This document shows positions 1 to 64,000 of a DNA stretch of 64,000 nucleotides, piece after piece. Under the pieces are notes generated by a model. That model did no database searches, had not been told where the DNA came from, and saw only the letters and a list, made by a program, of their open reading frames with translations. The stretch comes from Promethearchaeota archaeon. Its GTDB lineage: Archaea; Asgardarchaeota; Lokiarchaeia; Sigyniarchaeales; SOKP01. A program made the position numbers and the translations under genes. Each line of letters starts with the position of its first letter. Position 1 is the first letter of the stretch. The stretch spans positions 32,001 to 96,000 of the forward strand of contig JBHLNF010000001.1 in NCBI GenBank assembly GCA_048937405.1, in the 5' to 3' direction.

Positions 1-227
1 CGGAAATTAATTCCTTTTTCTGTTAAATAATATTCATCATTATTCTTTTTAATAAGTCCTAAATCGGACAAAACGGGTATTCTTCCATTTATACAAGAGA
101 TTGGTAAACCAGAGAATAATTTAATTGTTTCATAATTTCTTGCTCCATTACTTATCGCAACAAGTATTTCAATTCCCATATAACCTAAAAGATTTTTCAG
201 ATCTTCTTGAGTTTCTTCTTCAGACAT
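1..227 (-). CDS. Winged-helix HTH protein (partial, runs off window; not in ORF track)
   Basis: Manual translation from ATG at 227: MSEEETQEDLKNLLGYMGIEILVAISNGARNYETIKLFSGLPISCINGRIPVLSDLGLIKKNNDEYYLTEKG; LGLI...YYLTEKG is a typical wHTH wing. Confidence 0.7.
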   Translation of the reverse strand, partial: MSEEETQEDLKNLLGYMGIEILVAISNGARNYETIKLFSGLPISCINGRIPVLSDLGLIKKNNDEYYLTEKGINF

Positions 228-282
228 TATGAATTTATTGATTAAAATCTACTTAAACAGATTGATTCTTTTTTTTTTTAAT

Positions 283-1494
283 TTATTTCTTTTTAGTATT
301 TTTTATTTTCCTGATTTTTGAATTTTCCTTACCTTCTTTAATTTTAGTAAGATATTTATCTGCTACCACAGGTTCTGATTCTTTAGGTAACAATTTTCTC
401 ATCCATTCTGGAAAAGCAGTTGTAATTTGTAAATTTGTCTTTAGGACTATATAGGTTTCCTCATTATAATTTAATTCTTCAATTACATCATACTTTTTTA
501 AAAATTCAATATTTTCCATAAGTGAATCCAGAGATTTTTTAGATACTAATTTTGGTAATTTATCTTTTGAGATTAACCCATTTCTTAATTCTGAAAGAAC
601 ATTGTACTTCTTTGGATCAGCCATTATCTGATATAAAGTAAAAGCATCTTCCTTTATTTCTTCCTTAGATTTCTTTTCATATTCACTAAAATATTCTTGC
701 ACTTTAGGAAGTAGTAATTCAATTAATTCTGGTTTATCATCAATATATTCAATAACACTATCTGGTGGTATTCTCTCAGCATTTACTTCTTTTACTAAAA
801 GTACGTATTTTTCCACTAAACCTATTTGATTAATAAAAATAAATTGACGCTCATCTAAAATTTCAATAATTTCATTAAAGTCTTTTTCAGAAAACTTTTC
901 AATAAACCACTCTCTTAACCATTCTAAAGGAATAGGGCCTTTTGATAATTTTTCTAAGGTTGTAAAAATATGTTTATCTTTTAATAAAGATCCAATTTTT
1001 TCTTCTTCTGTTTTTTCTCTTGTATATTCGATGATATTCCAATATAAATTATTTACCCATAATTTTATTAAAGATTCATTTTTAACAATATTCTCTTGAT
1101 CTTCTTCATTAAAATTATTTATATCATTTATATAGAATGCTGTAAATATCTCTTCATTTGATTGCAGCTGTTCTGAAAATTCACTGCATAAAATTGAGAT
1201 TTTTTCTTCAATCTCAATAGTTATTTGCTGATCCAAAATTATTGAAACCATCAGCATTTCTTTGTTTCCTCTAGCCCAATCTGAATGAATTTCAAAATAA
1301 TAATTCATTGATTTTATATTTTCAAAGGAATGGATAAAAAAACCTTCATTAAATTGTTGATCCATAATATTAGCAATTTTTAAAGAAAAATCTTTTTCCA
1401 ATATATTTTTTGGATAAGAATAAAACACTAATGGTCCAATTTTGCGATGAAAATATGACAAGGCGACGATAGTTTTCAAATAATGAATCTCCAT
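283..1494 (-). CDS. uDENN/longin-domain protein (NPRL2/FLCN/SMCR8-like) with C-terminal winged-helix-like regions
   Basis: N-terminal SYFHRKIGPLVFYSYP resembles the uDENN/NPR2 longin start; YFEIHSDWARGNKEMLMVSIILD resembles the FLCN/SMCR8 ARG loop. Confidence 0.6.
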   Translation of the reverse strand: MEIHYLKTIVALSYFHRKIGPLVFYSYPKNILEKDFSLKIANIMDQQFNEGFFIHSFENIKSMNYYFEIHSDWARGNKEMLMVSIILDQQITIEIEEKISILCSEFSEQLQSNEEIFTAFYINDINNFNEEDQENIVKNESLIKLWVNNLYWNIIEYTREKTEEEKIGSLLKDKHIFTTLEKLSKGPIPLEWLREWFIEKFSEKDFNEIIEILDERQFIFINQIGLVEKYVLLVKEVNAERIPPDSVIEYIDDKPELIELLLPKVQEYFSEYEKKSKEEIKEDAFTLYQIMADPKKYNVLSELRNGLISKDKLPKLVSKKSLDSLMENIEFLKKYDVIEELNYNEETYIVLKTNLQITTAFPEWMRKLLPKESEPVVADKYLTKIKEGKENSKIRKIKNTKKK

Positions 1495-1686
1495 TACAGC
1501 TTATTTATTAGATAGCGAGAACAGCTTTTTTTTCTGTTTTACCTAAAATAAATTAATATTGAAGATTATATATTATTAAAGATAAATAAATTTATCTTAA
1601 CTTAACCTCTAATATCTTAGGATAATTAATATAAGCGATCAACTTTAATTAATTTAATAAGTTTAAGATAAAATTGAAATCGGAAA

Positions 1687-2436
1687 ATGAGTCCTATAAA
1701 ATTAGTTGGATTTGATTTAGATGATTGTCTCTTTGACTCAACTGGATTATCTGAAAGGGCTAGAATTAAAGGACTTGATGCAATGATTAATTTAGGTTTG
1801 AAAATAGATAAACAGAAAGCCCAAAAAATATTGCAAGAAGTTGTAAATGAATATGGATCAAATTCTTCGAAACATTACAATCATTTTCTTCGAAGATTGA
1901 ATCAGATGGATAAAAAAATAGAATATATATCATATTATGATCGATATAAATATATTGCCGCGGCTGTTATGGCATATCACGAAGAAAAAGTGAATTCAAT
2001 AAAATTATATGATGATGTTGAAAAGTGTTTAAAAAAATTGCAGAACTTATCGATAAAAACAGCAATTATAACAGATGGGATACCAATAAAACAATATGAA
2101 AAGATTTTAAGATTAAATATTGATCATTTAATTGATTTAGTGGTCATTTCAGATGAAATTGGTATTAGAAAACCTAATCCAGAATTATTTAATTATTGTT
2201 TAAAAAAATTTGGTGTAAAAGGTCAAGAAACAATATACGTGGGAGATCGTATTGATAAAGATATAATTCCTGCTAATTTAAACAATATTTTAAGTATATA
2301 TCTTCATAGAGGAGGAAAATATGATAATTATAAAACAAATCTCAAAATCCAAAAGGATTTTAAACCTGATTATGAGATCTCTAATTTAAACGAATTATTC
2401 CCTATAATTGATGAAATAAATAATAAAAAATTATAA
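1687..2436 (+). CDS. HAD-superfamily hydrolase (subfamily IA)
   Basis: FDLDDCL motif I, ITDG motif II, KPNP and YVGDR..D motifs III/IV. Confidence 0.9.
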   Translation: MSPIKLVGFDLDDCLFDSTGLSERARIKGLDAMINLGLKIDKQKAQKILQEVVNEYGSNSSKHYNHFLRRLNQMDKKIEYISYYDRYKYIAAAVMAYHEEKVNSIKLYDDVEKCLKKLQNLSIKTAIITDGIPIKQYEKILRLNIDHLIDLVVISDEIGIRKPNPELFNYCLKKFGVKGQETIYVGDRIDKDIIPANLNNILSIYLHRGGKYDNYKTNLKIQKDFKPDYEISNLNELFPIIDEINNKKL

Positions 2437-2449
2437 ATTAATATATATA

Positions 2450-3268
2450 ATGAAAGTAGCGTGTATTCAACCCAAAATTTATCAAGAAAGAAATAGGTGT
2501 TATCTTGAAATTGAAAATATTTTAAAAACCTTATTAGAAAAGCATAATAAATGTGATATAATGTGCTTACCAGAAAGGTGGGTTCCCTATGCTAACAACT
2601 ATTCAAAAAATTTACAAGAACAAAGAGGAAATGATTATATTGCAATTAAAAAATTAGCTATTGAATATAATGTAAAATTTTTAACAGGAGCAATTTGGGA
2701 AAAAAGAATTAATTCAAAAAAACCAGTAATAACATGCTATTTTTTTGATGAATATGGTGAAGAAATTGGATATCAAGATAAAATTCACCTCTATGCTTAT
2801 GAACGCGAAAATTTTGAGGCTGGAAAAGAATTAAAGCTATTCAGATTTAACAAATCCTATTTGTTTGCAATTCTAATATGCTTTGACATGGCTTTTTTTG
2901 AAACACCAAGATTAGCAATTGAAAATGGAGCAGATATTCTATTTTCACCTACCCAAATAAGAGAAGATGGAATGGAAAATTGGTATGTTTACTTAAAAGC
3001 ACGAGCTCTTGAAAATCGAGTTCCTATTGTAGCATGCAATACTTTTGGTAATTACTTAAATAGAAAATTTATTGGTAATAGCAAAATAATTTCTTTTATT
3101 AAAGGAAATATATCTCCATCTAAATTGAAAATTGTAGAAGGACCAAAAAATTCAAGTGGATTTATTTTTGATGAAATTGATTTAGATTTTCCAAAAAAAA
3201 TAAGAAAAATTCGACTTGATGAGAAAATTGAAAAGGAAAAAATAAAAATTAAAATAATTAAAGAATAA
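2450..3268 (+). CDS. Carbon-nitrogen hydrolase (nitrilase/amidase family)
   Basis: Glu-Lys-Cys triad: CLPE, QDKIHL, ICFD; also ARALEN. Confidence 0.9.
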   Translation: MKVACIQPKIYQERNRCYLEIENILKTLLEKHNKCDIMCLPERWVPYANNYSKNLQEQRGNDYIAIKKLAIEYNVKFLTGAIWEKRINSKKPVITCYFFDEYGEEIGYQDKIHLYAYERENFEAGKELKLFRFNKSYLFAILICFDMAFFETPRLAIENGADILFSPTQIREDGMENWYVYLKARALENRVPIVACNTFGNYLNRKFIGNSKIISFIKGNISPSKLKIVEGPKNSSGFIFDEIDLDFPKKIRKIRLDEKIEKEKIKIKIIKE

Positions 3269-3284
3269 AATCCTATAAATTCAA

Positions 3285-4241
3285 ATGAGTAATATAAAAG
3301 ACCTTAAGAAAATTCTTTTCTGTGGATTAGAAAGTGGAGGAAAAACATCAATTTTACTACTGTTAGACAAAAAATTTAGTCTACTATCAACTGTTAAACC
3401 AACAATTAAAGTAAAAAGAACACTTCATACTTCAGATCTTCTTGGTGCAAGTATAGTGCGTTGGGACTTAGGTGGTCAGAAAAGTTATAGAAAAATATAT
3501 TTGGGAAACAAGTCCAAATATTTTACCGAAATGCAATCAATATTTTATGTAATTGATGTTCAAACTCCCAAAAAATTTGAAGAAGCTTTAATATTTCTTA
3601 AAGATATTATAACTATCACTTCAGAATCACATTTGGATAATTTTCAACTCATAATATTACTCCACAAGTATGATCCAGATATCAGAAAAAATGATGATAT
3701 AAATCACCAAATAAAAAAATTGGAAAATGAAATTGCCTCAATTATTAAGGAGGTTCCTTTTGTAATTTTTAGGACTTCAATTTATGATGAACCAAGTTTG
3801 TTAAAAGCATTTTCACAGGGTGCTTATTATGCAACTCATAAATCCAAAATGTTTCAAACACTATTGAAAGATTATATGGGAAAAACTTACAACAGTTCAG
3901 CACTCTTATTAGACCAAAATGGCTTTATTGTTGCAAGTAGGAGCACAGAAAAATCATATCAAAGAATCTGTGAGGCGATTGCCCCACGATTAGCTCAAGC
4001 ATTAGAAAAATTAGAAGAATGGGATATCAATACAATAGATATAGTAACAAATGTAGAATTTCCAGAACAACAATCTGGATTTCAGAAGGAGGCGATTATC
4101 TTCTTACGAAAATTAGACATTGATGATATAAGACTATATTTAGTAGCTCTCTGTTTGAATAAGAAAGTGAAAACCAAATCATATGAATATTTGCCTTTAC
4201 TAGCAGATAATTTGAAAACATTATTGGAGAGTTTCGATTAA
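3285..4241 (+). CDS. Rag/Gtr-like small GTPase with C-terminal roadblock-like domain
   Basis: G1 GLESGGKT, G3 WDLGGQ, Rag-type G4 HKYD and G5 TSIYD; C-terminal SALLLDQNGFIVAS. Confidence 0.85.
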   Translation: MSNIKDLKKILFCGLESGGKTSILLLLDKKFSLLSTVKPTIKVKRTLHTSDLLGASIVRWDLGGQKSYRKIYLGNKSKYFTEMQSIFYVIDVQTPKKFEEALIFLKDIITITSESHLDNFQLIILLHKYDPDIRKNDDINHQIKKLENEIASIIKEVPFVIFRTSIYDEPSLLKAFSQGAYYATHKSKMFQTLLKDYMGKTYNSSALLLDQNGFIVASRSTEKSYQRICEAIAPRLAQALEKLEEWDINTIDIVTNVEFPEQQSGFQKEAIIFLRKLDIDDIRLYLVALCLNKKVKTKSYEYLPLLADNLKTLLESFD

Positions 4242-4457
4242 ATCTCATTTCTAACGTCTTCTTCCTTTCTAATTTTTTGAATAGCCATTTAAAGGCATTT
4301 CAATTATAGTTTATAAGAGGATCCTTCTACTCATTAGAGTTGATTTCTCTTCCATGCTAATTCTCTTTTTTAAAATTCATTTTTACTTTTAGTTACCTCC
4401 CTCAGGGTGGGGTTTAAATATCTATATCTAAAATCAATTTAAATATAGGTTAAAATT

Positions 4458-5648
4458 ATGATAGCAAATACTAATATAAATAATAATTATATCGGACCAA
4501 AAGCTTTATTTGATCCAAATTATATCCCACCATCCTTATTATATAGAAAAAAAGAAGAGAATTCATTATATTCAATTTTAGAGGATTCTATATCTGATGA
4601 GTATCCCCTCAATATATTATATCAGGGTATTAGTGGAATAGGAAAGAAAGTAATAGTGAATAAAGTCTTAAATGATCTTCTGATTGAAAACAAAGAATTC
4701 ATTCAAATAAATACAGTGTTTGTTGATTGTAAGGAAAAAAAAATTGAAGAATTAATTTTTTCATTACTAAGTGAAATAAATATCTTTTCAGATTTTAACA
4801 TCGATTTTCGATCAATCTTAAAATCAAATATCGCCCAATTATGGAATACATTTAAATTTATATGTGATAAAGTAGATTCTCGTTTATTTCTTATTTTTAA
4901 TAATATTGAATATCTAGCACCTGGGGTATTTAACAAATTCTTGCAATTCAGTAGAGAGACAAATATTACTTTGATCTCCACAGCAAATAAAATAATTAAA
5001 CCAGCGACAATAGATTTAATTTCTGAATTTGATTTTAAAAATAAACTAAACTTTTTTACATATCATGAGCTTTATGCTATTCTTAAACAAAGAGCTTCAT
5101 TATGCTTTTCTCATGAAATTGATAAAGATATTTTAAGATATATTACAGATTTAATTTGTGAGCAATATGTACCTGTTCCAGGAAAAGGAATTGAAATACT
5201 CCGTGATTTATATCCCATTTTAAGAAATAAAAACAATCACAATAAAATTGATTTATTAGAAATCTGTCAAGATAATTTTGAGAATTTTCAAATATCTGAT
5301 GAATTTAGTATGCTGAATTATCTTTCCGAAGAAGATATACTAAGTGTTATATTTTTAGATAACCTTTCAAACTACTTTATGAGTAAAACGAATTATTACA
5401 TCTCTTTCAAAGAATTGCAAGAATTATTTGAAATTACTTGTGAAACTTTGGAATATGAAAAAGATTATTATGAATTAGTCAAACTAAAAGAACAACTTAT
5501 AAATTTTGGAATAATTAAACCATCAAAAAGAACATATCAACATTCTAACACTTGCAATAACTATTCCACTTTAAAACATGATTTATTCTTCATATTAATA
5601 AATCCTAAACAAATTAAACTTATAATTGACACAATTTTCAATCAATGA
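4458..5648 (+). CDS. Cdc6/Orc1-like AAA+ protein with degenerate ATPase motifs
   Basis: LFDPNYIPPSLLYRKKE N-terminal Cdc6 motif; Walker A GISGIGKK; Walker B replaced by LIFNNIE; ELYAILKQRA; C-terminal wHTH-like region. Confidence 0.75.
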   Translation: MIANTNINNNYIGPKALFDPNYIPPSLLYRKKEENSLYSILEDSISDEYPLNILYQGISGIGKKVIVNKVLNDLLIENKEFIQINTVFVDCKEKKIEELIFSLLSEINIFSDFNIDFRSILKSNIAQLWNTFKFICDKVDSRLFLIFNNIEYLAPGVFNKFLQFSRETNITLISTANKIIKPATIDLISEFDFKNKLNFFTYHELYAILKQRASLCFSHEIDKDILRYITDLICEQYVPVPGKGIEILRDLYPILRNKNNHNKIDLLEICQDNFENFQISDEFSMLNYLSEEDILSVIFLDNLSNYFMSKTNYYISFKELQELFEITCETLEYEKDYYELVKLKEQLINFGIIKPSKRTYQHSNTCNNYSTLKHDLFFILINPKQIKLIIDTIFNQ

Positions 5649-5822
5649 TTCAAAATTTTATATTTAACCTGATTATTTACTAAACTCAATAGAAAAAGCT
5701 AATCATAAACCATTTCGAAAATAGGAAAATGTAAAACAGATTTTTTTAGTAAGGTATATTATATATTTATAGGTATATTTACACTATTTTTTAATAACAA
5801 AGAGTAGAAATGGAGATAAATT

Positions 5823-8800
5823 TTGACATATATCAAGAAAATCTCAATGAGTGGTTTTAAGAGTTTTGGAGATAGAACAGTAACAATTCGACTTTCAAGT
5901 GGATTTACATGTATTGTTGGACCTAATGGTGCCGGAAAATCAAATATTATTGATGCACTTTGTTTTTCTCTTGGAAGAATGAGTAAAAAAACAATGAGAG
6001 CTAAGAGTTTAGAAGACCTGATCTTTGCGGGATCACGAGGAAAGAATCCTTCTCAAAGAGCCTCTGTTACCTTATATTTCGATAATTCAGATAACGTTTT
6101 TCCTGGTGGTCCTGAGGATTTTGAAATTACACGTATAATCAAGAGAGGTGGAGGTGGGGGGTATAAAATGAATGGAAAAAAAACTACTCGTCAACAAATT
6201 TTAAATGCTTTAGCAGCAGCTAATGTCGATCCAGATGGTAGTAATCAATTTGTCCTTCAAGGGAAAATTGTGGAGCTAACACATATGAATGCGGAAGATC
6301 GAAGGAAATTTATTGAAGAGTTAATTGGTCTTCAAAAATATGACGAAATGAAAGACGCTACATTAAAGGAATTAGAAAAAGCTGAAAGAGATTTAGGACA
6401 ATTCGAAGCAATTTTTAAAGAAGTCTCTGCTCAATTAAAGAAGGTAGAAAAAGAGAAAAATGATGCTTTAGCGTGGAAAGAAATTGATCAACAGATAAAT
6501 CTTTTAAACTCTCAACTGATTGCTTTGAAGATTTCAAAATTAAGAAAAGAAGAAGATGAATTGGAAGGAAAGATCGAAAATTCCTTAAAAATTATTGAAG
6601 AATTGCAAGAAAAAATAAACCGGCAAGAAGATATTTTAAAGCAAGAATCTCTTGTTATGGATAACATTCAAAAAACTATTTCAGATAAAGAAAAAGAAAG
6701 AGAGGAGATAACCGAAAAAATCACTCAAGTTAAAACAGAAATTTCCTCCAGTCAAACTACGTTAAATTTGGCAAAAAAATCAATTGATAAATTGACTCAA
6801 GAAATTGAAAACTTAGAAAGTCAACAAATGGAACTTGAGGAGGGACAAACTTTTGATTCATTGATAGAAACTGTGTCAAAAGAAATTTTAGAATATGAAA
6901 CTCACATAGAGGATGCTAAAAATGAAATTGAAAAAAGACAGCAAAATCAAGCTGAATTAGATGTCAAAATAAAAACTAGTGAAGATGAAAAATCCCTTTC
7001 CAATAAAGAAATTTCAAAGATACAACAAAGTATTTCATCTAATAACGCTCAAATTAAGATGCTTAGAGGAAATATTAAAAAAAATGAAGAAAAGAAGGAA
7101 AAATTAGAAAATGAATTACAACGGTTAAAAAAAGACGCGGAAAGTATTGATGAAGCCATTGAAGCAACGAAAAAAACAGAGTCAGAAATTAGAAAACGAA
7201 TAAACGACTTAAACACCAAGATTTCCAAAGAAAATCAAAACCAAAAAGATTTAGAAACTGAGATAAGCAATATTCAAACAGAAAAAAATCAATTGAATTC
7301 TAAATTAACAGATTTTCAAGCTTCTTTATCATCTCTGAACACCGAAATAAAAATGAATCAGGAGAATATACAAGAATTAAATGAAAAGAAAATTTCTACT
7401 GAGAAAAAAATCGCAGATTTAAGTAAAGGGAGAGATGCTGAGAAAGCGGTCAAAGAATTACTAAAAGAAAATGATACTATCAATAAAGAATTAAGTGAAT
7501 TAAAGGCTGTCTTTAAGCAAGAAAATTCAATTTTTAGGAAAAATGAGCAAGAATTAGAATTAGCAAAAATGAAGAGTCATTCCTATGAATCAGAAACTAA
7601 TGATAATAAATCAAAAATAGACAATATGAATACAGAATTAAAAATCTTCTCAAAAGAATTAACAAAATTAGAGCGAGAGAAGAATAATTTAGAATTACAA
7701 GTTGATTCCTTAAACGAAAATCTCACGTCTATTACCGGTGAATCGGAAAAATTACAAACCAAAAAAGAGAATGTTCAAAGACGTTTAGAAGAACTTTCAA
7801 AAGAAAGAGATAATTTTGTAAAAAAAATTGAGTCATCGGAAGAAGAATATGAAAAAAATACAAAAGATATCACTGGAATTCTACAAATTTTAAATATGCT
7901 TACTCAAAATATTAATATCTCAGTTGAATCGATTAAAAGTAATATACAGCAATCAAATGCAGAAGCTATCGAATCATCTGCGGAAGATTTTAAAAAATTC
8001 ATTCTCGATATTTTTGATATTATGAAAACTGTAGAAGATATTGGTAATGGCCAAGAAAGATCCACTGAAATGACAGATATGCTTAATTCTATCATGCAAA
8101 CTTTGAAATTGTTTACAGATAATGCTGATAGTACAATTAGTCAATTAATTGATAAAGTAAAAGAGTCTGCAGATGTAGAAATACAAACCTCAACATCTAC
8201 ATTTGATAGTTTTGTTCAAGATTTAATGGAAATCTTAGAAAATGTCTATTTATCATTAAGAAAACTTACTATGTCAAAAAGTCAAGAACTATACAAACAA
8301 TTGGAAGAACTCTCAGAAACTATTAATTCACAAACAGATGATTTCAATAAAATTGAAAAACAATTATCTGAAAGTAATATTCAAAAAAACCATTATTCCG
8401 AAAATCTTTCTGCCTATAATAAAAGACTCGAAGAAATTAATAAAAGAACTAACCAGTTAAATGAAAGAATTAAAAAAGCGAAAGAAGAAATTCATGAAAG
8501 AGAAGAAACTATCAGCAATAGACAACAGGAAATCAATAAATTAGATAGTGAAATTACCAAATTAAAGGAACTTAAAGATACTTATTGGGATAGAATTTCT
8601 AAGATCCAAGATGATATTGATAACAAACAAAAAGAACAGGAAATTTTGAGGGGTAAACTACAGGAATTACACGGGATTCAAAATTTATTTGACAATATCA
8701 CAGAAATTGATGAAAATGTTGAAAAATTGAATAACCTTATAACGGAAAAGAAGACTTTAATTTTAAATACTGAAGAAACCATTAAAACCATACAAGATGA

Positions 8801-10274
8801 ACAAAATTCCTTCCAAAAAAATATTGATGAGCTTAAACTTAAAAAAGAGAATTTCTGGGAGATTACCGAAAATCTACGAAAGCAAATAGATGAAGAAAAT
8901 AAATCTCTTGAAGATACTTTGGATCGATTAAGAGCACTTGAAAATGTTATGAGATTAATCACCTCTATCGAAGATATTAAAAAAGAAAATACTGAATCGA
9001 ATAAAAAAATTGAAGAGTGTCAAAATGAGATTAAAGGATTAAACTCTAAAGCAGAAGAAATTCAAAAAATTATTGATGAAAAACAACAGGTAATAGATAC
9101 TTTTAGAGATGAAAAAACTAAAGAGGTAGACGCACAAAAAACAGCCCAAAAGAATTTGAATAAATTGAATAAAGATGTACAGAAATCGCAAGGAAAATTA
9201 AATGAACTTAATAAAAATAAAGAAAGAGAACAAAAAATCATTGGATTAGGCCAAGATATAAAGGATACTGAAGAACAAATAGAATCAATTTCAAATGAAT
9301 TAATCAGCTTAAAAGAAAACTTGGATACTGTAAACGCAAAGAAAGATGAAAAACAAAGTGAAATTGACAAGTATACCCAAGAAAAGGATGAATCTTGGAA
9401 AAAACAAAAAGAATACCAAAAGGTTTTGACAGACTTAAAGTCAGACCTTTCCATGGAAAACTCTAAAATAAATAATTTTGAATCAAAAAAGATAATGTGT
9501 ACAGACCAAATTGAAACTCTATTCCAACGATCCAAAGAATATGGGTCATTACCCCCTGTAACCGAGGATCTTTCAGAACCAACATTACAATCTGAAATTG
9601 TCGAATCTACTAAGAAGAAAAAAGCTCTTGAGCCTGTAAATCTAAAAGCTATTGAACAATATGATACTGTGAAAGAACGATTCGATGAAATTGATATGAG
9701 ACGACAAACTATTCAAAGAGAGAGAAAATCCATCCTTGACGCTATTGATAAAATTGAACTTGAAAAAACTCGTACCTTCATGAAAGCTTATCATGAAATT
9801 AATAGAGAATTTAGCCGAATTTTTCAAAAACTCAGCCCCGGCGGGTCTGCTAAAATGCTTTTAGATCGACCAGATAAACCTTTTGAAGGAGGGGTTAGCA
9901 TCGAAGCTAGACCTCGTGGTAAAAAAATCTCAAGCTTGGAAATTTTAAGTGGAGGTGAAAAAACATTGGTAGCTCTCTCGTTTATATTTGCGGTGCAAGA
10001 ATTTTACCCAGCACCTTTTTACGTTCTAGATGAGATTGATGCGGCCCTCGATGGCCCCAATGTTCACAGAGTCTCGATGGTACTGAAGGAGTTTTCCTCG
10101 CAAGCACAATTTATGGTTATAAGTCATAGAGAGGAGAATATTGTAAATGCGGATAGAATATATGGTGTTTCTATGCAACAAAGTGGTATCACCGATATCT
10201 TTAGTGTAGATTTAGAGGAAGAAGCTAAAAGACTTCTTGAACTTGAAGATGTCGAACCAACCATTACAGAATAA
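5823..10274 (+). CDS. smc: SMC chromosome ATPase, unusually long, no recognisable hinge
   Basis: GFKSF, GPNGAGKSN, VLQG Q-loop, EPVNLKAIEQY, LSGGEK, LDEIDAALD, ISHR; TTG start with GGAG upstream. Confidence 0.92.
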   Translation: MTYIKKISMSGFKSFGDRTVTIRLSSGFTCIVGPNGAGKSNIIDALCFSLGRMSKKTMRAKSLEDLIFAGSRGKNPSQRASVTLYFDNSDNVFPGGPEDFEITRIIKRGGGGGYKMNGKKTTRQQILNALAAANVDPDGSNQFVLQGKIVELTHMNAEDRRKFIEELIGLQKYDEMKDATLKELEKAERDLGQFEAIFKEVSAQLKKVEKEKNDALAWKEIDQQINLLNSQLIALKISKLRKEEDELEGKIENSLKIIEELQEKINRQEDILKQESLVMDNIQKTISDKEKEREEITEKITQVKTEISSSQTTLNLAKKSIDKLTQEIENLESQQMELEEGQTFDSLIETVSKEILEYETHIEDAKNEIEKRQQNQAELDVKIKTSEDEKSLSNKEISKIQQSISSNNAQIKMLRGNIKKNEEKKEKLENELQRLKKDAESIDEAIEATKKTESEIRKRINDLNTKISKENQNQKDLETEISNIQTEKNQLNSKLTDFQASLSSLNTEIKMNQENIQELNEKKISTEKKIADLSKGRDAEKAVKELLKENDTINKELSELKAVFKQENSIFRKNEQELELAKMKSHSYESETNDNKSKIDNMNTELKIFSKELTKLEREKNNLELQVDSLNENLTSITGESEKLQTKKENVQRRLEELSKERDNFVKKIESSEEEYEKNTKDITGILQILNMLTQNINISVESIKSNIQQSNAEAIESSAEDFKKFILDIFDIMKTVEDIGNGQERSTEMTDMLNSIMQTLKLFTDNADSTISQLIDKVKESADVEIQTSTSTFDSFVQDLMEILENVYLSLRKLTMSKSQELYKQLEELSETINSQTDDFNKIEKQLSESNIQKNHYSENLSAYNKRLEEINKRTNQLNERIKKAKEEIHEREETISNRQQEINKLDSEITKLKELKDTYWDRISKIQDDIDNKQKEQEILRGKLQELHGIQNLFDNITEIDENVEKLNNLITEKKTLILNTEETIKTIQDEQNSFQKNIDELKLKKENFWEITENLRKQIDEENKSLEDTLDRLRALENVMRLITSIEDIKKENTESNKKIEECQNEIKGLNSKAEEIQKIIDEKQQVIDTFRDEKTKEVDAQKTAQKNLNKLNKDVQKSQGKLNELNKNKEREQKIIGLGQDIKDTEEQIESISNELISLKENLDTVNAKKDEKQSEIDKYTQEKDESWKKQKEYQKVLTDLKSDLSMENSKINNFESKKIMCTDQIETLFQRSKEYGSLPPVTEDLSEPTLQSEIVESTKKKKALEPVNLKAIEQYDTVKERFDEIDMRRQTIQRERKSILDAIDKIELEKTRTFMKAYHEINREFSRIFQKLSPGGSAKMLLDRPDKPFEGGVSIEARPRGKKISSLEILSGGEKTLVALSFIFAVQEFYPAPFYVLDEIDAALDGPNVHRVSMVLKEFSSQAQFMVISHREENIVNADRIYGVSMQQSGITDIFSVDLEEEAKRLLELEDVEPTITE

Positions 10275-10287
10275 AGAGAATGATGAG

Positions 10288-12099
10288 TTAATTTTTTTTT
10301 TTACATTCTTGGCATCTGCTCCCTTGATATACAGCACCAGGAGTTGTATTCCACACATGTTCATTTTTACATTTTATGGTAATAGTTTTGAACCGACCTT
10401 TGTAAGGAGTTAATAAACTCCATCCTTTCTTATGTATAAAACCTTGAAACTTTTTTGCATACTTATCCATTTTACATTCTGGACAGAAATTCTCAATGTT
10501 TTTATAATGTCTTTTAAGCCCTTCTGGTGATTTTTTAAATTTATGACCTTTTTGACATTGATACCATAATGGAGTTTTTGCATTTACATATTCATTAACT
10601 AATTTACAATTAAAGATTCTCCCAATTTCTTGAAAATATTCCGTTGTTCCTTTTTCATTTCCAGCACATTTTGAACACCAATTATTCTTATATACAGAGT
10701 CTGGTGTAGTGGTCCATTGATGTCCCTTTTCACACATAATTGTAACTTCTTTTTTTGCTGTAAAATAGGGTGTAATTAACGCTCCACCTTTTTTTTCAAC
10801 ATAATCTCTAAATTTTTTTGCATATTTATTTTCATGTATTATAAATTCCCGATAATCATATCTAGGTCCTTTTTTAAGATCTTTTTTAGTCTTTTTTTTA
10901 TATTCTTGTTCAATATATTTCTGCATTTTATAATAGGGTACAATTTTATCATCAGGGACTTGAATGAGGGTTACTCCATTATCTTTGCATAATTTCAATT
11001 TAAGAGCATCTTCTTCTTGTAGTTTTTTCAATTCTTCTTCAGTCATACCAAAAGCTTTTTTTCGATGTTGAATCCCCTGATACTCAAACGCTAATCCTAA
11101 CTCTTCGTTATATCCATCGAGTTCCATTTGATTTCCGTTTTCATTAACTAACCATTTAGGATAACTTTTTGGAAAGGACTTTTTGAAAATCTTTTCAAAA
11201 AATCTTCTACAGATTGTTTCGCTAATGTATAAATGACAATGTGGACACCAAGTTTTTGAATAAACTACACTATTATAAGTAGTATAAAAATGATGTCCTT
11301 CAGCACATTCAAGATGAATTTTTGACTTGGCATTTTCTAAGTCCGTTGTATGACATTTACCGCCTTTCTTTTTTGCGATTTTTAAAATAGTATCAATTGT
11401 AACATGTTTTTGAGTGCGAATATAATCCCGATATTCTTTTTGTATAAATATCCTTTTTAGTTGGTTCCGAGCGGAAGTATCACTAATGAGAAGCCATTTT
11501 TGTATATCATATGCATTAAATTTACCTTTGTTCTTTAAAACAAGATTTTTAATAGTGTTATTTAAGACATCTTCATCCCTAATTTTCGTTGTTAATGTGA
11601 TGTAATGTGAAAGTATTTTAGTTTGGTCTTTAATGAGAGTGGAATGGTTAGTTTGAGAGACATCTTCAAATTCATTTTTTTTATTTTTAATAAAATCAAT
11701 AAAGGTTTGAGTTGGGCGAAAATTTTTTATCCAGCAGCCAGAGTTATTGAACTCATTCACAATTTCTTTTATTGACTCGTTTCCATGAGTGTATTGCAAA
11801 AATTCTTTGAATTTTTCGGAATTCTCTGGCATTGAAATATCTTTTGGGAATAATTTTAATTTTTCCTTAGTTTTATTGAATTCATTGATTTTTGGTTTAT
11901 TATTAGTAATTTCTTTTTCTTCGATTGTTTTATTGGGAGTTTCTCGATTCTTGAATCTATTATTAACCGATTTTTGTGGTGACTTTTGTTTGATTTTTGT
12001 TTTAGTTTCTGTTGTAACTTTATCCTTTCTTGATTTTCTTATTTCTTTCCGAACTGGTCTCTCATTCCTTTCAAATTGGGGCATTTTTGATCTTTTCAA
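10288..12099 (-). CDS. Zn-ribbon (CxxGH...CxxC) repeat protein with PD-(D/E)xK endonuclease domain
   Basis: Four CxxGH/CxNEH...CxxC repeats; ELDGYNEELGLAFEYQGIQH nuclease motif. Confidence 0.75.
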   Translation of the reverse strand: MKRSKMPQFERNERPVRKEIRKSRKDKVTTETKTKIKQKSPQKSVNNRFKNRETPNKTIEEKEITNNKPKINEFNKTKEKLKLFPKDISMPENSEKFKEFLQYTHGNESIKEIVNEFNNSGCWIKNFRPTQTFIDFIKNKKNEFEDVSQTNHSTLIKDQTKILSHYITLTTKIRDEDVLNNTIKNLVLKNKGKFNAYDIQKWLLISDTSARNQLKRIFIQKEYRDYIRTQKHVTIDTILKIAKKKGGKCHTTDLENAKSKIHLECAEGHHFYTTYNSVVYSKTWCPHCHLYISETICRRFFEKIFKKSFPKSYPKWLVNENGNQMELDGYNEELGLAFEYQGIQHRKKAFGMTEEELKKLQEEDALKLKLCKDNGVTLIQVPDDKIVPYYKMQKYIEQEYKKKTKKDLKKGPRYDYREFIIHENKYAKKFRDYVEKKGGALITPYFTAKKEVTIMCEKGHQWTTTPDSVYKNNWCSKCAGNEKGTTEYFQEIGRIFNCKLVNEYVNAKTPLWYQCQKGHKFKKSPEGLKRHYKNIENFCPECKMDKYAKKFQGFIHKKGWSLLTPYKGRFKTITIKCKNEHVWNTTPGAVYQGSRCQECKKKN

Positions 12100-12124
12100 T
12101 GGTTAATATTTAAAAGATATAAAT

Positions 12125-12454
12125 TTAGATTACTCCTTTTCTTATGAGGAAAATTCCACAAGTGGGGCAAATTTTGCACTTTAATTCAACTTTTTTTCCA
12201 CAATAAGGACAAATCCAATGTCTACTTTTAATTTCTGATAATCTTTCTATAAATGAAGTTAAATCTGGAGCATCTAGAACATATTGTTTTAGATCTTCCC
12301 TTTTTTCATTTGAAATTATTTCTTCAACCTCATCGATAAGTTCAATAATATTTATATCGGTTATTTTACCACAATCTAGACAATTTATTTTATATTCAAA
12401 TTGAATTACATTTTCACTATCACACATAGGGCAATTAATGAAGTTTTTTGACAT
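12125..12454 (-). CDS. Small double Zn-ribbon protein
   Basis: CPMC/CLDC at the N-terminus, CPYC/CPTC at the C-terminus. Confidence 0.7.
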   Translation of the reverse strand: MSKNFINCPMCDSENVIQFEYKINCLDCGKITDINIIELIDEVEEIISNEKREDLKQYVLDAPDLTSFIERLSEIKSRHWICPYCGKKVELKCKICPTCGIFLIRKGVI

Positions 12455-12932
12455 TGATAAAGAAATTTTAGTAGTTAATTTTAATTTGGTGTGATTATTG
12501 GTCGATATATTCAGATTTAAACTCCTATGTTTTTAAGAAAGGTATTTTGTTATAAGGTGAGGAGTTTCAGTTTTTTTACTGAATTAAAACGTTGTTAAGT
12601 ATTTTAAGAATTTCTAGTATGTTGAAAAAGGAGAAATAGAAAGTGAAGAATTATTTTAAGAAAGAGATGTCATGATTCATTTTTGTAATGAGAATACCTA
12701 CCTCTTCACTTTCATTTATGACTCAAATACTAATAGAAAGTAATATATGATAATTTAGTAGGTATTTAAACAAAACGAAAATATTTTTTGATTCCTAAAC
12801 TCACAATTTGATATTAGAATTTTACAAACTGATAAAGAATTACTTTTTTTAAATAAAAATTGAAAGTGATTTAAAATTGGATTTAAATAATATACTATTT
12901 AGTTTATCCTCAATCGTTTTCTCTTTAGTATA

Positions 12933-13361
12933 TTACTGAAATTTATTACTAACTTCTAGTTTCTCATATTTCCTTAACTCCTGAAATTTAGATAATTCTT
13001 CTTTAGAAATTTTTAGTAAATGAAAAATCTCATCTGAGTTAAGCATAAGAAGTTCTATAAAAGATTTGTTTAATTCTTTTTCTTGGTCTTTTGAGAGTTT
13101 AATATCAGGATAGATTTGTTTCAGTGCAATATAAAGAGCTTTGGCCTCTCCAGCAAATTCGTTTATCTCAGATCCTTTAATTCCTAATTGCTTCTCCAAC
13201 TCTAGAAGGCAATAGTCGCGTTCTTCAACATGTTCAAAAATAGCTTTTTGAAAGTTTACCCATCCCAGATTCTTTGAAACTATCTCTACTATTTTATCAT
13301 AAAACAAGTCAGGATTAAATTTAGTTAAATCAATTCTATACATTTTTAAGAAACACACCAT
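12933..13361 (-). CDS. Hypothetical protein
   Basis: 142-aa ORF co-oriented with, and 18 bp downstream of, the wHTH gene. Confidence 0.6.
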   Translation of the reverse strand: MVCFLKMYRIDLTKFNPDLFYDKIVEIVSKNLGWVNFQKAIFEHVEERDYCLLELEKQLGIKGSEINEFAGEAKALYIALKQIYPDIKLSKDQEKELNKSFIELLMLNSDEIFHLLKISKEELSKFQELRKYEKLEVSNKFQ

Positions 13362-13379
13362 AAATTATTCGAGGTTTAT

Positions 13380-13634
13380 TTAATCACTTACTTTCCAAAA
13401 AATGAGTGGACGGCCCCTTCTTCCATTATTACGAGAATATTTTTCAATTAATTTCCTTTTTTGAAGCTTTAATAAATTATCATAAACAGTAGTCCTCGGA
13501 ATTTCCAATTTTTTTGCCAATTCTCTTCGTGTTATTGGTCCAATCTTTTCTAAAGTTTTAAATAGAACATATTGAATAGGAGATAAATATCGTTGCAAAT
13601 TGAGCCCTTTTTTTAATATTTCGCTTTCATTCAT
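13380..13634 (-). CDS. TrmB-like winged-helix transcriptional regulator
   Basis: GPITRRELAKKLEIPRTTVYDNLLKLQKRKLIEK...GRP. Confidence 0.85.
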   Translation of the reverse strand: MNESEILKKGLNLQRYLSPIQYVLFKTLEKIGPITRRELAKKLEIPRTTVYDNLLKLQKRKLIEKYSRNNGRRGRPLIFWKVSD

Positions 13635-13864
13635 AAGTATTTTCCTATTTTCAAATTGAATTAATTAGAAATATTATAAATTTATCGACGAAAAACTTTT
13701 TAAACTACGATTATTATGTAATTTTTCTGCTAAATTCACCCTATAATTATTCATAAGTATACCTAAGAATATTTTAATATCTTTATGAAGAAATTACTTT
13801 ATCTTCCTCCAATTAGACTGGTATTAATTCTATTTTAGTTAAGATGATATTTTTTGAGAAAATT

Positions 13865-14167
13865 TCAAGGATTCAAAATTAAATGATACAAAACCAAAAT
13901 GAATAGAATGACTCCAATAAAGATATTCATGACTGTTGCCAAATAATAAATGAAATTAAAAATAGCTAAAAATTGTAAGCCTGAATCTACAATAAATTTT
14001 CTTAGTGTTTCTAAGAAATAATAAAAAGGTAACAGGAGGATAATATATACCATAGAACCAAGTATAGTAACTAAAGAATTTCCAGACATCAAAACATAAA
14101 TGAATAAAATAATAATTAAAATAAATAAAAACCAAATAGGAAATAACAGAATTGGTAGTAAATTCAT
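13865..14167 (-). CDS. Small membrane protein (~3 TM), pilus-locus associated
   Basis: Almost entirely hydrophobic; 23 bp downstream of the secretion ATPase. Confidence 0.65.
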   Translation of the reverse strand: MNLLPILLFPIWFLFILIIILFIYVLMSGNSLVTILGSMVYIILLLPFYYFLETLRKFIVDSGLQFLAIFNFIYYLATVMNIFIGVILFILVLYHLILNP

Positions 14168-14190
14168 TTTTACTTTACCTTAAATTACTT

Positions 14191-16383
14191 TCAATTATTA
14201 TATTCAAATTTCCATTTTTCCCAAAAATCGCGAGTTTCAGCATAAGATTTAACAGAATAATGCGCTAATTCGTGAAATAAGTTAACTAAGTCATGATTTT
14301 CAACTTTTTCACAATTTAAAAGATACTTAAAGATTTCCTCATAAAGAATTATAAAGTTGTTAAAGATATTTTCATTTAGTTTTTCGAATTTCTTTAACTT
14401 AGTAATTGTTTTACTTTCATAGAGTTTTTTGAGCAAATTCCACTTTTCTGATTCTGGATCATAAAGAAATAATTCCCTATAATAATCTCCAGCATGATAA
14501 TTACTCAAATCAATTTCTGAAACAGAGACAATTCTCCTCTTATTAAATTCTCGGTTCATTAAAACTAATAAATCTAAATCATCCAATTGAGAAAAATTAA
14601 TTTTAAATGTATGAATTAACCGATTTATTAAAGAATCAATGTCTTGAGAGTGGATTGTTTGAAATCCTCTTAATCCCGCAGCCAGACAGTGAAACCAAGC
14701 TTTAGCTTCTTCTTCTGTTAGAATCTCTCCTAAATAAATAATGTCCGGAGTACGATGAAGTAGTGTTTTTATATGATCGCTTTTTGTGTATCGATTCTTA
14801 TTAGTTGTATCTAATGAGTCTGCTTGATATTTAAGCTGATGTTTACTGAAAATCAATTGTTCTAATGACTCGGTGACATTTTCAACATATATTTTTCGAA
14901 AATACTCTGGGGAAATCATATCGAATGCGTTAATTAAAGTAGTTTTACCTGTATCTGTCTCTCCTGTTACTGTGATGTTTACTCTTCTTATCATACAGAA
15001 GTAGAGAAACGCTGCCATCAAAGGATTAAGTGTATTTGTTTTCATTAAATCTTGAAGTGTTAAAATATTTTTATTCAATTTTCTAATATCCAATGAAAAG
15101 GTATTGACATTAATAGGTTTAACATCAATGGCAAATCTACAGTAAAAGTATTTGTTTTTAATGACGTATTTTAGAGTTGGATTAGAATAATCCAATCTTT
15201 CCTGACTATATAGTCTTAATAATGTAATTATTCGCTTTATGTCCTTGCTAGATAAAGTTATATTCGTACGACAACGACCGTATTTTTGGTGATCGATATA
15301 AACCATACTCTCAGGGGAATCTAAAAATATTTCTTCGATATAATTATCAATTAAAAGTGGAAAAAGCGTATTTAATTGAAGAAATGTAATGGCACAATAA
15401 AAAGCAATTCTTTTTTTCTTATTTTCATCCATCTTATAATTAAGGTCAATAATTCGTAAAGCGTCTTTCTCATATAAATCAATTAAATGTTCCAATGAAA
15501 CAGTATCCTCAAATCTTAAAACTTGCATATAAGAAAGAATATTTTCAATCAACTTTTCAAAATAGGATTTTTCTGATTCCGATTTATGAATTAATTGATA
15601 CTGATATAATTTTTCTGTCTTGTTTGCTATTCCAAATATTTGAATTTGATACAAACCTTTACCAATTTGGTAAGAATGCAGTAGTCTTTCTTTATTCGTT
15701 TCAAAGAATTTTGTGTCTGAAAGGGCTACTTTTTCATCAATTTCCTTTAATGAATGAGATTTTGTAATCAGAAACTCATAAAAATAAAAAATATCTTCAA
15801 ATTTGGAACTTTCCTGTAGGGTAGTTTTATATTTTCTTATTAACTCTGAATCTAAAATTATTAATAATCTTTTTTCAATTTCCTTACATTTTTCAATGCA
15901 ATCAGAGCATACAGAATCTACAGAACTAAAACCTTCGATTTGATCTACTATACGCTCTGTCTTGAAATATAATGAAATTGGATCTTTAAGATCTTGTTTA
16001 TTTAAGGCAAAGAAAGATTCAAAATCTCCAAAAATTCTACATCTAAAATTATCTTTATAAACACATGTTTCTCTTATTTTCAATAATTTTGAATAGATCT
16101 TTCTAACTTTTTCTGTGTTTTTAAGACTTTCAAGTAATAATTTTGTTGTTTTTTGATCAGTTGCAACGTCTAAAGCTTGAATGTAAATTCTTTCGAATGA
16201 TTTATCTTTATTATTTCTCACACTATTGAAAAGGCAGTAATAACATTTCTTATTCTTTAGAAAATGTTTAGAATTTTCTGGACACTGGTTGCATTCAATA
16301 CTTAACACTTTTTCTTTATGTCCTTCAAGATTTTCTTTTCTTTGAATAGTTGTTTTAGTGTTGTTCAGTTCAATCATTTCCAA
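14191..16383 (-). CDS. Type II/IV secretion ATPase (VirB11/TadA/ArlI-like) with Cys-rich N-terminal extension
   Basis: PLLIDNYIEEIFLD, SLDIRK, Walker A GETDTGKTT, LHRTPDIIYLGEI, QTIHS. Confidence 0.9.
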   Translation of the reverse strand: MEMIELNNTKTTIQRKENLEGHKEKVLSIECNQCPENSKHFLKNKKCYYCLFNSVRNNKDKSFERIYIQALDVATDQKTTKLLLESLKNTEKVRKIYSKLLKIRETCVYKDNFRCRIFGDFESFFALNKQDLKDPISLYFKTERIVDQIEGFSSVDSVCSDCIEKCKEIEKRLLIILDSELIRKYKTTLQESSKFEDIFYFYEFLITKSHSLKEIDEKVALSDTKFFETNKERLLHSYQIGKGLYQIQIFGIANKTEKLYQYQLIHKSESEKSYFEKLIENILSYMQVLRFEDTVSLEHLIDLYEKDALRIIDLNYKMDENKKKRIAFYCAITFLQLNTLFPLLIDNYIEEIFLDSPESMVYIDHQKYGRCRTNITLSSKDIKRIITLLRLYSQERLDYSNPTLKYVIKNKYFYCRFAIDVKPINVNTFSLDIRKLNKNILTLQDLMKTNTLNPLMAAFLYFCMIRRVNITVTGETDTGKTTLINAFDMISPEYFRKIYVENVTESLEQLIFSKHQLKYQADSLDTTNKNRYTKSDHIKTLLHRTPDIIYLGEILTEEEAKAWFHCLAAGLRGFQTIHSQDIDSLINRLIHTFKINFSQLDDLDLLVLMNREFNKRRIVSVSEIDLSNYHAGDYYRELFLYDPESEKWNLLKKLYESKTITKLKKFEKLNENIFNNFIILYEEIFKYLLNCEKVENHDLVNLFHELAHYSVKSYAETRDFWEKWKFEYNN

Positions 16384-16398
16384 TCATACCTGGAGTTA

Positions 16399-16776
16399 TT
16401 AATCATTTCTTACTGTGATTTTAATTTGAGTAGCAATAAAATTATTGGATGGATCATATGCTCTGATTTCTAACCAATATTTCCCCACATTAAGGATAGT
16501 TTTACTTATGATTACTCCTTCATTATTGATATATAAATTAGAAGTATCATTGATCCAGTAGTGGTCAATACCAGAAACGTCAGATGCATTTACATCATAG
16601 AAGAAGTACTCTCCATATTCTATAATTTGATCTTTAGGTGTTTGATCCCATATAGGTTTATCATTATCCTTTCTATACTCATCAACTTCTTTTAAGTTGG
16701 GTATTATCCAAATTAGGAATGAAGATAATATTATAACACCTACTGCCAATAATAGTACTTTCTCAATTGTTTCCAT
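16399..16776 (-). CDS. Pilin-like N-terminal helix fused to an Ig/cadherin-like beta domain
   Basis: METIEKVLLLAVGVIILSSFLIWII then PIWDQTPKDQ...YDVNASD...LEIRAYD...IKITV; 15 bp upstream of the ATPase. Confidence 0.6.
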   Translation of the reverse strand: METIEKVLLLAVGVIILSSFLIWIIPNLKEVDEYRKDNDKPIWDQTPKDQIIEYGEYFFYDVNASDVSGIDHYWINDTSNLYINNEGVIISKTILNVGKYWLEIRAYDPSNNFIATQIKITVRND

Positions 16777-17009
16777 GTCTTTATTTTAAGAGAAAAGAAT
16801 AAAAAGTCCCATAATTTCATAGCTATTTTTTTTGATAAATTTAAAGATAAAAAAATGGGTGGATACAAAGTTCAGTGATTATTAAATTTACAAGATGTTG
16901 ATTTCATTGATGGTATAAATTGATTTTGTAGAGAAATTTTTAAATAAAAGAAAAGATAGGCAATAGTATAAATCTCATAAGTAAATATGATATAAAGAGG
17001 AGCGAAAAA

Positions 17010-17795
17010 ATGGCAGAAGTTGTAATTGCGTTATTATCTCCTATTGCAACATATATAGGAAAAAAGATTGTTGAGAAAATTAAAAAGAAGGATGACCAAA
17101 AAGAAATTAAAATAGATGTTAATAGTCCAGATTATAATGGGACCGCAAATCACTGGGTAACTAATCTATTTGAGCGTATAAATGAACAGAAAGATAACGA
17201 TCTCCAATATGCCTATATAGGGGATAATTTGGGAACTTCCATTGAAAAAGATAAGGATGTCTCTACCCTTAAAATGCATATCTCAAAAGTAGATCAGGAT
17301 GCGATGAATGAGCTTATAAGCAATAACCAATGGGCAGCGCAAAATGATCCCATTCATGGCAATGCGGTATTTAATTTTGCCATCCCTCAAGTTGCATATG
17401 CTCAAACGGCTGATGATACTCATCAAATAAAATATAAAGATTTCTCATCAATTCCTCTGAATGGAAAATATATGTTTACCACTAAATTACGTGCTCCAGA
17501 TTACGGAAAACAAGATCCAGGTGATTTCTACAAAAAAGGGGGGACGTTTGAAATTCCTGTCTATTTAGAACAACCAGCAACAGAATATGAAGTGTACCCT
17601 GTAACTCCTCCTGCCCCCAAAATCCCTGATTATGCCATCCAAACGAAAATCATAAAGGATCAATCACAATCACTCAAACCAAGTGATGAGGTTTTTGTTT
17701 TTTGTCCTTTTTGCGGTACTAGAATACCCAGAAGCGCAAATTTAAAATTCTGTTCAGTATGCGGGAAAGATATCGAAAAGCACCTTAATTTTTAA
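17010..17795 (+). CDS. Hypothetical protein with C-terminal double Zn ribbon
   Basis: FCPFCG...FCSVCG; Pro-rich linker; amphipathic N-terminal helix; GAGG upstream. Confidence 0.75.
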   Translation: MAEVVIALLSPIATYIGKKIVEKIKKKDDQKEIKIDVNSPDYNGTANHWVTNLFERINEQKDNDLQYAYIGDNLGTSIEKDKDVSTLKMHISKVDQDAMNELISNNQWAAQNDPIHGNAVFNFAIPQVAYAQTADDTHQIKYKDFSSIPLNGKYMFTTKLRAPDYGKQDPGDFYKKGGTFEIPVYLEQPATEYEVYPVTPPAPKIPDYAIQTKIIKDQSQSLKPSDEVFVFCPFCGTRIPRSANLKFCSVCGKDIEKHLNF

Positions 17796-17839
17796 TTAAT
17801 ATTTGAATTACAATTTAATACTTTCGTTAGGAAAAGAAA

Positions 17840-18052
17840 ATGGTAAATACAAATATTCTATGGAAAAAAGCACAGGAGTATGAAAAAAACCATAATTATA
17901 GGGAAGCGATTAGAATTTATCTAAAAGCGACTCAAATTGACTTGAAAGGTGGAAAGAAAAAATATCTTTCTGCAGAATTTAATAAAGAAAGATTTTGTTT
18001 GCAAAAAATAAGAAATTTAGACGGAGTATTGAATCTTCTAATAGAGCATTAA
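17840..18052 (+). pseudogene. Truncated paralogue of the N-terminus of TPR gene 23751-26018
   Basis: ILWKKAQEYEKNHNYREAIRIYLKATQIDLKGGKKK vs ILWNKAREYYKKHNYREAATIFLKAAQIDLKMGKRK. Confidence 0.7.
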
Positions 18053-18145
18053 AAATTGAAATTAATTATAAAAATTTTTGATAGCGCTTAAGCATGTTTA
18101 TAATTTAGAAAAAAATAAAATATAACGAGATTAGGTATAAAAAAA

Positions 18146-19903
18146 TTGTTATATAAGGAGGGATTTAGGGAAGTTGCTCAAAAATATTCAGGAGATCTTG
18201 ATAAGATATTGAAATATTATCAGGAATTATTGAAGACCAAAAAAGAATCAGATGACCAAAAAGCTATAGCATTTATACTTAATAGGATAGGAAAAACATT
18301 CTATAAAAAAGGAAATTATGAAGAAGCAATGAAAAATTTCAAAATTGCTTTAAAAATCTATGAAAATTTAGGATTCCTTAAACAAAAAGCAGAAGTATTG
18401 ATAAATATAGGAAAAGTATATAAATTTGAAGAAGATTGTGATGAAGCTTTAGATTATTATCTTGATGCTTTAGAAATTGATGAACAATTAAATAATCTCT
18501 CCGGAAAGACAAGAGATATAAATGAAATTGGATTATTATTTAAATTCATTAATGAATATGATGAAGCTTTAGAAAATTTTGAAAAAGTATTAAAAGAACT
18601 TGAAGAAATAGATGATTTAGAGATAAGAGCCTCTACCTTAGCTTATATTGGGGCAACATTAAAAGACCAAGGTAAAAATGAGGGGGCTTTTAACTATTTC
18701 TACGAATCATTAGAAATTTACAAAAAATTTATGAATATTACAAAAAATGCCGAGGAATTTTATAATAATATTAAAAAATTAAGAGATATTAAACGCTTAG
18801 ATTATATTAGTAACGTATTTGAGATTTCAGATATTATTGAGCATCCTATGAGAAAAACTATCTATGATATAAATGTATATTTAAAGTATATTGATCTCAA
18901 AACCGCCTTAGAATTCTATAATTTATTATTCAATGAATCTATCCATTCAGAAAGACCATCCAAATCTTATTCTGATCTTAGAAATATAGGACAAGCGTTA
19001 AAAGCAAAAAGTTATTATGCCCAAGCTTTAGAGTTCCTTAAAAAAGCTTTAGAAATCATAATAGAAAAAGGAAAAAGTAAAGAAGTAGATTTCAGGAAAG
19101 GAATATTACAGTGTCCAAATCCCGAATGCAACCAAGAATTATCAATTAAATTACCTGGGATTCTAAATGCAATCTTTGAAATATGTTCAAGATGTAAAAC
19201 ACAATTTTCTATATGGATGTTAAATCAAAATGATTCTAAAGGTATTCTTAACATAATTTCTAGAAGTGTTTCTAATAAGATAAGTTCTAACATAAATATT
19301 GAGCTAGAAAGTAAACGAGGAAAAGAAAGTGATACAAAAATGTTAGATAATATACATAATACGATTATGATAGTCAAGGAGATTGGAGTTTGCTTTTATC
19401 GACTTAAAGATTATCTTAATTCTGCTAGATATTTCTTACAAACAGCAAATTTATATAAACAAAAAGAAGATAAAAATAGTTCCAAAAAGTATTTAGATTA
19501 TGTTATTAAATTATTACCGGGAATTGATGTAAAAAATAGACAACTTATAGAACATGAAATTAATCATCTTTCAAAAGTTTCTCCTGAAAGCCTAAGAAAA
19601 GCAACGCCTTTTCATACTTTTACTTCCTGTCCAAATTGTCATCGTAGGTATAAAGTTAATATTGTCGATATCACCATCGCAATATTAATTTGTCCTCGGT
19701 GTTCAGCAAAATTTTCAGTATATTTTAATAAAAGTACACAAGAATTTTATACTAATATTTTAGAGAAACCAAAAATTAAAGCATTAAGCCATCCTGACCA
19801 GAAAGAAGGGGATTTAGTTAAGTTCTGTGCCAGATGTGGACTGAATTTAGGTATTATCGTAAAATATTGTATAAGGTGTGGTTTAGAGATAATAAGAGCG
19901 TGA
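18146..19903 (+). CDS. TPR protein with shared C-terminal multi-Zn-ribbon module (paralogue 1)
   Basis: ~40-aa TPRs; CPNPEC, CSRC, CPNC, CPRC, FCARCG, YCIRCG. Confidence 0.85.
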   Translation: MLYKEGFREVAQKYSGDLDKILKYYQELLKTKKESDDQKAIAFILNRIGKTFYKKGNYEEAMKNFKIALKIYENLGFLKQKAEVLINIGKVYKFEEDCDEALDYYLDALEIDEQLNNLSGKTRDINEIGLLFKFINEYDEALENFEKVLKELEEIDDLEIRASTLAYIGATLKDQGKNEGAFNYFYESLEIYKKFMNITKNAEEFYNNIKKLRDIKRLDYISNVFEISDIIEHPMRKTIYDINVYLKYIDLKTALEFYNLLFNESIHSERPSKSYSDLRNIGQALKAKSYYAQALEFLKKALEIIIEKGKSKEVDFRKGILQCPNPECNQELSIKLPGILNAIFEICSRCKTQFSIWMLNQNDSKGILNIISRSVSNKISSNINIELESKRGKESDTKMLDNIHNTIMIVKEIGVCFYRLKDYLNSARYFLQTANLYKQKEDKNSSKKYLDYVIKLLPGIDVKNRQLIEHEINHLSKVSPESLRKATPFHTFTSCPNCHRRYKVNIVDITIAILICPRCSAKFSVYFNKSTQEFYTNILEKPKIKALSHPDQKEGDLVKFCARCGLNLGIIVKYCIRCGLEIIRA

Positions 19904-19951
19904 AATTAGTATAAAAAAACTATTAAAATAAAAAGATATGAGAGATAAATT

Positions 19952-22900
19952 ATGTCCAAGAAAATAGCATTTGAAGTGCAAGAATTATATAATAAAGCAG
20001 AAGTTCTTATTGAGAAAAAGAAATATGAAGAGGCACTATCAATTCTAAATAAGGTGTTAAATATCGAACCTGAATATGCTGATGCAATGAGTAAAATAGG
20101 AACTGTACATACATTACTCATTTTCAAGCAAATGTCAAAAGAAGAAGTCATTAAACTTTCCGAGAGAGCATTAGAGTTGAATAATCATTCTCCAGTAGTA
20201 TGGACACAAATGGGAATAGCTCATATGATAAAGATTGAATTTGATAAAGCAATCACATGCTTTCAAAAAGCTATTAACCTTAAACCCGATTACTCTAAGG
20301 CTTGGAATGGAATGGGAGTTGCTTATTTAACCTTAAAAAAATATGATATAGCGATTGAATGTTTACAAAAAGCAATTACTATCAAACCAGATTACGCCAT
20401 GGCATTTAATAATATTGGATTGACTTATTTGAATAGAAAAGATTATGTTAGAGCACTCGAATACTCTCAAAGAGCAATAGATATCGATCCAGAAATATAT
20501 AATCCTTGGAATAATATTGGAATAGTCCATCTGAATAATAAAGCGTATAATAAAGCACTTAATTGCTTTCAAAAAGTAATCGATCTCAAACCAGATCACT
20601 TCCAAGCTTGGAATGGTATGGGAGTTGCTTTTTTAGCAATAAGAGAATACAATAAAGCGTTCGAATGCTTTCAAAAGACTATTGAGTTTAAATCTGATTT
20701 TTTCGCTGCGTGGAATAGTATGGGATCGATTTATATAATTAAGAAAGAATTTGATAAAGCACTCGAATGCTTTGAAAAAGCTGTTAAACTCAAACCTGAC
20801 TCTATCGCTTCGTGGAATAATTTAGGACTAATATACCTAAACCTAAAAAATAGTGATAAAGCACTTACCTGCTTTCAAAAAGTAATCGATCTCAAACCAG
20901 ATCACCTCAAGGCATGGAATAGCATAGGATTAATTTATAAGAGTAAAAAAAAATATGGTAAAGCTATTGAATGCTTAGAAAAAGCACTCGAATTTGATCC
21001 AAATATAATAAATCATGTTGCCTATCATTCACAAATAGGCTACTTTTATTTTCAACTAGGGCAGTTTGAAAAAACTATTGAAGAACAAAATAGATCTTTA
21101 GATCTTAAAAAGGATTACCCTCCTGCAATATGGGAAAAAAGCTTAGCGTATAGGAAGTTAAAAAAATATCAAAAGGCAGTGTTTTGGATGCAAGAATATA
21201 TAAAACTGAAACCTAAGGAGCATCTCGCTTATTATCAAATTGGATTAAATTTACGCAATCTTGGAAATTATAAAGAGGCCATTAAAGCCCATAACCATGC
21301 ATTAGATTTAAAAAAAGATTTTGCGGTTTCCATGTTTGAAAAAGGTAAGTTGTATATACAACTTGGGAATTTTAAAGAAGCAATAACGCCTTTGAGGGAG
21401 TATTTGACGTTAAAACCTAATGATCATTCAGCTTATTATCAATTAGGATATTGTCTACGTGAAATCGGACAATATGAAAAAGCTCTTCAGATACAAGATT
21501 GCGCATTAAAAATCAAGAAAGATTATATTCCTCCATTATGGGAAAAACATTATTCATACATACAGTTAGAAAAACATCAAGATGCAATTAATCAATTAAA
21601 AAAATCGTTAGAATTAAAACCTAATGACTTTTTGGCTTATTATTTAATTGCAGAAAGTTATATGAACCTAGAAAAATGGGGAGATTGCCTCGAAGCGATT
21701 AATAAAGCATTGGAGTTAAAACCAAGTGATAAAGATGCATTAATTCTGAAAAAACAAATTTCATTGGTAAAAAATATAAATGAAACTGATTCAATTGATG
21801 AAAAAATTAGATTAGCAATTGCTTTGGATGAAAATCAACCTGAACTTAAAATAAAAGATGGTATCGAAGAGATTTTAAAAGATTTCCGAAACTTTTTACG
21901 AGAGGAGGGACCTTCGATGAATGAGCTTTCTGAGGCATTAAAAATCGCAAAAGATATGGATTTCTCCTTAAAAGATGCATTTCAAAGTGAAGAATTTAAG
22001 AAAATGGTAAAGGATAATCCAGACATGAAGAATTTTTTGCAACCTTTATTAGAACAAATACAAGCAGGACCGGATAAAATATTACCGGGAAGTGATACAA
22101 AAATAATGAGAGAAATCTTAAAAGATAATGCTTTAGGAGGATTTGCAGAAGTTATGAGTGATGTTTCAGATCGTATGGCAGATATTGATGAAAGCATTAT
22201 AGCTATTGACGAAGCCATTCAAGAATATAGGAAGAAAGGTAATAATGAGATGGTTGCAAAATTTCTTTTGAAAAAAGGAAAAAATTTAATTGAATTAGGA
22301 GAAATCAATTCTGGGATAAATGCAATAGAGGAAGCTCTAATAAAGTTTGAAAAGTTAGGTAATAATAAGGGAATTGTAAAGAGTTTAATTGAAAAGGGGA
22401 AGTATGAAATATTTAATAAAAATTATGAAATTGCAATTTCTTATTTAGAGAGAGCAACTAAAATAGCTCAAAATATCAAAAATAAAAATTTAGTCTTATA
22501 CTGCTGCACATATGTCCTATTGGGATATTTGGAATCAGGAAAAATAGAAGAGTTAGTAAGGTTTTTCGCAGTTAACGAAAGGATCTTTGATAATTTCTTT
22601 AAAATGGAAGGGATAGAAGACCAAGAATTAATTCTTTTATATTTAGAAACTTTTGGTAGAGCATCTATGAAAATTTCCAAAGATTACGAAAATGCACTTA
22701 CAATTTTTCAAACAATGGAAAAATATGGAATAATTTTTTTTAAGTCAGTAGAGGTGGCAAAAGCACACTATTATGAGGGATTATGTTATCATAGATTAAA
22801 AAGATACTCCGAAGCGTTGATAGAATTTAATAAGGCGTTGGATCACATTCAAAAGCAAATCAAGGGAAAAGAATTAGATTTTAAAGCCGGAGTAGTAAAA

Positions 22901-23692
22901 TGTCCAAATACAACATGTAAACAAGATATTCAAATTAAGATAACAGGTATCACCGGAGCAATAATAGAAACCTGTACAAATTGTAACACACAATTTTCTT
23001 TATGGGTTACTGAACCCCAAATATCGAAATGTTATTTAACTGTTCTTTCTGATGATATTAAAGTTGAAAATAGTTCAATACATTCAATTTACTTACAAAA
23101 GAAGAAAGGGAGAAAAACAAGTACAAAAATTGCGAATTTATTAAATCTTGGTGCTATGATTACATCACAGATGGCTTTTTCTTATAAGGATAAAAATGAA
23201 TACCTTAATGCAGTAAAAACTTTTTTCCAAGCAGCAAGCATGTATCAGGCACTTGGATTAGTAGAACAAACTGAAATTAATTTAAATGAAACTCGAGGAT
23301 TATTTCCAAAAATCGAAATTAAGGACCAAGAATTATTAAACCATGAAATACAACGACTTTTAAAACAGACTCCTGAGAATTTAAGAGGTAGAGATTTTAC
23401 ATACATTTTCATTTCATGTCCAAATTGCGGTACCGAACATCAAATTAGAGCAAGTTTAACAACTGTAGCAGATGAATTCTGCTCTAAATGTCAAGTAAAA
23501 TTCTCAGTGTTTTATAATGACGAAACTCAAGAATTTTACACCAATATTTTAGAAAAACCGAAAATTAAAACATTAAGCCAAGCTGAGCGAAAAGAAACTG
23601 ATTTAGTTAAGTTCTGTGCAAGATGTGGACTAAATATAAGTATTATCGCACGATTTTGCACGAGATGTGGATTGAAAATAGTAAGAGAATAA
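19952..23692 (+). CDS. Large TPR protein (34-aa repeats) with shared C-terminal multi-Zn-ribbon module (paralogue 2)
   Basis: Repeated AWNxxG...A..CFQKAI.LKPD; same C-terminal module. Confidence 0.9.
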   Translation: MSKKIAFEVQELYNKAEVLIEKKKYEEALSILNKVLNIEPEYADAMSKIGTVHTLLIFKQMSKEEVIKLSERALELNNHSPVVWTQMGIAHMIKIEFDKAITCFQKAINLKPDYSKAWNGMGVAYLTLKKYDIAIECLQKAITIKPDYAMAFNNIGLTYLNRKDYVRALEYSQRAIDIDPEIYNPWNNIGIVHLNNKAYNKALNCFQKVIDLKPDHFQAWNGMGVAFLAIREYNKAFECFQKTIEFKSDFFAAWNSMGSIYIIKKEFDKALECFEKAVKLKPDSIASWNNLGLIYLNLKNSDKALTCFQKVIDLKPDHLKAWNSIGLIYKSKKKYGKAIECLEKALEFDPNIINHVAYHSQIGYFYFQLGQFEKTIEEQNRSLDLKKDYPPAIWEKSLAYRKLKKYQKAVFWMQEYIKLKPKEHLAYYQIGLNLRNLGNYKEAIKAHNHALDLKKDFAVSMFEKGKLYIQLGNFKEAITPLREYLTLKPNDHSAYYQLGYCLREIGQYEKALQIQDCALKIKKDYIPPLWEKHYSYIQLEKHQDAINQLKKSLELKPNDFLAYYLIAESYMNLEKWGDCLEAINKALELKPSDKDALILKKQISLVKNINETDSIDEKIRLAIALDENQPELKIKDGIEEILKDFRNFLREEGPSMNELSEALKIAKDMDFSLKDAFQSEEFKKMVKDNPDMKNFLQPLLEQIQAGPDKILPGSDTKIMREILKDNALGGFAEVMSDVSDRMADIDESIIAIDEAIQEYRKKGNNEMVAKFLLKKGKNLIELGEINSGINAIEEALIKFEKLGNNKGIVKSLIEKGKYEIFNKNYEIAISYLERATKIAQNIKNKNLVLYCCTYVLLGYLESGKIEELVRFFAVNERIFDNFFKMEGIEDQELILLYLETFGRASMKISKDYENALTIFQTMEKYGIIFFKSVEVAKAHYYEGLCYHRLKRYSEALIEFNKALDHIQKQIKGKELDFKAGVVKCPNTTCKQDIQIKITGITGAIIETCTNCNTQFSLWVTEPQISKCYLTVLSDDIKVENSSIHSIYLQKKKGRKTSTKIANLLNLGAMITSQMAFSYKDKNEYLNAVKTFFQAASMYQALGLVEQTEINLNETRGLFPKIEIKDQELLNHEIQRLLKQTPENLRGRDFTYIFISCPNCGTEHQIRASLTTVADEFCSKCQVKFSVFYNDETQEFYTNILEKPKIKTLSQAERKETDLVKFCARCGLNISIIARFCTRCGLKIVRE

Positions 23693-23750
23693 AAATAGGT
23701 GTTTAATTAATAATAAAATTTTGACTTTTCACTCACATAAAGGATAAAAA

Positions 23751-26018
23751 ATGGAAGATTCGAAAATTCTATGGAATAAAGCTCGAGAATATTATAAAAA
23801 ACATAATTATAGAGAAGCAGCTACAATTTTTCTCAAAGCAGCTCAAATCGATTTGAAAATGGGAAAAAGAAAAGAAGCTTTAGCAAAATTTACTTTTACA
23901 GGAGCATGTTTGTATAATATAGGAGAACTGGATGGAGCGTTGATGAATTATAAGAAAGCATTGGAAATTGCCGAACAATTGGGCGATAAAAAGGGAAAAG
24001 CCATTATAGTGAACAATATCGGGTTGATATTACAAGATAGGGGAGACCTGGATGGAGCATTGAAAAACTATAAGGAATCGTTGAAAATTGATGAACAATT
24101 AGGTAATTTGAAGGCAAAATCTACTAGATTAAACAATATCGGTTTTATTTTAAAAGAGAGGGGAGATCTGAATGGTGCATTGAAATATTATAAAGGCGCT
24201 CTAGAAATTGCTGAGAAATTGGGTGATAATGAGAATAAAGCAATATATTTAAACAACATCGGCTATATTTTACAAGATAGGGGAGATCTGGACGGAGCAT
24301 TGAGGTATTATAAAGAATCATTGAAAATCGACAAACAATTGGGAGGTTTAAAGGAAATTGCAATTGATTTGAACAATATCGGGTCTATATTACAAAATAA
24401 GGGAGACCTGGATAATGCTTTGCAATGCATTAAGGAATCCTTAGAGATTGCTGAACAATTAGGGGATAAAAAGTTAAAAGCTACAAGATTAAATAATATC
24501 GGTTTTATATTAAAAGATAGGGGAGATCTGGATGGAGCATTGAAGTATTATAAAGAATCGTTGAAAATCAACGAACAATTGGGTGGTTTAAAGGATATGG
24601 CAATTAATTTGAACAATATCGGGTTGGTATTACAAGATAGAGGGGATCTGGAAGGAGCATTGAAAAATTTTAAGGAATCCTTAGAGATTGCTGAGCAATT
24701 AGGGGATAAAAAGTTAAAAGCTGTTAGATTGAATAATATCGGGATAAATTTATACTCTAGAGGAGATCTGGATGGAGCATTGAAAAATTATAAGGAATCC
24801 TTAGAGATTGCTGAGCAATTAGGGGATAAAAAGTCAAGAGCTATTAGATTGAACAATATCGGACTGATATTACAAGATAGGGGAGACCTGGATGGAGCAT
24901 TGAAAAATTATAAGGAATCCTTGGGGATTGCTGAACAATTAGGGGATAAAAAGTTAAAAGCTGTTAGATTGAGCAATATCGGTTTTATAATAAAAAAGAG
25001 GGGAGATCTAGATGGAGCATTGAAATATTTTAAGGAAGCTTTGGAAATCGATAAATACTTAGGCGATATAAATGGAGAAGCCATAAGAATGAGAAATATC
25101 GGATTAATATCAAAAGATAAGGGAGATCTGGACGGGGCGTTGAAGTATTATAAGACAGCCTTGGATTTAATTCAAATACAAATAAAAGGAAAAGAGTTAG
25201 ATTTTAAGACAGGACAGATTTTTTGTCCAAATCCACCTTGTCAACATCCTATCCAGATCAAATTTGTAGGAGATTTAACGGTTTTTATTCAAACTTGTCC
25301 AAATTGCTTGACACAATTTTCAGTATGGATGACTGATCCTAGCAGTTCCAAATATATAATAAGTGTATTTTCAGAAAAAATGTTGGAACAGAGGAAAATT
25401 GTATCTGGAACAATAAATCTGCGGCATCAGTCAGGAAAAGAGACACAAACTACAATTTCAGAATGGTTGCATGATGGGGCGATGATCACTTCTCTTATTG
25501 CATATTGTTTAAAGCAGAAGGGAGATTTGTTAAATGCCTGTAGTTATTATTTTCAAGTAGCAAGCATGTATCAAGCACTCGGATTAATAGACAAAGTAGA
25601 AAAAAATTTAAAGTTACTTGAAAATTTATTTCCAGAGATTTCAGGGGAGAATCAAAACAAATTCTCTCATGATATAGCTCAGCTTCGCAAACAAACCTCA
25701 GAAACTTTAAGATCGAGAGATTTTATTTACATTTTTATTTCATGTCCAAATTGCGGTACCGAACACCAAATTAGAGCAACCATTACAACTGTAGCCTATG
25801 AGCTCTGCTCTAAATGTCAAGCAAAATTCTCAGTGTTTTATAATGAAGAAACTCAAGAATTTTACACCAATATTTTAGAGAAACCTAAATTCAAAACAGT
25901 AAGCCAACCCGAGCAAAAAGAGACTGATTTAGTTAAGTTCTGTGTAAGATGTGGGCTGAATGTTGGAATGATTGCTAAATTTTGTACGAGATGTGGATTG
26001 AAAATAGTAAGAGATTAA
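23751..26018 (+). CDS. TPR protein (40-aa near-identical repeats) with shared C-terminal multi-Zn-ribbon module (paralogue 3)
   Basis: About 11 copies of LNNIG.IL.DRGDLDGALK.YKESL.I.EQLG; same C-terminal module. Confidence 0.9.
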   Translation: MEDSKILWNKAREYYKKHNYREAATIFLKAAQIDLKMGKRKEALAKFTFTGACLYNIGELDGALMNYKKALEIAEQLGDKKGKAIIVNNIGLILQDRGDLDGALKNYKESLKIDEQLGNLKAKSTRLNNIGFILKERGDLNGALKYYKGALEIAEKLGDNENKAIYLNNIGYILQDRGDLDGALRYYKESLKIDKQLGGLKEIAIDLNNIGSILQNKGDLDNALQCIKESLEIAEQLGDKKLKATRLNNIGFILKDRGDLDGALKYYKESLKINEQLGGLKDMAINLNNIGLVLQDRGDLEGALKNFKESLEIAEQLGDKKLKAVRLNNIGINLYSRGDLDGALKNYKESLEIAEQLGDKKSRAIRLNNIGLILQDRGDLDGALKNYKESLGIAEQLGDKKLKAVRLSNIGFIIKKRGDLDGALKYFKEALEIDKYLGDINGEAIRMRNIGLISKDKGDLDGALKYYKTALDLIQIQIKGKELDFKTGQIFCPNPPCQHPIQIKFVGDLTVFIQTCPNCLTQFSVWMTDPSSSKYIISVFSEKMLEQRKIVSGTINLRHQSGKETQTTISEWLHDGAMITSLIAYCLKQKGDLLNACSYYFQVASMYQALGLIDKVEKNLKLLENLFPEISGENQNKFSHDIAQLRKQTSETLRSRDFIYIFISCPNCGTEHQIRATITTVAYELCSKCQAKFSVFYNEETQEFYTNILEKPKFKTVSQPEQKETDLVKFCVRCGLNVGMIAKFCTRCGLKIVRD
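23890..25170 (+). repeat. Coding tandem array of ~11 x 120-bp TPR units
   Basis: AACAATATCGG...GGGAGAYCTGGATGGAGCATTGA recurs every 120 bp (e.g. 24012, 24132). Confidence 0.9.
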
Positions 26019-26197
26019 GGATATTATCATGTTCTATTTTTACTTAAAGGCTTTATCGTATCCTTGAATAATGTTTATTTGATAATAATTTAAAAAATCT
26101 TTAAAGGTTAAGGCTATTATAATATAATCTAATTTATCCATTTTAATATCATTAAAGAGTAACACTGAATTTTGCATATACCCAAAAAAATCTTATT

Positions 26198-26938
26198 TCA
26201 TAAATAAGATTCACGTTCTTCTGTACTAATTTTTGCCTGCCCTAAATTATGTAAATCTTTTGAAGAGAAATTCTGAGCTAATAAATCCAAAATCATTTCT
26301 TTTAAAAATTCATTCTCTTTCCCTTTAGAAGAAAATTTATTTAATAGTGATTTTTCAAGGTTGTCAATTGCCTTCTTTTGAAGATTATTAAAATTTTCAA
26401 GTGACTTCTTTTGAGAATCGTTCAAATTTTTCATAGAATTTTCTAACGTTTTTTTTAGACCCTTAAACCACTCTTCTTGTTTTTCCTTCAAGCTTTTAAT
26501 TAAATTCTTTTCTTTTTTCTCCTTATCTTTACCTGCTTGGTTATCCTTAGTTTTTCTATTGAGAATTTTATCTTTAAACTTGGTTTGAGAAAGATTTTTC
26601 CATTTCTGGGTCGTAATTTTTTCGTTATTCATTTGTAAATCTTGAGGGTGATTTTCATGATTCTGAGTGTCCTTTGGGTGACTTTCTAATGACAAACTTA
26701 GAGATGATTTTTTCCATTGATGATTAGTAACTTTTTTTTGATCTGGTTTTTTTTTTTGGATTAGAGTTGTATTTTCTAGCAGGTTTTTGGATTTTTTATC
26801 AGTAGGCTTTTTTAAATTAGGACTTATTTTCTTTATATTTTTTATACCTGAATTTTTACTGGAAATCTTATTTTTTTTATAAAGAGTGGAATTATTAGTT
26901 TTTTTTTTGCTGGGAGTTTTACGCATTTTTTTATTCAT
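26198..26938 (-). CDS. Lys-rich protein with low-complexity N-terminus and coiled-coil C-terminus
   Basis: Composition and heptad pattern; co-oriented downstream of the HerA-like ATPase. Confidence 0.6.
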   Translation of the reverse strand: MNKKMRKTPSKKKTNNSTLYKKNKISSKNSGIKNIKKISPNLKKPTDKKSKNLLENTTLIQKKKPDQKKVTNHQWKKSSLSLSLESHPKDTQNHENHPQDLQMNNEKITTQKWKNLSQTKFKDKILNRKTKDNQAGKDKEKKEKNLIKSLKEKQEEWFKGLKKTLENSMKNLNDSQKKSLENFNNLQKKAIDNLEKSLLNKFSSKGKENEFLKEMILDLLAQNFSSKDLHNLGQAKISTEERESYL

Positions 26939-27034
26939 ATTTCTTAATCACTTACTTAAGTTTTTATAAAATAGTAAAAACTACTGATAAATTTGAGATA
27001 AACAATAAAAACTAAACAAAAAATTAAGAAGGGA

Positions 27035-29758
27035 TTATTTGTTTAAGACTAATCGATAATTGCATTTAGGACAGGATTTATGTACAATATCGATGATATT
27101 TTCACATTTTGGACAAATTATTTTTGAAACTGTTGTTAGTTCCTTGGTTTTTATATTTTTTGGAGTGTAGTCTGCTGTTTTAAATGAGAAATATTCCCCT
27201 GTAATCCCTCTATCTAGAACACAATATCGATTGGGTAATCTTATAATAGTCTCAATATTCTGTGGATCCTTTGTAAATCGCTCTGCACTACTTAAACTTT
27301 GATGCATGAGAAACTTTAACGAAGGCAAGGAAATCGCACTGTCATCTAAAATATCTGCTCGCTGATCAGCAATAAGAAATGATATCCCACGATCCCGAAA
27401 TTCTGCAAATATAATTTCAAAAATTGCAATAATTTGTTCACAAGCAATGTAATCATCACTTTTATGTTTACCTGGCGAAGTTAATCTCTTAAGAATTCTA
27501 TGTGCCTCATCAATTTCTATAAGATATTTTAATCCTTTAACTCCCGTATCTGGCGTGAGAGTTCTGATTGTCTGTAAAATTAGAATCGATAATAATCTTT
27601 GTTCCCATTCATTACAAGAGGTTAAATCTATTTGCACAATTTTACCATTTATCCAATCTTCATACCATTTCCCAACTTCCACATATGGATTTAAAGCCTT
27701 TAATAATACGGGATTCGATAGTTGGGTATTAATTCTTGTATTAAGAGCCGAAGTAATTTTTGCTCGATATCTATCATCATAATCGTGATCTTCGTCATAG
27801 AAATAATCTATTACCAGTGTTAATAATTCTACTATTGAATCTGGTGGACCTTCATTATTAATTATATAATTTTGAAGAACTTGTTTACAAGCATAAACCC
27901 CTTCTTCTTCAAATCCAATTGATCCCATGATTCCCTTACTAACTTGGACAATTTGTTTTTCCATTTTATCATTATCAAGAGGAATTATATATGGTAAAGT
28001 GAGATTTTTACCGAATTTATAAAATCTTTCAGCAGAGTAAATATTTTCCTCGAGTTCTCTTTTAAAGTTAATTATTAGGATCCCTACGTCTGATTTGACT
28101 TGAGAAATTGATTTACTAATATATCCCATAAAAAAACTCTTTCCTGTACCCATTCCTCCAATGAGATTTCCACCTTGAACAAAATCATCCACATTTATAT
28201 ATAAAATATTTTCTTTCAATCTGCCATAATCATCCCTCCATTTTCCTACCGCAAAGTTGGAATTCTTTTTTACATGTAATGGCCAATTTATCACTTGATT
28301 CTTTAATCCAATTGGAACATTTAAAGGCATTTTATCATTAAAAGTAAAATCAAACGAAATAGGTGTTAAATGTCGACCATTATATAATATTCCACGTAGA
28401 AAATCAGCTCTAGCCCCACATAGAATTCTTCTGATCTTAGCGGTTTTTTTCTCATTTTTAACAGCAATTTCTAAGGTTTTTATCTTACCTTGCAGAGCAT
28501 AAAATTCTGGATTTTTTATACTTAATTCCTTTCCTAAAATTTTATAATTAATGTATATCTTTATATGAAAAAGCTCATCTCTCCACATTTTGAGATATGT
28601 ATCTTTTTCAACTGAATCCTTATATTTTAAAGCAACTATTTTAGCCCTCTGTTCCAAAATTTTTTTTGGAAAAGCCTTTTTCCAGATAATAAGCAGCTTT
28701 GTCGTATCCCTCCCTTCTCCAAAAAGGGTTATCATCCTATTAATTAAATCAATACGATTATTATATGGTGCTTTAGGAAACTTAATTAACCACCATTTTT
28801 CTTTTTTATAAAGAAATCCTTTATCCACTTCAATATATTCTATTTTTCCGTCTAATCCTGCATATGTTGTTTTTAAATTAGTTAATAGTTGATTTCCCTT
28901 TTTGATGCCTTCAATTTTGGTACGAGTTTTAATTAAGAATGATATTTCAAATTGATCTTTATTAAGTATTATTTGAACTCGGTTAGATTTTCTGTGTTTA
29001 AAAAAATCCTGAAGCCACGTTTGGAATTTTTTCTTTTCAAGTTTATCTTCTCTACCTATTTGAGTTATTTTAACTTTAGTAAGCCAAAATAACGCTCGTT
29101 TCTTTCTCCTCCTCTTTAAATTTAATCCACTTTCTCTCAAAAATGAATTAGTAATCGTCTGTACTGTATGATAGAAAGTTATTAATCTTCCCGTAATTGG
29201 TCTATAACCTAAACTTACAATAGCACCTATAGCTAAGAGAGCATATAATCCAAAAACAAACTGGTTAAAGAACAAATGTAAAATGTAAAAATACCATCCT
29301 GATATAAAAATTAAATATAAATCTTTTCGATATTCATTCATTTTTAAAATTGAGATAAAAACTAGGATCCCTATAAATACTATAATTGTAGTGCCCACTA
29401 TAAAAGATAAAAATAATCCTGAGACAAAAATATGAGCAAAGATTAATACAATCACACTGTATATATAAAATGTCTTACCTTCTGATCGTTTATAAATAAT
29501 ATGATAAATCCAACTATACAAAAAAAGAATTAGTATCATCTCTATCTTGAATATATTAGATATAAACAGCTCTACTTCTTTAATTATAGTATGTTCAATT
29601 AAAATGAAGAATGAGATAAGCATGAAAATAGAACATAGATAAAATCCTAAAATATTTATAAACTCATATTTTTGCTTTTTATAATAGTAAATTGCTACAA
29701 AAATCATTATGATTAATGATATGATAAAAAGAGGATACAAGTAGTTTGAGAAGAACAT
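27035..29758 (-). CDS. Membrane-anchored HerA/VirB4/VirD4-like (FtsK-HerA superfamily) ATPase with C-terminal Zn ribbon
   Basis: About 6 N-terminal TM helices; Walker A GGMGTGKS; Walker B IEIDEAH; EFRDRGISFLIADQ; CPKC...CPKC. Confidence 0.85.
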   Translation of the reverse strand: MFFSNYLYPLFIISLIIMIFVAIYYYKKQKYEFINILGFYLCSIFMLISFFILIEHTIIKEVELFISNIFKIEMILILFLYSWIYHIIYKRSEGKTFYIYSVIVLIFAHIFVSGLFLSFIVGTTIIVFIGILVFISILKMNEYRKDLYLIFISGWYFYILHLFFNQFVFGLYALLAIGAIVSLGYRPITGRLITFYHTVQTITNSFLRESGLNLKRRRKKRALFWLTKVKITQIGREDKLEKKKFQTWLQDFFKHRKSNRVQIILNKDQFEISFLIKTRTKIEGIKKGNQLLTNLKTTYAGLDGKIEYIEVDKGFLYKKEKWWLIKFPKAPYNNRIDLINRMITLFGEGRDTTKLLIIWKKAFPKKILEQRAKIVALKYKDSVEKDTYLKMWRDELFHIKIYINYKILGKELSIKNPEFYALQGKIKTLEIAVKNEKKTAKIRRILCGARADFLRGILYNGRHLTPISFDFTFNDKMPLNVPIGLKNQVINWPLHVKKNSNFAVGKWRDDYGRLKENILYINVDDFVQGGNLIGGMGTGKSFFMGYISKSISQVKSDVGILIINFKRELEENIYSAERFYKFGKNLTLPYIIPLDNDKMEKQIVQVSKGIMGSIGFEEEGVYACKQVLQNYIINNEGPPDSIVELLTLVIDYFYDEDHDYDDRYRAKITSALNTRINTQLSNPVLLKALNPYVEVGKWYEDWINGKIVQIDLTSCNEWEQRLLSILILQTIRTLTPDTGVKGLKYLIEIDEAHRILKRLTSPGKHKSDDYIACEQIIAIFEIIFAEFRDRGISFLIADQRADILDDSAISLPSLKFLMHQSLSSAERFTKDPQNIETIIRLPNRYCVLDRGITGEYFSFKTADYTPKNIKTKELTTVSKIICPKCENIIDIVHKSCPKCNYRLVLNK

Positions 29759-29880
29759 GATATTCTTAGCTTTTTATTTTAGACTTTAAAAATATCAATA
29801 AAAACACAGATAATTTTCTTGACTTTAAATAATCAAATTATAATAATTTGACAAGAAATTACTAAAAACATTGAAAAAAA

Positions 29881-31002
29881 TTGAAAAACAATTCTAAAAA
29901 AAAAGGCAAATACCAGCCTTTCTCATATTTTATTGAACAAGAATTAATCTTTTATAATAGTTTAAATCAAAAGAAGAATGTATTAGCCTTTGGAATACTA
30001 CAAACTCGAGATATTTCAAACCTGATACAGATCTTAAATAATTTCATAAAAAAATCGTGTTTAAACTCATATACCATTCAAATAGGGATGCATTCTGAAA
30101 CCCATATTATATTAAAATATATATGTGAAGAAAAAAAAGAAATAGTTCAGGATTATTCTAAGTTATGTGAACTCTTGAATAATAAAGAGATTCCATTTTG
30201 TTTATTAGAAAATAATTTATTAGAAATGGAGTTCTTGGGCATTTTAAGAAATGGAAATGCTCCTAAATTAAATGAGTTGAAAATTTCAATTTCCAATTCC
30301 AAAAATGGATTATCTCTCAAAAATGATAAATATTCTATTAATTATTTCTTTTATGATATCAAACTTGATTTAGTTATGGAGGATATCTATTTTTTCCAGC
30401 ATATAAAAAAATTTTTAAAAGAACGGGAAATAAAATTTCATTTATTCTTATACAATACACTAGATGAAATTGGAGATTTAAGAAGCTCAGCATATCTTAC
30501 TATAGTAGCAAAAGAAGAAAATAGCACAATTGATCTTATCAAGGTTTCAAATGAATTTTTTAAAAAGAATCTATTAGATCTACAGAAACCTAAGATAAGT
30601 CTTATTTGGCAATTATTGTGGCGATTACCAATCAAAAACAAATTAACTAGAATTGATAATAATTTTATCTTAGAACCAGAAAATACGCCCTTAACTCAAT
30701 TTGAAATCCTGACCCTATTAGAAAAAAATCTATTAGAGAAACATATTAAATATGAACTAGTAAAAGACTCTCAAATGGTAATCAATCAAAACTGGTTATT
30801 TTCCATTTTTTCTAACTTAAATTTAAACAAGTTTTCAGAAATTATAAAAAATAATATTAATCAATATCATATCTATGTATTGGTAATCGATTATGTTGAT
30901 TATTCAAAATTAGTAAGTTATGATAATATTACTGAAATAAACAACCTTACTATAATAAATCTTGAAGAATTCCTAGATTTAGATTATGCTCTTTTTAAAT
31001 AA
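29881..31002 (+). CDS. Hypothetical protein
   Basis: 373-aa ORF, TTG start, divergent from the HerA-like ATPase. Confidence 0.65.
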   Translation: MKNNSKKKGKYQPFSYFIEQELIFYNSLNQKKNVLAFGILQTRDISNLIQILNNFIKKSCLNSYTIQIGMHSETHIILKYICEEKKEIVQDYSKLCELLNNKEIPFCLLENNLLEMEFLGILRNGNAPKLNELKISISNSKNGLSLKNDKYSINYFFYDIKLDLVMEDIYFFQHIKKFLKEREIKFHLFLYNTLDEIGDLRSSAYLTIVAKEENSTIDLIKVSNEFFKKNLLDLQKPKISLIWQLLWRLPIKNKLTRIDNNFILEPENTPLTQFEILTLLEKNLLEKHIKYELVKDSQMVINQNWLFSIFSNLNLNKFSEIIKNNINQYHIYVLVIDYVDYSKLVSYDNITEINNLTIINLEEFLDLDYALFK

Positions 31003-31008
31003 TGGAGA

Positions 31009-32574
31009 TTAAAAGAAAGTAATAGAAAACATGAAACTTTGTAAATATACCAAGATGTATATGAAGATTGATATTAGAATAATCACATAAGTTCTTTTAT
31101 GACGTACAATCTTTAAAAAATAATAACATGTTATAACTGTGCAGATTATTAGAATAGAAAAGATTAATATAACATCTAAAATGTCAACAAGTTCATATAA
31201 AGAACTTATTTCTTGCATATTTTCAGTATAATTCATATTTCTAACAATCGCTATTACTAATGGCAACATCCCTCCTATTGCTCCTAAAATACCTGGAAAG
31301 ATGAATATAAAAACTTTGACAAGAAATTTTTTTCCTGATACGATTAATCTAAATTTTTCTTCAAGTCTTCTATGTCTATCAAGAATAGCAAGTATGTCAG
31401 TAATTTTTTTTGAGGAATAATAAGCACTTTTTTTTAACATGTCATAAATAACATCCAATATAACTTTATATCGTGGGGAATCTAAGATTAACTTCAAATT
31501 ATTTATTAAATCTTTAAAAGTATATTGGAAACTGATAAGGTATGAAATTTGCTTATAAAAAGTATCATTTAGTAAAGATAAATAAGTCTTACTTTTTGAA
31601 TATGCTTTAATGAAAGCGACTTCAGGGCTATAATTATTTTTTAAAGTTAAAGCCAAAACTTCGAGAAACAATAGGAATTCATCGAATTGTTTTTCTCTTA
31701 CCCCAGAATATTCATCTAACACTCCAATTAATCCGATGTTAATTCTCACCATTTTTTTAAACATCCAGTACATCAAGAACAAAAGTGATGTGGCTATGAA
31801 AAGAGCAAAAAATATATTTATTTGTTGAAATAGTATAAAAGAGGATAAAACTAGGGGAAAGAATAATCCTGTAAAAAAAATTATCCCTATTTTAGTTTGC
31901 AATGATTTTATCAATATGCGAAAATTCTTTTCTGAAGAATTCTCATCATAGTCTTCAATATCATAGTCATGACCAAAATTTTTTATCATGAGTTCAGATA
32001 TATATGAATTAAAATCTTTTGATGGTGTTTCGATCAATAATAATTCTTCTTCGGGAACATACCCTAAATGAATTTTTCCATGAATAAATTTAAAGTTGTC
32101 AGAAATAGGTAATTTATAGTCCATCACTAACTTAATAAAAGAAAGACATAAATCAGATTTCTGATCTTTGATAGTTTTTATTAATGAAAAATTAATTTTA
32201 ATTAATGATAATAATGTATTTACTATTTTCTCATCTTTTTTAATCCTTTTATAGATAGTTAGATTAAAATTATATGCAACCAATACGGCAAATATTAGTG
32301 CAAACATTAAAGAATAGAGAATGTTAAAAAATATGAGTCCAAAATTAATAATGAAAATGAACAGGAAGAATAGTAAACTAATAATATTGATAAAAATGAA
32401 AAAAGTTGCTTTGCAAACATCTACTTCATCTAAATTATACTTAATTTTATATTGCTTTTTATATTCTTCAGGAATTTGTTTGAAGCGGAGTAAGGGAAAA
32501 TTATGCTTTTGAAAATAATTGCAGAATCTAATATATTTCTTCAATTTGTTATCTTCAAAATCATTTAACATCAC
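31009..32574 (-). CDS. TadB/TadC/ArlJ-like pilus platform membrane protein (T2SS F-like, duplicated)
   Basis: Two TM-pair plus cytoplasmic-domain units (KIHLGYVPEEEL; LKNNYSPEVAF); next to pilin and prepilin peptidase. Confidence 0.7.
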   Translation of the reverse strand: MMLNDFEDNKLKKYIRFCNYFQKHNFPLLRFKQIPEEYKKQYKIKYNLDEVDVCKATFFIFINIISLLFFLFIFIINFGLIFFNILYSLMFALIFAVLVAYNFNLTIYKRIKKDEKIVNTLLSLIKINFSLIKTIKDQKSDLCLSFIKLVMDYKLPISDNFKFIHGKIHLGYVPEEELLLIETPSKDFNSYISELMIKNFGHDYDIEDYDENSSEKNFRILIKSLQTKIGIIFFTGLFFPLVLSSFILFQQINIFFALFIATSLLFLMYWMFKKMVRINIGLIGVLDEYSGVREKQFDEFLLFLEVLALTLKNNYSPEVAFIKAYSKSKTYLSLLNDTFYKQISYLISFQYTFKDLINNLKLILDSPRYKVILDVIYDMLKKSAYYSSKKITDILAILDRHRRLEEKFRLIVSGKKFLVKVFIFIFPGILGAIGGMLPLVIAIVRNMNYTENMQEISSLYELVDILDVILIFSILIICTVITCYYFLKIVRHKRTYVIILISIFIYILVYLQSFMFSITFF

Positions 32575-32632
32575 AATTTCACTTGAATATGTGACTTATT
32601 CCTTTATTTATTTAAATAGGAAACTTGAATAA

Positions 32633-33016
32633 TTAACACTTTAACTCGATAATGTTAAGAGGGATTTTATATTTAACCTGCGCTAGGACTACTTTTGAAA
32701 GTAAAGGAGTTTTATCTAATATAGCAATAGTAGCAGCATTACATTTATTCTGAATAGAAATTGTTTCTTGTATTTTATTTTGCGAAATCGAAATTGCTTC
32801 ATTTTCTTTAGAATTACCATCTGATGTGAATAGGTCTATAAAACCTTCTTTCGCTTTAGTAAACTGTGCTATAGCAAAAACCAAAAGAAGTCCGATAATA
32901 ATTACTGTGATAGCTAATACTAATACTTGGTTTATAATTTCTCCTCCAGATTCATTCTTTTTAAAGCTTTTATACTTCCTTTTAACTTTTTCTAAAAAAT
33001 TTCTCATTCTTAACAT
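32633..33016 (-). CDS. Type IV/Flp-like prepilin
   Basis: Basic leader ending FKKNESG followed by hydrophobic GEIINQVLVLAITVIIIGLLLVFAIA (class III signal-like). Confidence 0.7.
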   Translation of the reverse strand: MLRMRNFLEKVKRKYKSFKKNESGGEIINQVLVLAITVIIIGLLLVFAIAQFTKAKEGFIDLFTSDGNSKENEAISISQNKIQETISIQNKCNAATIAILDKTPLLSKVVLAQVKYKIPLNIIELKC

Positions 33017-33148
33017 ATATGTTATTTTTTAAAGGATATTTTAAAGAGAACGTTTTTTAAAGTTTGGGATGGATTAGAACTTCAAATTATCAATAGTTAA
33101 ATTGTAATTTCGTGAGGTTTTTTAATACCTTCATTAAGAAAAGGTTAG

Positions 33149-33703
33149 ATGATAGACATAATTCACATTAATTCTAGCGGAAAATTGCTTTTCATTATTT
33201 TTACCATGATTCCAATTCTTTTTTACCTGATGTGGAGGAGTGGTTTTAATTTTGGAAAGGTAAAAATTCTGATGATTCTATCCAATATCGTAGCATTTTA
33301 TTTTTATTTTTCTTCGTCTGAACACCTCTTTTTCTTTGCTCTATCATTGAGTAATATAATTGGAACTCTATTATTTTTAAATTTATTGTTCTTTTCTTCC
33401 ATTTTTACTATAATAGTTCTAACAATACGCTCTAATCAAAATTTGGGTGAAACTTCTCAAGTTATAATTAAAAAAGAAAAAATACATGACTTTACACCTT
33501 TACCAGATTGGGATAATAAAAGAGATCTCGAATTATCAACAAGGATGGAGCTAGAATCTTATAATGAGAAAAATAGTGTAGAGGATAATCTTGAGAATTA
33601 TAGAGAGGTGTCAAAAATTGAGTACTCCAATGATGAGTTTCAGAAATTTATAAATAATTTATTTAAAAACCAAAAGACACATCAGAAAGATCAGAAAATC
33701 TAA
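33149..33703 (+). CDS. Membrane protein (3 TM) with charged C-terminal tail
   Basis: Hydropathy pattern. Confidence 0.6.
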   Translation: MIDIIHINSSGKLLFIIFTMIPILFYLMWRSGFNFGKVKILMILSNIVAFYFYFSSSEHLFFFALSLSNIIGTLLFLNLLFFSSIFTIIVLTIRSNQNLGETSQVIIKKEKIHDFTPLPDWDNKRDLELSTRMELESYNEKNSVEDNLENYREVSKIEYSNDEFQKFINNLFKNQKTHQKDQKI

Positions 33704-33713
33704 AATTTAGCGT

Positions 33714-34253
33714 TTAAAATTTAGAATTAACATAACTTAGCATTAAAGGTAGACCAAAAAAAAAAGCTAACATAAAAAAACCTATGAAATAAAAAAATCC
33801 TTTAGTTTTCTTTCCTTGCATGAATTTTTTAAAAATGGCATAATAAAGTCCTAAAATAGATAAAATTAATGATAGATATGAAACTGTAGCAGTTCCCAAT
33901 GAAATAAATAAGATATGACCTGTTCCAAAGGAAGCTTGACGTAACTTAAATACATCCATAATGCTTATAAAAGGTGAATAAGGCAAAATTGAACAACAAA
34001 ATGAAAGTATGATTTGAAAAATACTGAAAAGTGACAGTACTGATAATGATCCAAGTATTAAAACACCATATTTGCATTTTATATCTACTTTTTTCACACG
34101 TAATTTTAAATTATCTTGTCCAATCTCAAACTTCTGAGACGCGTTAATTAAATGGTTAGCCATTAAGAAAAAAATTATAGATAAACATATGTGTGACCAA
34201 GCAAAGAAGTTATATAAAAAATCATTAATATAATAGAAAATACCCTGAAACAT
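33714..34253 (-). CDS. Membrane protein (~4 TM)
   Basis: Hydropathy; directly downstream of the prepilin peptidase. Confidence 0.65.
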   Translation of the reverse strand: MFQGIFYYINDFLYNFFAWSHICLSIIFFLMANHLINASQKFEIGQDNLKLRVKKVDIKCKYGVLILGSLSVLSLFSIFQIILSFCCSILPYSPFISIMDVFKLRQASFGTGHILFISLGTATVSYLSLILSILGLYYAIFKKFMQGKKTKGFFYFIGFFMLAFFFGLPLMLSYVNSKF

Positions 34254-34286
34254 ATTAAATATAAATACAAAAATAACTATTTAAGT

Positions 34287-34856
34287 TCAGATAATAAAAA
34301 ATAACCATATAGTCACTGTTATATATGAGAAAAAGATAGGTAAGACTATTGGTAAAATATGTTTCTTTCTTAATGTTCTCAATTGCTTATTTTTAAAATT
34401 ATGTGAGCAATCATCAAATATTACATTGTGCATCATCTTATAGACAATTTCGCTATTCTCACAATTTTTCATCTTATTTTTAAGAAAATAATTGATTATC
34501 AAAAAAAGTAATAAAAAACAACCAAACACAAGGAAGAAATATTTTAAGAAATGGAAAATATAAATAAAGGGAAGAGAATGAAATAGAAGAATCAAAACTT
34601 TACCATCTCCTCCACCTAACAATCTAAAAACAAATAATGTTAAAGTAAGTAAAAAAATAAATGAGAAAATCAATGATTTAATAAAAATATACCAAATTAT
34701 TGTATCTAAATAGATATAGCCTTCTAATGTAATAAAAACAAATGTAATTAGCAAATATATTTTCAGAAATTTATTTGGGATTCTTCGATAAGTCAAGTCG
34801 AAATAAACACAGACAATCAGAAATAAAAAAATTGAAACGAGATTAACTAAATACAT
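34287..34856 (-). CDS. Prepilin peptidase (A24 family, GxGD aspartic protease)
   Basis: YFDLTYRRIPN and LLGGGDGK catalytic Asp motifs; multiple TM helices. Confidence 0.9.
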   Translation of the reverse strand: MYLVNLVSIFLFLIVCVYFDLTYRRIPNKFLKIYLLITFVFITLEGYIYLDTIIWYIFIKSLIFSFIFLLTLTLFVFRLLGGGDGKVLILLFHSLPFIYIFHFLKYFFLVFGCFLLLFLIINYFLKNKMKNCENSEIVYKMMHNVIFDDCSHNFKNKQLRTLRKKHILPIVLPIFFSYITVTIWLFFII

Positions 34857-34966
34857 TAAAATTACTATTTTTTTTTATGATTTGTTATTGGAATTCAATT
34901 ATTTAAATTACTAAATTAATTCATTATAAAAGGAATCAATTAGAAGCCTTACGAAAGAGTTTTTTA

Positions 34967-35878
34967 TTACATTTTTAGTTTTAATTTTTCCCGAATCAAT
35001 TTGTAATAATTTCTTAAGGTTACTTCAGTAACTCCAGCAATAATGGATATTTCATTTTGACTTCTCCTTTCATTATTAATTAAACACGCACAATACAAAG
35101 CTGAAGAAGCTAAACTTCGAGGACTTTTTCCACTGAAATTTATTTTCTTTTCCAACATTTTTAAGATATTAATTGCTTGAGTTCCTGTTTGCCATGAAAG
35201 AGATAGTTTTGAAACATAGAGAGGAATCCAATCTTGAGGTTTAGGGGGAGGAAATTTTAAATTAAGTTCTCTCTGAATTATTTCAACGTATTTTTTTATA
35301 GTTTTCAAATTTAAATTAGTTATATTATTTAATAATTGGATAACTGCATTTCTTTTATTCAACTTTAAAACAACATAAAGTGAGGCAATAATCATTCCAT
35401 TTATTGAACGCCCTTTAAGTATAACCTTTTGAATTATCTTTCTGTAGTAATAAGCTGCTTTTTCTTTAATATCATTAGTTAAAGATAATTGAGAGCAAAT
35501 GAGTTCTAAGATATTCATTGCATAAGAGAGATTTTTATTTATTGATTTTTTAAATTTTGTTCGTTCTTGCCATTTTCTCAATCTATAAAGTTCTGATTGT
35601 TTTTTTGGACTTATATAAACTCCAGAGGCATCTTTATTTTCCTTTCCTATCATTGTAGTTAGTCCTTTATCAAATAAAGATAAAATTATTTTAGGTCCTA
35701 CTCGTGTCCTTTTTTTGTGTTCTTCTGGAGTAAAAGAACGCCATTCTGGACCAGGATCAATAAAATATTCTTGGACAACAACTCCACAATTTTTACATAC
35801 AACTTGACCTCTAAAGTAGTCTGTGATAAATATTGTATTTCTACACTCTGGACATGAATTTTTCTCTGATGTTGGCAT
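34967..35878 (-). CDS. tfb: Transcription initiation factor IIB paralogue
   Basis: CPEC...CKNCG Zn ribbon, IDPGPEWRSF B-reader, RLRKWQ, GKSP, VTEVTLRN. Confidence 0.92.
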   Translation of the reverse strand: MPTSEKNSCPECRNTIFITDYFRGQVVCKNCGVVVQEYFIDPGPEWRSFTPEEHKKRTRVGPKIILSLFDKGLTTMIGKENKDASGVYISPKKQSELYRLRKWQERTKFKKSINKNLSYAMNILELICSQLSLTNDIKEKAAYYYRKIIQKVILKGRSINGMIIASLYVVLKLNKRNAVIQLLNNITNLNLKTIKKYVEIIQRELNLKFPPPKPQDWIPLYVSKLSLSWQTGTQAINILKMLEKKINFSGKSPRSLASSALYCACLINNERRSQNEISIIAGVTEVTLRNYYKLIREKLKLKM

Positions 35879-36217
35879 TTTTAATAATTTAAAAACAATT
35901 TTAAAACACCTAAATGAAAGCGATTTAAAATGAAATCTGATTTTTTACTTAAAAACTGCTCGAAAAGTTAACTTTACTAAGTTCATGTAAAATTTTACAT
36001 CGATTTATTGAAAATAAATGAGAATTTTGACGTATTTTTCTCAAATTAATGTCTAAAGCATAATTTATACAAATTTACTTTCAATCACCTCTCATTCTCT
36101 AAGGTTCTAAATTTCACTTTATTGGTTGAAAAATAAATTTGAAAGTACCAAGTTTTCAAGAAACTGAGATAAAAAACAGGTAGTATTTATACCTTAAAAT
36201 AAAAATTTGGTGTCAAA

Positions 36218-37249
36218 ATGGTAATTGAAAAAAAAGATCAATCAATTTATGATAATTGCCCGGAATGTGGTGGCGAGTTAATATCGAACAGTTTTGAGAA
36301 AATTTGTAGGGCTTGTGGACTAGTAACTGAAAATCTACTTAAAGAAAGCTCTTTTCTTTTCAATGATCTAGAAGATCAGAGAAAATTAAGTAAACAATAT
36401 GTAGCTCTAGGTGAAAGGCCTGACTTTATAGGAGGGTTGGGATCATTTATAGACTATGAAGGATCTAAATATCTAAAAGATAAGGATGGTAGGCTCTTAT
36501 CACCTGAAGAACAAAAATTATTTAGAAGGCTAAAAAAAAATTATGCTCAATTTCTTCATATTAAAAATCACGAAACTGAGTACAGAATCTTCAATATCTT
36601 GAACAAAATTTCATTATCTCTCAATCTTAATAAAAACATCAGAAATAATGCTGCTTATTATTACAAAAAAATAGTTAAAAAAGAGCAAAAAGTTATCAAC
36701 AATATTTCGTTAATTGCTTTTTGTATATTTTATGCTGTACGGAAGGAATATCATAATGCCCCTATAACTATTAATGAAATAGCTGAAGCGTTTCAAACTT
36801 TTGGTCACCGTGTAAATCCCAGATTAATCATGAGAGATGGAATTAGATATAAACATCATTTAAAGAATGCTACTACTCCACATAAAAGTGAAGATTATCT
36901 CACAAGATTAATTGATCAAGTTATTAAACATAAAGATACTACCGAAAGGCTAAATAAAAAGGGAATAAATTGGTCAATTCAGGAATTTCATAATAAATTA
37001 ATGATAAAATGTCGAAAAATTTTAAAAGAACTACCTTTTAGTAAAAGAGGGGGGAGAAATCCATTTATTTTGACAGGAGCGATTATATATCTTGCTGATA
37101 AACTATTAGCAAAAGATTATTCCCAAAAAGGACTATTAACACAATGGTTAGTATCTGATGCTACTAAGATTCCTGAATACTCTATCCGAGACCACTATGT
37201 GAATTTATTAAAACCAATTTTTCTAAAAAAAGAGTGTTTATGTAAATAA
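36218..37249 (+). CDS. Divergent TFB/TFIIB-like protein
   Basis: CPECGG...CRACGLV Zn ribbon, RRLKK, AAYYYKK, GRNP cyclin-fold motifs; B-reader not conserved. Confidence 0.8.
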   Translation: MVIEKKDQSIYDNCPECGGELISNSFEKICRACGLVTENLLKESSFLFNDLEDQRKLSKQYVALGERPDFIGGLGSFIDYEGSKYLKDKDGRLLSPEEQKLFRRLKKNYAQFLHIKNHETEYRIFNILNKISLSLNLNKNIRNNAAYYYKKIVKKEQKVINNISLIAFCIFYAVRKEYHNAPITINEIAEAFQTFGHRVNPRLIMRDGIRYKHHLKNATTPHKSEDYLTRLIDQVIKHKDTTERLNKKGINWSIQEFHNKLMIKCRKILKELPFSKRGGRNPFILTGAIIYLADKLLAKDYSQKGLLTQWLVSDATKIPEYSIRDHYVNLLKPIFLKKECLCK

Positions 37250-37594
37250 AAATGCAAAATTGAAAATTAAAAGAAGCTTTAGACATTATTAGAGTATGAA
37301 AAATTAGAACTTAGATGTTCTATATACGAAAAAAACTTTTTTTAAAGAAATATTAATCAAAATTTTAAAAAGAGTAATGTCCTACTTGATTATATCTTTA
37401 TTAGGACATTAACAAAAACATATGGAAGTTTATATATATCTTTGACTTATTTAATTTTGATAAAAAGTAAAATATTGAGAGGATGAAGAGTTCTATAAAT
37501 TTCGGAAAAATTTTGCCGATTTAAATGATCACTATTAACCTTTTTTGAATCCTTCCTGCCTTCAATATTTTCTTTTATCAAATATTAGAAATGA

Positions 37595-38314
37595 CTATTC
37601 AATTAAAGACTTTAATATCTTTATTTTTATTTCGGCATGTTCATTACAAGGTTCAGTAATTAATATAGTCTCATAACAATCAAATGCACTTTCAAAATCT
37701 TCCAATTCAATATATAAATTTCCCAATTTATCTAATAGAATCTCACTATAAGAAAAAATATCTAATGCTTCTTTTATAATTTCAATTGCATTATTTAATT
37801 TCCCTAATCGTTCGTAACATTTTGCCAAATTATAGTAAGCTTCGAAATCAAACATATCTACTGATAAAGCTGCTTCATAATATTCTATTGCTATTTGATA
37901 CTCAAATATATAACTATAAAAGTTTCCTAAATTATAGAGTGCAGGAGCGTTTTGACTGTCTCTTTTTAATACTTCTTGAAAACAGCTTATAGCATCATTA
38001 AATTTTTCTAATCCAAAATATATTAATCCTAAATTAAACCAGACATCTAGAAATTCAGGATTTATTTCAGAACATTGTTTCCAATACTTTATAGCTTTAT
38101 TACTAACTCCTATTCTAGCATAAATTACTCCTAAATTAAATAATGCTCTTAAATTTGAAGAATCAATTTCTAAGACATCAGAGTATTTATTGATAGCAAC
38201 ACCATAATCTTTTAAATCTATAGAAATATCCCCCATTTTCATTAAATCTTTGATCCTTAATCTGATTGTTTTATTATTTCTTAATCTTTCTAATTCGGTT
38301 ATTTTTTCCACCAT
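37595..38314 (-). CDS. TPR protein
   Basis: ALFNLG/WFNLG/ALYNLG/AYYNLA 34-aa repeats. Confidence 0.9.
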   Translation of the reverse strand: MVEKITELERLRNNKTIRLRIKDLMKMGDISIDLKDYGVAINKYSDVLEIDSSNLRALFNLGVIYARIGVSNKAIKYWKQCSEINPEFLDVWFNLGLIYFGLEKFNDAISCFQEVLKRDSQNAPALYNLGNFYSYIFEYQIAIEYYEAALSVDMFDFEAYYNLAKCYERLGKLNNAIEIIKEALDIFSYSEILLDKLGNLYIELEDFESAFDCYETILITEPCNEHAEIKIKILKSLIE

Positions 38315-38451
38315 AATTTCATCCTAATATAGTTAATATTATTGATAAAGATCTTTCAAATAGTTTTATTTAAAGAAAAAATGATCATGGTAAGTCAAAA
38401 TTTTGAGTGAATTTTTTTTTTTAAAAAGAATGATATTATTTTCTCTATATA

Positions 38452-39162
38452 ATGGCGGTTGAAGATTTTAAAGAATGTTCAATTTGTTTTGAAAAATTGG
38501 AAATCCCTCAAAATGATTTTAAACCAAAATTCAGTATAGGAACAATATGTAGAAAATGTTTTGATAATTTTACTCCTCAAGAAAATGAGATTTTAATTCA
38601 TGCTTTTAATGTAGCACGTGGAATATTTCAATTCAATGAGAAATGCATTAACGCTATAAAAGATGTGCTTTTTGATGTTCAGTCTGAATTAAAAACTAAT
38701 AAAAAAAGATCAATCAGCCTACAGGGCATTTTTCAGAAAATTCTAATCCGATCTCAGGTTTATGGACTTAAACTAAATATTTTTTTTAATTTAAACTATC
38801 ATTTCTTTCAAAATCAATCAAGGAAATCAAATTGTGATATTTGTAATCAAAAAATAACAGAAGTTGAAGATAATAAGGATTATGGATTAAATAATCAGAG
38901 AGTCTGTGAAAATTGTATTCAAAAATTTACTGATGATGAGATTAATACTATGATTTCATTAATTAAGAAATATGGTGGATATTTTAATGAAATAAAGGAA
39001 AATAAAGTTACTATCAAGCAAATCTTAGAAAACATGCTTTTTAACCTAAAAAATGAAGAAGATTTTTCAGAAATGATAGAAATCAATGAAAAAGCATTGC
39101 ATTTTGCTTTGCTTTATGGTTACCATCCCAAGCTCTTTATAGAGGAATTAAAGAAGCGCTAG
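38452..39162 (+). CDS. Protein with two tandem CxxC...CxxC Zn-finger/helical units
   Basis: CSIC..CRKC..FT and CDIC..CENC..FT internal duplication. Confidence 0.75.
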   Translation: MAVEDFKECSICFEKLEIPQNDFKPKFSIGTICRKCFDNFTPQENEILIHAFNVARGIFQFNEKCINAIKDVLFDVQSELKTNKKRSISLQGIFQKILIRSQVYGLKLNIFFNLNYHFFQNQSRKSNCDICNQKITEVEDNKDYGLNNQRVCENCIQKFTDDEINTMISLIKKYGGYFNEIKENKVTIKQILENMLFNLKNEEDFSEMIEINEKALHFALLYGYHPKLFIEELKKR

Positions 39163-39376
39163 GAAATGCAATAAGCTATATTTATTTAATTGAAACAGGA
39201 TTAAGTTCAAATCCATTATTGTTAAGGGAAATTGTAATATATTAGGTCTTACTCAGTTTTTTTCTTAAGAATTGTTAATTAATCAGTTTAAATTCTCTTC
39301 ATAAACACACACCATAGGTTCTACGATTGTATAATTATTATTAATGATCTTGAATTTCTTTTATCTTAAAATTAGT

Positions 39377-40381
39377 TCATATTCTTTTCTTTTTATTATA
39401 ATAAACAAAAATTAAAATGCTAGCTCCACACAATATTCCTACAAAAACCATAGTCCCTATCATAAATTCAGTGGGGATATTGTAAGTTGTATTTGATGTC
39501 TTTGAGTTATTAGTTTGATTTGGATCAATTGGTCCTGATATTTTATAGCTATTAATTATCGCAAAACCTATATTTACATAGTCAACTTGACAATATAATC
39601 TAATCTTTAAAGTGTAAAGACCTTCATTGGCGGTTCCAAAATAAAATTCATTCATTTCATTGATATTACATACTGATTCCTTTGAATAGATCTCAAATTC
39701 CACTTCTGTTGGATCAGTTAGATTAATATCAATCTGTAAATCTATATTCTTTAAATGAGAGATTGAAGAAACTCTTCCAAAATAAAATAGATACATTATA
39801 TCATTATCAAGTTGGATATTTTGTTCGATATATTGATTTTTATGAAATTTTAGTACATCATAGGATGTAATATTATCAATCTCCTGCCTACTTAATTTGT
39901 CATAAAGAACTTTTTGGTCTTTTCTAACATTGATTAAAATATTGGCATTGAAAGTAGTTTGCACATAAAATTCCAAGGTATAATTTCCAGTTAATGCCGT
40001 ACCGAAAGGAATTTCATACTTACGTTCATTTTCAGATTCATAAGACATTTTATTTTCAAAAATATCATAGAGACTGTTTTCTGGATCCCTAATTCTAATC
40101 TTTATTGATGAAACATTGTGAGTGGTGATTAATTCAATAGAAATATTATAATTATAACACTCCTCCAAAGATAAATTATTAAATATTAGGATATCATTTG
40201 GAGCGACAAATGTGAAAATACCCTCTGGTAATTCTGAGTTAGGAACTGCTTGTGATCCGTTAAGATTCTCTTCTAAGATTTTTTTATGACTAACAAAATA
40301 TATATTTAGATAAATATAGGAATTAGCTAAGATTATTACTATAAAGATAATTTCGATAATTTTTTTTCTCAATCTGAACAA
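39377..40381 (-). CDS. Membrane-anchored extracellular protein with two repeated beta-sandwich domains
   Basis: N- and C-terminal TM helices; DP...FGTA..G.YTL repeated twice. Confidence 0.75.
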   Translation of the reverse strand: MFRLRKKIIEIIFIVIILANSYIYLNIYFVSHKKILEENLNGSQAVPNSELPEGIFTFVAPNDILIFNNLSLEECYNYNISIELITTHNVSSIKIRIRDPENSLYDIFENKMSYESENERKYEIPFGTALTGNYTLEFYVQTTFNANILINVRKDQKVLYDKLSRQEIDNITSYDVLKFHKNQYIEQNIQLDNDIMYLFYFGRVSSISHLKNIDLQIDINLTDPTEVEFEIYSKESVCNINEMNEFYFGTANEGLYTLKIRLYCQVDYVNIGFAIINSYKISGPIDPNQTNNSKTSNTTYNIPTEFMIGTMVFVGILCGASILIFVYYNKKKRI

Positions 40382-40450
40382 TTTTCGTTTTTTATTAGAA
40401 ATTTATTATTTTCTTATTTATTCATCTTATTTAAAGGAAAAATGAAGAAT

Positions 40451-40471
40451 GGGTGTGTACAAAATTCAGTG
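40451..40471 (+). repeat. Third copy of the 21-bp TIR motif (solo end)
   Basis: GGGTGTGTACAAAATTCAGTG; 18/21 identical to each end of the 16857-26183 element, and 21/24 to the left end including the following ATT. Confidence 0.65.
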
Positions 40472-40511
40472 ATTTGAAGTCCTCTTGATATAAAAATATA
40501 CCCAATTTGAT

Positions 40512-40952
40512 ATGATTAAAATTTGTGATTTACACATCCATAGTAAATTCTCGGGTGAAGCAAGTAAAAATATTGATATTTTTAAAATAGCTAATAATTA
40601 TAGGCTTAAAGGAATAGATATTGTAGGAATAGGTGATTGTCTTCATCCATTATGGAGAATAGAATTAACTAATAATTTTATTGAATACTTGGATGATGTA
40701 TTTTTTACTCCAAAATTGCCAAATATATTCTTTTTCTTACAATCAGAAATTGAAGCAATTTGGAGCAATAATTCAAGTGTTAAAAAGGTTCACTTCATTC
40801 TTCTATTTCCAAACTTTGACAAATAAATAATAGATTCTCTTAATTTTTCAAAGATTGGAAATTTGGATAGGGAAGGTAGACCCAAAATTTACATTTCTGC
40901 TGAAAAATTAATTATTGGTTTAAAATCGATAGATAAAGACACAGAAATTATT
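40512..40952 (+). pseudogene. Truncated duplicate of the 5' ~440 bp of the EndoQ-family gene (62051-62491)
   Basis: Near-identical protein start MIKICDLHIHSK; DNA similarity continues past the stop at 40826; contains an internal micro-inversion. Confidence 0.9.
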
Positions 40953-40970
40953 TATTTTTCAATTTGATTT

Positions 40971-41636
40971 TTAAATATACAACATTTTTTCTTCCATTAT
41001 AATAAATATTCCTCTTCTAAGCCAATAATTTATCCTTTTTATGTCATTTCGATTTAATCTCATTTCAAGTTGTTTCATATGATCATTAAAAAATCTAATT
41101 CTCATACCAAGACGCTTGGTTTTTATCATTTCAATAAGATCCTTAAATAGAAAAGCCTCATTTATCTCAGAATTTACTTCAAAATAATGCATATCACTAT
41201 TTTTAAGGAAATCCTCATGAATATATACTTTATGTTCAATATTGCGATTTCTAAATTTAATATTATCAACTGGAACAAATGCCGTTCGATTAATTAATCC
41301 CCTATTGAATTGAATTAGTTCCTGAATGTCATAAATTAAAGGGAAAGCATAAAAGGCCATATGATTTCCACCATCTGTATGCACTAAAGCTTGATGTTGA
41401 TCATGGTAAGGACCACTATTTATTTTGAAGATATATTCTCTTCCATCCTTTTCTTTAGGGCTTTTAAATTGATAATATGTAATTATTCCATCTTGAGGAG
41501 TCTCTAGTGCAAAATCATAACCCACTCTTCGTTCGCTATTACTCGAAACACCTCTAATATAACAATTATCATATTCTTTCTCATAATTATTCAACAATTC
41601 TGCTCCAATATTCAATTCTAAAGTTTTTTCATTCAT
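40971..41636 (-). CDS. Putative PD-(D/E)xK restriction-endonuclease-like protein
   Basis: N-terminal E (NEKTLE), GYD and YQFK spaced like a D...QxK active site. Confidence 0.5.
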   Translation of the reverse strand: MNEKTLELNIGAELLNNYEKEYDNCYIRGVSSNSERRVGYDFALETPQDGIITYYQFKSPKEKDGREYIFKINSGPYHDQHQALVHTDGGNHMAFYAFPLIYDIQELIQFNRGLINRTAFVPVDNIKFRNRNIEHKVYIHEDFLKNSDMHYFEVNSEINEAFLFKDLIEMIKTKRLGMRIRFFNDHMKQLEMRLNRNDIKRINYWLRRGIFIIMEEKMLYI

Positions 41637-42307
41637 CCTTCTTAATTATTGCACCTTAACTAATAATTGGGAATAGCATTTCATTTCTTAAGATCTTTAT
41701 TCTATAATATTATTCTACTTAAATTAATTGATAAATAAGACAAAAGGGAAGTGATTATAAATCTGAATTTTATTAAATATTTATTCAATTTAAATTGTTG
41801 ATATTTTTTTTTATACAGTCAAATCTAGGTTTTGATTTGATTAAGACATTATTATTTGATTTTATTATTTTTTTAAAACTTTTAAACAGTTTTATAAACT
41901 CTGTTCCTTGAAATCCTGAGATATAGGAAAAAAACTCAGCCTTTGTGCTTATAGTAACTTTTCTCACTATTTTTTTGATTAGAAATCATTTCTTTCCAAT
42001 TCTAAATAGTCTTCCTTTTAAATCTAATAGCCATTTTTTTAGCATAAGAATACTTACAGTCATTAGCACATCTTAAATAGCAATTTAAATTATTATCTGC
42101 TCATTCTTTTGTTTTTTTCTTCAAAAAATCAACTTAATTCTTCTTTATATATTAATCTCATTTTTAATCGTGAAATTTGGTTTCACATCCTCCATAAAAT
42201 GATAATGGAATTTTAATATATGTCAAATTTTGATGATGACTTTTTTTCTTTATAAATTAGTATGAACAGTATATCTTTACAACATATTTTGATTCAATTG
42301 AATTTAA

Positions 42308-42880
42308 TTGAGAAAAATAGTAGGAACAATGAGTAAAGCACAAATTACCGTATATCAAAGGACACCTCACTACTATCATAGACCTAGGATTATTTCTATC
42401 AATATATTTAAGGTTTTATTCTATTTAACTAAAAAAGAAGGTTCTGCATATTTTAGTGAAATAAAAATATATTTAAATAGGAGTAGTAGTCAAGTCTCCC
42501 AAATAATGAGAAGACTTAAAATTAAAAATTATGTTAAAGTAGAGAATTGTAAACCATTGAAATATTCAATAACAGAATTAGGTAGAAAAGTTAATAGACA
42601 GACTATCAATGGTTTTTTAAAATATAATGGAAAAACAATTAGAAAAAAGGAAAATATAGATAAAAGAAAATCTAAACTTTATTCTAAAAACTTGGATATT
42701 GAAAAAGAATTAATAAAATACACTGAATTAGAACAACATTACAAAGATATACTCATTAGTTTCTTTATTGAATTGCCAGAAATATTAGTAGATTTAAATG
42801 TTGATTTCACTCCTCAAAAATATCATATCTTTGTTGAGGATACAAAAGCATTTTTGTTAAAACATAATATAATATTATAA
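42308..42880 (+). CDS. Winged-helix (MarR-like) regulator
   Basis: FSEIKIYLNRSSSQVSQIMRRLKIKNYV...YSITELG. Confidence 0.75.
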   Translation: MRKIVGTMSKAQITVYQRTPHYYHRPRIISINIFKVLFYLTKKEGSAYFSEIKIYLNRSSSQVSQIMRRLKIKNYVKVENCKPLKYSITELGRKVNRQTINGFLKYNGKTIRKKENIDKRKSKLYSKNLDIEKELIKYTELEQHYKDILISFFIELPEILVDLNVDFTPQKYHIFVEDTKAFLLKHNIIL

Positions 42881-43458
42881 TGATTTAGAGAATTAACATT
42901 TCAATTCATTTTCCAATTATCTTCTCGTTTACTCTTAGTTTAAAAAAAAATCTTAAAAAATATTATATTATTCTTCCCTACTATTAAGATTGTGAAATAT
43001 TCAAATGACATATTGTTATTAAAACTAAAACTTTCGCCCAAAGAATATAGAGATTTAAAGAAAGACTTAGTTTAATGTTAATCTTTTATTTTCAGGTAAA
43101 ACAAACAAAAATAACCGATTTTATTAAGATAGAACTTAATACTATCGATATGAATCCTAAATTTTTTCATCTCTTCATAAGAGAATGGCATAAAAATCAT
43201 TGTTCAAAAGAAGAATAATAAAAACTAAATTATTCTCAACTTTTCTCTTATCAATCCGGATTATAATAAAAGAAGATAAATGGCCTAATTAATTTTCATA
43301 GTTTATTCAAATATTCAGAAATAGTGATTATAAATTCTGAGTTTTAATTTTCCTAACTATATTTTCATCATATCACCCAGATATTACCTTTGTATTTTAG
43401 AAATTCATTTCTGAGATAAAGCTTTAATATTGACTTCATGAATAAAATACATGAAATA

Positions 43459-43617
43459 ATGGGAGAAGATAAAAATTTAGTTATTGATAAAAAATTAATT
43501 GAACAAATTAAAAAGGAAATAATTAGCAGTATTGAACAATATGTTGACTTAAAACTAAAACCTGTAATTGACTATTTTAAAAAGAAGAGAGACTTTAATA
43601 AAATGAGTTATTTATAG
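43459..43617 (+). CDS. Small hypothetical protein (52 aa; below ORF-track cutoff)
   Basis: MGEDKNLVIDKKLIEQIKKEIISSIEQYVDLKLKPVIDYFKKKRDFNKMSYL. Confidence 0.4.
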   Translation: MGEDKNLVIDKKLIEQIKKEIISSIEQYVDLKLKPVIDYFKKKRDFNKMSYL

Positions 43618-43664
43618 AACAATTTATTCTTAGAAATCAATTTCCCTATTAATATATTTATTTA

Positions 43665-43877
43665 TTATGCTTTCTTGTTTTCATTCTCATCAAATATTCC
43701 AACAATTCCTCCTAACTCTTGAAGAGATAAAATATTCTTATTATCAAATACACCCAAGAATTTTTTATCAAAATCTAATTTACAAACAGGACAATAAATT
43801 AAATTGAAATAATCAATAATTTTTGCATTTCCACATCGAGGACAAGATTTGTTTAATTTTAATCTATTTTTTGACAT
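43665..43877 (-). CDS. Small Zn-ribbon protein
   Basis: CPRC...CPVC; similar to the N-terminus of 12125-12454. Confidence 0.7.
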   Translation of the reverse strand: MSKNRLKLNKSCPRCGNAKIIDYFNLIYCPVCKLDFDKKFLGVFDNKNILSLQELGGIVGIFDENENKKA

Positions 43878-43944
43878 CTTTTGATATTATTTTTTGTAAT
43901 TAAGATTAGAAATGTTTTATTTAAAGTACATGTTATTTTTAGAT

Positions 43945-44211
43945 TCAAATTGCTGTCATATCATCTGGATTTATGAAGAAAACACTATCTCCTCTGATAA
44001 CTAGTGTCCCATAATAAACTCTTGTACTCCCATTCTCTTCAACTTCGGCAGCTTCCGATAAAACAAGATTCATATGACCATCTATACTCCTTAGAATTCC
44101 TGAATAAAACTCTCCATTTTTCATTCTAATTAGAACTTAAGATCCTGTTAGTTTTTCCAAAGTTGTTTTATATATGTTTAATTTTTGAGTTTCAAATTCA
44201 GTTTTTAACAT
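43945..44211 (-). pseudogene. Sm-like (Lsm/SmAP) protein gene with in-frame TAA at codon 25
   Basis: Manual translation ...LEKLTGS*VLIRMKNGEFYSGILRSIDGHMNLVLSEAAE...YGTLVIRGDSVFFINP; intact Sm1 (D.HMNLVL) and Sm2 (IRGD) motifs; stop at 44137-44139. Confidence 0.88.
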
Positions 44212-44239
44212 AGTGTATTTATATATTAGGAATAATCTA

Positions 44240-44542
44240 TTAAAAATCAACGAAAACTTTTCCTAAATTTATATTATAATTACACCAAACTAGAATAGAA
44301 TTATATTGTTCTCCAGAAAATCCATGCCTTATGATAAAATTAATAATATCAGCATACATTACCTCTCTCCTCCCTTTTAATATCTGCTTAACTTTCCTTA
44401 GAATATTCTTTAATAATTCAAAGTCAATTACTCCTGTTTTCTTTATCTTCTTTATTTTTTCAGCTTGTTGGTTCACAAGATTCCCTTCGGATGGTTTTTC
44501 ATAATATTTATGATTTATTTTATCGTATATTGGTGTTTTCAT
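44240..44542 (-). CDS. Hypothetical protein
   Basis: 100-aa ORF 28 bp upstream of the Lsm gene, co-oriented. Confidence 0.6.
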   Translation of the reverse strand: MKTPIYDKINHKYYEKPSEGNLVNQQAEKIKKIKKTGVIDFELLKNILRKVKQILKGRREVMYADIINFIIRHGFSGEQYNSILVWCNYNINLGKVFVDF

Positions 44543-44692
44543 TAAATTATAAAAACTACAAGAGAAAGAAAAGATTGGAAATTAGAAAAAGAAGATATAA
44601 ACTATTCCCTGATTTACATCCGACTTAAAAGAGTAAATTATGATTAAAATCAAATTCTTGTCTAACATTAAAAATTAATGAATAGAATAAGT

Positions 44693-44714
44693 TCGTGAAA
44701 CCGGTGTTTCACGA
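44693..44714. promoter_or_regulatory. Perfect 9-bp inverted repeat, candidate operator
   Basis: TCGTGAAAC-CGGT-GTTTCACGA between divergent genes. Confidence 0.5.
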
Positions 44715-44879
44715 TTAAAAATTAAATAGAATTACAAGCTATTTATAAAGGAAAAATTCACTTTTAGTTAAAACCAGCACTCTCACATATAATTTTAATT
44801 GTAAAGAGAATATCTGAGATGCTAAATGCGATTATGAATAATCAAAAAATAAATTATTACTTGATATAGAAGTGACTTT

Positions 44880-45659
44880 ATGAAATTATATAATGAAATT
44901 CAAGAGAATGAAGATATTACCAATGATAGACTTCTAAAAAATGCTCTTTTTTCACATAATTTTCACAAAATACCTCCTATTATTGGTATCATTACAGCAG
45001 ACCAATATGGAAACACTTTAATGGTATTTCAATATGAAGAAGGGGATGAATCCAATTATAATCCTATTAAATCCTATTTATCTGAGGATGATAAATCTCT
45101 ATTAGATATTGATTTAATTTCTATGTATTTTAGCTCTTTTAAGACCTTCGCAGGACAGACCAACATTCAGAACTTATCAAATTTAGAGATCCATGGTTCA
45201 AACATAAAGATTCAAATTTATTTCTTATTTGATAAATATATGATAATAATTTTTCTAAATTCAAATACAGAATTAAATTTAAAAGATAAAGCCCAGATTG
45301 TACATTATTTTGAAGAACAGTTGATTAACCATGAATTTGAATTCAAATATTTTAATGCTACAGATTCAAGAAATACAATTAGGAAATTGGAGAAAAAGGG
45401 AAAAACTTGGCTTAAAAAGTTAAATGTAAATTATAGAGACGCATTTAAAAATATTTACCTGAAAAAACATGAAATGATTAACTTTGCTATGGAAAAAATT
45501 GCTCCTATTATTCAAGAAGAATTAATAGAATATTTTTCAGGAATTCCAGAAGATATTGTTAATAATGTAACAAAGGAAATTCGTAACAAAATTCAAGATA
45601 AATTCTGTGAATTCAACTCTAAATTATTAAATTCTTCATTACTAAATTTAGATCCCTAA
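44880..45659 (+). CDS. Longin/roadblock-like domain protein
   Basis: IIGIITADQYGNTLMV...LISMYFSSFKTFA...MIIIFL fits a beta-beta-alpha-beta-beta-beta-alpha pattern. Confidence 0.55.
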   Translation: MKLYNEIQENEDITNDRLLKNALFSHNFHKIPPIIGIITADQYGNTLMVFQYEEGDESNYNPIKSYLSEDDKSLLDIDLISMYFSSFKTFAGQTNIQNLSNLEIHGSNIKIQIYFLFDKYMIIIFLNSNTELNLKDKAQIVHYFEEQLINHEFEFKYFNATDSRNTIRKLEKKGKTWLKKLNVNYRDAFKNIYLKKHEMINFAMEKIAPIIQEELIEYFSGIPEDIVNNVTKEIRNKIQDKFCEFNSKLLNSSLLNLDP

Positions 45660-46025
45660 TTTTTATATAATTTTCAAGTCAAAGAAAATCAGTGTATCTA
45701 ATTTTCACTATTCTCAATATGAATGAAAATATAACAATAATTAAGATTTATAATCTTATTTTTTTAAGTAATTAAAAATTGTAAAGGATTTAATTAATTA
45801 GAAAAAAATATCACAGAGATCGAAAAAGGATCTTCAAAATTTACAACATCATCTTCACTAATATCAATAGATGGTAAGTTACAAAAATTCTTTTGAAACC
45901 AGTAATAATTACAAGCTTATATTATGATTTGAAGATACTAAATATTCTGATAATTAATTTGTATATAGAATAAATATTGGAAACTAACAAAAAATTAAGA
46001 AAAAGTGATAAAATTACTTCCTTTG

Positions 46026-46421
46026 TTAATGTCTCAATATAACATCAAAAATCAAACTAAACCCAACACTAGAAATTTCACCAATTATTATAAAAAATAA
46101 ATCCATTAAAAAATCATCAATTTCAATCCAGATAAATGGGAATGTAATAAAGAATCCAATAAATAACCCAAGTACATATTCTAATATGATAAATTTTATG
46201 ATATTATGAAGATTTTCCCCCCGGCTATAGGTATAAAAAAGATAAAGACCTAGTAAACAGACTATCAACGTTACGAAAATAATTTCAATAAATCCCAAAA
46301 TGAGATCCAAAGAAATTCCACAACGAATTATTCTATAAATTAGATTAAAAATTACTATAGCTGTTGTAGTGCGGATAACAGTTCTGATTAAAAGAACTTT
46401 TTCGCCATCAATATTTTCCAC
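46026..46421 (-). CDS. Membrane protein (~4 TM)
   Basis: Hydropathy. Confidence 0.55.
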   Translation of the reverse strand: MENIDGEKVLLIRTVIRTTTAIVIFNLIYRIIRCGISLDLILGFIEIIFVTLIVCLLGLYLFYTYSRGENLHNIIKFIILEYVLGLFIGFFITFPFIWIEIDDFLMDLFFIIIGEISSVGFSLIFDVILRH

Positions 46422-46910
46422 AAATTTATAAATTTTTTATTTTTTTTAACAATTTTGCATATTCTTTCTTTTCTATTTTTATAATTTTGTGTACATCAGA
46501 GGTATTTAATTAATAAGTTTGTGAAGAAATTATACCAGATTTACTAATATGTTAATTATAATGGAATAACTACAAAACTTACTTTGAGATTTTCACCGGT
46601 CATAGATATCGTTAAGTAGCTAATCCCTATAATTAAAGGCTGATTTCTGAGGATTTTGTCGATAGTTTCAAAGTAACTATCTGAACAAAATTCATTAAAA
46701 TTTGCAAGTTGAATTTTAATTAAATATCAGTTTTGGGATATTATTTAAATTAAATATATCTTTTAAGATTAGAAGGGTAATTCTTTTAGAAGAATATTAA
46801 TATTTTTATTTGTTATAATAGACATAAGGAGTTAAGCAAAAATAATTAATGAAATTTCTATTAAAATTTGATTAAATTATAATTTGGACGATTAATACCA
46901 AAATTGGTGA

Positions 46911-47921
46911 ATGAGAATTTCAGATGATGAAAAAAATACAGAGATAGAATACAAGTTTAATGAATGGACTGTAAAAGATTTAAGGGAATTTGCTACAAAA
47001 AATAATATAAAAATTCCCTCAAAGTCTAAAAAGAAAGATATTATTGAGCTTCTTGAAGAGGTGGTATATCATCCTGATTTTGTTGATCGATCTCAAGAGC
47101 CAGAAGAATTGGAGGAAGAATTAATAGCTGAATTTGAAGATGAGGAGGAAGATCTTGCATTATTACGAAAAGAAAAAACTGAATTAAAATTCTGGCAACA
47201 ACCCCCTTATTCAAGTTTATTGGACAGTGAATTAGCAAAAGAATCTGAAGTTGCGTTTTATGATTTATCAAAATTAGTTGATACTTTTTTTGACAATATG
47301 CTTCACGAGGATTTGATTAATTATAAAATTTCAGGAATTGCGCTTAAAACATCTGCAACTTTGCATCATTATAAAATCTCCAGTATTATAAAAGAAGAGG
47401 AAGAAATTCAAAGAAGAGAAGAGTTAGAAAAATTCAGAGAAAGGCATGCCAGGGGTATTCCAAGAACCTTACCTCAACCAATTTCTCCTAAAGTGCAATT
47501 TGCAACTAAGGATGAATTATTTGATGCGATGAGATCTGCTATTATAGAAGTAATGCAGAATAAGGAAAAATTGAGAAGGAGGAAGATGAGAAGAGATGAA
47601 ATAAAACAACAAAGGCTTCAAAGGAAGTCTAAAGCACAGCTACCTAAAGAACTCCTAAAGCATATTAGTGGAAAGGAACAAACAATTGAAGAATTGCATG
47701 AATCGTGGTATAATAGAATAAAAGGTACAATTAACTTAAATAACGAAGAATCTAATTTTTTTGATTTAACAAATATTATTAAAGATGAAGAAAAAACTAG
47801 TTTAGGAAGGAAATTTTCTTTTGTAAGGATGTTTTTAGCTTTAATGTTCCTGTCTACAGGAAATAAATTGACGTTAAGCCAAGAAGAGGATTTTCGAAAT
47901 ATCTCAATTAATCTTAAATAA
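46911..47921 (+). CDS. scpA: Kleisin ScpA with extra N-terminal HeH/Rho-N-like domain
   Basis: ISGIALKTSATLHHYK kleisin N-domain; FLALMFL...LSQEEDF C-terminal wHTH; upstream of scpB; WTVKDLREFA...KKKDIIELL. Confidence 0.85.
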   Translation: MRISDDEKNTEIEYKFNEWTVKDLREFATKNNIKIPSKSKKKDIIELLEEVVYHPDFVDRSQEPEELEEELIAEFEDEEEDLALLRKEKTELKFWQQPPYSSLLDSELAKESEVAFYDLSKLVDTFFDNMLHEDLINYKISGIALKTSATLHHYKISSIIKEEEEIQRREELEKFRERHARGIPRTLPQPISPKVQFATKDELFDAMRSAIIEVMQNKEKLRRRKMRRDEIKQQRLQRKSKAQLPKELLKHISGKEQTIEELHESWYNRIKGTINLNNEESNFFDLTNIIKDEEKTSLGRKFSFVRMFLALMFLSTGNKLTLSQEEDFRNISINLK

Positions 47922-47963
47922 AAATTATATCTAAATGATAATTATCATAAGTAGTTTAGGAAT

Positions 47964-49031
47964 ATGGAAGAAAATTTAGATGAGGAAATTGATGAAGAAC
48001 AAGAAGACATCTCTGAGGATGAGAATATAGAATCAAATAGCGAAGAGAATAGTGATTTAATTGATAAAATAGAAGAAGCAAATGAAGAAGAATCAATTGA
48101 AACATTTGAACAAATGGACTCAAATGATTCAATAATAAGTGAAGATGAAATTATAGAAGAGCAAGATATGGCTACTGAAGATTTAGAAAATCTTGAAAAT
48201 CTGGAAGAACTAGAGCAACAACCAGAAACTCTATTAAGTGATGATTCTATTGAAGAACAAAAGACGGAAATTGCTGCAAACGCAGCCAAAGCTGCGTCAG
48301 ATAGCACCGTTCTTGATGAAAAATCAATAGAAATTGAAACTAGAACTATTCAGCGGAATTTTATTGAAGCTGCTCTTTATGCTTCTGGTGGGCCTTTAAC
48401 AATTGAAGAATTATCACATAGATTAGAATTTCCCAAAAAAGAGGTGGAAATTCTAGTAAATGAATTAGCTTTCGATTATTTAGAGCGTAAAACTGCTTTA
48501 GTGATTAATCAAGTTGGTGAAGCGTATCAAATGGGTTTACGACCAGAATATGTAGAAAAAGTTTCGAAATTTGCGAAGGGTGGGGGAATTGCTGAAAGAT
48601 ACTTAAGAACCCTAACAGTAATTGCTTTAAAACAACCAATTTTAAAATCAATGGTTATAAAGTTGAGAGGTACAGGAGCGTATGAACATGTAAAATATCT
48701 TCTTGATAATGGTTTTATTGATGCTACAAAAAAAGGTAGGTCACACGAATTAACCACAACAGATAAGTATGCGGATATGTTTGGATTACCACGAGATATT
48801 CGACAATTAAAAAGTGTTATGATATCTCAATTAGGAATAGAAGAAGGAGGTCAGATTGAACCTACGGGTGAAATTGAAGAAGGAGATCAGATTGAACCTA
48901 CGGGTGAAATTGAAGAAGGAGATCAGATTGAACCTACGGGTGAAATTGAAGAAGGAGATCTAAGTGAATCTTCAGGAGAAACTGAAAATGTGAGTCAAAA
49001 TGACTCTATAAGTAATAATGAAGAAGAATAA
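47964..49031 (+). CDS. scpB: SMC-Scp complex subunit ScpB with acidic N- and C-terminal tails
   Basis: IEAALYASGGPL, TLTVIALKQPI, LRG, TTDKYADMFGL. Confidence 0.92.
   Translation: MEENLDEEIDEEQEDISEDENIESNSEENSDLIDKIEEANEEESIETFEQMDSNDSIISEDEIIEEQDMATEDLENLENLEELEQQPETLLSDDSIEEQKTEIAANAAKAASDSTVLDEKSIEIETRTIQRNFIEAALYASGGPLTIEELSHRLEFPKKEVEILVNELAFDYLERKTALVINQVGEAYQMGLRPEYVEKVSKFAKGGGIAERYLRTLTVIALKQPILKSMVIKLRGTGAYEHVKYLLDNGFIDATKKGRSHELTTTDKYADMFGLPRDIRQLKSVMISQLGIEEGGQIEPTGEIEEGDQIEPTGEIEEGDQIEPTGEIEEGDLSESSGETENVSQNDSISNNEEE
48840..48960 (+). repeat. 36-bp coding tandem repeat x3 plus a partial copy (EEGDQIEPTGEI)
   Basis: GAAGAAGGAG(A/G)TCAGATTGAACCTACGGGTGAAATT units, no spacers. Confidence 0.95.
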
Positions 49032-49059
49032 TTTTACTTTAATTTTAGTCTATATTCTC

Positions 49060-51807
49060 TTAATGTAGGATTTCAAGCTGTTCTTCAAGGGCTTTTTTTC
49101 TTTCCTTTGACTGGTTTAGTTTTTCTTTCTCTTTTTGAACTATATCTGAACTAGCTTTTTGACTAAAGGGACCGCTCAATTTCTTTTCACTTTTTTGTAT
49201 TTGTTTCTCAACTACTTCAATTTGTTTTGATATACGTTCAATTTCAGATTTTAAATCAATAATTCCTTCTAATGGAAGATATATCACAATATCTTGAAGA
49301 ATAATTCGAGCAGAATGTTTAGGTATAGTGGTCTCATCAATTTTAAATTCATTTTGATCTATATGGGATAAAGTGATAATTTCTGAAGCAGTATTTTCAA
49401 TTAATCCCCGATATTCCTCCGTTTGTATAATTAATGGTATTTTCAAGCCAGGTTTTATATTAAACTCCTTTCTTACACGTCGAATTTCGTGAATTAATGA
49501 TTTAATTAAATCAAAATTTTCATCAAGCATATCATCTATTAAAGATTCATCAAACTCAGGCCATCTAGCTAAAATTAAAGCAGGTCCATCTTTTACTGTT
49601 TCAGGTAAGCTCTGCCATAAAGCCTCTGTTAGAAAAGGGATAATGGGATGGAGAAGGCGTAAAGATATTTCTAAAACATAAAGTAAAATTGATATAGGTG
49701 TGATCTTATCAGGTTCATTTTTATCATACATTCGAATTTTAGTAATTTCGATATACCAATCACAAAACTCATCCCAAAAAAAAGACTTTATAGATCGAGC
49801 AGCATTAATGTAATTATATTCTTCATAAGAATTATTAACTTCCTTGATCATTTTGTTTAATTTAGAAAGAATCCAGCGGTCTCCGATGTGAAGCTTTTCC
49901 TTTGCATATGAAGCTGAAAATCGTTCAATCTTTTCTGTTTTCTCCAGATTACCCAAAATATAATTTGTTGATTGCCAGATCTTATTGCAAAAGTTTTTTG
50001 AGGCTTTTAAAAGGCCCTCAACTAGATTTAAGTCTTTACCTGGGATTGTATTTGCAATAAATGTAAATCTTAATGAATCTGCTCCGTATTTTTCAATTAT
50101 TTTTAATGGATCATATTGGTCAATGTCTTCCATTGATTTACTAATTTTTGCACCCTGTTCATTACGAATAATCCCATGAAAATAACACAATCGATAAGGT
50201 GATTGTTTAGTTAATTCTAATCCTAGCATCATTTCTCGAGCAACCCAGAAGAAAAGAATATCATACGCAGTTTCACGTATATTGTTGGGATAATATCGTT
50301 TAAAATCTTCACTTTCCACGTCTGGCCAACCCAAGGTTGCAAATGGCCATAAACCGGAAGAGAACCAAGTATCTAACACATCTTCATCTTGTTTCAGATT
50401 TTTATCATTACAAGTAGAACATTGTATAGGTTCTTCCATTTCACAGTTTTCATGTCCATTTGAACAATACCATACTGGAATTCGATGGCCCCACCATAGT
50501 TGGCGACTGATACACCAATCTTCTATATTTTCCATCCATTGATAGAAACGTTTTTCTTCTCTTTCTGGTATCATCATTGTTATACCACTTCTTACAGCAT
50601 CAATTGCCTCCCTTGCGAGAGTTCTGGTTCTAACAAACCATTGAGTTGAAATTCGTGGTTCAATTATAGTATTACATCGTTGACAATGAGCAACTGCATG
50701 GGAATATGGTTCAATTTTCTCTAATAAACCTTCTTTTTTTAGATCTTTAACAATTTCATCTCTACACTCAAACCGATCCATATTTGCATATTTTCCTGAG
50801 AATTCTGGAACCATATTTCCAGATTCATCTATAACTGTGATTGCCTCTAAATCATGTTTAATTCCAATTTCATAGTCATTTGGATCATGAGCTGGGGTAA
50901 TTTTTAGAGCACCTGTTCCAAATTCGGGATCAACATATGAATCCTCAAAAATAGGGATTTTGCGGCTAAGTACAGGTAAAACTGCTGTTTTTCCCTCATA
51001 TTTTGAAAATTCTTGATGTTTTGGGGCAATGGCAACAGCTGTATCCCCCAATAATGTTTCGGGACGTGTCGTAGCTAAGATTATGAAGTCCGTCGCACCT
51101 TCCGCCCATTTACCAGATCCCCATTCTCCTTTTGATCCTTTCCATTTGTCTGTTATAATCGGATATTTTAAATACCATAAATGGCTTTCATGTTCTTCAG
51201 CTTCAGCTTCTAGATTTGATATTGCAGATTCACACCTTCCCGGACACCAATTTATCATATAGGTTCCTCTATATATTAATCCTTTTTTATAGAGACGGTT
51301 AAATGCTGTTAAAACTGCTTTATGATAGCGTTCATCTAAAGTAAACCTATTACGAGTCCAATCGCAAGAAGCACCCATACTTCTGGATTGATCTATTATT
51401 ATATTTTGACATTTATTTGTCCAGTCCCATACTTCCTTTAAGAACTTTTCTCGTCCAATTTCTTTCCTATAAATCTTTTTTTTAGCTAATTCTCTTTCAA
51501 CCACATTTTGGGTTGCTATTCCTGCGTGATCTGTTCCCGGGAGAAATAAAGTTTCCTTTTGTTTCATACGTTCATAACGAGTCATAAGATCTTCAAGAGT
51601 AAGGACTATCGCATGTCCTAAATGAAGAACACCAGTTACATTTGGAGGAGGAAGTGTAATACAAAAACGAGGACTATCTTCTTTCACTAAACCTAATTCA
51701 CATTGTTTTTCAGGGCGAAAATATCCTTGCGATTCCCACCATTCATATATAGCTTTCTCGATTTTCTTGGGTTCATGCACTCTTGATAAATTGTTAAAAT
51801 CTAACAT
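49060..51807 (-). CDS. valS: Valyl-tRNA synthetase
   Basis: PPPNVTGVLHLGH, GTDHAGIATQ, WCISRQLWWGHRIP, DVLDTWFSS, KISKS; C-terminal coiled coil. Confidence 0.97.
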   Translation of the reverse strand: MLDFNNLSRVHEPKKIEKAIYEWWESQGYFRPEKQCELGLVKEDSPRFCITLPPPNVTGVLHLGHAIVLTLEDLMTRYERMKQKETLFLPGTDHAGIATQNVVERELAKKKIYRKEIGREKFLKEVWDWTNKCQNIIIDQSRSMGASCDWTRNRFTLDERYHKAVLTAFNRLYKKGLIYRGTYMINWCPGRCESAISNLEAEAEEHESHLWYLKYPIITDKWKGSKGEWGSGKWAEGATDFIILATTRPETLLGDTAVAIAPKHQEFSKYEGKTAVLPVLSRKIPIFEDSYVDPEFGTGALKITPAHDPNDYEIGIKHDLEAITVIDESGNMVPEFSGKYANMDRFECRDEIVKDLKKEGLLEKIEPYSHAVAHCQRCNTIIEPRISTQWFVRTRTLAREAIDAVRSGITMMIPEREEKRFYQWMENIEDWCISRQLWWGHRIPVWYCSNGHENCEMEEPIQCSTCNDKNLKQDEDVLDTWFSSGLWPFATLGWPDVESEDFKRYYPNNIRETAYDILFFWVAREMMLGLELTKQSPYRLCYFHGIIRNEQGAKISKSMEDIDQYDPLKIIEKYGADSLRFTFIANTIPGKDLNLVEGLLKASKNFCNKIWQSTNYILGNLEKTEKIERFSASYAKEKLHIGDRWILSKLNKMIKEVNNSYEEYNYINAARSIKSFFWDEFCDWYIEITKIRMYDKNEPDKITPISILLYVLEISLRLLHPIIPFLTEALWQSLPETVKDGPALILARWPEFDESLIDDMLDENFDLIKSLIHEIRRVRKEFNIKPGLKIPLIIQTEEYRGLIENTASEIITLSHIDQNEFKIDETTIPKHSARIILQDIVIYLPLEGIIDLKSEIERISKQIEVVEKQIQKSEKKLSGPFSQKASSDIVQKEKEKLNQSKERKKALEEQLEILH

Positions 51808-51898
51808 ATTAAATCAAATTTAATGTAATTTTTAATTTAAGATTAACGTTCTGAGTAAATATGAGATTAGTTAATAGATATTTTCTCTTAAACATAAG

Positions 51899-52001
51899 TG
51901 GACCCGGCGGGAATTGAACCCGCGACCTCTTGAATGCGAATCAAGCTTAAAATTAATTTGGGACCTACCAAACTAATGATCTTCCACTGATCTACGGGCC
52001 C
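51899..52001 (-). tRNA. tRNA-Ala(CGC) with 31-nt intron at position 25/26 (51947-51977)
   Basis: Acceptor GGGCCCG/CGGGTCC with G3:U70 and A73; D-stem GATC/GATC; anticodon arm CTTGA-TTCGCAT-TCAAG; T-arm GCGGG-TTCAATT-CCCGC; 72 nt after intron removal; CCA not encoded. Confidence 0.93.
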
Positions 52002-52082
52002 AATTATACTTTTTTAAAATTATATTTTAAAAAATAGAATAACTAAAATCTTTTATGGTTTTTCTTACAGATTATAAAAGAA

Positions 52083-52919
52083 CTACATAAATTTCATTAA
52101 ATGATTTTTGGTCTCAGGAGAAAATAATAAATTTCCTTGTTTTTTATCTCTAAATCTTTTAATGGCTATATCCAAATATTCTTTATTCAAGTCAATTCCA
52201 ATAAATTTTCGATTTAAAATATTACATACAATTCCTGTAGTACCCGAACCTACAAAAGGATCTAATACCCAATCTGCCTCATTTGAACAAGAAGAAATTA
52301 TCCTATTTAATAGTTCCAATGGTTTTTGTGTTGGATGTTTACCAAATTCTTTCTCATCTTTAGACATTAAAGGAATTGACCAAACACTTCTCATTTGCTT
52401 ATCTTTATTCTTTAATTTATCTTTAGGGTTATTCCAAAGCTTCATTTTCTCATAATTAAATGTATGGCGTGAGTTTTTGGATTTGCGAGCCCATAACACC
52501 ATTTCATGACTATGTGTAAAATATTTACATGATAAGTTAGGTGGAGCATTTGGTTTATACATCACTATATCATTTATTATGTCATAATTATTTTTTTCTA
52601 ATAAATATCCTACTTTATATATATTATGTAAAGTACCGGAAACCCAAATACTCCCATTTTCCTTTAACACTCTTTTACACGCTTTTAGCCACAAATCTAT
52701 AAAATTTACATCCTTTACAAAACCTTTGGATTTGTCCCATTCTCCTTTATTAACAGATACCATTTTTCCTGATGAACATGTAATGCCATCATTTGATAAA
52801 AAATAGGGAGGATCAACGTAAATTAAATCAAATCTATCACTTTCAAATTGATTGAGTATCTCTAAAGCATCTCCATAATACAATATAAAATCTTTCTCTT
52901 CAAAATAGGGTTTTGTCAT
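52083..52919 (-). CDS. N6-adenine/N4-cytosine DNA methyltransferase (beta class, DpnA-like)
   Basis: DPPY motif IV before DPFVGSGTT motif I; HPTQKP; SVNKGEWD. Confidence 0.92.
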   Translation of the reverse strand: MTKPYFEEKDFILYYGDALEILNQFESDRFDLIYVDPPYFLSNDGITCSSGKMVSVNKGEWDKSKGFVKDVNFIDLWLKACKRVLKENGSIWVSGTLHNIYKVGYLLEKNNYDIINDIVMYKPNAPPNLSCKYFTHSHEMVLWARKSKNSRHTFNYEKMKLWNNPKDKLKNKDKQMRSVWSIPLMSKDEKEFGKHPTQKPLELLNRIISSCSNEADWVLDPFVGSGTTGIVCNILNRKFIGIDLNKEYLDIAIKRFRDKKQGNLLFSPETKNHLMKFM

Positions 52920-53080
52920 ATTAAGATAAATAAAATTTAGAAATTATCTAATGTTCAATCAAACTGGTTAAGAAAATATAATATATTTTATTTATTAACT
53001 TTAAAGTTTAATATTAACAAAGAATTAATATTCATGTAAGGTAATCATAACTTTATCTAAATTGCTTAAGAGAGACAAAC

Positions 53081-54022
53081 ATGATAAACAAACAAAGGTT
53101 TGAAGAATTATTTAATCAGCGTTTAATTAAAGATATTTATGAAGAACAAATTGATATCGTTCTTTCAGGTCAATATGGTAAAGCTTTAGAATTATTAAGA
53201 GATGCGGAATCTACAGGTTTATTTCCTGCATTAGTTGGACCTCCTGGTGTTGGAAAAACTATATTATGTCGTTATTTTGCTAGTCTAAGAGCGAAAGAAA
53301 ACAAAAACCGGAGTTTTCAATGGCTAACTATGGACGAGAGCATTAAGCCATCTCATTTTATCGGCTCCTTTGATCCCGCAATTACGTTAAAGAAAGGATT
53401 TGTATTAGAAGCTTTTAATCCTGGGCCTTTATTAAATGCTATGCTAGAAGGAGGTACTTTTTTAGCTAATGAAATAAATAGGGCTACAGAGTATTCTCAA
53501 AATACCTTGCTTGAACCTTTAGAGGAAGCTTCCATAGGGATTCCCCATTTAGGACGAATAAAAGCAGATAAGGATTTTTTCTTTATATGTGCAATGAATC
53601 CCGAAGAATTATCTGGAACACATCGGTTATCTGAAGCTTTGAAAGATAGAATAAAAGTTTGGATTAAATTAACCTATCCAGATAAATCGACTGAATTAGA
53701 TATTATAAGAATTAATTTACCAGAACACTTTGTTATTGAAGAATCTGAATTAGAATTAATATATTCCATCATTAAAGAAACTAGACAAAATAAAGTTGAT
53801 ATTGAGATTCCTGCTTCTATAAGAGCTGGAATAGCTATTGCCAAATTATTAGCAAGAAAAAGATTATTAGAAAAAGAAGGAAAAGTGAAAGAAAAAGAAT
53901 CTGCATATATTTATCTCTCAGATATTGCTCGTAATGTTTTATTGGGAAGTTTAAAACCTAAACCAGGTGTAAAAGTTGAAGATGTTATAGAAAATATTAT
54001 TCTTAAAACTTTAGGGGGATAA
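53081..54022 (+). CDS. MoxR-family AAA+ ATPase
   Basis: GPPGVGKT, GPL, NEINR, AMNP, LSEALKDR. Confidence 0.9.
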   Translation: MINKQRFEELFNQRLIKDIYEEQIDIVLSGQYGKALELLRDAESTGLFPALVGPPGVGKTILCRYFASLRAKENKNRSFQWLTMDESIKPSHFIGSFDPAITLKKGFVLEAFNPGPLLNAMLEGGTFLANEINRATEYSQNTLLEPLEEASIGIPHLGRIKADKDFFFICAMNPEELSGTHRLSEALKDRIKVWIKLTYPDKSTELDIIRINLPEHFVIEESELELIYSIIKETRQNKVDIEIPASIRAGIAIAKLLARKRLLEKEGKVKEKESAYIYLSDIARNVLLGSLKPKPGVKVEDVIENIILKTLGG

Positions 54023-54025
54023 TTA

Positions 54026-56515
54026 TTGGGAGTATTTCCTGAAAATCCATGTGAGTTTGCAGTAGAGTTTATAAGAAGGATGAGAAATCATCCAGATATT
54101 ATCCAAATGCCTTCTTCAAGACAAGTGTTATCAATACCAAATTTAATTATATCAAGATATTATCGTAAAGGATCTATTACACCAAGTGATTTTATTGAAA
54201 TTAGTACTGTCACTTCATTTCCAGATAACCAAAGTTTAGCAAAAGATATAGCTTTTGACATTCTCTTTCCAAATTATAAAAAAGATCTAATGAAATCATT
54301 CTTTATTGAAAATGAAATTGAAAATATAGAAGAGGAAGTCGTGGATTCTGGGATCAAATCAGAATTAGATCAACTGCAAGACTTAATAGATGAAATTGAA
54401 TCTTCAAAATCTTTTGATACAAATATGATTCAGCAATTAGAAGAATTCATGAAAGAATTAAATCAAAAGAGAAATGAGGAACCTTATAAATCAGCACTCA
54501 ATTTTTTCGATGATAATTCTGAGTTATATAAAGAAGAGATAACTTCATTTGAAAAATTACTTGAAGAAGCAAAAAATAGAATGATTCAAAAGATCAATTC
54601 CTTAGATCCAAAGGATCTTAAAGCGGGTAATAATTTAGGTTTAGATGACTTAATCCAAGAACTATCTTTACGAGAATGGGAAAAAATTACAAGTAAAGCG
54701 TTAAATAATCAAAATATTCAGGATGATTTGAAAAATCTGTTAAAATCTGGAAATTTAGAAGATTTACTTCAATCAATGAAATTTTTACAAGAAACTGGGG
54801 GAATTTCGAAAGGAGAATTAGAAAATCTAAAAAGTGAGCTTAAAGACAAAATTAACAATTTAGATCAATTATTTCAATCCGCCAAACACTTAGGAGAAAC
54901 TCCAAATTTTAACCTAGATGAAATATTAAAAAATAGTATAGATCAGGCATCATTTGAACATAATTTTAGTCTTGCAAATTCACTTGATCAGTTTTTTGGC
55001 ACTAATCTCAGGTCATCATTATTAGATAAATATGCTCAACAGAGTAGCAATGCAAAAATGAAATTATCGCTTGATAGTCTAACAAAAGCTTCATTTGCAA
55101 ATAAATCTTGGAATTCACTATTTAATCAAGCACTTCAAAGCGCAATAAAAGAAGCAATGTCCCAAAACAGAAAATTTGAGGCATTTAAATCTCTTACCAA
55201 TCAAATGAAGCAACTTATGAATAGTAGTTCAAATATACACTGTAGTCAAAAAATAGCTCAAAAACTTCCAGATCTTACTTCTCAGACTTTAAAATCCTGT
55301 GAAACACCATACCAATTAAGAAACGCAACCGAATTCTTAAGAAAAATAGAAATGAACCCAGATTCCGAATTAATAAAAGAAATTGGAAAATTATTAGAAA
55401 TGCCCGAAGATGATATCTTTGAATTAATTGAACCAACTTACCAATTGCTTAAAAAGTTAATTGAGAATAAGAAAGCAGACTATCAAAGACTAAGCAATTT
55501 AATAAATCAAATTCAAGATCAAATAAATTCTAATAGAATTAAAGAATTAACCGCTATAGCTCTAGCATCTAATAATAGAGATGCGTTAGGAGCTCTTGGA
55601 AACCTCAATTTAAGCGAAGCTCTGAAAAGTGCTCAGGAAATTGGGGGTCAAGAAGGGGAAAATAAGATGATTTCCTGTTTATCTGCAGGTAGTGGAGAAA
55701 ATCTACTTAAGCAATGGTTTATTCATCGAAATTCTCTAGCAGAATCAACTAAGCAAAAAGTTAAAGAATTAGCAAAAAAAATGTTAATTGAATTAGGTAT
55801 CTATTATTCACGAGCACATTTAGGCAGTTCTACAACAGGTCCAATCCCAATTAATATAGTAAGACCGTACTCAATAGGAGACGATTTTGATAATATTGAT
55901 CTTGAGGAAACAGTAAATAATATATTAGAAAAGGGGAAAAAATTAGATCATATTAATTATGATGATTTTTTTGTTTTTGAAACAGCAAAGGGACTTCGGA
56001 CTGCTTGTTTTGAACTTGATATCTCTGGTAGTATGACTGGAGAAAAGCTTACATATATGAGTATCTCAGCTACAATGCTAATATATTCTTTAAGAAAAGA
56101 TGAACTTGGTATCACATTCTTTGAATCAGATACGCATATCCTGAAAAATGTAGATCAAGAAATTGATTTAGAAAAGATTGCAGATGAACTTCTTTCCGTT
56201 ACTGCACGGGGAGGTACAAGGCTACAAAGTGCTCTTGAATGGGCAAATAAACAATTTAAAGAACATTCAACCTCACGTGAAAAATTAAATGTCTTATTTA
56301 CTGATGCTGAAGTCTTTGATATTAAAGAAGCTTTAATAGAATTCCGGAAAATGCGTTCATTAGGCGTAGATTTCATTTTGGTGTGTCCTGAAACTTCGTA
56401 TAATTTAAATGAGGCTAGGAAAATGGTAAAAGTCGCTGGAGGTCAATTGCTTTCTATAAAGAATTGGGAGAACTTTCCCAAATTATTTTCCGATATTATT
56501 AACTCAAGGTTTTAA
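54026..56515 (+). CDS. VWA-domain (CoxE-like) partner of the MoxR ATPase
   Basis: MIDAS DISGS, GGT, FTD; 3 bp downstream of the MoxR gene. Confidence 0.88.
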   Translation: MGVFPENPCEFAVEFIRRMRNHPDIIQMPSSRQVLSIPNLIISRYYRKGSITPSDFIEISTVTSFPDNQSLAKDIAFDILFPNYKKDLMKSFFIENEIENIEEEVVDSGIKSELDQLQDLIDEIESSKSFDTNMIQQLEEFMKELNQKRNEEPYKSALNFFDDNSELYKEEITSFEKLLEEAKNRMIQKINSLDPKDLKAGNNLGLDDLIQELSLREWEKITSKALNNQNIQDDLKNLLKSGNLEDLLQSMKFLQETGGISKGELENLKSELKDKINNLDQLFQSAKHLGETPNFNLDEILKNSIDQASFEHNFSLANSLDQFFGTNLRSSLLDKYAQQSSNAKMKLSLDSLTKASFANKSWNSLFNQALQSAIKEAMSQNRKFEAFKSLTNQMKQLMNSSSNIHCSQKIAQKLPDLTSQTLKSCETPYQLRNATEFLRKIEMNPDSELIKEIGKLLEMPEDDIFELIEPTYQLLKKLIENKKADYQRLSNLINQIQDQINSNRIKELTAIALASNNRDALGALGNLNLSEALKSAQEIGGQEGENKMISCLSAGSGENLLKQWFIHRNSLAESTKQKVKELAKKMLIELGIYYSRAHLGSSTTGPIPINIVRPYSIGDDFDNIDLEETVNNILEKGKKLDHINYDDFFVFETAKGLRTACFELDISGSMTGEKLTYMSISATMLIYSLRKDELGITFFESDTHILKNVDQEIDLEKIADELLSVTARGGTRLQSALEWANKQFKEHSTSREKLNVLFTDAEVFDIKEALIEFRKMRSLGVDFILVCPETSYNLNEARKMVKVAGGQLLSIKNWENFPKLFSDIINSRF

Positions 56516-56614
56516 AAAACCATTATTTTATAAAAAGTATAAAAGATAAAACTAAAACGGAAAAAGCTATAAAATACATATGGAAATAACAAAAAAAAAA
56601 CCGATTCCAAAATA

Positions 56615-58963
56615 ATGGTAAAGAAATCAATATCAAGTCTAATAATTGATAAATTTGGCTTGAATATATATCAAAAATCACTTAATTATCTATCTAATAA
56701 AATCAATATTATTGAGATCAGAGAAGATCCAATAAAAATAAGAAGTATTGTTTTAGATAATGAACGTGAATTTCATCTTATAATAGACCAGGAAAATAAT
56801 GAAATTTTTCATGACTGTCCATCATTTCTAATCCATCCTGAAAGAGAAAAGAAAATCTGCATTCATTTAATTAAATTATTATTGGTAATTAAAGAGAATA
56901 TAGCAGAGATTATCTTAGAAAATTTGGAATCTTTCAATTTAACTTCTGAAGATATAGGTTCACACAAAAAAAGAAAGAATTTTCTTTTATTAGCTAATAG
57001 ATGTTTTGATAATGAAAATTGTGTTGAAGCACTTAGCTATTTGAACAAGGCTATTATCAATCAGTTTGAGAGTCAAGATATTATTAAAATCTATTTAGAT
57101 ACAGCAATTAATAACGATCTTTTCTTCGAGTTCTTTGAATTTTTAAAAAATGGGTATGATAGTGACTTAGGGGATTACTTATTAAAATTTGATTCTAATA
57201 TAGAAAGAGGGATTTTAGAATTTTTAGATGCCATCTCTGAATACTTTTTCTTTGACATCCTTAAAATCATTGAATCTATAGATAAAATATTTGAGTTTAA
57301 AAATTTTTCATTTCTGGCATCAAAGTTTGATAAATTGAATAAACTGGTGAATTCTTCAAATTTAAATGAAAAATATTTTTCAATCTATTTAATAAAACGA
57401 TATTACAATAAATTTATTAACTTAAATAATAAATTTGTCGACATTTTTTCTCAAGATCAACTAGAATCTTTAAAAAAAACACTTTTAAATTACTTCTTCT
57501 CTGAAATTGATAATTTCTGTGTGATTGATAAACTAAAATTATTGAAAAAACAATTTCAGATAATAAACATTCCTAAAATATCATATATTAATGAATATAA
57601 AAGATATAAAAATGAAATACAAGAATTAGAGAAAAAAGTCTATCTTAAAAAATTTGCATTTTTAAAAATGATGATTGAGAAATATAAAATAAAAAAAACA
57701 AAAGGAGAGTTCTTAAAAAAAAGAAACACTTATATTGTTAAACATAACAATGAAAATTTGAAAAATCCTGTCTATAATTACATTATTTCTCGTATTGGTT
57801 TCTTTGGTCAAAATGAACAAATGATAAAATCTTCAGAAATTGGAATAAATTACTTTATTATGAAAGAGCTTTTTTTTGATGATATAAGTATTTATCAAGA
57901 TGTATATTATTATAGACAACAACTCTGGGGGGAAAAAGACGATTATGAAATAAGACTACTTGATGGTTTATCTTTATCCAGTGAAATTATTGAATCTAGT
58001 TATGATATTGATCATAAATATTCAGATGACTTAATGATTATTGAGTGGGATTTAGCTCAAAAACCATTTCAAGGGAGTATAGTTAATGCTTATGGATCTC
58101 AAATAATAATTCCTGATTATAATAATCCTTTATTCCATGATTTAAAACCGTTTGATTTATGTTTTTGTAAAAAAACTCCAATCAAAATCGAAAGTAAAAT
58201 AATTAAAACAGTTAATGTAATAAAAAAATGTTCGTTTAAAGATGCTATTAGAAGTGTTTCTAAGGGGATGGAATTTATAGAAGGGTACTATCCCTTGTCT
58301 CTAGCAAGAGCAGTTTTAAATAAAGAAATTGATCCATTTCATGCTCATGAAATCGTGTTTAATAATCCAAATAAAATGTTTGTCCCTAATTATAACGCTT
58401 TTATAAAAGCGTTTAATGAATTTTTATTGAATTATATTTTAAAAGAAAAAGAGAATATATTTGAAGAATTGAAAACTGATGTTATCCCTTATACTGATCA
58501 AATTCTTACTTTATTAAATTTAAATAATGAATTAGCTGGTTTGGATTTACCCTACACTGAAATTCTAAAAGAAAATATTCTTCCAGATATTACTTTAAAA
58601 GAATTTAAATCAAGATTTTTGAATGAAATCCATTTAATTGTAAAAAACAAATTAAATAAACGTGAAATAGGAAGTACATATATATTTGATTTAAAAAAAA
58701 TACAACATACTCCATTTTTTAAATATTCTAATGAAATTCTTAATATTAGAAAAGAAGAATTTGAAAGCTCTGAAGTAATTAGGTATTATGATAAAAATGA
58801 AGTTTTTTATGATATGATTGAAATAAGTAAAACATATTATGGCAAAAAATTCTTGGAGATACTTCAGGAAGGGAAGGAATTAATTCTAAAACCTAAAAAA
58901 TTTAAAAAATTTCAGGAATTTAGCTCAAAATTAAATTTAAAATTAAAAATTTTTACAGAGTGA
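56615..58963 (+). CDS. SWIM-type Zn-finger protein
   Basis: HDCPSF...ICIH near the N-terminus; remainder unrecognised. Confidence 0.65.
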   Translation: MVKKSISSLIIDKFGLNIYQKSLNYLSNKINIIEIREDPIKIRSIVLDNEREFHLIIDQENNEIFHDCPSFLIHPEREKKICIHLIKLLLVIKENIAEIILENLESFNLTSEDIGSHKKRKNFLLLANRCFDNENCVEALSYLNKAIINQFESQDIIKIYLDTAINNDLFFEFFEFLKNGYDSDLGDYLLKFDSNIERGILEFLDAISEYFFFDILKIIESIDKIFEFKNFSFLASKFDKLNKLVNSSNLNEKYFSIYLIKRYYNKFINLNNKFVDIFSQDQLESLKKTLLNYFFSEIDNFCVIDKLKLLKKQFQIINIPKISYINEYKRYKNEIQELEKKVYLKKFAFLKMMIEKYKIKKTKGEFLKKRNTYIVKHNNENLKNPVYNYIISRIGFFGQNEQMIKSSEIGINYFIMKELFFDDISIYQDVYYYRQQLWGEKDDYEIRLLDGLSLSSEIIESSYDIDHKYSDDLMIIEWDLAQKPFQGSIVNAYGSQIIIPDYNNPLFHDLKPFDLCFCKKTPIKIESKIIKTVNVIKKCSFKDAIRSVSKGMEFIEGYYPLSLARAVLNKEIDPFHAHEIVFNNPNKMFVPNYNAFIKAFNEFLLNYILKEKENIFEELKTDVIPYTDQILTLLNLNNELAGLDLPYTEILKENILPDITLKEFKSRFLNEIHLIVKNKLNKREIGSTYIFDLKKIQHTPFFKYSNEILNIRKEEFESSEVIRYYDKNEVFYDMIEISKTYYGKKFLEILQEGKELILKPKKFKKFQEFSSKLNLKLKIFTE

Positions 58964-59129
58964 TGCTTAATAAAGAGTAGAGGATTTTTAATAAGAATTT
59001 TCTAAGAATAAGGGATATTAATTATTAAAAAAGAATATATGAAAAAACCTCAACCTCTTTATTTTTCTTTAAGTCCTACTTTTTTCTGGAATTTTAATAT
59101 CTAATTTATTCTTATAACACTTATAAGAA

Positions 59130-59753
59130 TTATAATTTTTTCAAAAAAGCACTAATTTTTCGACTGAAACTCATATGACCCGCAGTGAGTAAAATCCATA
59201 CCATTATTAGGATAGTTAAAGTCCACTCAATGATAGGTTGAAGCCCCGAAATGAAGAAAATAATAAAGATTGCAAGTATCAAAAATCCCAGATATGCATG
59301 ATATTTTTGAAAATTATGGTTTATGTCTTTAAACATTAAATAACTAAAGAGACTAATATAAATTACAGATCCACCAAAGGCGATGATTGCAGCAAAAATA
59401 TGAATACCTTTAAAGAAAAGAGGATATGTATCATCTGGTCTAACACCAACTAATGCAATACATACACATGTAATAATTGAAATACCTGTTGCAATTTTTC
59501 TATTGATTTCATTTATACCTAATAATGCCTTTTTCTCAAGAAAAATATAAAAAGGAATTATTATCGAGCCACCAATTACAAATCCCATACTAAAAAAAGA
59601 CTTTGCAGATCCATTTCCCAATGAACTTACTGTATTTTTTAGGGGATTATATCCTGGAGTGATACAAGCAGCAAAAATAACCAAAAAACCTGCAAGTATT
59701 ATTCCAAAGAAAGCAAGCAGACATTCCATTTTGTTTTTAAAAAATTCTAACAT
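59130..59753 (-). CDS. DUF998-like membrane protein
   Basis: PGYNPLKNTVSSLG, LVG, H..AAIIAF; ~5 TM. Confidence 0.75.
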   Translation of the reverse strand: MLEFFKNKMECLLAFFGIILAGFLVIFAACITPGYNPLKNTVSSLGNGSAKSFFSMGFVIGGSIIIPFYIFLEKKALLGINEINRKIATGISIITCVCIALVGVRPDDTYPLFFKGIHIFAAIIAFGGSVIYISLFSYLMFKDINHNFQKYHAYLGFLILAIFIIFFISGLQPIIEWTLTILIMVWILLTAGHMSFSRKISAFLKKL

Positions 59754-59855
59754 TTTTTATCAATTTTTTTTAAAAAAATTCAAGATTCACAACTTTAACT
59801 TGTTAGTATTATTTAAAATTTATCTTTTTTTTAATTTTGAAAAAACAATGTAAAT

Positions 59856-59982
59856 TTAAAACTTCTTTAACTATTCTATAAAGATCTTAGGATGATAACC
59901 ATATAATAAAGCAAAGTATAACGCCTATTCATTGATTTCTATCATTTCTGAAACATCTCCTTCATTTTTTATATTAAAAAAG
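59856..59982 (-). pseudogene. Degraded copy of the 3' end of gene 38452-39162
   Basis: FNIKNEGDVSEMIEINE*ALYFALLYGYHPKIFIE*LKKF* vs FNLKNEEDFSEMIEINEKALHFALLYGYHPKLFIEELKKR*. Confidence 0.88.
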
Positions 59983-60127
59983 TCTATCAATAGAGTCGAT
60001 ATCAATGGAAATAAAATAACATTTTTCTAAAAAACTTATCATGAATTAACTTTTAGACCTAAGAAAACATTTAAATACCTTATTCCTTTATGTAATTTAG
60101 TTTTAACTATCTAAAAATGAAATCTAA

Positions 60128-61291
60128 ATGAGAAAAATAGTATTTTCCTTAATGATTATTAGTTTAATTTTTTCCTCTACATGGTTTATGTTATCTATGA
60201 GTTATGTTAAGAGCAGTACACGTAGTAAATTAATTTTTATTTCCGATCCTATTGATCCCCCTATTGAAATATCTAGTGATAATGACTTTCTATTATATAA
60301 TTTTCCTGGATTAGGAACAGAAGAAGATCCTTATCGATTAGAGAATCTAAATATAATCACGTCACATAGTTATGGAATTATAGTGCAGAATATTACTAAA
60401 TGCATCTTAATACAAAATAATAAAATTACTACTTCATATAGATGTATTGGAATTTTCCATACTAGTCCAGGTACAGTAATTATTGCTAACAATACTTGTA
60501 TTGGACCAGAATTTGAATTATATCAGTTGGGAATATTTGTAGGTGATTCTCCTTATATAAAAATATTAAATAATACTTGTAGCAATTTCTATAACGGAAT
60601 TGACATTAACGATTCTCCACATTCTCTTATTGAAAACAACGTGTTTTCGAAAAATCATGCTGGTATAAGAATTGAAAATAGAGTACACTATTCAAAAATA
60701 ATTAGCAATCTTATTGTAAATAATTTAGATGGAATGTATATAACTAATTCAAGGGAAATATTATTTGAAAACAACATAGTACGAAATAATGTTGTTGGAC
60801 TTCTTTTAGATAGTACAAATGATGAATATCCCTCTCAAAATTGTGTTATTAGAAATAATTTATTTGAAAACAATACTTCTTTTGCTCTAGTATTTTCAGG
60901 ATTTATGGGACAAGATTTTACTCATGAAAACCTTGTATATCATAACTCTTTCGTAAATAACAATCCAAAAGGAGATTCTCAAGCTAAAGATGGTGGAAAT
61001 AACAATAGATGGTATAATGAAAGTTTAAAAGAAGGAAATTATTGGTCAGATTGGGGAGGGCTTTTACCATATGACATTGATGGTTCTACGAATGCAATAG
61101 ATATGTATCCTTTAGAAACTCCTCTACATTCAACTTTGACAAAGATACCTATTTTTTTTATTGGAAGAATTATCTTGGTGTTATTAGGTATGGGGATAGA
61201 AGCTATTTTAGTCATTTGTATATTGATATTTGAAAGATTCAAAAAAAAAAGACGTAATTTAATAGAAAGTATTAATCCTAATAGAGCTTAA
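60128..61291 (+). CDS. NosD/CASH right-handed beta-helix surface protein
   Basis: Signal helix, GTEEDPY, I.NN...N..GI repeats, GNYWSDW, D.YPL, C-terminal TM. Confidence 0.88.
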   Translation: MRKIVFSLMIISLIFSSTWFMLSMSYVKSSTRSKLIFISDPIDPPIEISSDNDFLLYNFPGLGTEEDPYRLENLNIITSHSYGIIVQNITKCILIQNNKITTSYRCIGIFHTSPGTVIIANNTCIGPEFELYQLGIFVGDSPYIKILNNTCSNFYNGIDINDSPHSLIENNVFSKNHAGIRIENRVHYSKIISNLIVNNLDGMYITNSREILFENNIVRNNVVGLLLDSTNDEYPSQNCVIRNNLFENNTSFALVFSGFMGQDFTHENLVYHNSFVNNNPKGDSQAKDGGNNNRWYNESLKEGNYWSDWGGLLPYDIDGSTNAIDMYPLETPLHSTLTKIPIFFIGRIILVLLGMGIEAILVICILIFERFKKKRRNLIESINPNRA

Positions 61292-61300
61292 AATCCTGCC

Positions 61301-62500
61301 TTAATTTTCAAATTGTAGTGATCCATACACAGAATCATGACCCGGCATAAACCAGAACTTTCTTTTCCTTATTTTATCAATAGCTACAATTAAATTCTCA
61401 TCTATATTATCAAAATTACTCTTTCCTTCCCATATAGCATATTCACCACCATTCTCTACCACTAATTTTTTATACACAGATAGATTATCTCTATCATATT
61501 CAGTTCCACCCAAGACAATAGAAATAAGATGTAATAAAGGAACTATATACTGAAAGTTTAATTTAAATGGATTTAATTGATCATTTAATTCTTGTACTCT
61601 AGATAAAACTCCTTTTGTTAACTTTTTCTTACAATAAGGACATATATCAATATTTAGTTTTGGACTACAAAAATAATCCTCTTTATCATTATGGCGTTCT
61701 GGGCGATGCCCATTATAGTAGTACTTACCCTGCGAGGGTTTTAGCTCATAAGTTTTAATAATACTATTTCGTCTTATTGAATCAACTAAATTTTGGTAGT
61801 TAAGTCTATTAAATCTAAGTAATGTAGCTTCCCTCCCTAACCTATGAAAATTAGTAGAATGACTATCTGAGTTTGATATAACAGATACTTTATTTAGTTC
61901 GGAAATTCCTCTAACCATTAAGGGATCTGAACTTAATCCAGTTTCAATTGAATTAATGTAGTTCATACCAACCCCAAAAGCTTCTTTTACAGAGTTGAAA
62001 TGTGTTTTTTCTCCAAAAACGCCATAATATGGTGTGAAGATATGTGCAGGTATTATTTCTATGTTATTATCTATCGATTTTAAACCAATAATTAATTTTT
62101 CAGCAGAAATGTAAATTTTGGGTCTTCCTTCCCTATCCAAATTTCCAAATTTTGACAAATAAATAATAGATTCTCTTAGTTTTTCAAAGTTTGGAAATAG
62201 AAGAATAAAGTGAACCTTTTTAACACTTGAACTATTGTTCCAAATTGCTTCAATTTCTGATTGTAAGATAAAGAAAACATCTGGTACTTTTGGAGTAAAA
62301 AATATTCCATCCGAGTATTCAATTAAATTATTATTTAATTCTTTTCTCCATAATGGATGAAGACAATCACCTGTTCCAACAATATTTATTCCTTTAAGCT
62401 TACAATTACTAGCTATTTTAAAAATATCAATATATTTACTTGCTCCACCTGAATACTTACTATGGATGTGTAAATCACAAATTTTAATCATTTCATTCAA
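61301..62500 (-). CDS. Endonuclease Q family (PHP domain + Zn finger); likely start ATG at 62491
   Basis: DLHIHSKYS, GTGDCLHP, HFI, PAHIFTP, ETGLSSD, NSDSHS, GREAT, GKY, CPYC..GV. Confidence 0.9.
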   Translation of the reverse strand: MNEMIKICDLHIHSKYSGGASKYIDIFKIASNCKLKGINIVGTGDCLHPLWRKELNNNLIEYSDGIFFTPKVPDVFFILQSEIEAIWNNSSSVKKVHFILLFPNFEKLRESIIYLSKFGNLDREGRPKIYISAEKLIIGLKSIDNNIEIIPAHIFTPYYGVFGEKTHFNSVKEAFGVGMNYINSIETGLSSDPLMVRGISELNKVSVISNSDSHSTNFHRLGREATLLRFNRLNYQNLVDSIRRNSIIKTYELKPSQGKYYYNGHRPERHNDKEDYFCSPKLNIDICPYCKKKLTKGVLSRVQELNDQLNPFKLNFQYIVPLLHLISIVLGGTEYDRDNLSVYKKLVVENGGEYAIWEGKSNFDNIDENLIVAIDKIRKRKFWFMPGHDSVYGSLQFEN

Positions 62501-62758
62501 AATTTTTCATTAAGAGCTAAAATTGTATTCTAATTTATTTATTTAAATTCATAAATAATGATCAACTCAGTAGTAAATACAAATTTAAGACTAAAACAAG
62601 ATAATATTCTTTCGATTTGTGAATTTGAATAATTTTATGAAGATAAGAATAGATTTTCATCATAATTTTACCTAAATAATAGATTTTATCTCTTTAGAAA
62701 TTAAAAAATAAAAAAAAAAATAATTGATTATGATTTTTATTCTATACGTTATTAATCA

Positions 62759-64000
62759 TTAGAGATCAAATTCTTTACGACGTTTTTTTAGAAATATTAA
62801 ACCAGGAGTAATTACAAGTATTATAATTCCTATAAAACTCCCAATTGCAAAGGGCATCCAAGAATTAGGTTCTGTTCTGCTTGGAGGATCAATGTGGAAT
62901 TGAATCATATCCTCTTTTACAGAGTAATAATGATTATCACTATTAAAATCGACGAACCCATAAACTAAATAAATTCCCTTTGTTAATATAAATTGTAATT
63001 GCTCAATGGTCCATTCAGCTACATAGCGATATACACCAAGGCCCATATGTTCCATCTCCAAGGTAGATAAAATGTCTCCATCTGGATTAACCAAATAAAT
63101 TTTAACTATTAAAGGTATTTCAACAGTAGGGATAATTGGATTTCCAGTTTCAACATCTATAAGATAAGCTGCAATTGAAAGCTTAATTGATTCTGCCTCG
63201 AGATAATCAAATTCACCACTAAGTTTTAATTCTAACCGACGATATACTGTTATATTAAAAAATTTTTCAGCGAAATTCCCTTGTTCATCATAGAAAATTA
63301 ATTTGAGATGATGTTCACCACGATCAAGCATGTTAGTGGTCAGTACAACAATGTCAGTCCTATAAAGATCATTTGAATCTTGAGGATAATGAGTTATACT
63401 CAGAGCAAAACCTTCATCTGGTTGTGCATTATATGGAGGATCAATATTAACAAGTTGGACATCAGTAATTGGAGAAGAATCATAGATTTTTATACTTCCG
63501 ATTATCTGTGGATTCTGAGTGTAATAAATATCTAATTCGTCAGGAATAGTATCATCACCAGGATACCATGATGGGGGATTAACATCTAATCCACTTGGGT
63601 ATAGACTATAGAACCACTTCTTACTCATAGGATTCCATTGATATCCAGTGAATCTACTATTATACACATCGTGATCATATCTTACAAAGAGAGAGGAATA
63701 GGGCATTAAATCTTCAACTAAATATCTTTGAATTTCGTCATAAATAGCTTTTCTTGCTGAAGGATTAATTTCTTCTAATCCTTGAGCCATAAGATTTTGA
63801 AGATAAGGATCATTTACATTAGCAAAATTAGCTATTGAGATATTAAAGCATAAAGAATTAACGAAATTACTAGGATCATTAAAATCAGGTAACCAACCTC
63901 CAAGGAAAAGTTGTACATCATTAGATTCTCCAATAAAACGTCTGAATGCGTGATTAACAATCCATTCCCAGCTAGTACCCCCATCTATGATTTCAATTCC
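62759..64000 (-). CDS. ABC transporter substrate-binding protein family 5, C-terminal part with Ig-like domains and TM anchor (partial)
   Basis: Frame is open to the window end; GWLPDFNDPSN, ARKAIYDEIQRYLVEDLMPY; C-terminal TM followed by KKRRK. Confidence 0.8.
   Translation of the reverse strand, partial: GIEIIDGGTSWEWIVNHAFRRFIGESNDVQLFLGGWLPDFNDPSNFVNSLCFNISIANFANVNDPYLQNLMAQGLEEINPSARKAIYDEIQRYLVEDLMPYSSLFVRYDHDVYNSRFTGYQWNPMSKKWFYSLYPSGLDVNPPSWYPGDDTIPDELDIYYTQNPQIIGSIKIYDSSPITDVQLVNIDPPYNAQPDEGFALSITHYPQDSNDLYRTDIVVLTTNMLDRGEHHLKLIFYDEQGNFAEKFFNITVYRRLELKLSGEFDYLEAESIKLSIAAYLIDVETGNPIIPTVEIPLIVKIYLVNPDGDILSTLEMEHMGLGVYRYVAEWTIEQLQFILTKGIYLVYGFVDFNSDNHYYSVKEDMIQFHIDPPSRTEPNSWMPFAIGSFIGIIILVITPGLIFLKKRRKEFDL

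Follow-up and report, generated by a model that had tools for sequence, protein, structure and literature searches.

A conserved long SMC protein of Lokiarchaeia with a predicted four-helix-bundle apex and no detectable hinge

Results

The window analysed here, a 64,000-nucleotide stretch of DNA (G+C ~27%) from a Promethearchaeota archaeon whose genome comprises 4.47 Mb in 29 contigs, encodes a long SMC protein that is a real, conserved and structurally new SMC variant. Proteins encoded in the window find their matches in Lokiarchaeia/Promethearchaeota MAGs. It is a bona fide Smc-ScpAB-type protein that has no hinge and whose arms are about 1.5 times the canonical length, and it serves as the sole condensin-type SMC in many genomes.

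The gene occupies window positions 5823-10274 of the forward strand, stop codon included, and encodes 1483 amino acids from a TTG start. Pfam SMC_N was matched at both the N- and C-terminal ends (E 8.7e-38), and the protein scored above the cut-off of TIGR02168 (626.5 bits; cut-off 567.35) and below that of the archaeal-type model TIGR02169 (643.4 bits; cut-off 729.4). A phmmer search of the PDB matched heads and arms only, with Pyrococcus Smc (5xei, 403 bits) as the top match, and no hinge-only chain was matched. All motifs of an ABC-type split head are present (GPNGAGKS, LSGGEKT, FYVLDEIDAALD and ISHR). The N-terminal head half (5823-6332, +; aa 1-170) carries the Walker A motif GPNGAGKS within columns conserved at 0.76-0.96, and the C-terminal half (9693-10271, +; aa 1291-1483) carries the signature LSGGEKT, the Walker B motif FYVLDEID and the H-loop ISHR. 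The paired SMC_N matches, the head motifs and the score to 5xei bear out the sequence-only reading of this DNA, which had described a canonical condensin-type head.

The two head halves are separated by an N-terminal coiled-coil arm of ~503 aa (6333-7841, +; aa 171-673), with no proline and few glycines, an apex region, and a C-terminal coiled-coil arm of ~470 aa (8283-9692, +; aa 821-1290). Proline is absent from aa 150 to 1243 and only seven glycines occur between aa 450 and 1050; the proline-free centre of ~1090 aa is compatible with helix throughout. An AlphaFold2 (AF2) model of aa 601-899, built from a 58-sequence alignment, places long helices at aa 601-709 and aa 820-899, as expected of long antiparallel arms, and this modelled part superposes on solved antiparallel Smc arms (5xg2, Z 13.1 over 221 aa; 5nnv, Z 12.0).

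Other features of the window were recorded alongside. Three genes 5' of smc lies a small GTPase of the Gtr1/RagA and Arf-like, eukaryote-signature type (3285-4241, +), and the 396-aa open reading frame immediately 5' of smc (4458-5648) had no Pfam match at E<=0.001. An Rfam tRNA match at 51899-52001 on the reverse strand spans 103 nt against a 71-position model and is probably an intron-containing archaeal tRNA; ARAGORN reported no tRNA within the window.

No hinge could be recovered in the long SMC by profile searches. The Pfam hinge family (SMC_hinge, PF06470) gave no match even at E<=10. A custom HMM trained on the hinges of 29 Asgard SMCs, run with --max and all filters off, matched none of 12 long SMCs; as a positive control, the same model picked up, at E 5.8e-11, the hinge of a second, divergent SMC that the genome encodes. 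Both blanks uphold the earlier claim that no hinge signature is present, and the AF2 model is likewise all-helical where an alpha/beta hinge would lie. Other apex types fared no better. Rad50 models scored at most 110 bits against cut-offs of 700-1087, the ASRP (ClsN/Sph) model NF045487 reached 162.5 of the 300 bits that its cut-off demands, and the RecN model TIGR00634 scored 27.9 bits against 407.85, with a coiled coil of ~1000 aa rather than a short one. The zinc hook of Rad50/SbcC and ASRP is also missing, again as the sequence-only reading had it: the entire 1483-aa sequence holds no CxxC, and its four cysteines (30, 47, 1066 and 1226) are scattered.

Instead of a hinge, the centre of the protein is predicted to form a compact, all-helical, up-down four-helix bundle at aa ~674-820 (7842-8282, +). 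The AF2 model of aa ~600-900 contains five helices and zero strands at a mean pLDDT of 83.9, with helix bounds at aa 601-709, 713-742, 748-781, 784-815 and 820-899. The four bundle helices would thus be H1 (674-709, the end of the first long helix), H2 (713-742), H3 (748-781) and H4 (784-815). When the apex was folded alone, AF2 returned the identical four helices (pTM 0.71), although its five models varied, with mean pLDDT of 63-80. The bundle agrees in position with the segment singled out beforehand at 7860-8310 (aa 680-830), for which a diverged hinge fold at aa ~680-830 had been named as the contrary outcome; both AF2 models of this region are purely helical.

Structural comparison placed the apex among generic helical bundles. 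In a VIA-align search of 48,161 representative chains, the part of the model at residues ~75-221 (aa ~674-820) aligned to up-down four-helix bundles formed by a single chain; 6egc came first (Z 16.2; 138 residues at an rmsd of 2.0 A), ahead of bundles of the FAT, vinculin and talin types (Z 12-14). Foldseek with the apex gave TM scores of 0.6-0.75 to four-helix bundles, and with the 301-aa model it returned generic coiled-coil hairpins (the MukB elbow, chemoreceptors and dynein stalks). Neither VIA-align nor Foldseek matched the apex to a hinge, a hook or a MukB hinge, and a look-alike search of the ESM Atlas yielded unnamed clusters only, below 0.9. As the four-helix-bundle fold is generic, these matches describe architecture and not ancestry.

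Conservation patterns are consistent with this model. On the arm segments flanking the apex (aa 640-673 and 820-860), conserved hydrophobic positions make up ~21% and form a one-sided stripe on one face of the helix, whereas within the apex they make up 32-41% and are spread round the helix, which fits a multi-helix bundle. Column conservation is 0.74-0.80 in the apex compared to 0.52-0.72 in the arms, and the polar residues Q709, D729 and D800 are invariant in the homologue alignment. The bundle is acidic, with 13 lysines and arginines against 26 aspartates and glutamates, for a net charge of -13.

Profile comparison shows that the bundle arose within the protein by tandem duplication of a helical hairpin of ~60 aa. 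Aligning aa 672-746 with aa 747-822 by hhalign gave a probability of 98.2% (E 3.2e-14) over 60 columns, pairing repeat A (7854-8033, +; aa 678-737) with repeat B (8067-8246, +; aa 749-808), and arm segments used as controls gave no repeat signal. The duplication is visible at the profile level only; a BLASTP self-comparison of the long SMC detected no internal repeats at E<=0.01. Equivalent positions of the two repeats include the invariant pair D729/D800, together with F723/F794 and S719/S790. The helical apex had previously been described as turning at IGNGQERS, and this octapeptide does lie where it was placed (8040-8063, +; aa 740-747). It is, however, a poorly conserved linker between the repeats of a duplicated four-helix bundle, with a pLDDT of ~54 and a length and sequence that differ among homologues, and so is probably not the distal tip. 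From the topology of an up-down bundle whose first and last helices run on into the arms, we infer that the linker would sit at the head-proximal end and that the distal tip would be formed by the tight turns at aa 710-712 and 782-783.

The replaced region was located by a genome search with a canonical SMC and by TIGR02169 coordinates; pairwise BLASTP between long and canonical SMCs was also tried for this purpose and set aside, its coiled-coil alignments being shifting and ambiguous. In the genome search, aa 2-447 of the canonical SMC of a sister genus aligned to aa 2-446 of the long SMC, and aa 687-1193 to aa 984-1471. Approximately 240 aa of hinge and adjoining coil therefore correspond to a ~537-aa all-helical module, in which both arms gain additional antiparallel coiled coil and the acidic bundle forms the cap. 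The resulting arms of ~503 and ~470 aa compare with roughly 330 aa in the canonical SMC. A shorter form found in group f4 of the order (P0141, genome G280, L025:4798-8685, minus strand; 1296 aa) is without a ~97-aa block of the N-terminal arm (aa 491-587) and a ~90-aa block of the C-terminal arm (aa 869-958), which shows that arm length has been altered by matched blocks on both arms.

Genes for a kleisin and a kite lie further along the window, as had been noted from the sequence: a ScpA-like kleisin of 336 aa with an N-terminal SAP/HeH/Rho_N-like motif (46911-47921, +) and a ScpB kite of the "long" type with 355 aa (47964-49031, +; ScpB domain at aa 133-283). They are separated from smc by ~36.6 kb in this genome (window 10275-46910), so their pairing with the long SMC rests on synteny in relatives. 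In five genomes (G135, G138, G143, G147 and G149), smc, the ScpA-like orthologue and the long ScpB are directly adjacent in that order. The spacing from apex to ScpB is 3-4 kb in most congeners. This association agrees with the initial view of a kleisin- and kite-associated SMC, the orthologous genes forming a tight operon in relatives. Intermediate gaps of 10-21 kb in several congeners suggest an insertion-prone site; the interval in the window contains a T2SSE-type ATPase, a type IV prepilin peptidase, large TPR proteins and a TFIIB gene. In the kleisin, aa ~16-50 resemble SAP/HeH/LEM/Rho_N motifs, with all scores below cut-off (Ish1 25, Rho_N 21.7 and HeH 20 bits), which hints at a putative DNA-binding extension.

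The canonical SMC of relatives is adjoined by its own short ScpB. The ScpB proteins that accompany the long SMC have 293-355 aa, including a ~130-aa N-terminal extension, and those that accompany the canonical SMC have ~190-230 aa. In the order (153 genomes), only genomes with a canonical SMC were found to hold a second ScpB, which scores lower; the converse has exceptions, as genus g7 and several incomplete bins with a strong-hinge SMC show one ScpB or none. A single ScpB is present in the window's genus. This co-loss of the canonical SMC and the short ScpB supports the existence of two separate complexes.

More than 120 homologues share 66-87% identity with the apex region (aa 640-880), and those that are complete measure ~1470-1487 aa; in a set of 1.84 billion proteins clustered at 50% identity, the region matches no more than 33 representatives. 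Across 399 genomes of the phylum, the apex was found in 129 of the 152 other genomes of the window's order (112 of 133 in group f1, the one genome of f2, all 14 of f3 and two of four in f4) and in four genomes outside it. Two of these four gave weak matches (G285, E 2.1e-4; G305, E 2.5e-5). The other two, G063 and G039, belong to other families of the phylum, and their matches most likely reflect contamination during binning: that in G063 lies on an 8.6-kb contig, placed inside the f3 clade of the tree and nearly identical to f3 genus g15, and those in G039 are three fragments on short contigs that share 76-83% identity with the window's genus.

An SMC_hinge search of these same genomes showed that f3, f4, the f1 genera g2, g3, g7 and g10 and part of g11 also encode an SMC of ~1200 aa whose hinge match is strong (E 1e-25 to 1e-35). 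Three named genomes, Promethearchaeum syntrophicum MK-D1 (G143), Ca. Lokiarchaeum ossiferum Loki-B35 (G138) and Ca. Harpocratesius repetitus (G135), each carry the long SMC, the canonical SMC and two ScpB genes. The long SMC is located near 289-302 kb of NZ_CP042905.2 in MK-D1 and near 3.394-3.406 Mb of CP104013.1 in L. ossiferum. The protein is thus not simply the Smc of the cell with an altered hinge; many relatives have it as a paralogue beside a canonical hinge SMC. In the window's genus, a strong-hinge SMC was found in 0 of 53 genomes, and only a weak hinge match remains there, as in g4, g5, g6, g8, g9, g12 and g13. A genome search detected no third SMC or remnant of a canonical SMC in the window's genome. 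Loss of both the canonical hinge SMC and the short ScpB that goes with it has left the long SMC as the sole condensin-type SMC of this genus. The sequence-only reading had asked whether the genome encodes another, hinge-bearing Smc; one is present, but only a divergent one, and it accounts for the weak hinge match.

This divergent second SMC (P0002) lies outside the window at G000:C7:538746-542090 on the minus strand (L011:6693-10160, minus strand). It has 1155 aa, a weak but above-threshold SMC_hinge match of 25-30 bits and the Walker B sequence LDEPGMFLDE, and is probably the "SMC5/6-related" archaeal SMC. Unannotated open reading frames of 416, 215 and 187 aa flank it and could be a kleisin and kites.

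In a tree of the head domains, the long SMCs group in a single clade (SH-aLRT 100) and the canonical SMCs of the order in a second (98), with deeper branches unresolved, including whether the long clade is sister to the canonical SMCs of the order. An AU test did not reject uniting the two clades (p 0.495), so a duplication at the base of the order that would have given rise to both proteins is compatible with these data.

The apex module was also detected outside SMC proteins. A family of ~930-1180-aa non-ATPase proteins without Pfam match (P0142-P0145 and P0149), found in f3 only, is encoded for example at L054:5997-9122 (minus strand; G135) and L055:7688-11044 (plus strand; L. ossiferum), and its members contain the whole apex module twice in tandem (in P0142, aa 48-260 and 297-521). 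Conserved 5' neighbours of this gene encode a ~470-aa unknown protein and a ~360-aa protein, of which only the G135 copy approaches the JAB/MPN model (22.3 bits against a cut-off of 22.5). The gene context at the f3 loci gave no functional clue.

Discussion

We favour, with moderate confidence, the reading that the long SMC is the ATPase of a second, order-specific Smc-ScpAB complex in which the bundle replaces the hinge and joins the two arms by bundle-bundle contact. Such a complex would function like Smc-ScpAB, with ATP-driven head engagement, a ScpA bridge and a ScpB dimer, and the conserved bundle would assume the structural role of the hinge through a tip-to-tip contact joining two ~75-nm arms, by analogy to RecN tips and the Rad50 hook. 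The acidity of the apex implies that the heads and the HeH-kleisin, rather than the apex, would have to contact DNA. We infer that the protomers may pair through the bundle in place of the hinge. Pairing is favoured by an apex conserved above the arms, by its invariant polar residues and by the fact that apex pairing is, to our knowledge, common to all SMC-family proteins characterised so far. It is disfavoured by the AF2 model, which closes the bundle within one chain and buries its hydrophobic faces, and by the strong acidity of the bundle, as two bundles of net charge -13 would be mutually repulsive unless counter-ions or a partner intervened. A wider proposal, that the duplicated bundle joins the extra-long arms throughout the order and that the hinge-less complex suffices as the sole condensin-type SMC, is offered more tentatively; its second part follows from the several lineages, the window's genus included, that have discarded the canonical hinge SMC.

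The self-contained, acidic bundle of the AF2 model could alternatively be an intramolecular cap, with the protomers joined at the heads only, through ATP engagement and the ScpA neck-cap bridge, in an open V that would hold DNA in the head and kleisin compartment. The duplication fits such a cap as well, as it could have internalised an ancestral intermolecular bundle. Were the bundle no more than a cap, the apex would not need to be better conserved than the arms or to keep invariant polar residues, and such a cap would depart from the apex pairing generally known for SMC-family proteins, and for these reasons we consider it unlikely. Somewhat less probable still is that the bundle serves as a docking platform for another protein, such as basic chromatin proteins or the ~1000-aa tandem-module non-ATPase protein of f3. 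The acidic surface, the twofold occurrence of the module in P0142-like proteins and the protein-binding habit of the nearest natural folds (FAT and vinculin/talin bundles), generic as this fold is, all speak for docking; the long SMC has no syntenic partner gene besides scpAB, and the tandem-module protein occurs in f3 only while the long SMC is order-wide, so it is not a universal partner.

That the centre is a hinge diverged past sequence recognition is suggested by its position in the protein and by nothing else, and we regard it as highly improbable given zero beta strands in both AF2 models, structure searches that yielded only helical bundles and coiled coils, and a lineage-specific HMM that was blank here yet detected the far more divergent hinge of P0002. 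An assembly artefact, pseudogene or fusion has nothing in its favour and is hardly credible, as more than 120 genomes, three of which consist of one contig (two of these deposited as complete chromosomes), carry an uninterrupted frame of ~1470-1500 aa with strong conservation along the whole length.

The hinge is regarded as one of the features that define SMC proteins and as important to their mechanism: it dimerises the protomers and has been implicated in DNA binding and DNA entry. If the wider, more tentative proposal above is true, SMC-ScpAB can function in nature without the hinge fold, and the case comes from the Asgard archaea, the closest archaeal relatives of eukaryotes. MK-D1 and L. 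ossiferum, both of them in culture, encode both the long and the canonical SMC, which makes a biochemical comparison of the two designs possible; such a comparison could address what the hinge is for and how arm length is coupled to the type of apex.

Among known systems, RecN pairs via its coiled-coil tips and Rad50/SbcC via a zinc hook. The long SMC resembles both in having a non-hinge apex on an antiparallel coiled coil, and they supply the working analogy for tip pairing; it differs from them in that it has no CxxC, its heads are of the SMC type and its partners are ScpAB rather than Mre11. The predicted fold of aa ~674-820 resembles up-down four-helix bundles in general, both designed (6egc and 8tn1) and natural (FAT, p130Cas, vinculin and talin), at Z 13-16, but with sequence identities of 5-10%; this fold arises often, and the common arrangement implies neither homology nor function.

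Closer to home, the ASRP, ClsN and Sph proteins are archaea-specific SMC-related proteins with a zinc hook (PMC9389158), and the long SMC is like them an archaeal member of the SMC superfamily without a canonical hinge, but one with no CxxC. Hinge-less SMC homologues have been described in marine Actinobacteria (PMC12153180, 2025); these belong to another domain of life, and the portion of that article available to us mentions no four-helix apex, long arms or ScpAB link. Two SMC complexes, one canonical and one SMC5/6-related, have been reported in Asgard and TACK archaea (PMC8665677; bioRxiv 10.1101/2024.01.07.573240), and the main texts of these two reports, as far as accessible, mention no hinge-less form, no Lokiarchaeia and no third SMC. 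Our literature search found no description of a hinge-less Asgard or Lokiarchaeial SMC, which is not proof that none has been published.

Also close in design is the prokaryotic Smc-ScpAB complex itself, as represented by Pyrococcus Smc (5xei and 4i99), B. subtilis Smc and the models TIGR02168 and TIGR02169, with which the long SMC shares its head sequence and motifs, its antiparallel arms and, in relatives, an operon with ScpA and ScpB. It departs from that complex in lacking the alpha/beta hinge and having a duplicated four-helix bundle instead, in the N-terminal HeH/SAP-like motif of its kleisin and the greater length of its ScpB, in its longer arms, and in being, in many genomes, a paralogue present alongside a canonical Smc.

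Follow-up and report, generated by a model that had tools for sequence, protein, structure and literature searches.

The block of TPR/Zn-ribbon genes between positions 16857 and 26183 of the window, the 64,000-nucleotide stretch of a Promethearchaeota archaeon contig that we analyzed, is very probably (probability about 0.85) a mobile insertion cassette (MIC) belonging to a Mutator-like IS family that is associated with Promethearchaeota and has no name so far. The whole block entered the site in a single step and generated an 8-bp target site duplication (TSD). Transposase-less cassettes of the family occupy several different sites, and family members almost always land in one orientation, at a fixed 11 bp on the upstream side of a TATA-like box followed by a gene. 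Since the ends are common to IS copies, MITEs, and gene cassettes with 8-bp duplications, we assign the block to the MICs.

The element spans 9,327 bp between paired 21-bp terminal inverted repeats (TIRs) that agree at 17 of 21 positions, with identical copies of the 8-mer AAAAAAAT abutting both ends (Table 1). Its genes lie on the + strand only and encode a 261-aa Zn-ribbon protein followed by TPR/Zn-ribbon proteins; inspection of ORFs and profile matches revealed no transposase inside the 9,327 bp. Most of these features had been described in the initial annotation, and their coordinates and matches were confirmed, as was its caution that the A-rich 8-mer is weak evidence when taken alone, given 44 copies of AAAAAAAT in the window. 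The TATA-like box outside the left end carries the target signature of the family, and the 125-aa host gene starts 69 bp downstream of it. On the - strand, the right TSD reads as a T-tract 6 bp past the stop of the 246-aa host gene and could act as a terminator. The left subterminal region resembles that of sister elements (81% identity in L140, 76% in L120, and 80% over 98 bp in L048).

Table 1. Features of the element, its host flanks, and the family relic (window coordinates)
Feature	Position	Strand	Remarks
Host flank gene, 125 aa	16399..16776	-	Precedes FlaI/TadA-type ATPase (14191-16383)
TATA-like box TTTAAATT	16838..16845	-	Starts 11 bp outside left end
Left TSD copy, 8 bp	16849..16856	+	Matches family target consensus AAAAWNNN
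Left TIR, 21 bp	16857..16877	+	Same motif terminates autonomous IS copies
Left subterminal region	16878..17009	+	Common to sister elements at other loci
ORF1, 261 aa	17010..17795	+	Core without assignment, C-terminal Zn ribbon
ORF2, TPR + multi-Zn-ribbon paralogue	17840..19903	+	Frameshift near 18030
ORF3, 1246 aa	19952..23692	+	34-aa TPR array, shared Zn-ribbon C-terminal domain
ORF4, 755 aa	23751..26018	+	40-aa TPR array, Zn-ribbon C-terminal domain
Right subterminal region	26019..26162	+	76% identity to sister element in L140/L121
Right TIR, 21 bp	26163..26183	-	Pairs with left TIR
Right TSD copy, 8 bp	26184..26191	+	
Host flank gene, 246 aa	26198..26938	-	Adjoins 125-aa gene in G034 and G066
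Family relic	40451..40951	+	Left IS end joined at ATGAT to host-gene copy

When the element was excised in silico, exactly 86 bp remained between the two host genes, as the earlier estimate of ~86 bp had anticipated. The proposed search for an empty site in relatives was equally successful: two same-genus genomes (G034 and G066) are colinear across the insertion junction and carry 87 and 89 bp at this position. The TATA-like box is not conserved at these two empty sites, so it may be lineage-specific. Among contigs from sequencing runs, one of run X1 spans the left junction, and contigs from runs of three studies span the right junction; neither a circle junction nor the exact empty-site joint was found in them, and one contig of run X3 joins position 16832 to 26985, off the ends, with the 246-aa gene lost too. 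The label "pilus operon" for the surroundings rests on the FlaI/TadA-type ATPase, the neighboring pilin and platform genes having been judged by eye.

No second copy of the 9.3-kb unit is present in the genome. The suggested genome scan for the end motif was partly rewarding, in that a profile scored at least 22 bits at 6 places (5 of them training copies, with shuffles giving 0 to 1), although the three further copies are unpaired. No cognate transposase was detected in the whole assembly by PF00872, which had no match in the source genome, or by a single-protein query, the A2 profile, or six-frame hmmsearch. Multicopy IS are often missing from assemblies.

In related genomes, the same ends bracket three kinds of element: MITEs of 119 bp, numerous gene cassettes of 0.5 to 3.3 kb, and a 1.63-kb IS whose DDE transposase has 470 aa. 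Complete IS copies with these ends and perfect 8-bp duplications were found in L089, L092, L102, L086, and L224. A perfect duplication was observed at 8 bp in 31 of the 56 other end pairs and at 7, 9, or 10 bp in none, relative to a null of 0.65% from mismatched end pairs. A single methyltransferase cassette sits at 4 sites with its own duplication at each, and sister elements with homologous ends, which have both subterminal regions in common, occupy other loci. The transposases of the family fall into 166 clusters, almost all of them lacking a name or labeled "hypothetical"; the family also includes MITEs and no fewer than 15 distinct gene cassettes. Where members stand in tandem, the abutted ends lie 8 bp apart in 7/9 cases, a spacing within the 6 to 10 bp between the ends in circular intermediates of p-MULT elements and equally compatible with re-use of one target.

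These observations bear on two other accounts of the block. If the 21-mer were a transcription factor site, as the initial annotation had allowed, or a chance repeat, the island would have arrived by another route, and the three unpaired, intergenic copies elsewhere in the genome would fit such a view. Throughout the family, however, the motif forms the termini of elements flanked by 8-bp duplications (cassettes, MITEs, and complete IS), the solo copy at 40451 continues into 59 bp of IS-end sequence, and a reversed-pattern control produced 0 matches in 134 genomes; the paired copies around transposase genes refute this account, which we consider extremely improbable. Alternatively, two family members (IS or MITE) could have come to flank a resident TPR cluster that never moved. 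Solo ends in the source genome, the tandem stacking of family members, and the occurrence in several genomes of ORF1 plus TPR-Zn modules that lack detectable ends (L122, L123, L142, L144, L146, and L148) are consistent with such a composite, whereas a single 8-bp duplication common to both ends, the absence of the cluster from the site in two relatives, the presence of the cargo C-terminal domain in only 5/133 family genomes, and the subterminal regions shared by sister copies elsewhere are not. A composite origin is very unlikely, the empty site having already largely refuted it.

The MIC reading links the block to a transposase whose motifs and modeled fold support its placement in the Mutator/IS256 superfamily. 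Its catalytic residues D190, D249, and E373 and a CxxH at 271-274 are invariant, and its D2-E insert (123 aa) is mainly helical in the model, compared with a DDE triad and a helical insert of 99 to 138 aa in p-MULT transposases. The C/D(2)H motif of that group is present, albeit 22 residues past D2 and thus slightly beyond the 11 to 19 given in PMC3942029. The ends (21 bp, G start) and the 8-bp duplication fall within the 18- to 39-bp ends, conserved terminal base, and 8- to 9-bp duplications of the group. ISCth4 (6XG8) was the top fold match (Foldseek E 1.8e-10; Z 16.8, rmsd 5.3, 342 aligned), the runner-up reaching Z 10.9, and a PDB sequence search with the transposase profile returned nothing. 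Like IS256 and ISCth4 (p-MULT 1; PMC3942029), the family has a DDE core, helical insert, CxxH, G-starting ends, and 8-bp duplication; in contrast to them, its transposase, about 15% identical to ISCth4, has an extra Cys-rich N-terminal part and C-terminal helices.

The transposase scored under the cut-off of every named family and is therefore not IS256 proper (NF033543, ≤28.5 bits versus 150; distant relatives, ≤52). IS256 moreover inserts without a target motif (PMC3942029), whereas the present family has a tight one, so the earlier label "IS256/Mutator-like" holds for the superfamily but not for IS256 itself. The profile of ISH6 (p-MULT 2) was likewise far from its cut-off (NF041731, ≤30.7 bits versus 240), and its target is AANATNTT rather than AAAAWNNN. 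IS6 (NF033587, ≤41.3 bits versus 125) has a short, insert-less transposase, unlike the 470-aa protein with its insert, and IS66 (NF033517, ≤40.7 bits versus 180) has a three-gene layout, unlike the single-gene IS here. Neither ISLre2 nor ISKra4 was listed at E 0.1 for seven transposase members, PF20700 matched marginally (E 0.042) in 1/12 members, giving no special closeness to eukaryotic MULE transposases, and the first transposase found, in L073, belongs to a sister clade (26 to 28% identity) with at most a putative link to these ends. A literature search, mostly outside subscription journals, found neither a description of this IS family nor TATA targeting by transposons in archaea.

Insertion at a set distance from promoters has precedents among bacterial Mutator-like elements and in some eukaryotic elements. 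For the present family, a TTTAWA box lies exactly 11 bp from the element end at 29/38 insertion sites (background, 0.9%), these sites being partly dependent, since a single genome supplied nine of them as MITEs and one orthologous promoter accounts for two or three. The consensus of the target is well defined across some 15 bp. With first-ATG guesses as gene starts, a gene start comes next after 36/38 sites, relative to 60 to 62% in the background, and falls within 15 to 90 bp at 23/38 sites, relative to 26% of element-free motif copies (P = 7e-6). The box is faced by IS left ends in 16/19 cases and by right ends in 1/17 (P = 2e-6). Such oriented, fixed-distance insertion upstream of TATA boxes is an addition to the initial reading and parallels the promoter targeting of ISLre2 and ISKra4, with the TATA-like box, whose promoter role is predicted, in place of the -35 box. 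Upstream of promoters, ISLre2/TnGBS (p-MULT 3) and the ISKra4 group keep both a single orientation and a constant spacing (PMC3942029), aiming 15 to 17 bp ahead of the -35 box of bacterial sigma-A, whereas the present family aims 11 bp upstream of the archaeal TATA box. Upstream of host start codons, neither a canonical A-rich BRE nor a sharp TATA peak emerged.

We tentatively propose, at a little short of even odds, that a Mutator-like transposase of Asgard archaea, not described before, is tethered to the TBP/TFB complex and inserts with base precision upstream of TATA boxes. It would drive the shuffling of whole-gene cassettes as large as 9 kb, TPR scaffolds among them, and the capture of host gene pieces, as an archaeal working counterpart of maize Mutator/Pack-MULEs in the lineage closest to eukaryotes; a putative direct ancestral link to eukaryotic MULEs, which lies outside that estimate, is decidedly unlikely. 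For the same element, the transposase may instead read the DNA itself (a T-tract plus TTTAWATA, perhaps bent), with promoters being hit only because they contain this sequence and because other insertions are purged. The tight target consensus and the sequence-defined, AT-rich target of ISH6, another p-MULT family (PMC3942029), argue for direct reading, and selection does filter which insertions survive. Intergenic motif copies without an element, however, precede a gene start in 62% of cases, versus 60% for random positions, unlike the occupied sites, and selection leaves the fixed orientation toward the gene start unexplained. Direct reading is credible but leans toward the doubtful.

Returning to the cassette itself, ORF1 sits directly upstream of the TPR-Zn gene in every long locus read, and its core may be a CS/HSP20-like sandwich, a structural lead only (Z 7.5, rmsd 2.6, 94 aligned). 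ORF2, which has a long branch, is split by the frameshift into a 70-aa frame (17840-18052) and a 585-aa frame (18146-19903) and is probably decaying. Sister elements carry a single TPR gene, to which ORF4 is nearest; like those elements, the ancestral cassette probably held ORF1 and one TPR-Zn gene, the two older paralogues having been gained. PADLOC gave generic TPR matches only, ESM Atlas queries with ORF1 and the Zn-ribbon domain gave no usable match, and no parent copy of the cargo genes was found elsewhere in the genome. The likeliest role of the cargo would be that of an accessory protein-binding scaffold, possibly co-chaperone-like, and this weak part of our reading is rather doubtful.

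In the proposed route of insertion, the transposase of a relative would have bound both 21-bp ends in trans and joined them into a circle, with IS256-style copy-out and paste-in, and guidance to the promoter would most likely have come from TBP/TFB bound there. An insertion immediately upstream of the box, together with the 8-bp duplication, would leave the downstream promoter intact, so that a 9-kb insert within a gene cluster could be tolerated. Since the assembly contains no transposase and ORF2 appears to be decaying, the element is likely now stranded.

MICs of 3 to 19 kb, including Tn3-family MICs of Xanthomonas, have been described in bacteria (PMC4337579), which removes the prokaryotic priority implied for the element. 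Like the MICs of the Bacillus cereus group and Xanthomonas, it holds passenger genes between IS-type inverted repeats, has no transposase of its own, and is flanked by a target duplication, here accompanied by an empty site; movement in trans, as in those MICs, is predicted for it, cognate IS occurring in relatives though not in the present assembly, and smaller cassettes sit at several sites. It differs from bacterial MICs in its archaeal host, Mutator-like rather than IS4/Tn3 ends, short 21-bp ends, and promoter-fixed insertion. The earlier description of a non-autonomous, cargo-carrying DDE element is upheld by the empty site, the lack of an internal transposase, and ends that belong to a real IS family.

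Plant Pack-MULEs are non-autonomous Mutator-superfamily elements with long ends that carry mostly gene fragments and prefer gene 5' regions. The element is similarly non-autonomous, of the same superfamily, with host-type genes between its ends and a gene 5' preference, but because its cargo consists of whole genes, the Pack-MULE analogy drawn previously is limited to function; its 21-bp ends and the lack of a parent copy also set it outside that class. Aloposons, which are elements of Heimdallarchaeia (PMC8813620) and, according to PMC11529989, the sole non-viral integrated elements reported earlier from Asgard archaea, are likewise Asgard transposons with cargo; their giant tandem genes, four-gene module, and tRNA-gene target are all missing here.

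For Loki-type archaea, the family amounts to a common channel of gene flow that annotations have overlooked, and its transposase-less cassettes would escape standard IS tools. If the transposase docks on TBP/TFB, insertion sites would flag real promoters in the mostly uncultured Asgard genomes, and the enzyme would be a testable model for the Mutator preference for gene 5' ends. It could also serve as a promoter-sparing integration tool.

For the solo end copies (40451, C11:31251, and C17:98517), no partner end lies within 60 kb or before the contig end. Subterminal likeness to sampled IS ends did not exceed shuffles for the cassette; the exceptions were the relic at 40451 and, marginally, the C11 copy. 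The relic, whose region is rearranged in relatives, matches the L091 IS at 90% identity across 59 bp and carries a copy (89% identity) of the 444 bp at the 5' end of the host gene at 61301-62500, making it the sole fragment capture.

The 9.3-kb element belongs to an archaeal system of mobile insertion cassettes (MICs) that is served by an unnamed Mutator-like family whose insertions are positioned at TATA boxes. Judging by named records with loci of the same family, the host is a Promethearchaeota (Loki-type) archaeon. It was inserted as a unit of 9,327 bp with ends of family identity, which agree at 17 of 21 positions; the inverted ends and the identical flanking 8-mer described in the initial annotation are real, and no transposase lies among the cargo genes, as had been claimed. 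A search of the window's assembly likewise found no copy of the family transposase. An assembly chimera is excluded, since contigs from public sequencing runs span both the left junction (run X1, possibly the source sample) and the right one (runs of three studies). The element is the largest family member with both ends seen, although most loci compared were too short for such a size.

Ends and cargo genes of the element, in window coordinates
Feature	Position	Strand	Description
Left end	16857-16877	+	Same 8-mer abuts outer side as at right end
Right end	26163-26183	-	Same 8-mer abuts outer side as at left end
ORF1	17010-17795		261 aa
ORF2	17840-19903		TPR gene, frameshifted
ORF3			TPR gene, 1246 aa
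ORF4			TPR gene, 755 aa

The empty site that the annotation had proposed to seek in relatives was found in two genomes, G034 and G066, whose neighboring ATPase is 81% and 74% identical to that of the window. Both lack the element, their alignments are colinear through the junction, and the gap between the flanking genes measures 89 and 87 bp, respectively, versus 86 bp in the window minus the element. The A-tract is single at both empty sites but has diverged, so these two genomes by themselves do not fix the break at single-base resolution. One contig of run X3, in which the element has about half the depth of its flanks, joins 16832 to 26985 and lacks both the element and the 246-aa gene; it is 98% and 93% alike to the window on its two sides. 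We take this joint, whose breakpoints are off the element ends, for an independent deletion that occurred in a related strain, since the 246-aa gene is retained by both relatives.

The end motif is present in 36 of the 134 genomes of the taxonomic family, compared with no matches for a reversed-motif control in the same genomes. It encloses insertion sequences (ISs) of 1,626 to 1,645 bp with a single gene of ~470 aa, MITEs of 119 bp, and cassettes of 0.5 to 3.3 kb that carry whole genes, examples being a methyltransferase, a glyoxalase-family protein, HIT, GNAT, membrane proteins, and an HD-CE protein. Outside the window, 31 of 56 nonredundant end pairs have a perfect 8-bp duplication (null rate, 0.65%), and none has one of 7, 9, or 10 bp. 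The methyltransferase cassette occupies four sites with a different duplication at each, and transposase-less cassettes therefore move as units. At L068:1766-3277, one MITE and two cassettes form a head-to-tail stack, and a single 8-mer sequence both separates the members and flanks the stack. The 3.3-kb cassette at L069:1539-4833, which has a perfect duplication, encodes a 999-aa protein with HD-CE and an HSP90-like ATPase, a defense-type architecture. Bacterial MICs, which the element resembles, are also non-autonomous cargo elements, of up to 19 kb (PMC4337579). In the Asgard papers examined, aloposons and further integrated elements are described, but this family is not.

The transposase works like IS256, judging by its motifs and modeled fold. 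D190, D249, E373, and a CxxH (271-274) are invariant, and the insert is 123 aa long; a DDE triad, CxxH, and helical insert are the criteria for the prokaryotic Mutator-like superfamily (p-MULT) (PMC3942029). The best structural match of the model (pLDDT 74.8) is ISCth4 of the IS256 family, far above Hermes and integrases. The IS256/Mutator-like assignment thus holds for motifs and fold but not for membership in IS256 proper, whose profile scores 28.5 bits versus a cut-off of 150. ISH6 (30.7 versus 240), IS6 (41.3 versus 125), and IS66 (40.7 versus 180) were also rejected, and more distant relatives of the transposase scored no better against named profiles. The transposases form 166 clusters at 90% identity; a taxon is given for few of these, and they are Promethearchaeota or other Asgard records annotated as hypothetical or transposase-like. 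A sister clade (L073:2472-3896 and L082) is 26 to 28% identical to the main family and has no clear copies of the ends; at L096/L106 (G016 C73:11881-15479), ~2.3 kb with reverse-transcriptase-like frames divides a transposase of the family in two.

Targeting was tested on 38 rebuilt empty sites, including nine MITEs of one genome and a few orthologous sites. At the end of the duplication is a T-run; three bases later comes TTTAWA, present in 29 of the 38 sites versus 0.9% of intergenic T-run 8-mers in the window's genome. With gene starts taken as first-ATG guesses, the next feature in the box direction is a gene start at 36 of 38 sites (random intergenic, 60%; motif without element, 62%), and a start lies 15 to 90 bp off at 23 of 38 (15% and 26%, respectively). 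For a slightly looser box, offset 11 was seen in 76 of 217 strong ends and any other offset in at most 17. The box is faced by 16 of 19 IS left ends versus 1 of 17 right ends. Three different cassettes, in G096, G123, and G095, share one promoter that precedes the same 237-aa gene; the cassettes of this hot spot are at L067:1059, L071:1616, and L135:1630. The window site fits the rule, its box (16845-16838) lying 69 bp ahead of the gene at 16776, but this box is not conserved at the G034 and G066 empty sites.

Such siting parallels that of ISLre2, TnGBS, and ISKra4, which insert at a fixed promoter position (PMC3942029). Insertion would be guided by a bound TBP/TFB complex, a reading to which we assign a probability of roughly 0.55; direct reading of the sequence by the transposase is a real but lesser possibility. 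The base ahead of the box is T-rich, with no canonical BRE. The transposase would act on the element in trans, probably through a circle, the route by which IS256 and p-MULT elements transpose (PMC3942029). By landing immediately ahead of the box, the element would leave the downstream promoter intact, and the duplicated T-tract may preserve the terminator of the upstream gene.

How cargo enters is hinted at directly by one relic at 40451-40951, where the pentamer ATGAT links a solo IS left end to a copy (89%) of the initial 444 bp of a TIGR00375-like host gene (61301-62500), 21 kb away. The fusion is at the start codon, the copy is interrupted by a stop, and a small stretch near 40805-40862 is inverted. 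The relic is compatible with capture by template switching; IS-driven rearrangement would fit too. Gene order across 38452-45659 is unlike that of G066, with a break at ~39.2 to 42.3 kb that includes the solo end, and long AT-rich noncoding stretches occupy 41.6 to 44.2 kb. Of two other solo ends in this genome, C11:31251 has a TATA-like box at 11 bp and then a 762-aa gene, SIR2-like by eye, and C17:98517 lacks the box.

All three TPR genes of the element have in common a C-terminal domain that contains several Cys pairs. ORF1 with a TPR-Zn gene after it forms a patchy module (the C-terminal domain is in 5 of 133 family genomes), and every long locus read, among them a Hodarchaeales record, keeps this order. 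In G096, from another genus, the module follows an intact left end, with 76% identity across the first 153 bp; the G080 species has it at a different locus, bracketed by decayed ends that are 81% and 76% identical to the window's subterminal DNA. In other cases the module has no detectable ends, which implies either its capture at some time or decay of the ends. The ends swap cargo: at L048:700-2110, the same left end and first ORF1 codons run into an unrelated repeat-protein gene. ORF4 is nearer to sister-element TPR genes than to ORF2 and ORF3 over most of the domain, and the extra paralogues are therefore old rather than recent tandem copies. The TPR arrays and Zn ribbons suggest a role in protein binding. 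The ORF1 core was modeled as a CS/HSP20-like sandwich (mean pLDDT 57; core, about 70), with CS and small heat shock domains in nearly all top matches; its best Z, 7.5, is a value that common arrangements also reach. A co-chaperone-like ORF1/TPR-Zn pair is a lead only.

Elsewhere in the window, at 5823-12099, a 603-aa gene that contains recurring Cys/His motifs and matches no NCBIfam model is convergent with an SMC-type gene of 1483 aa. Tandem repeats of 36 bp lie at 48800-49015 within a 355-aa frame (47964-49031).
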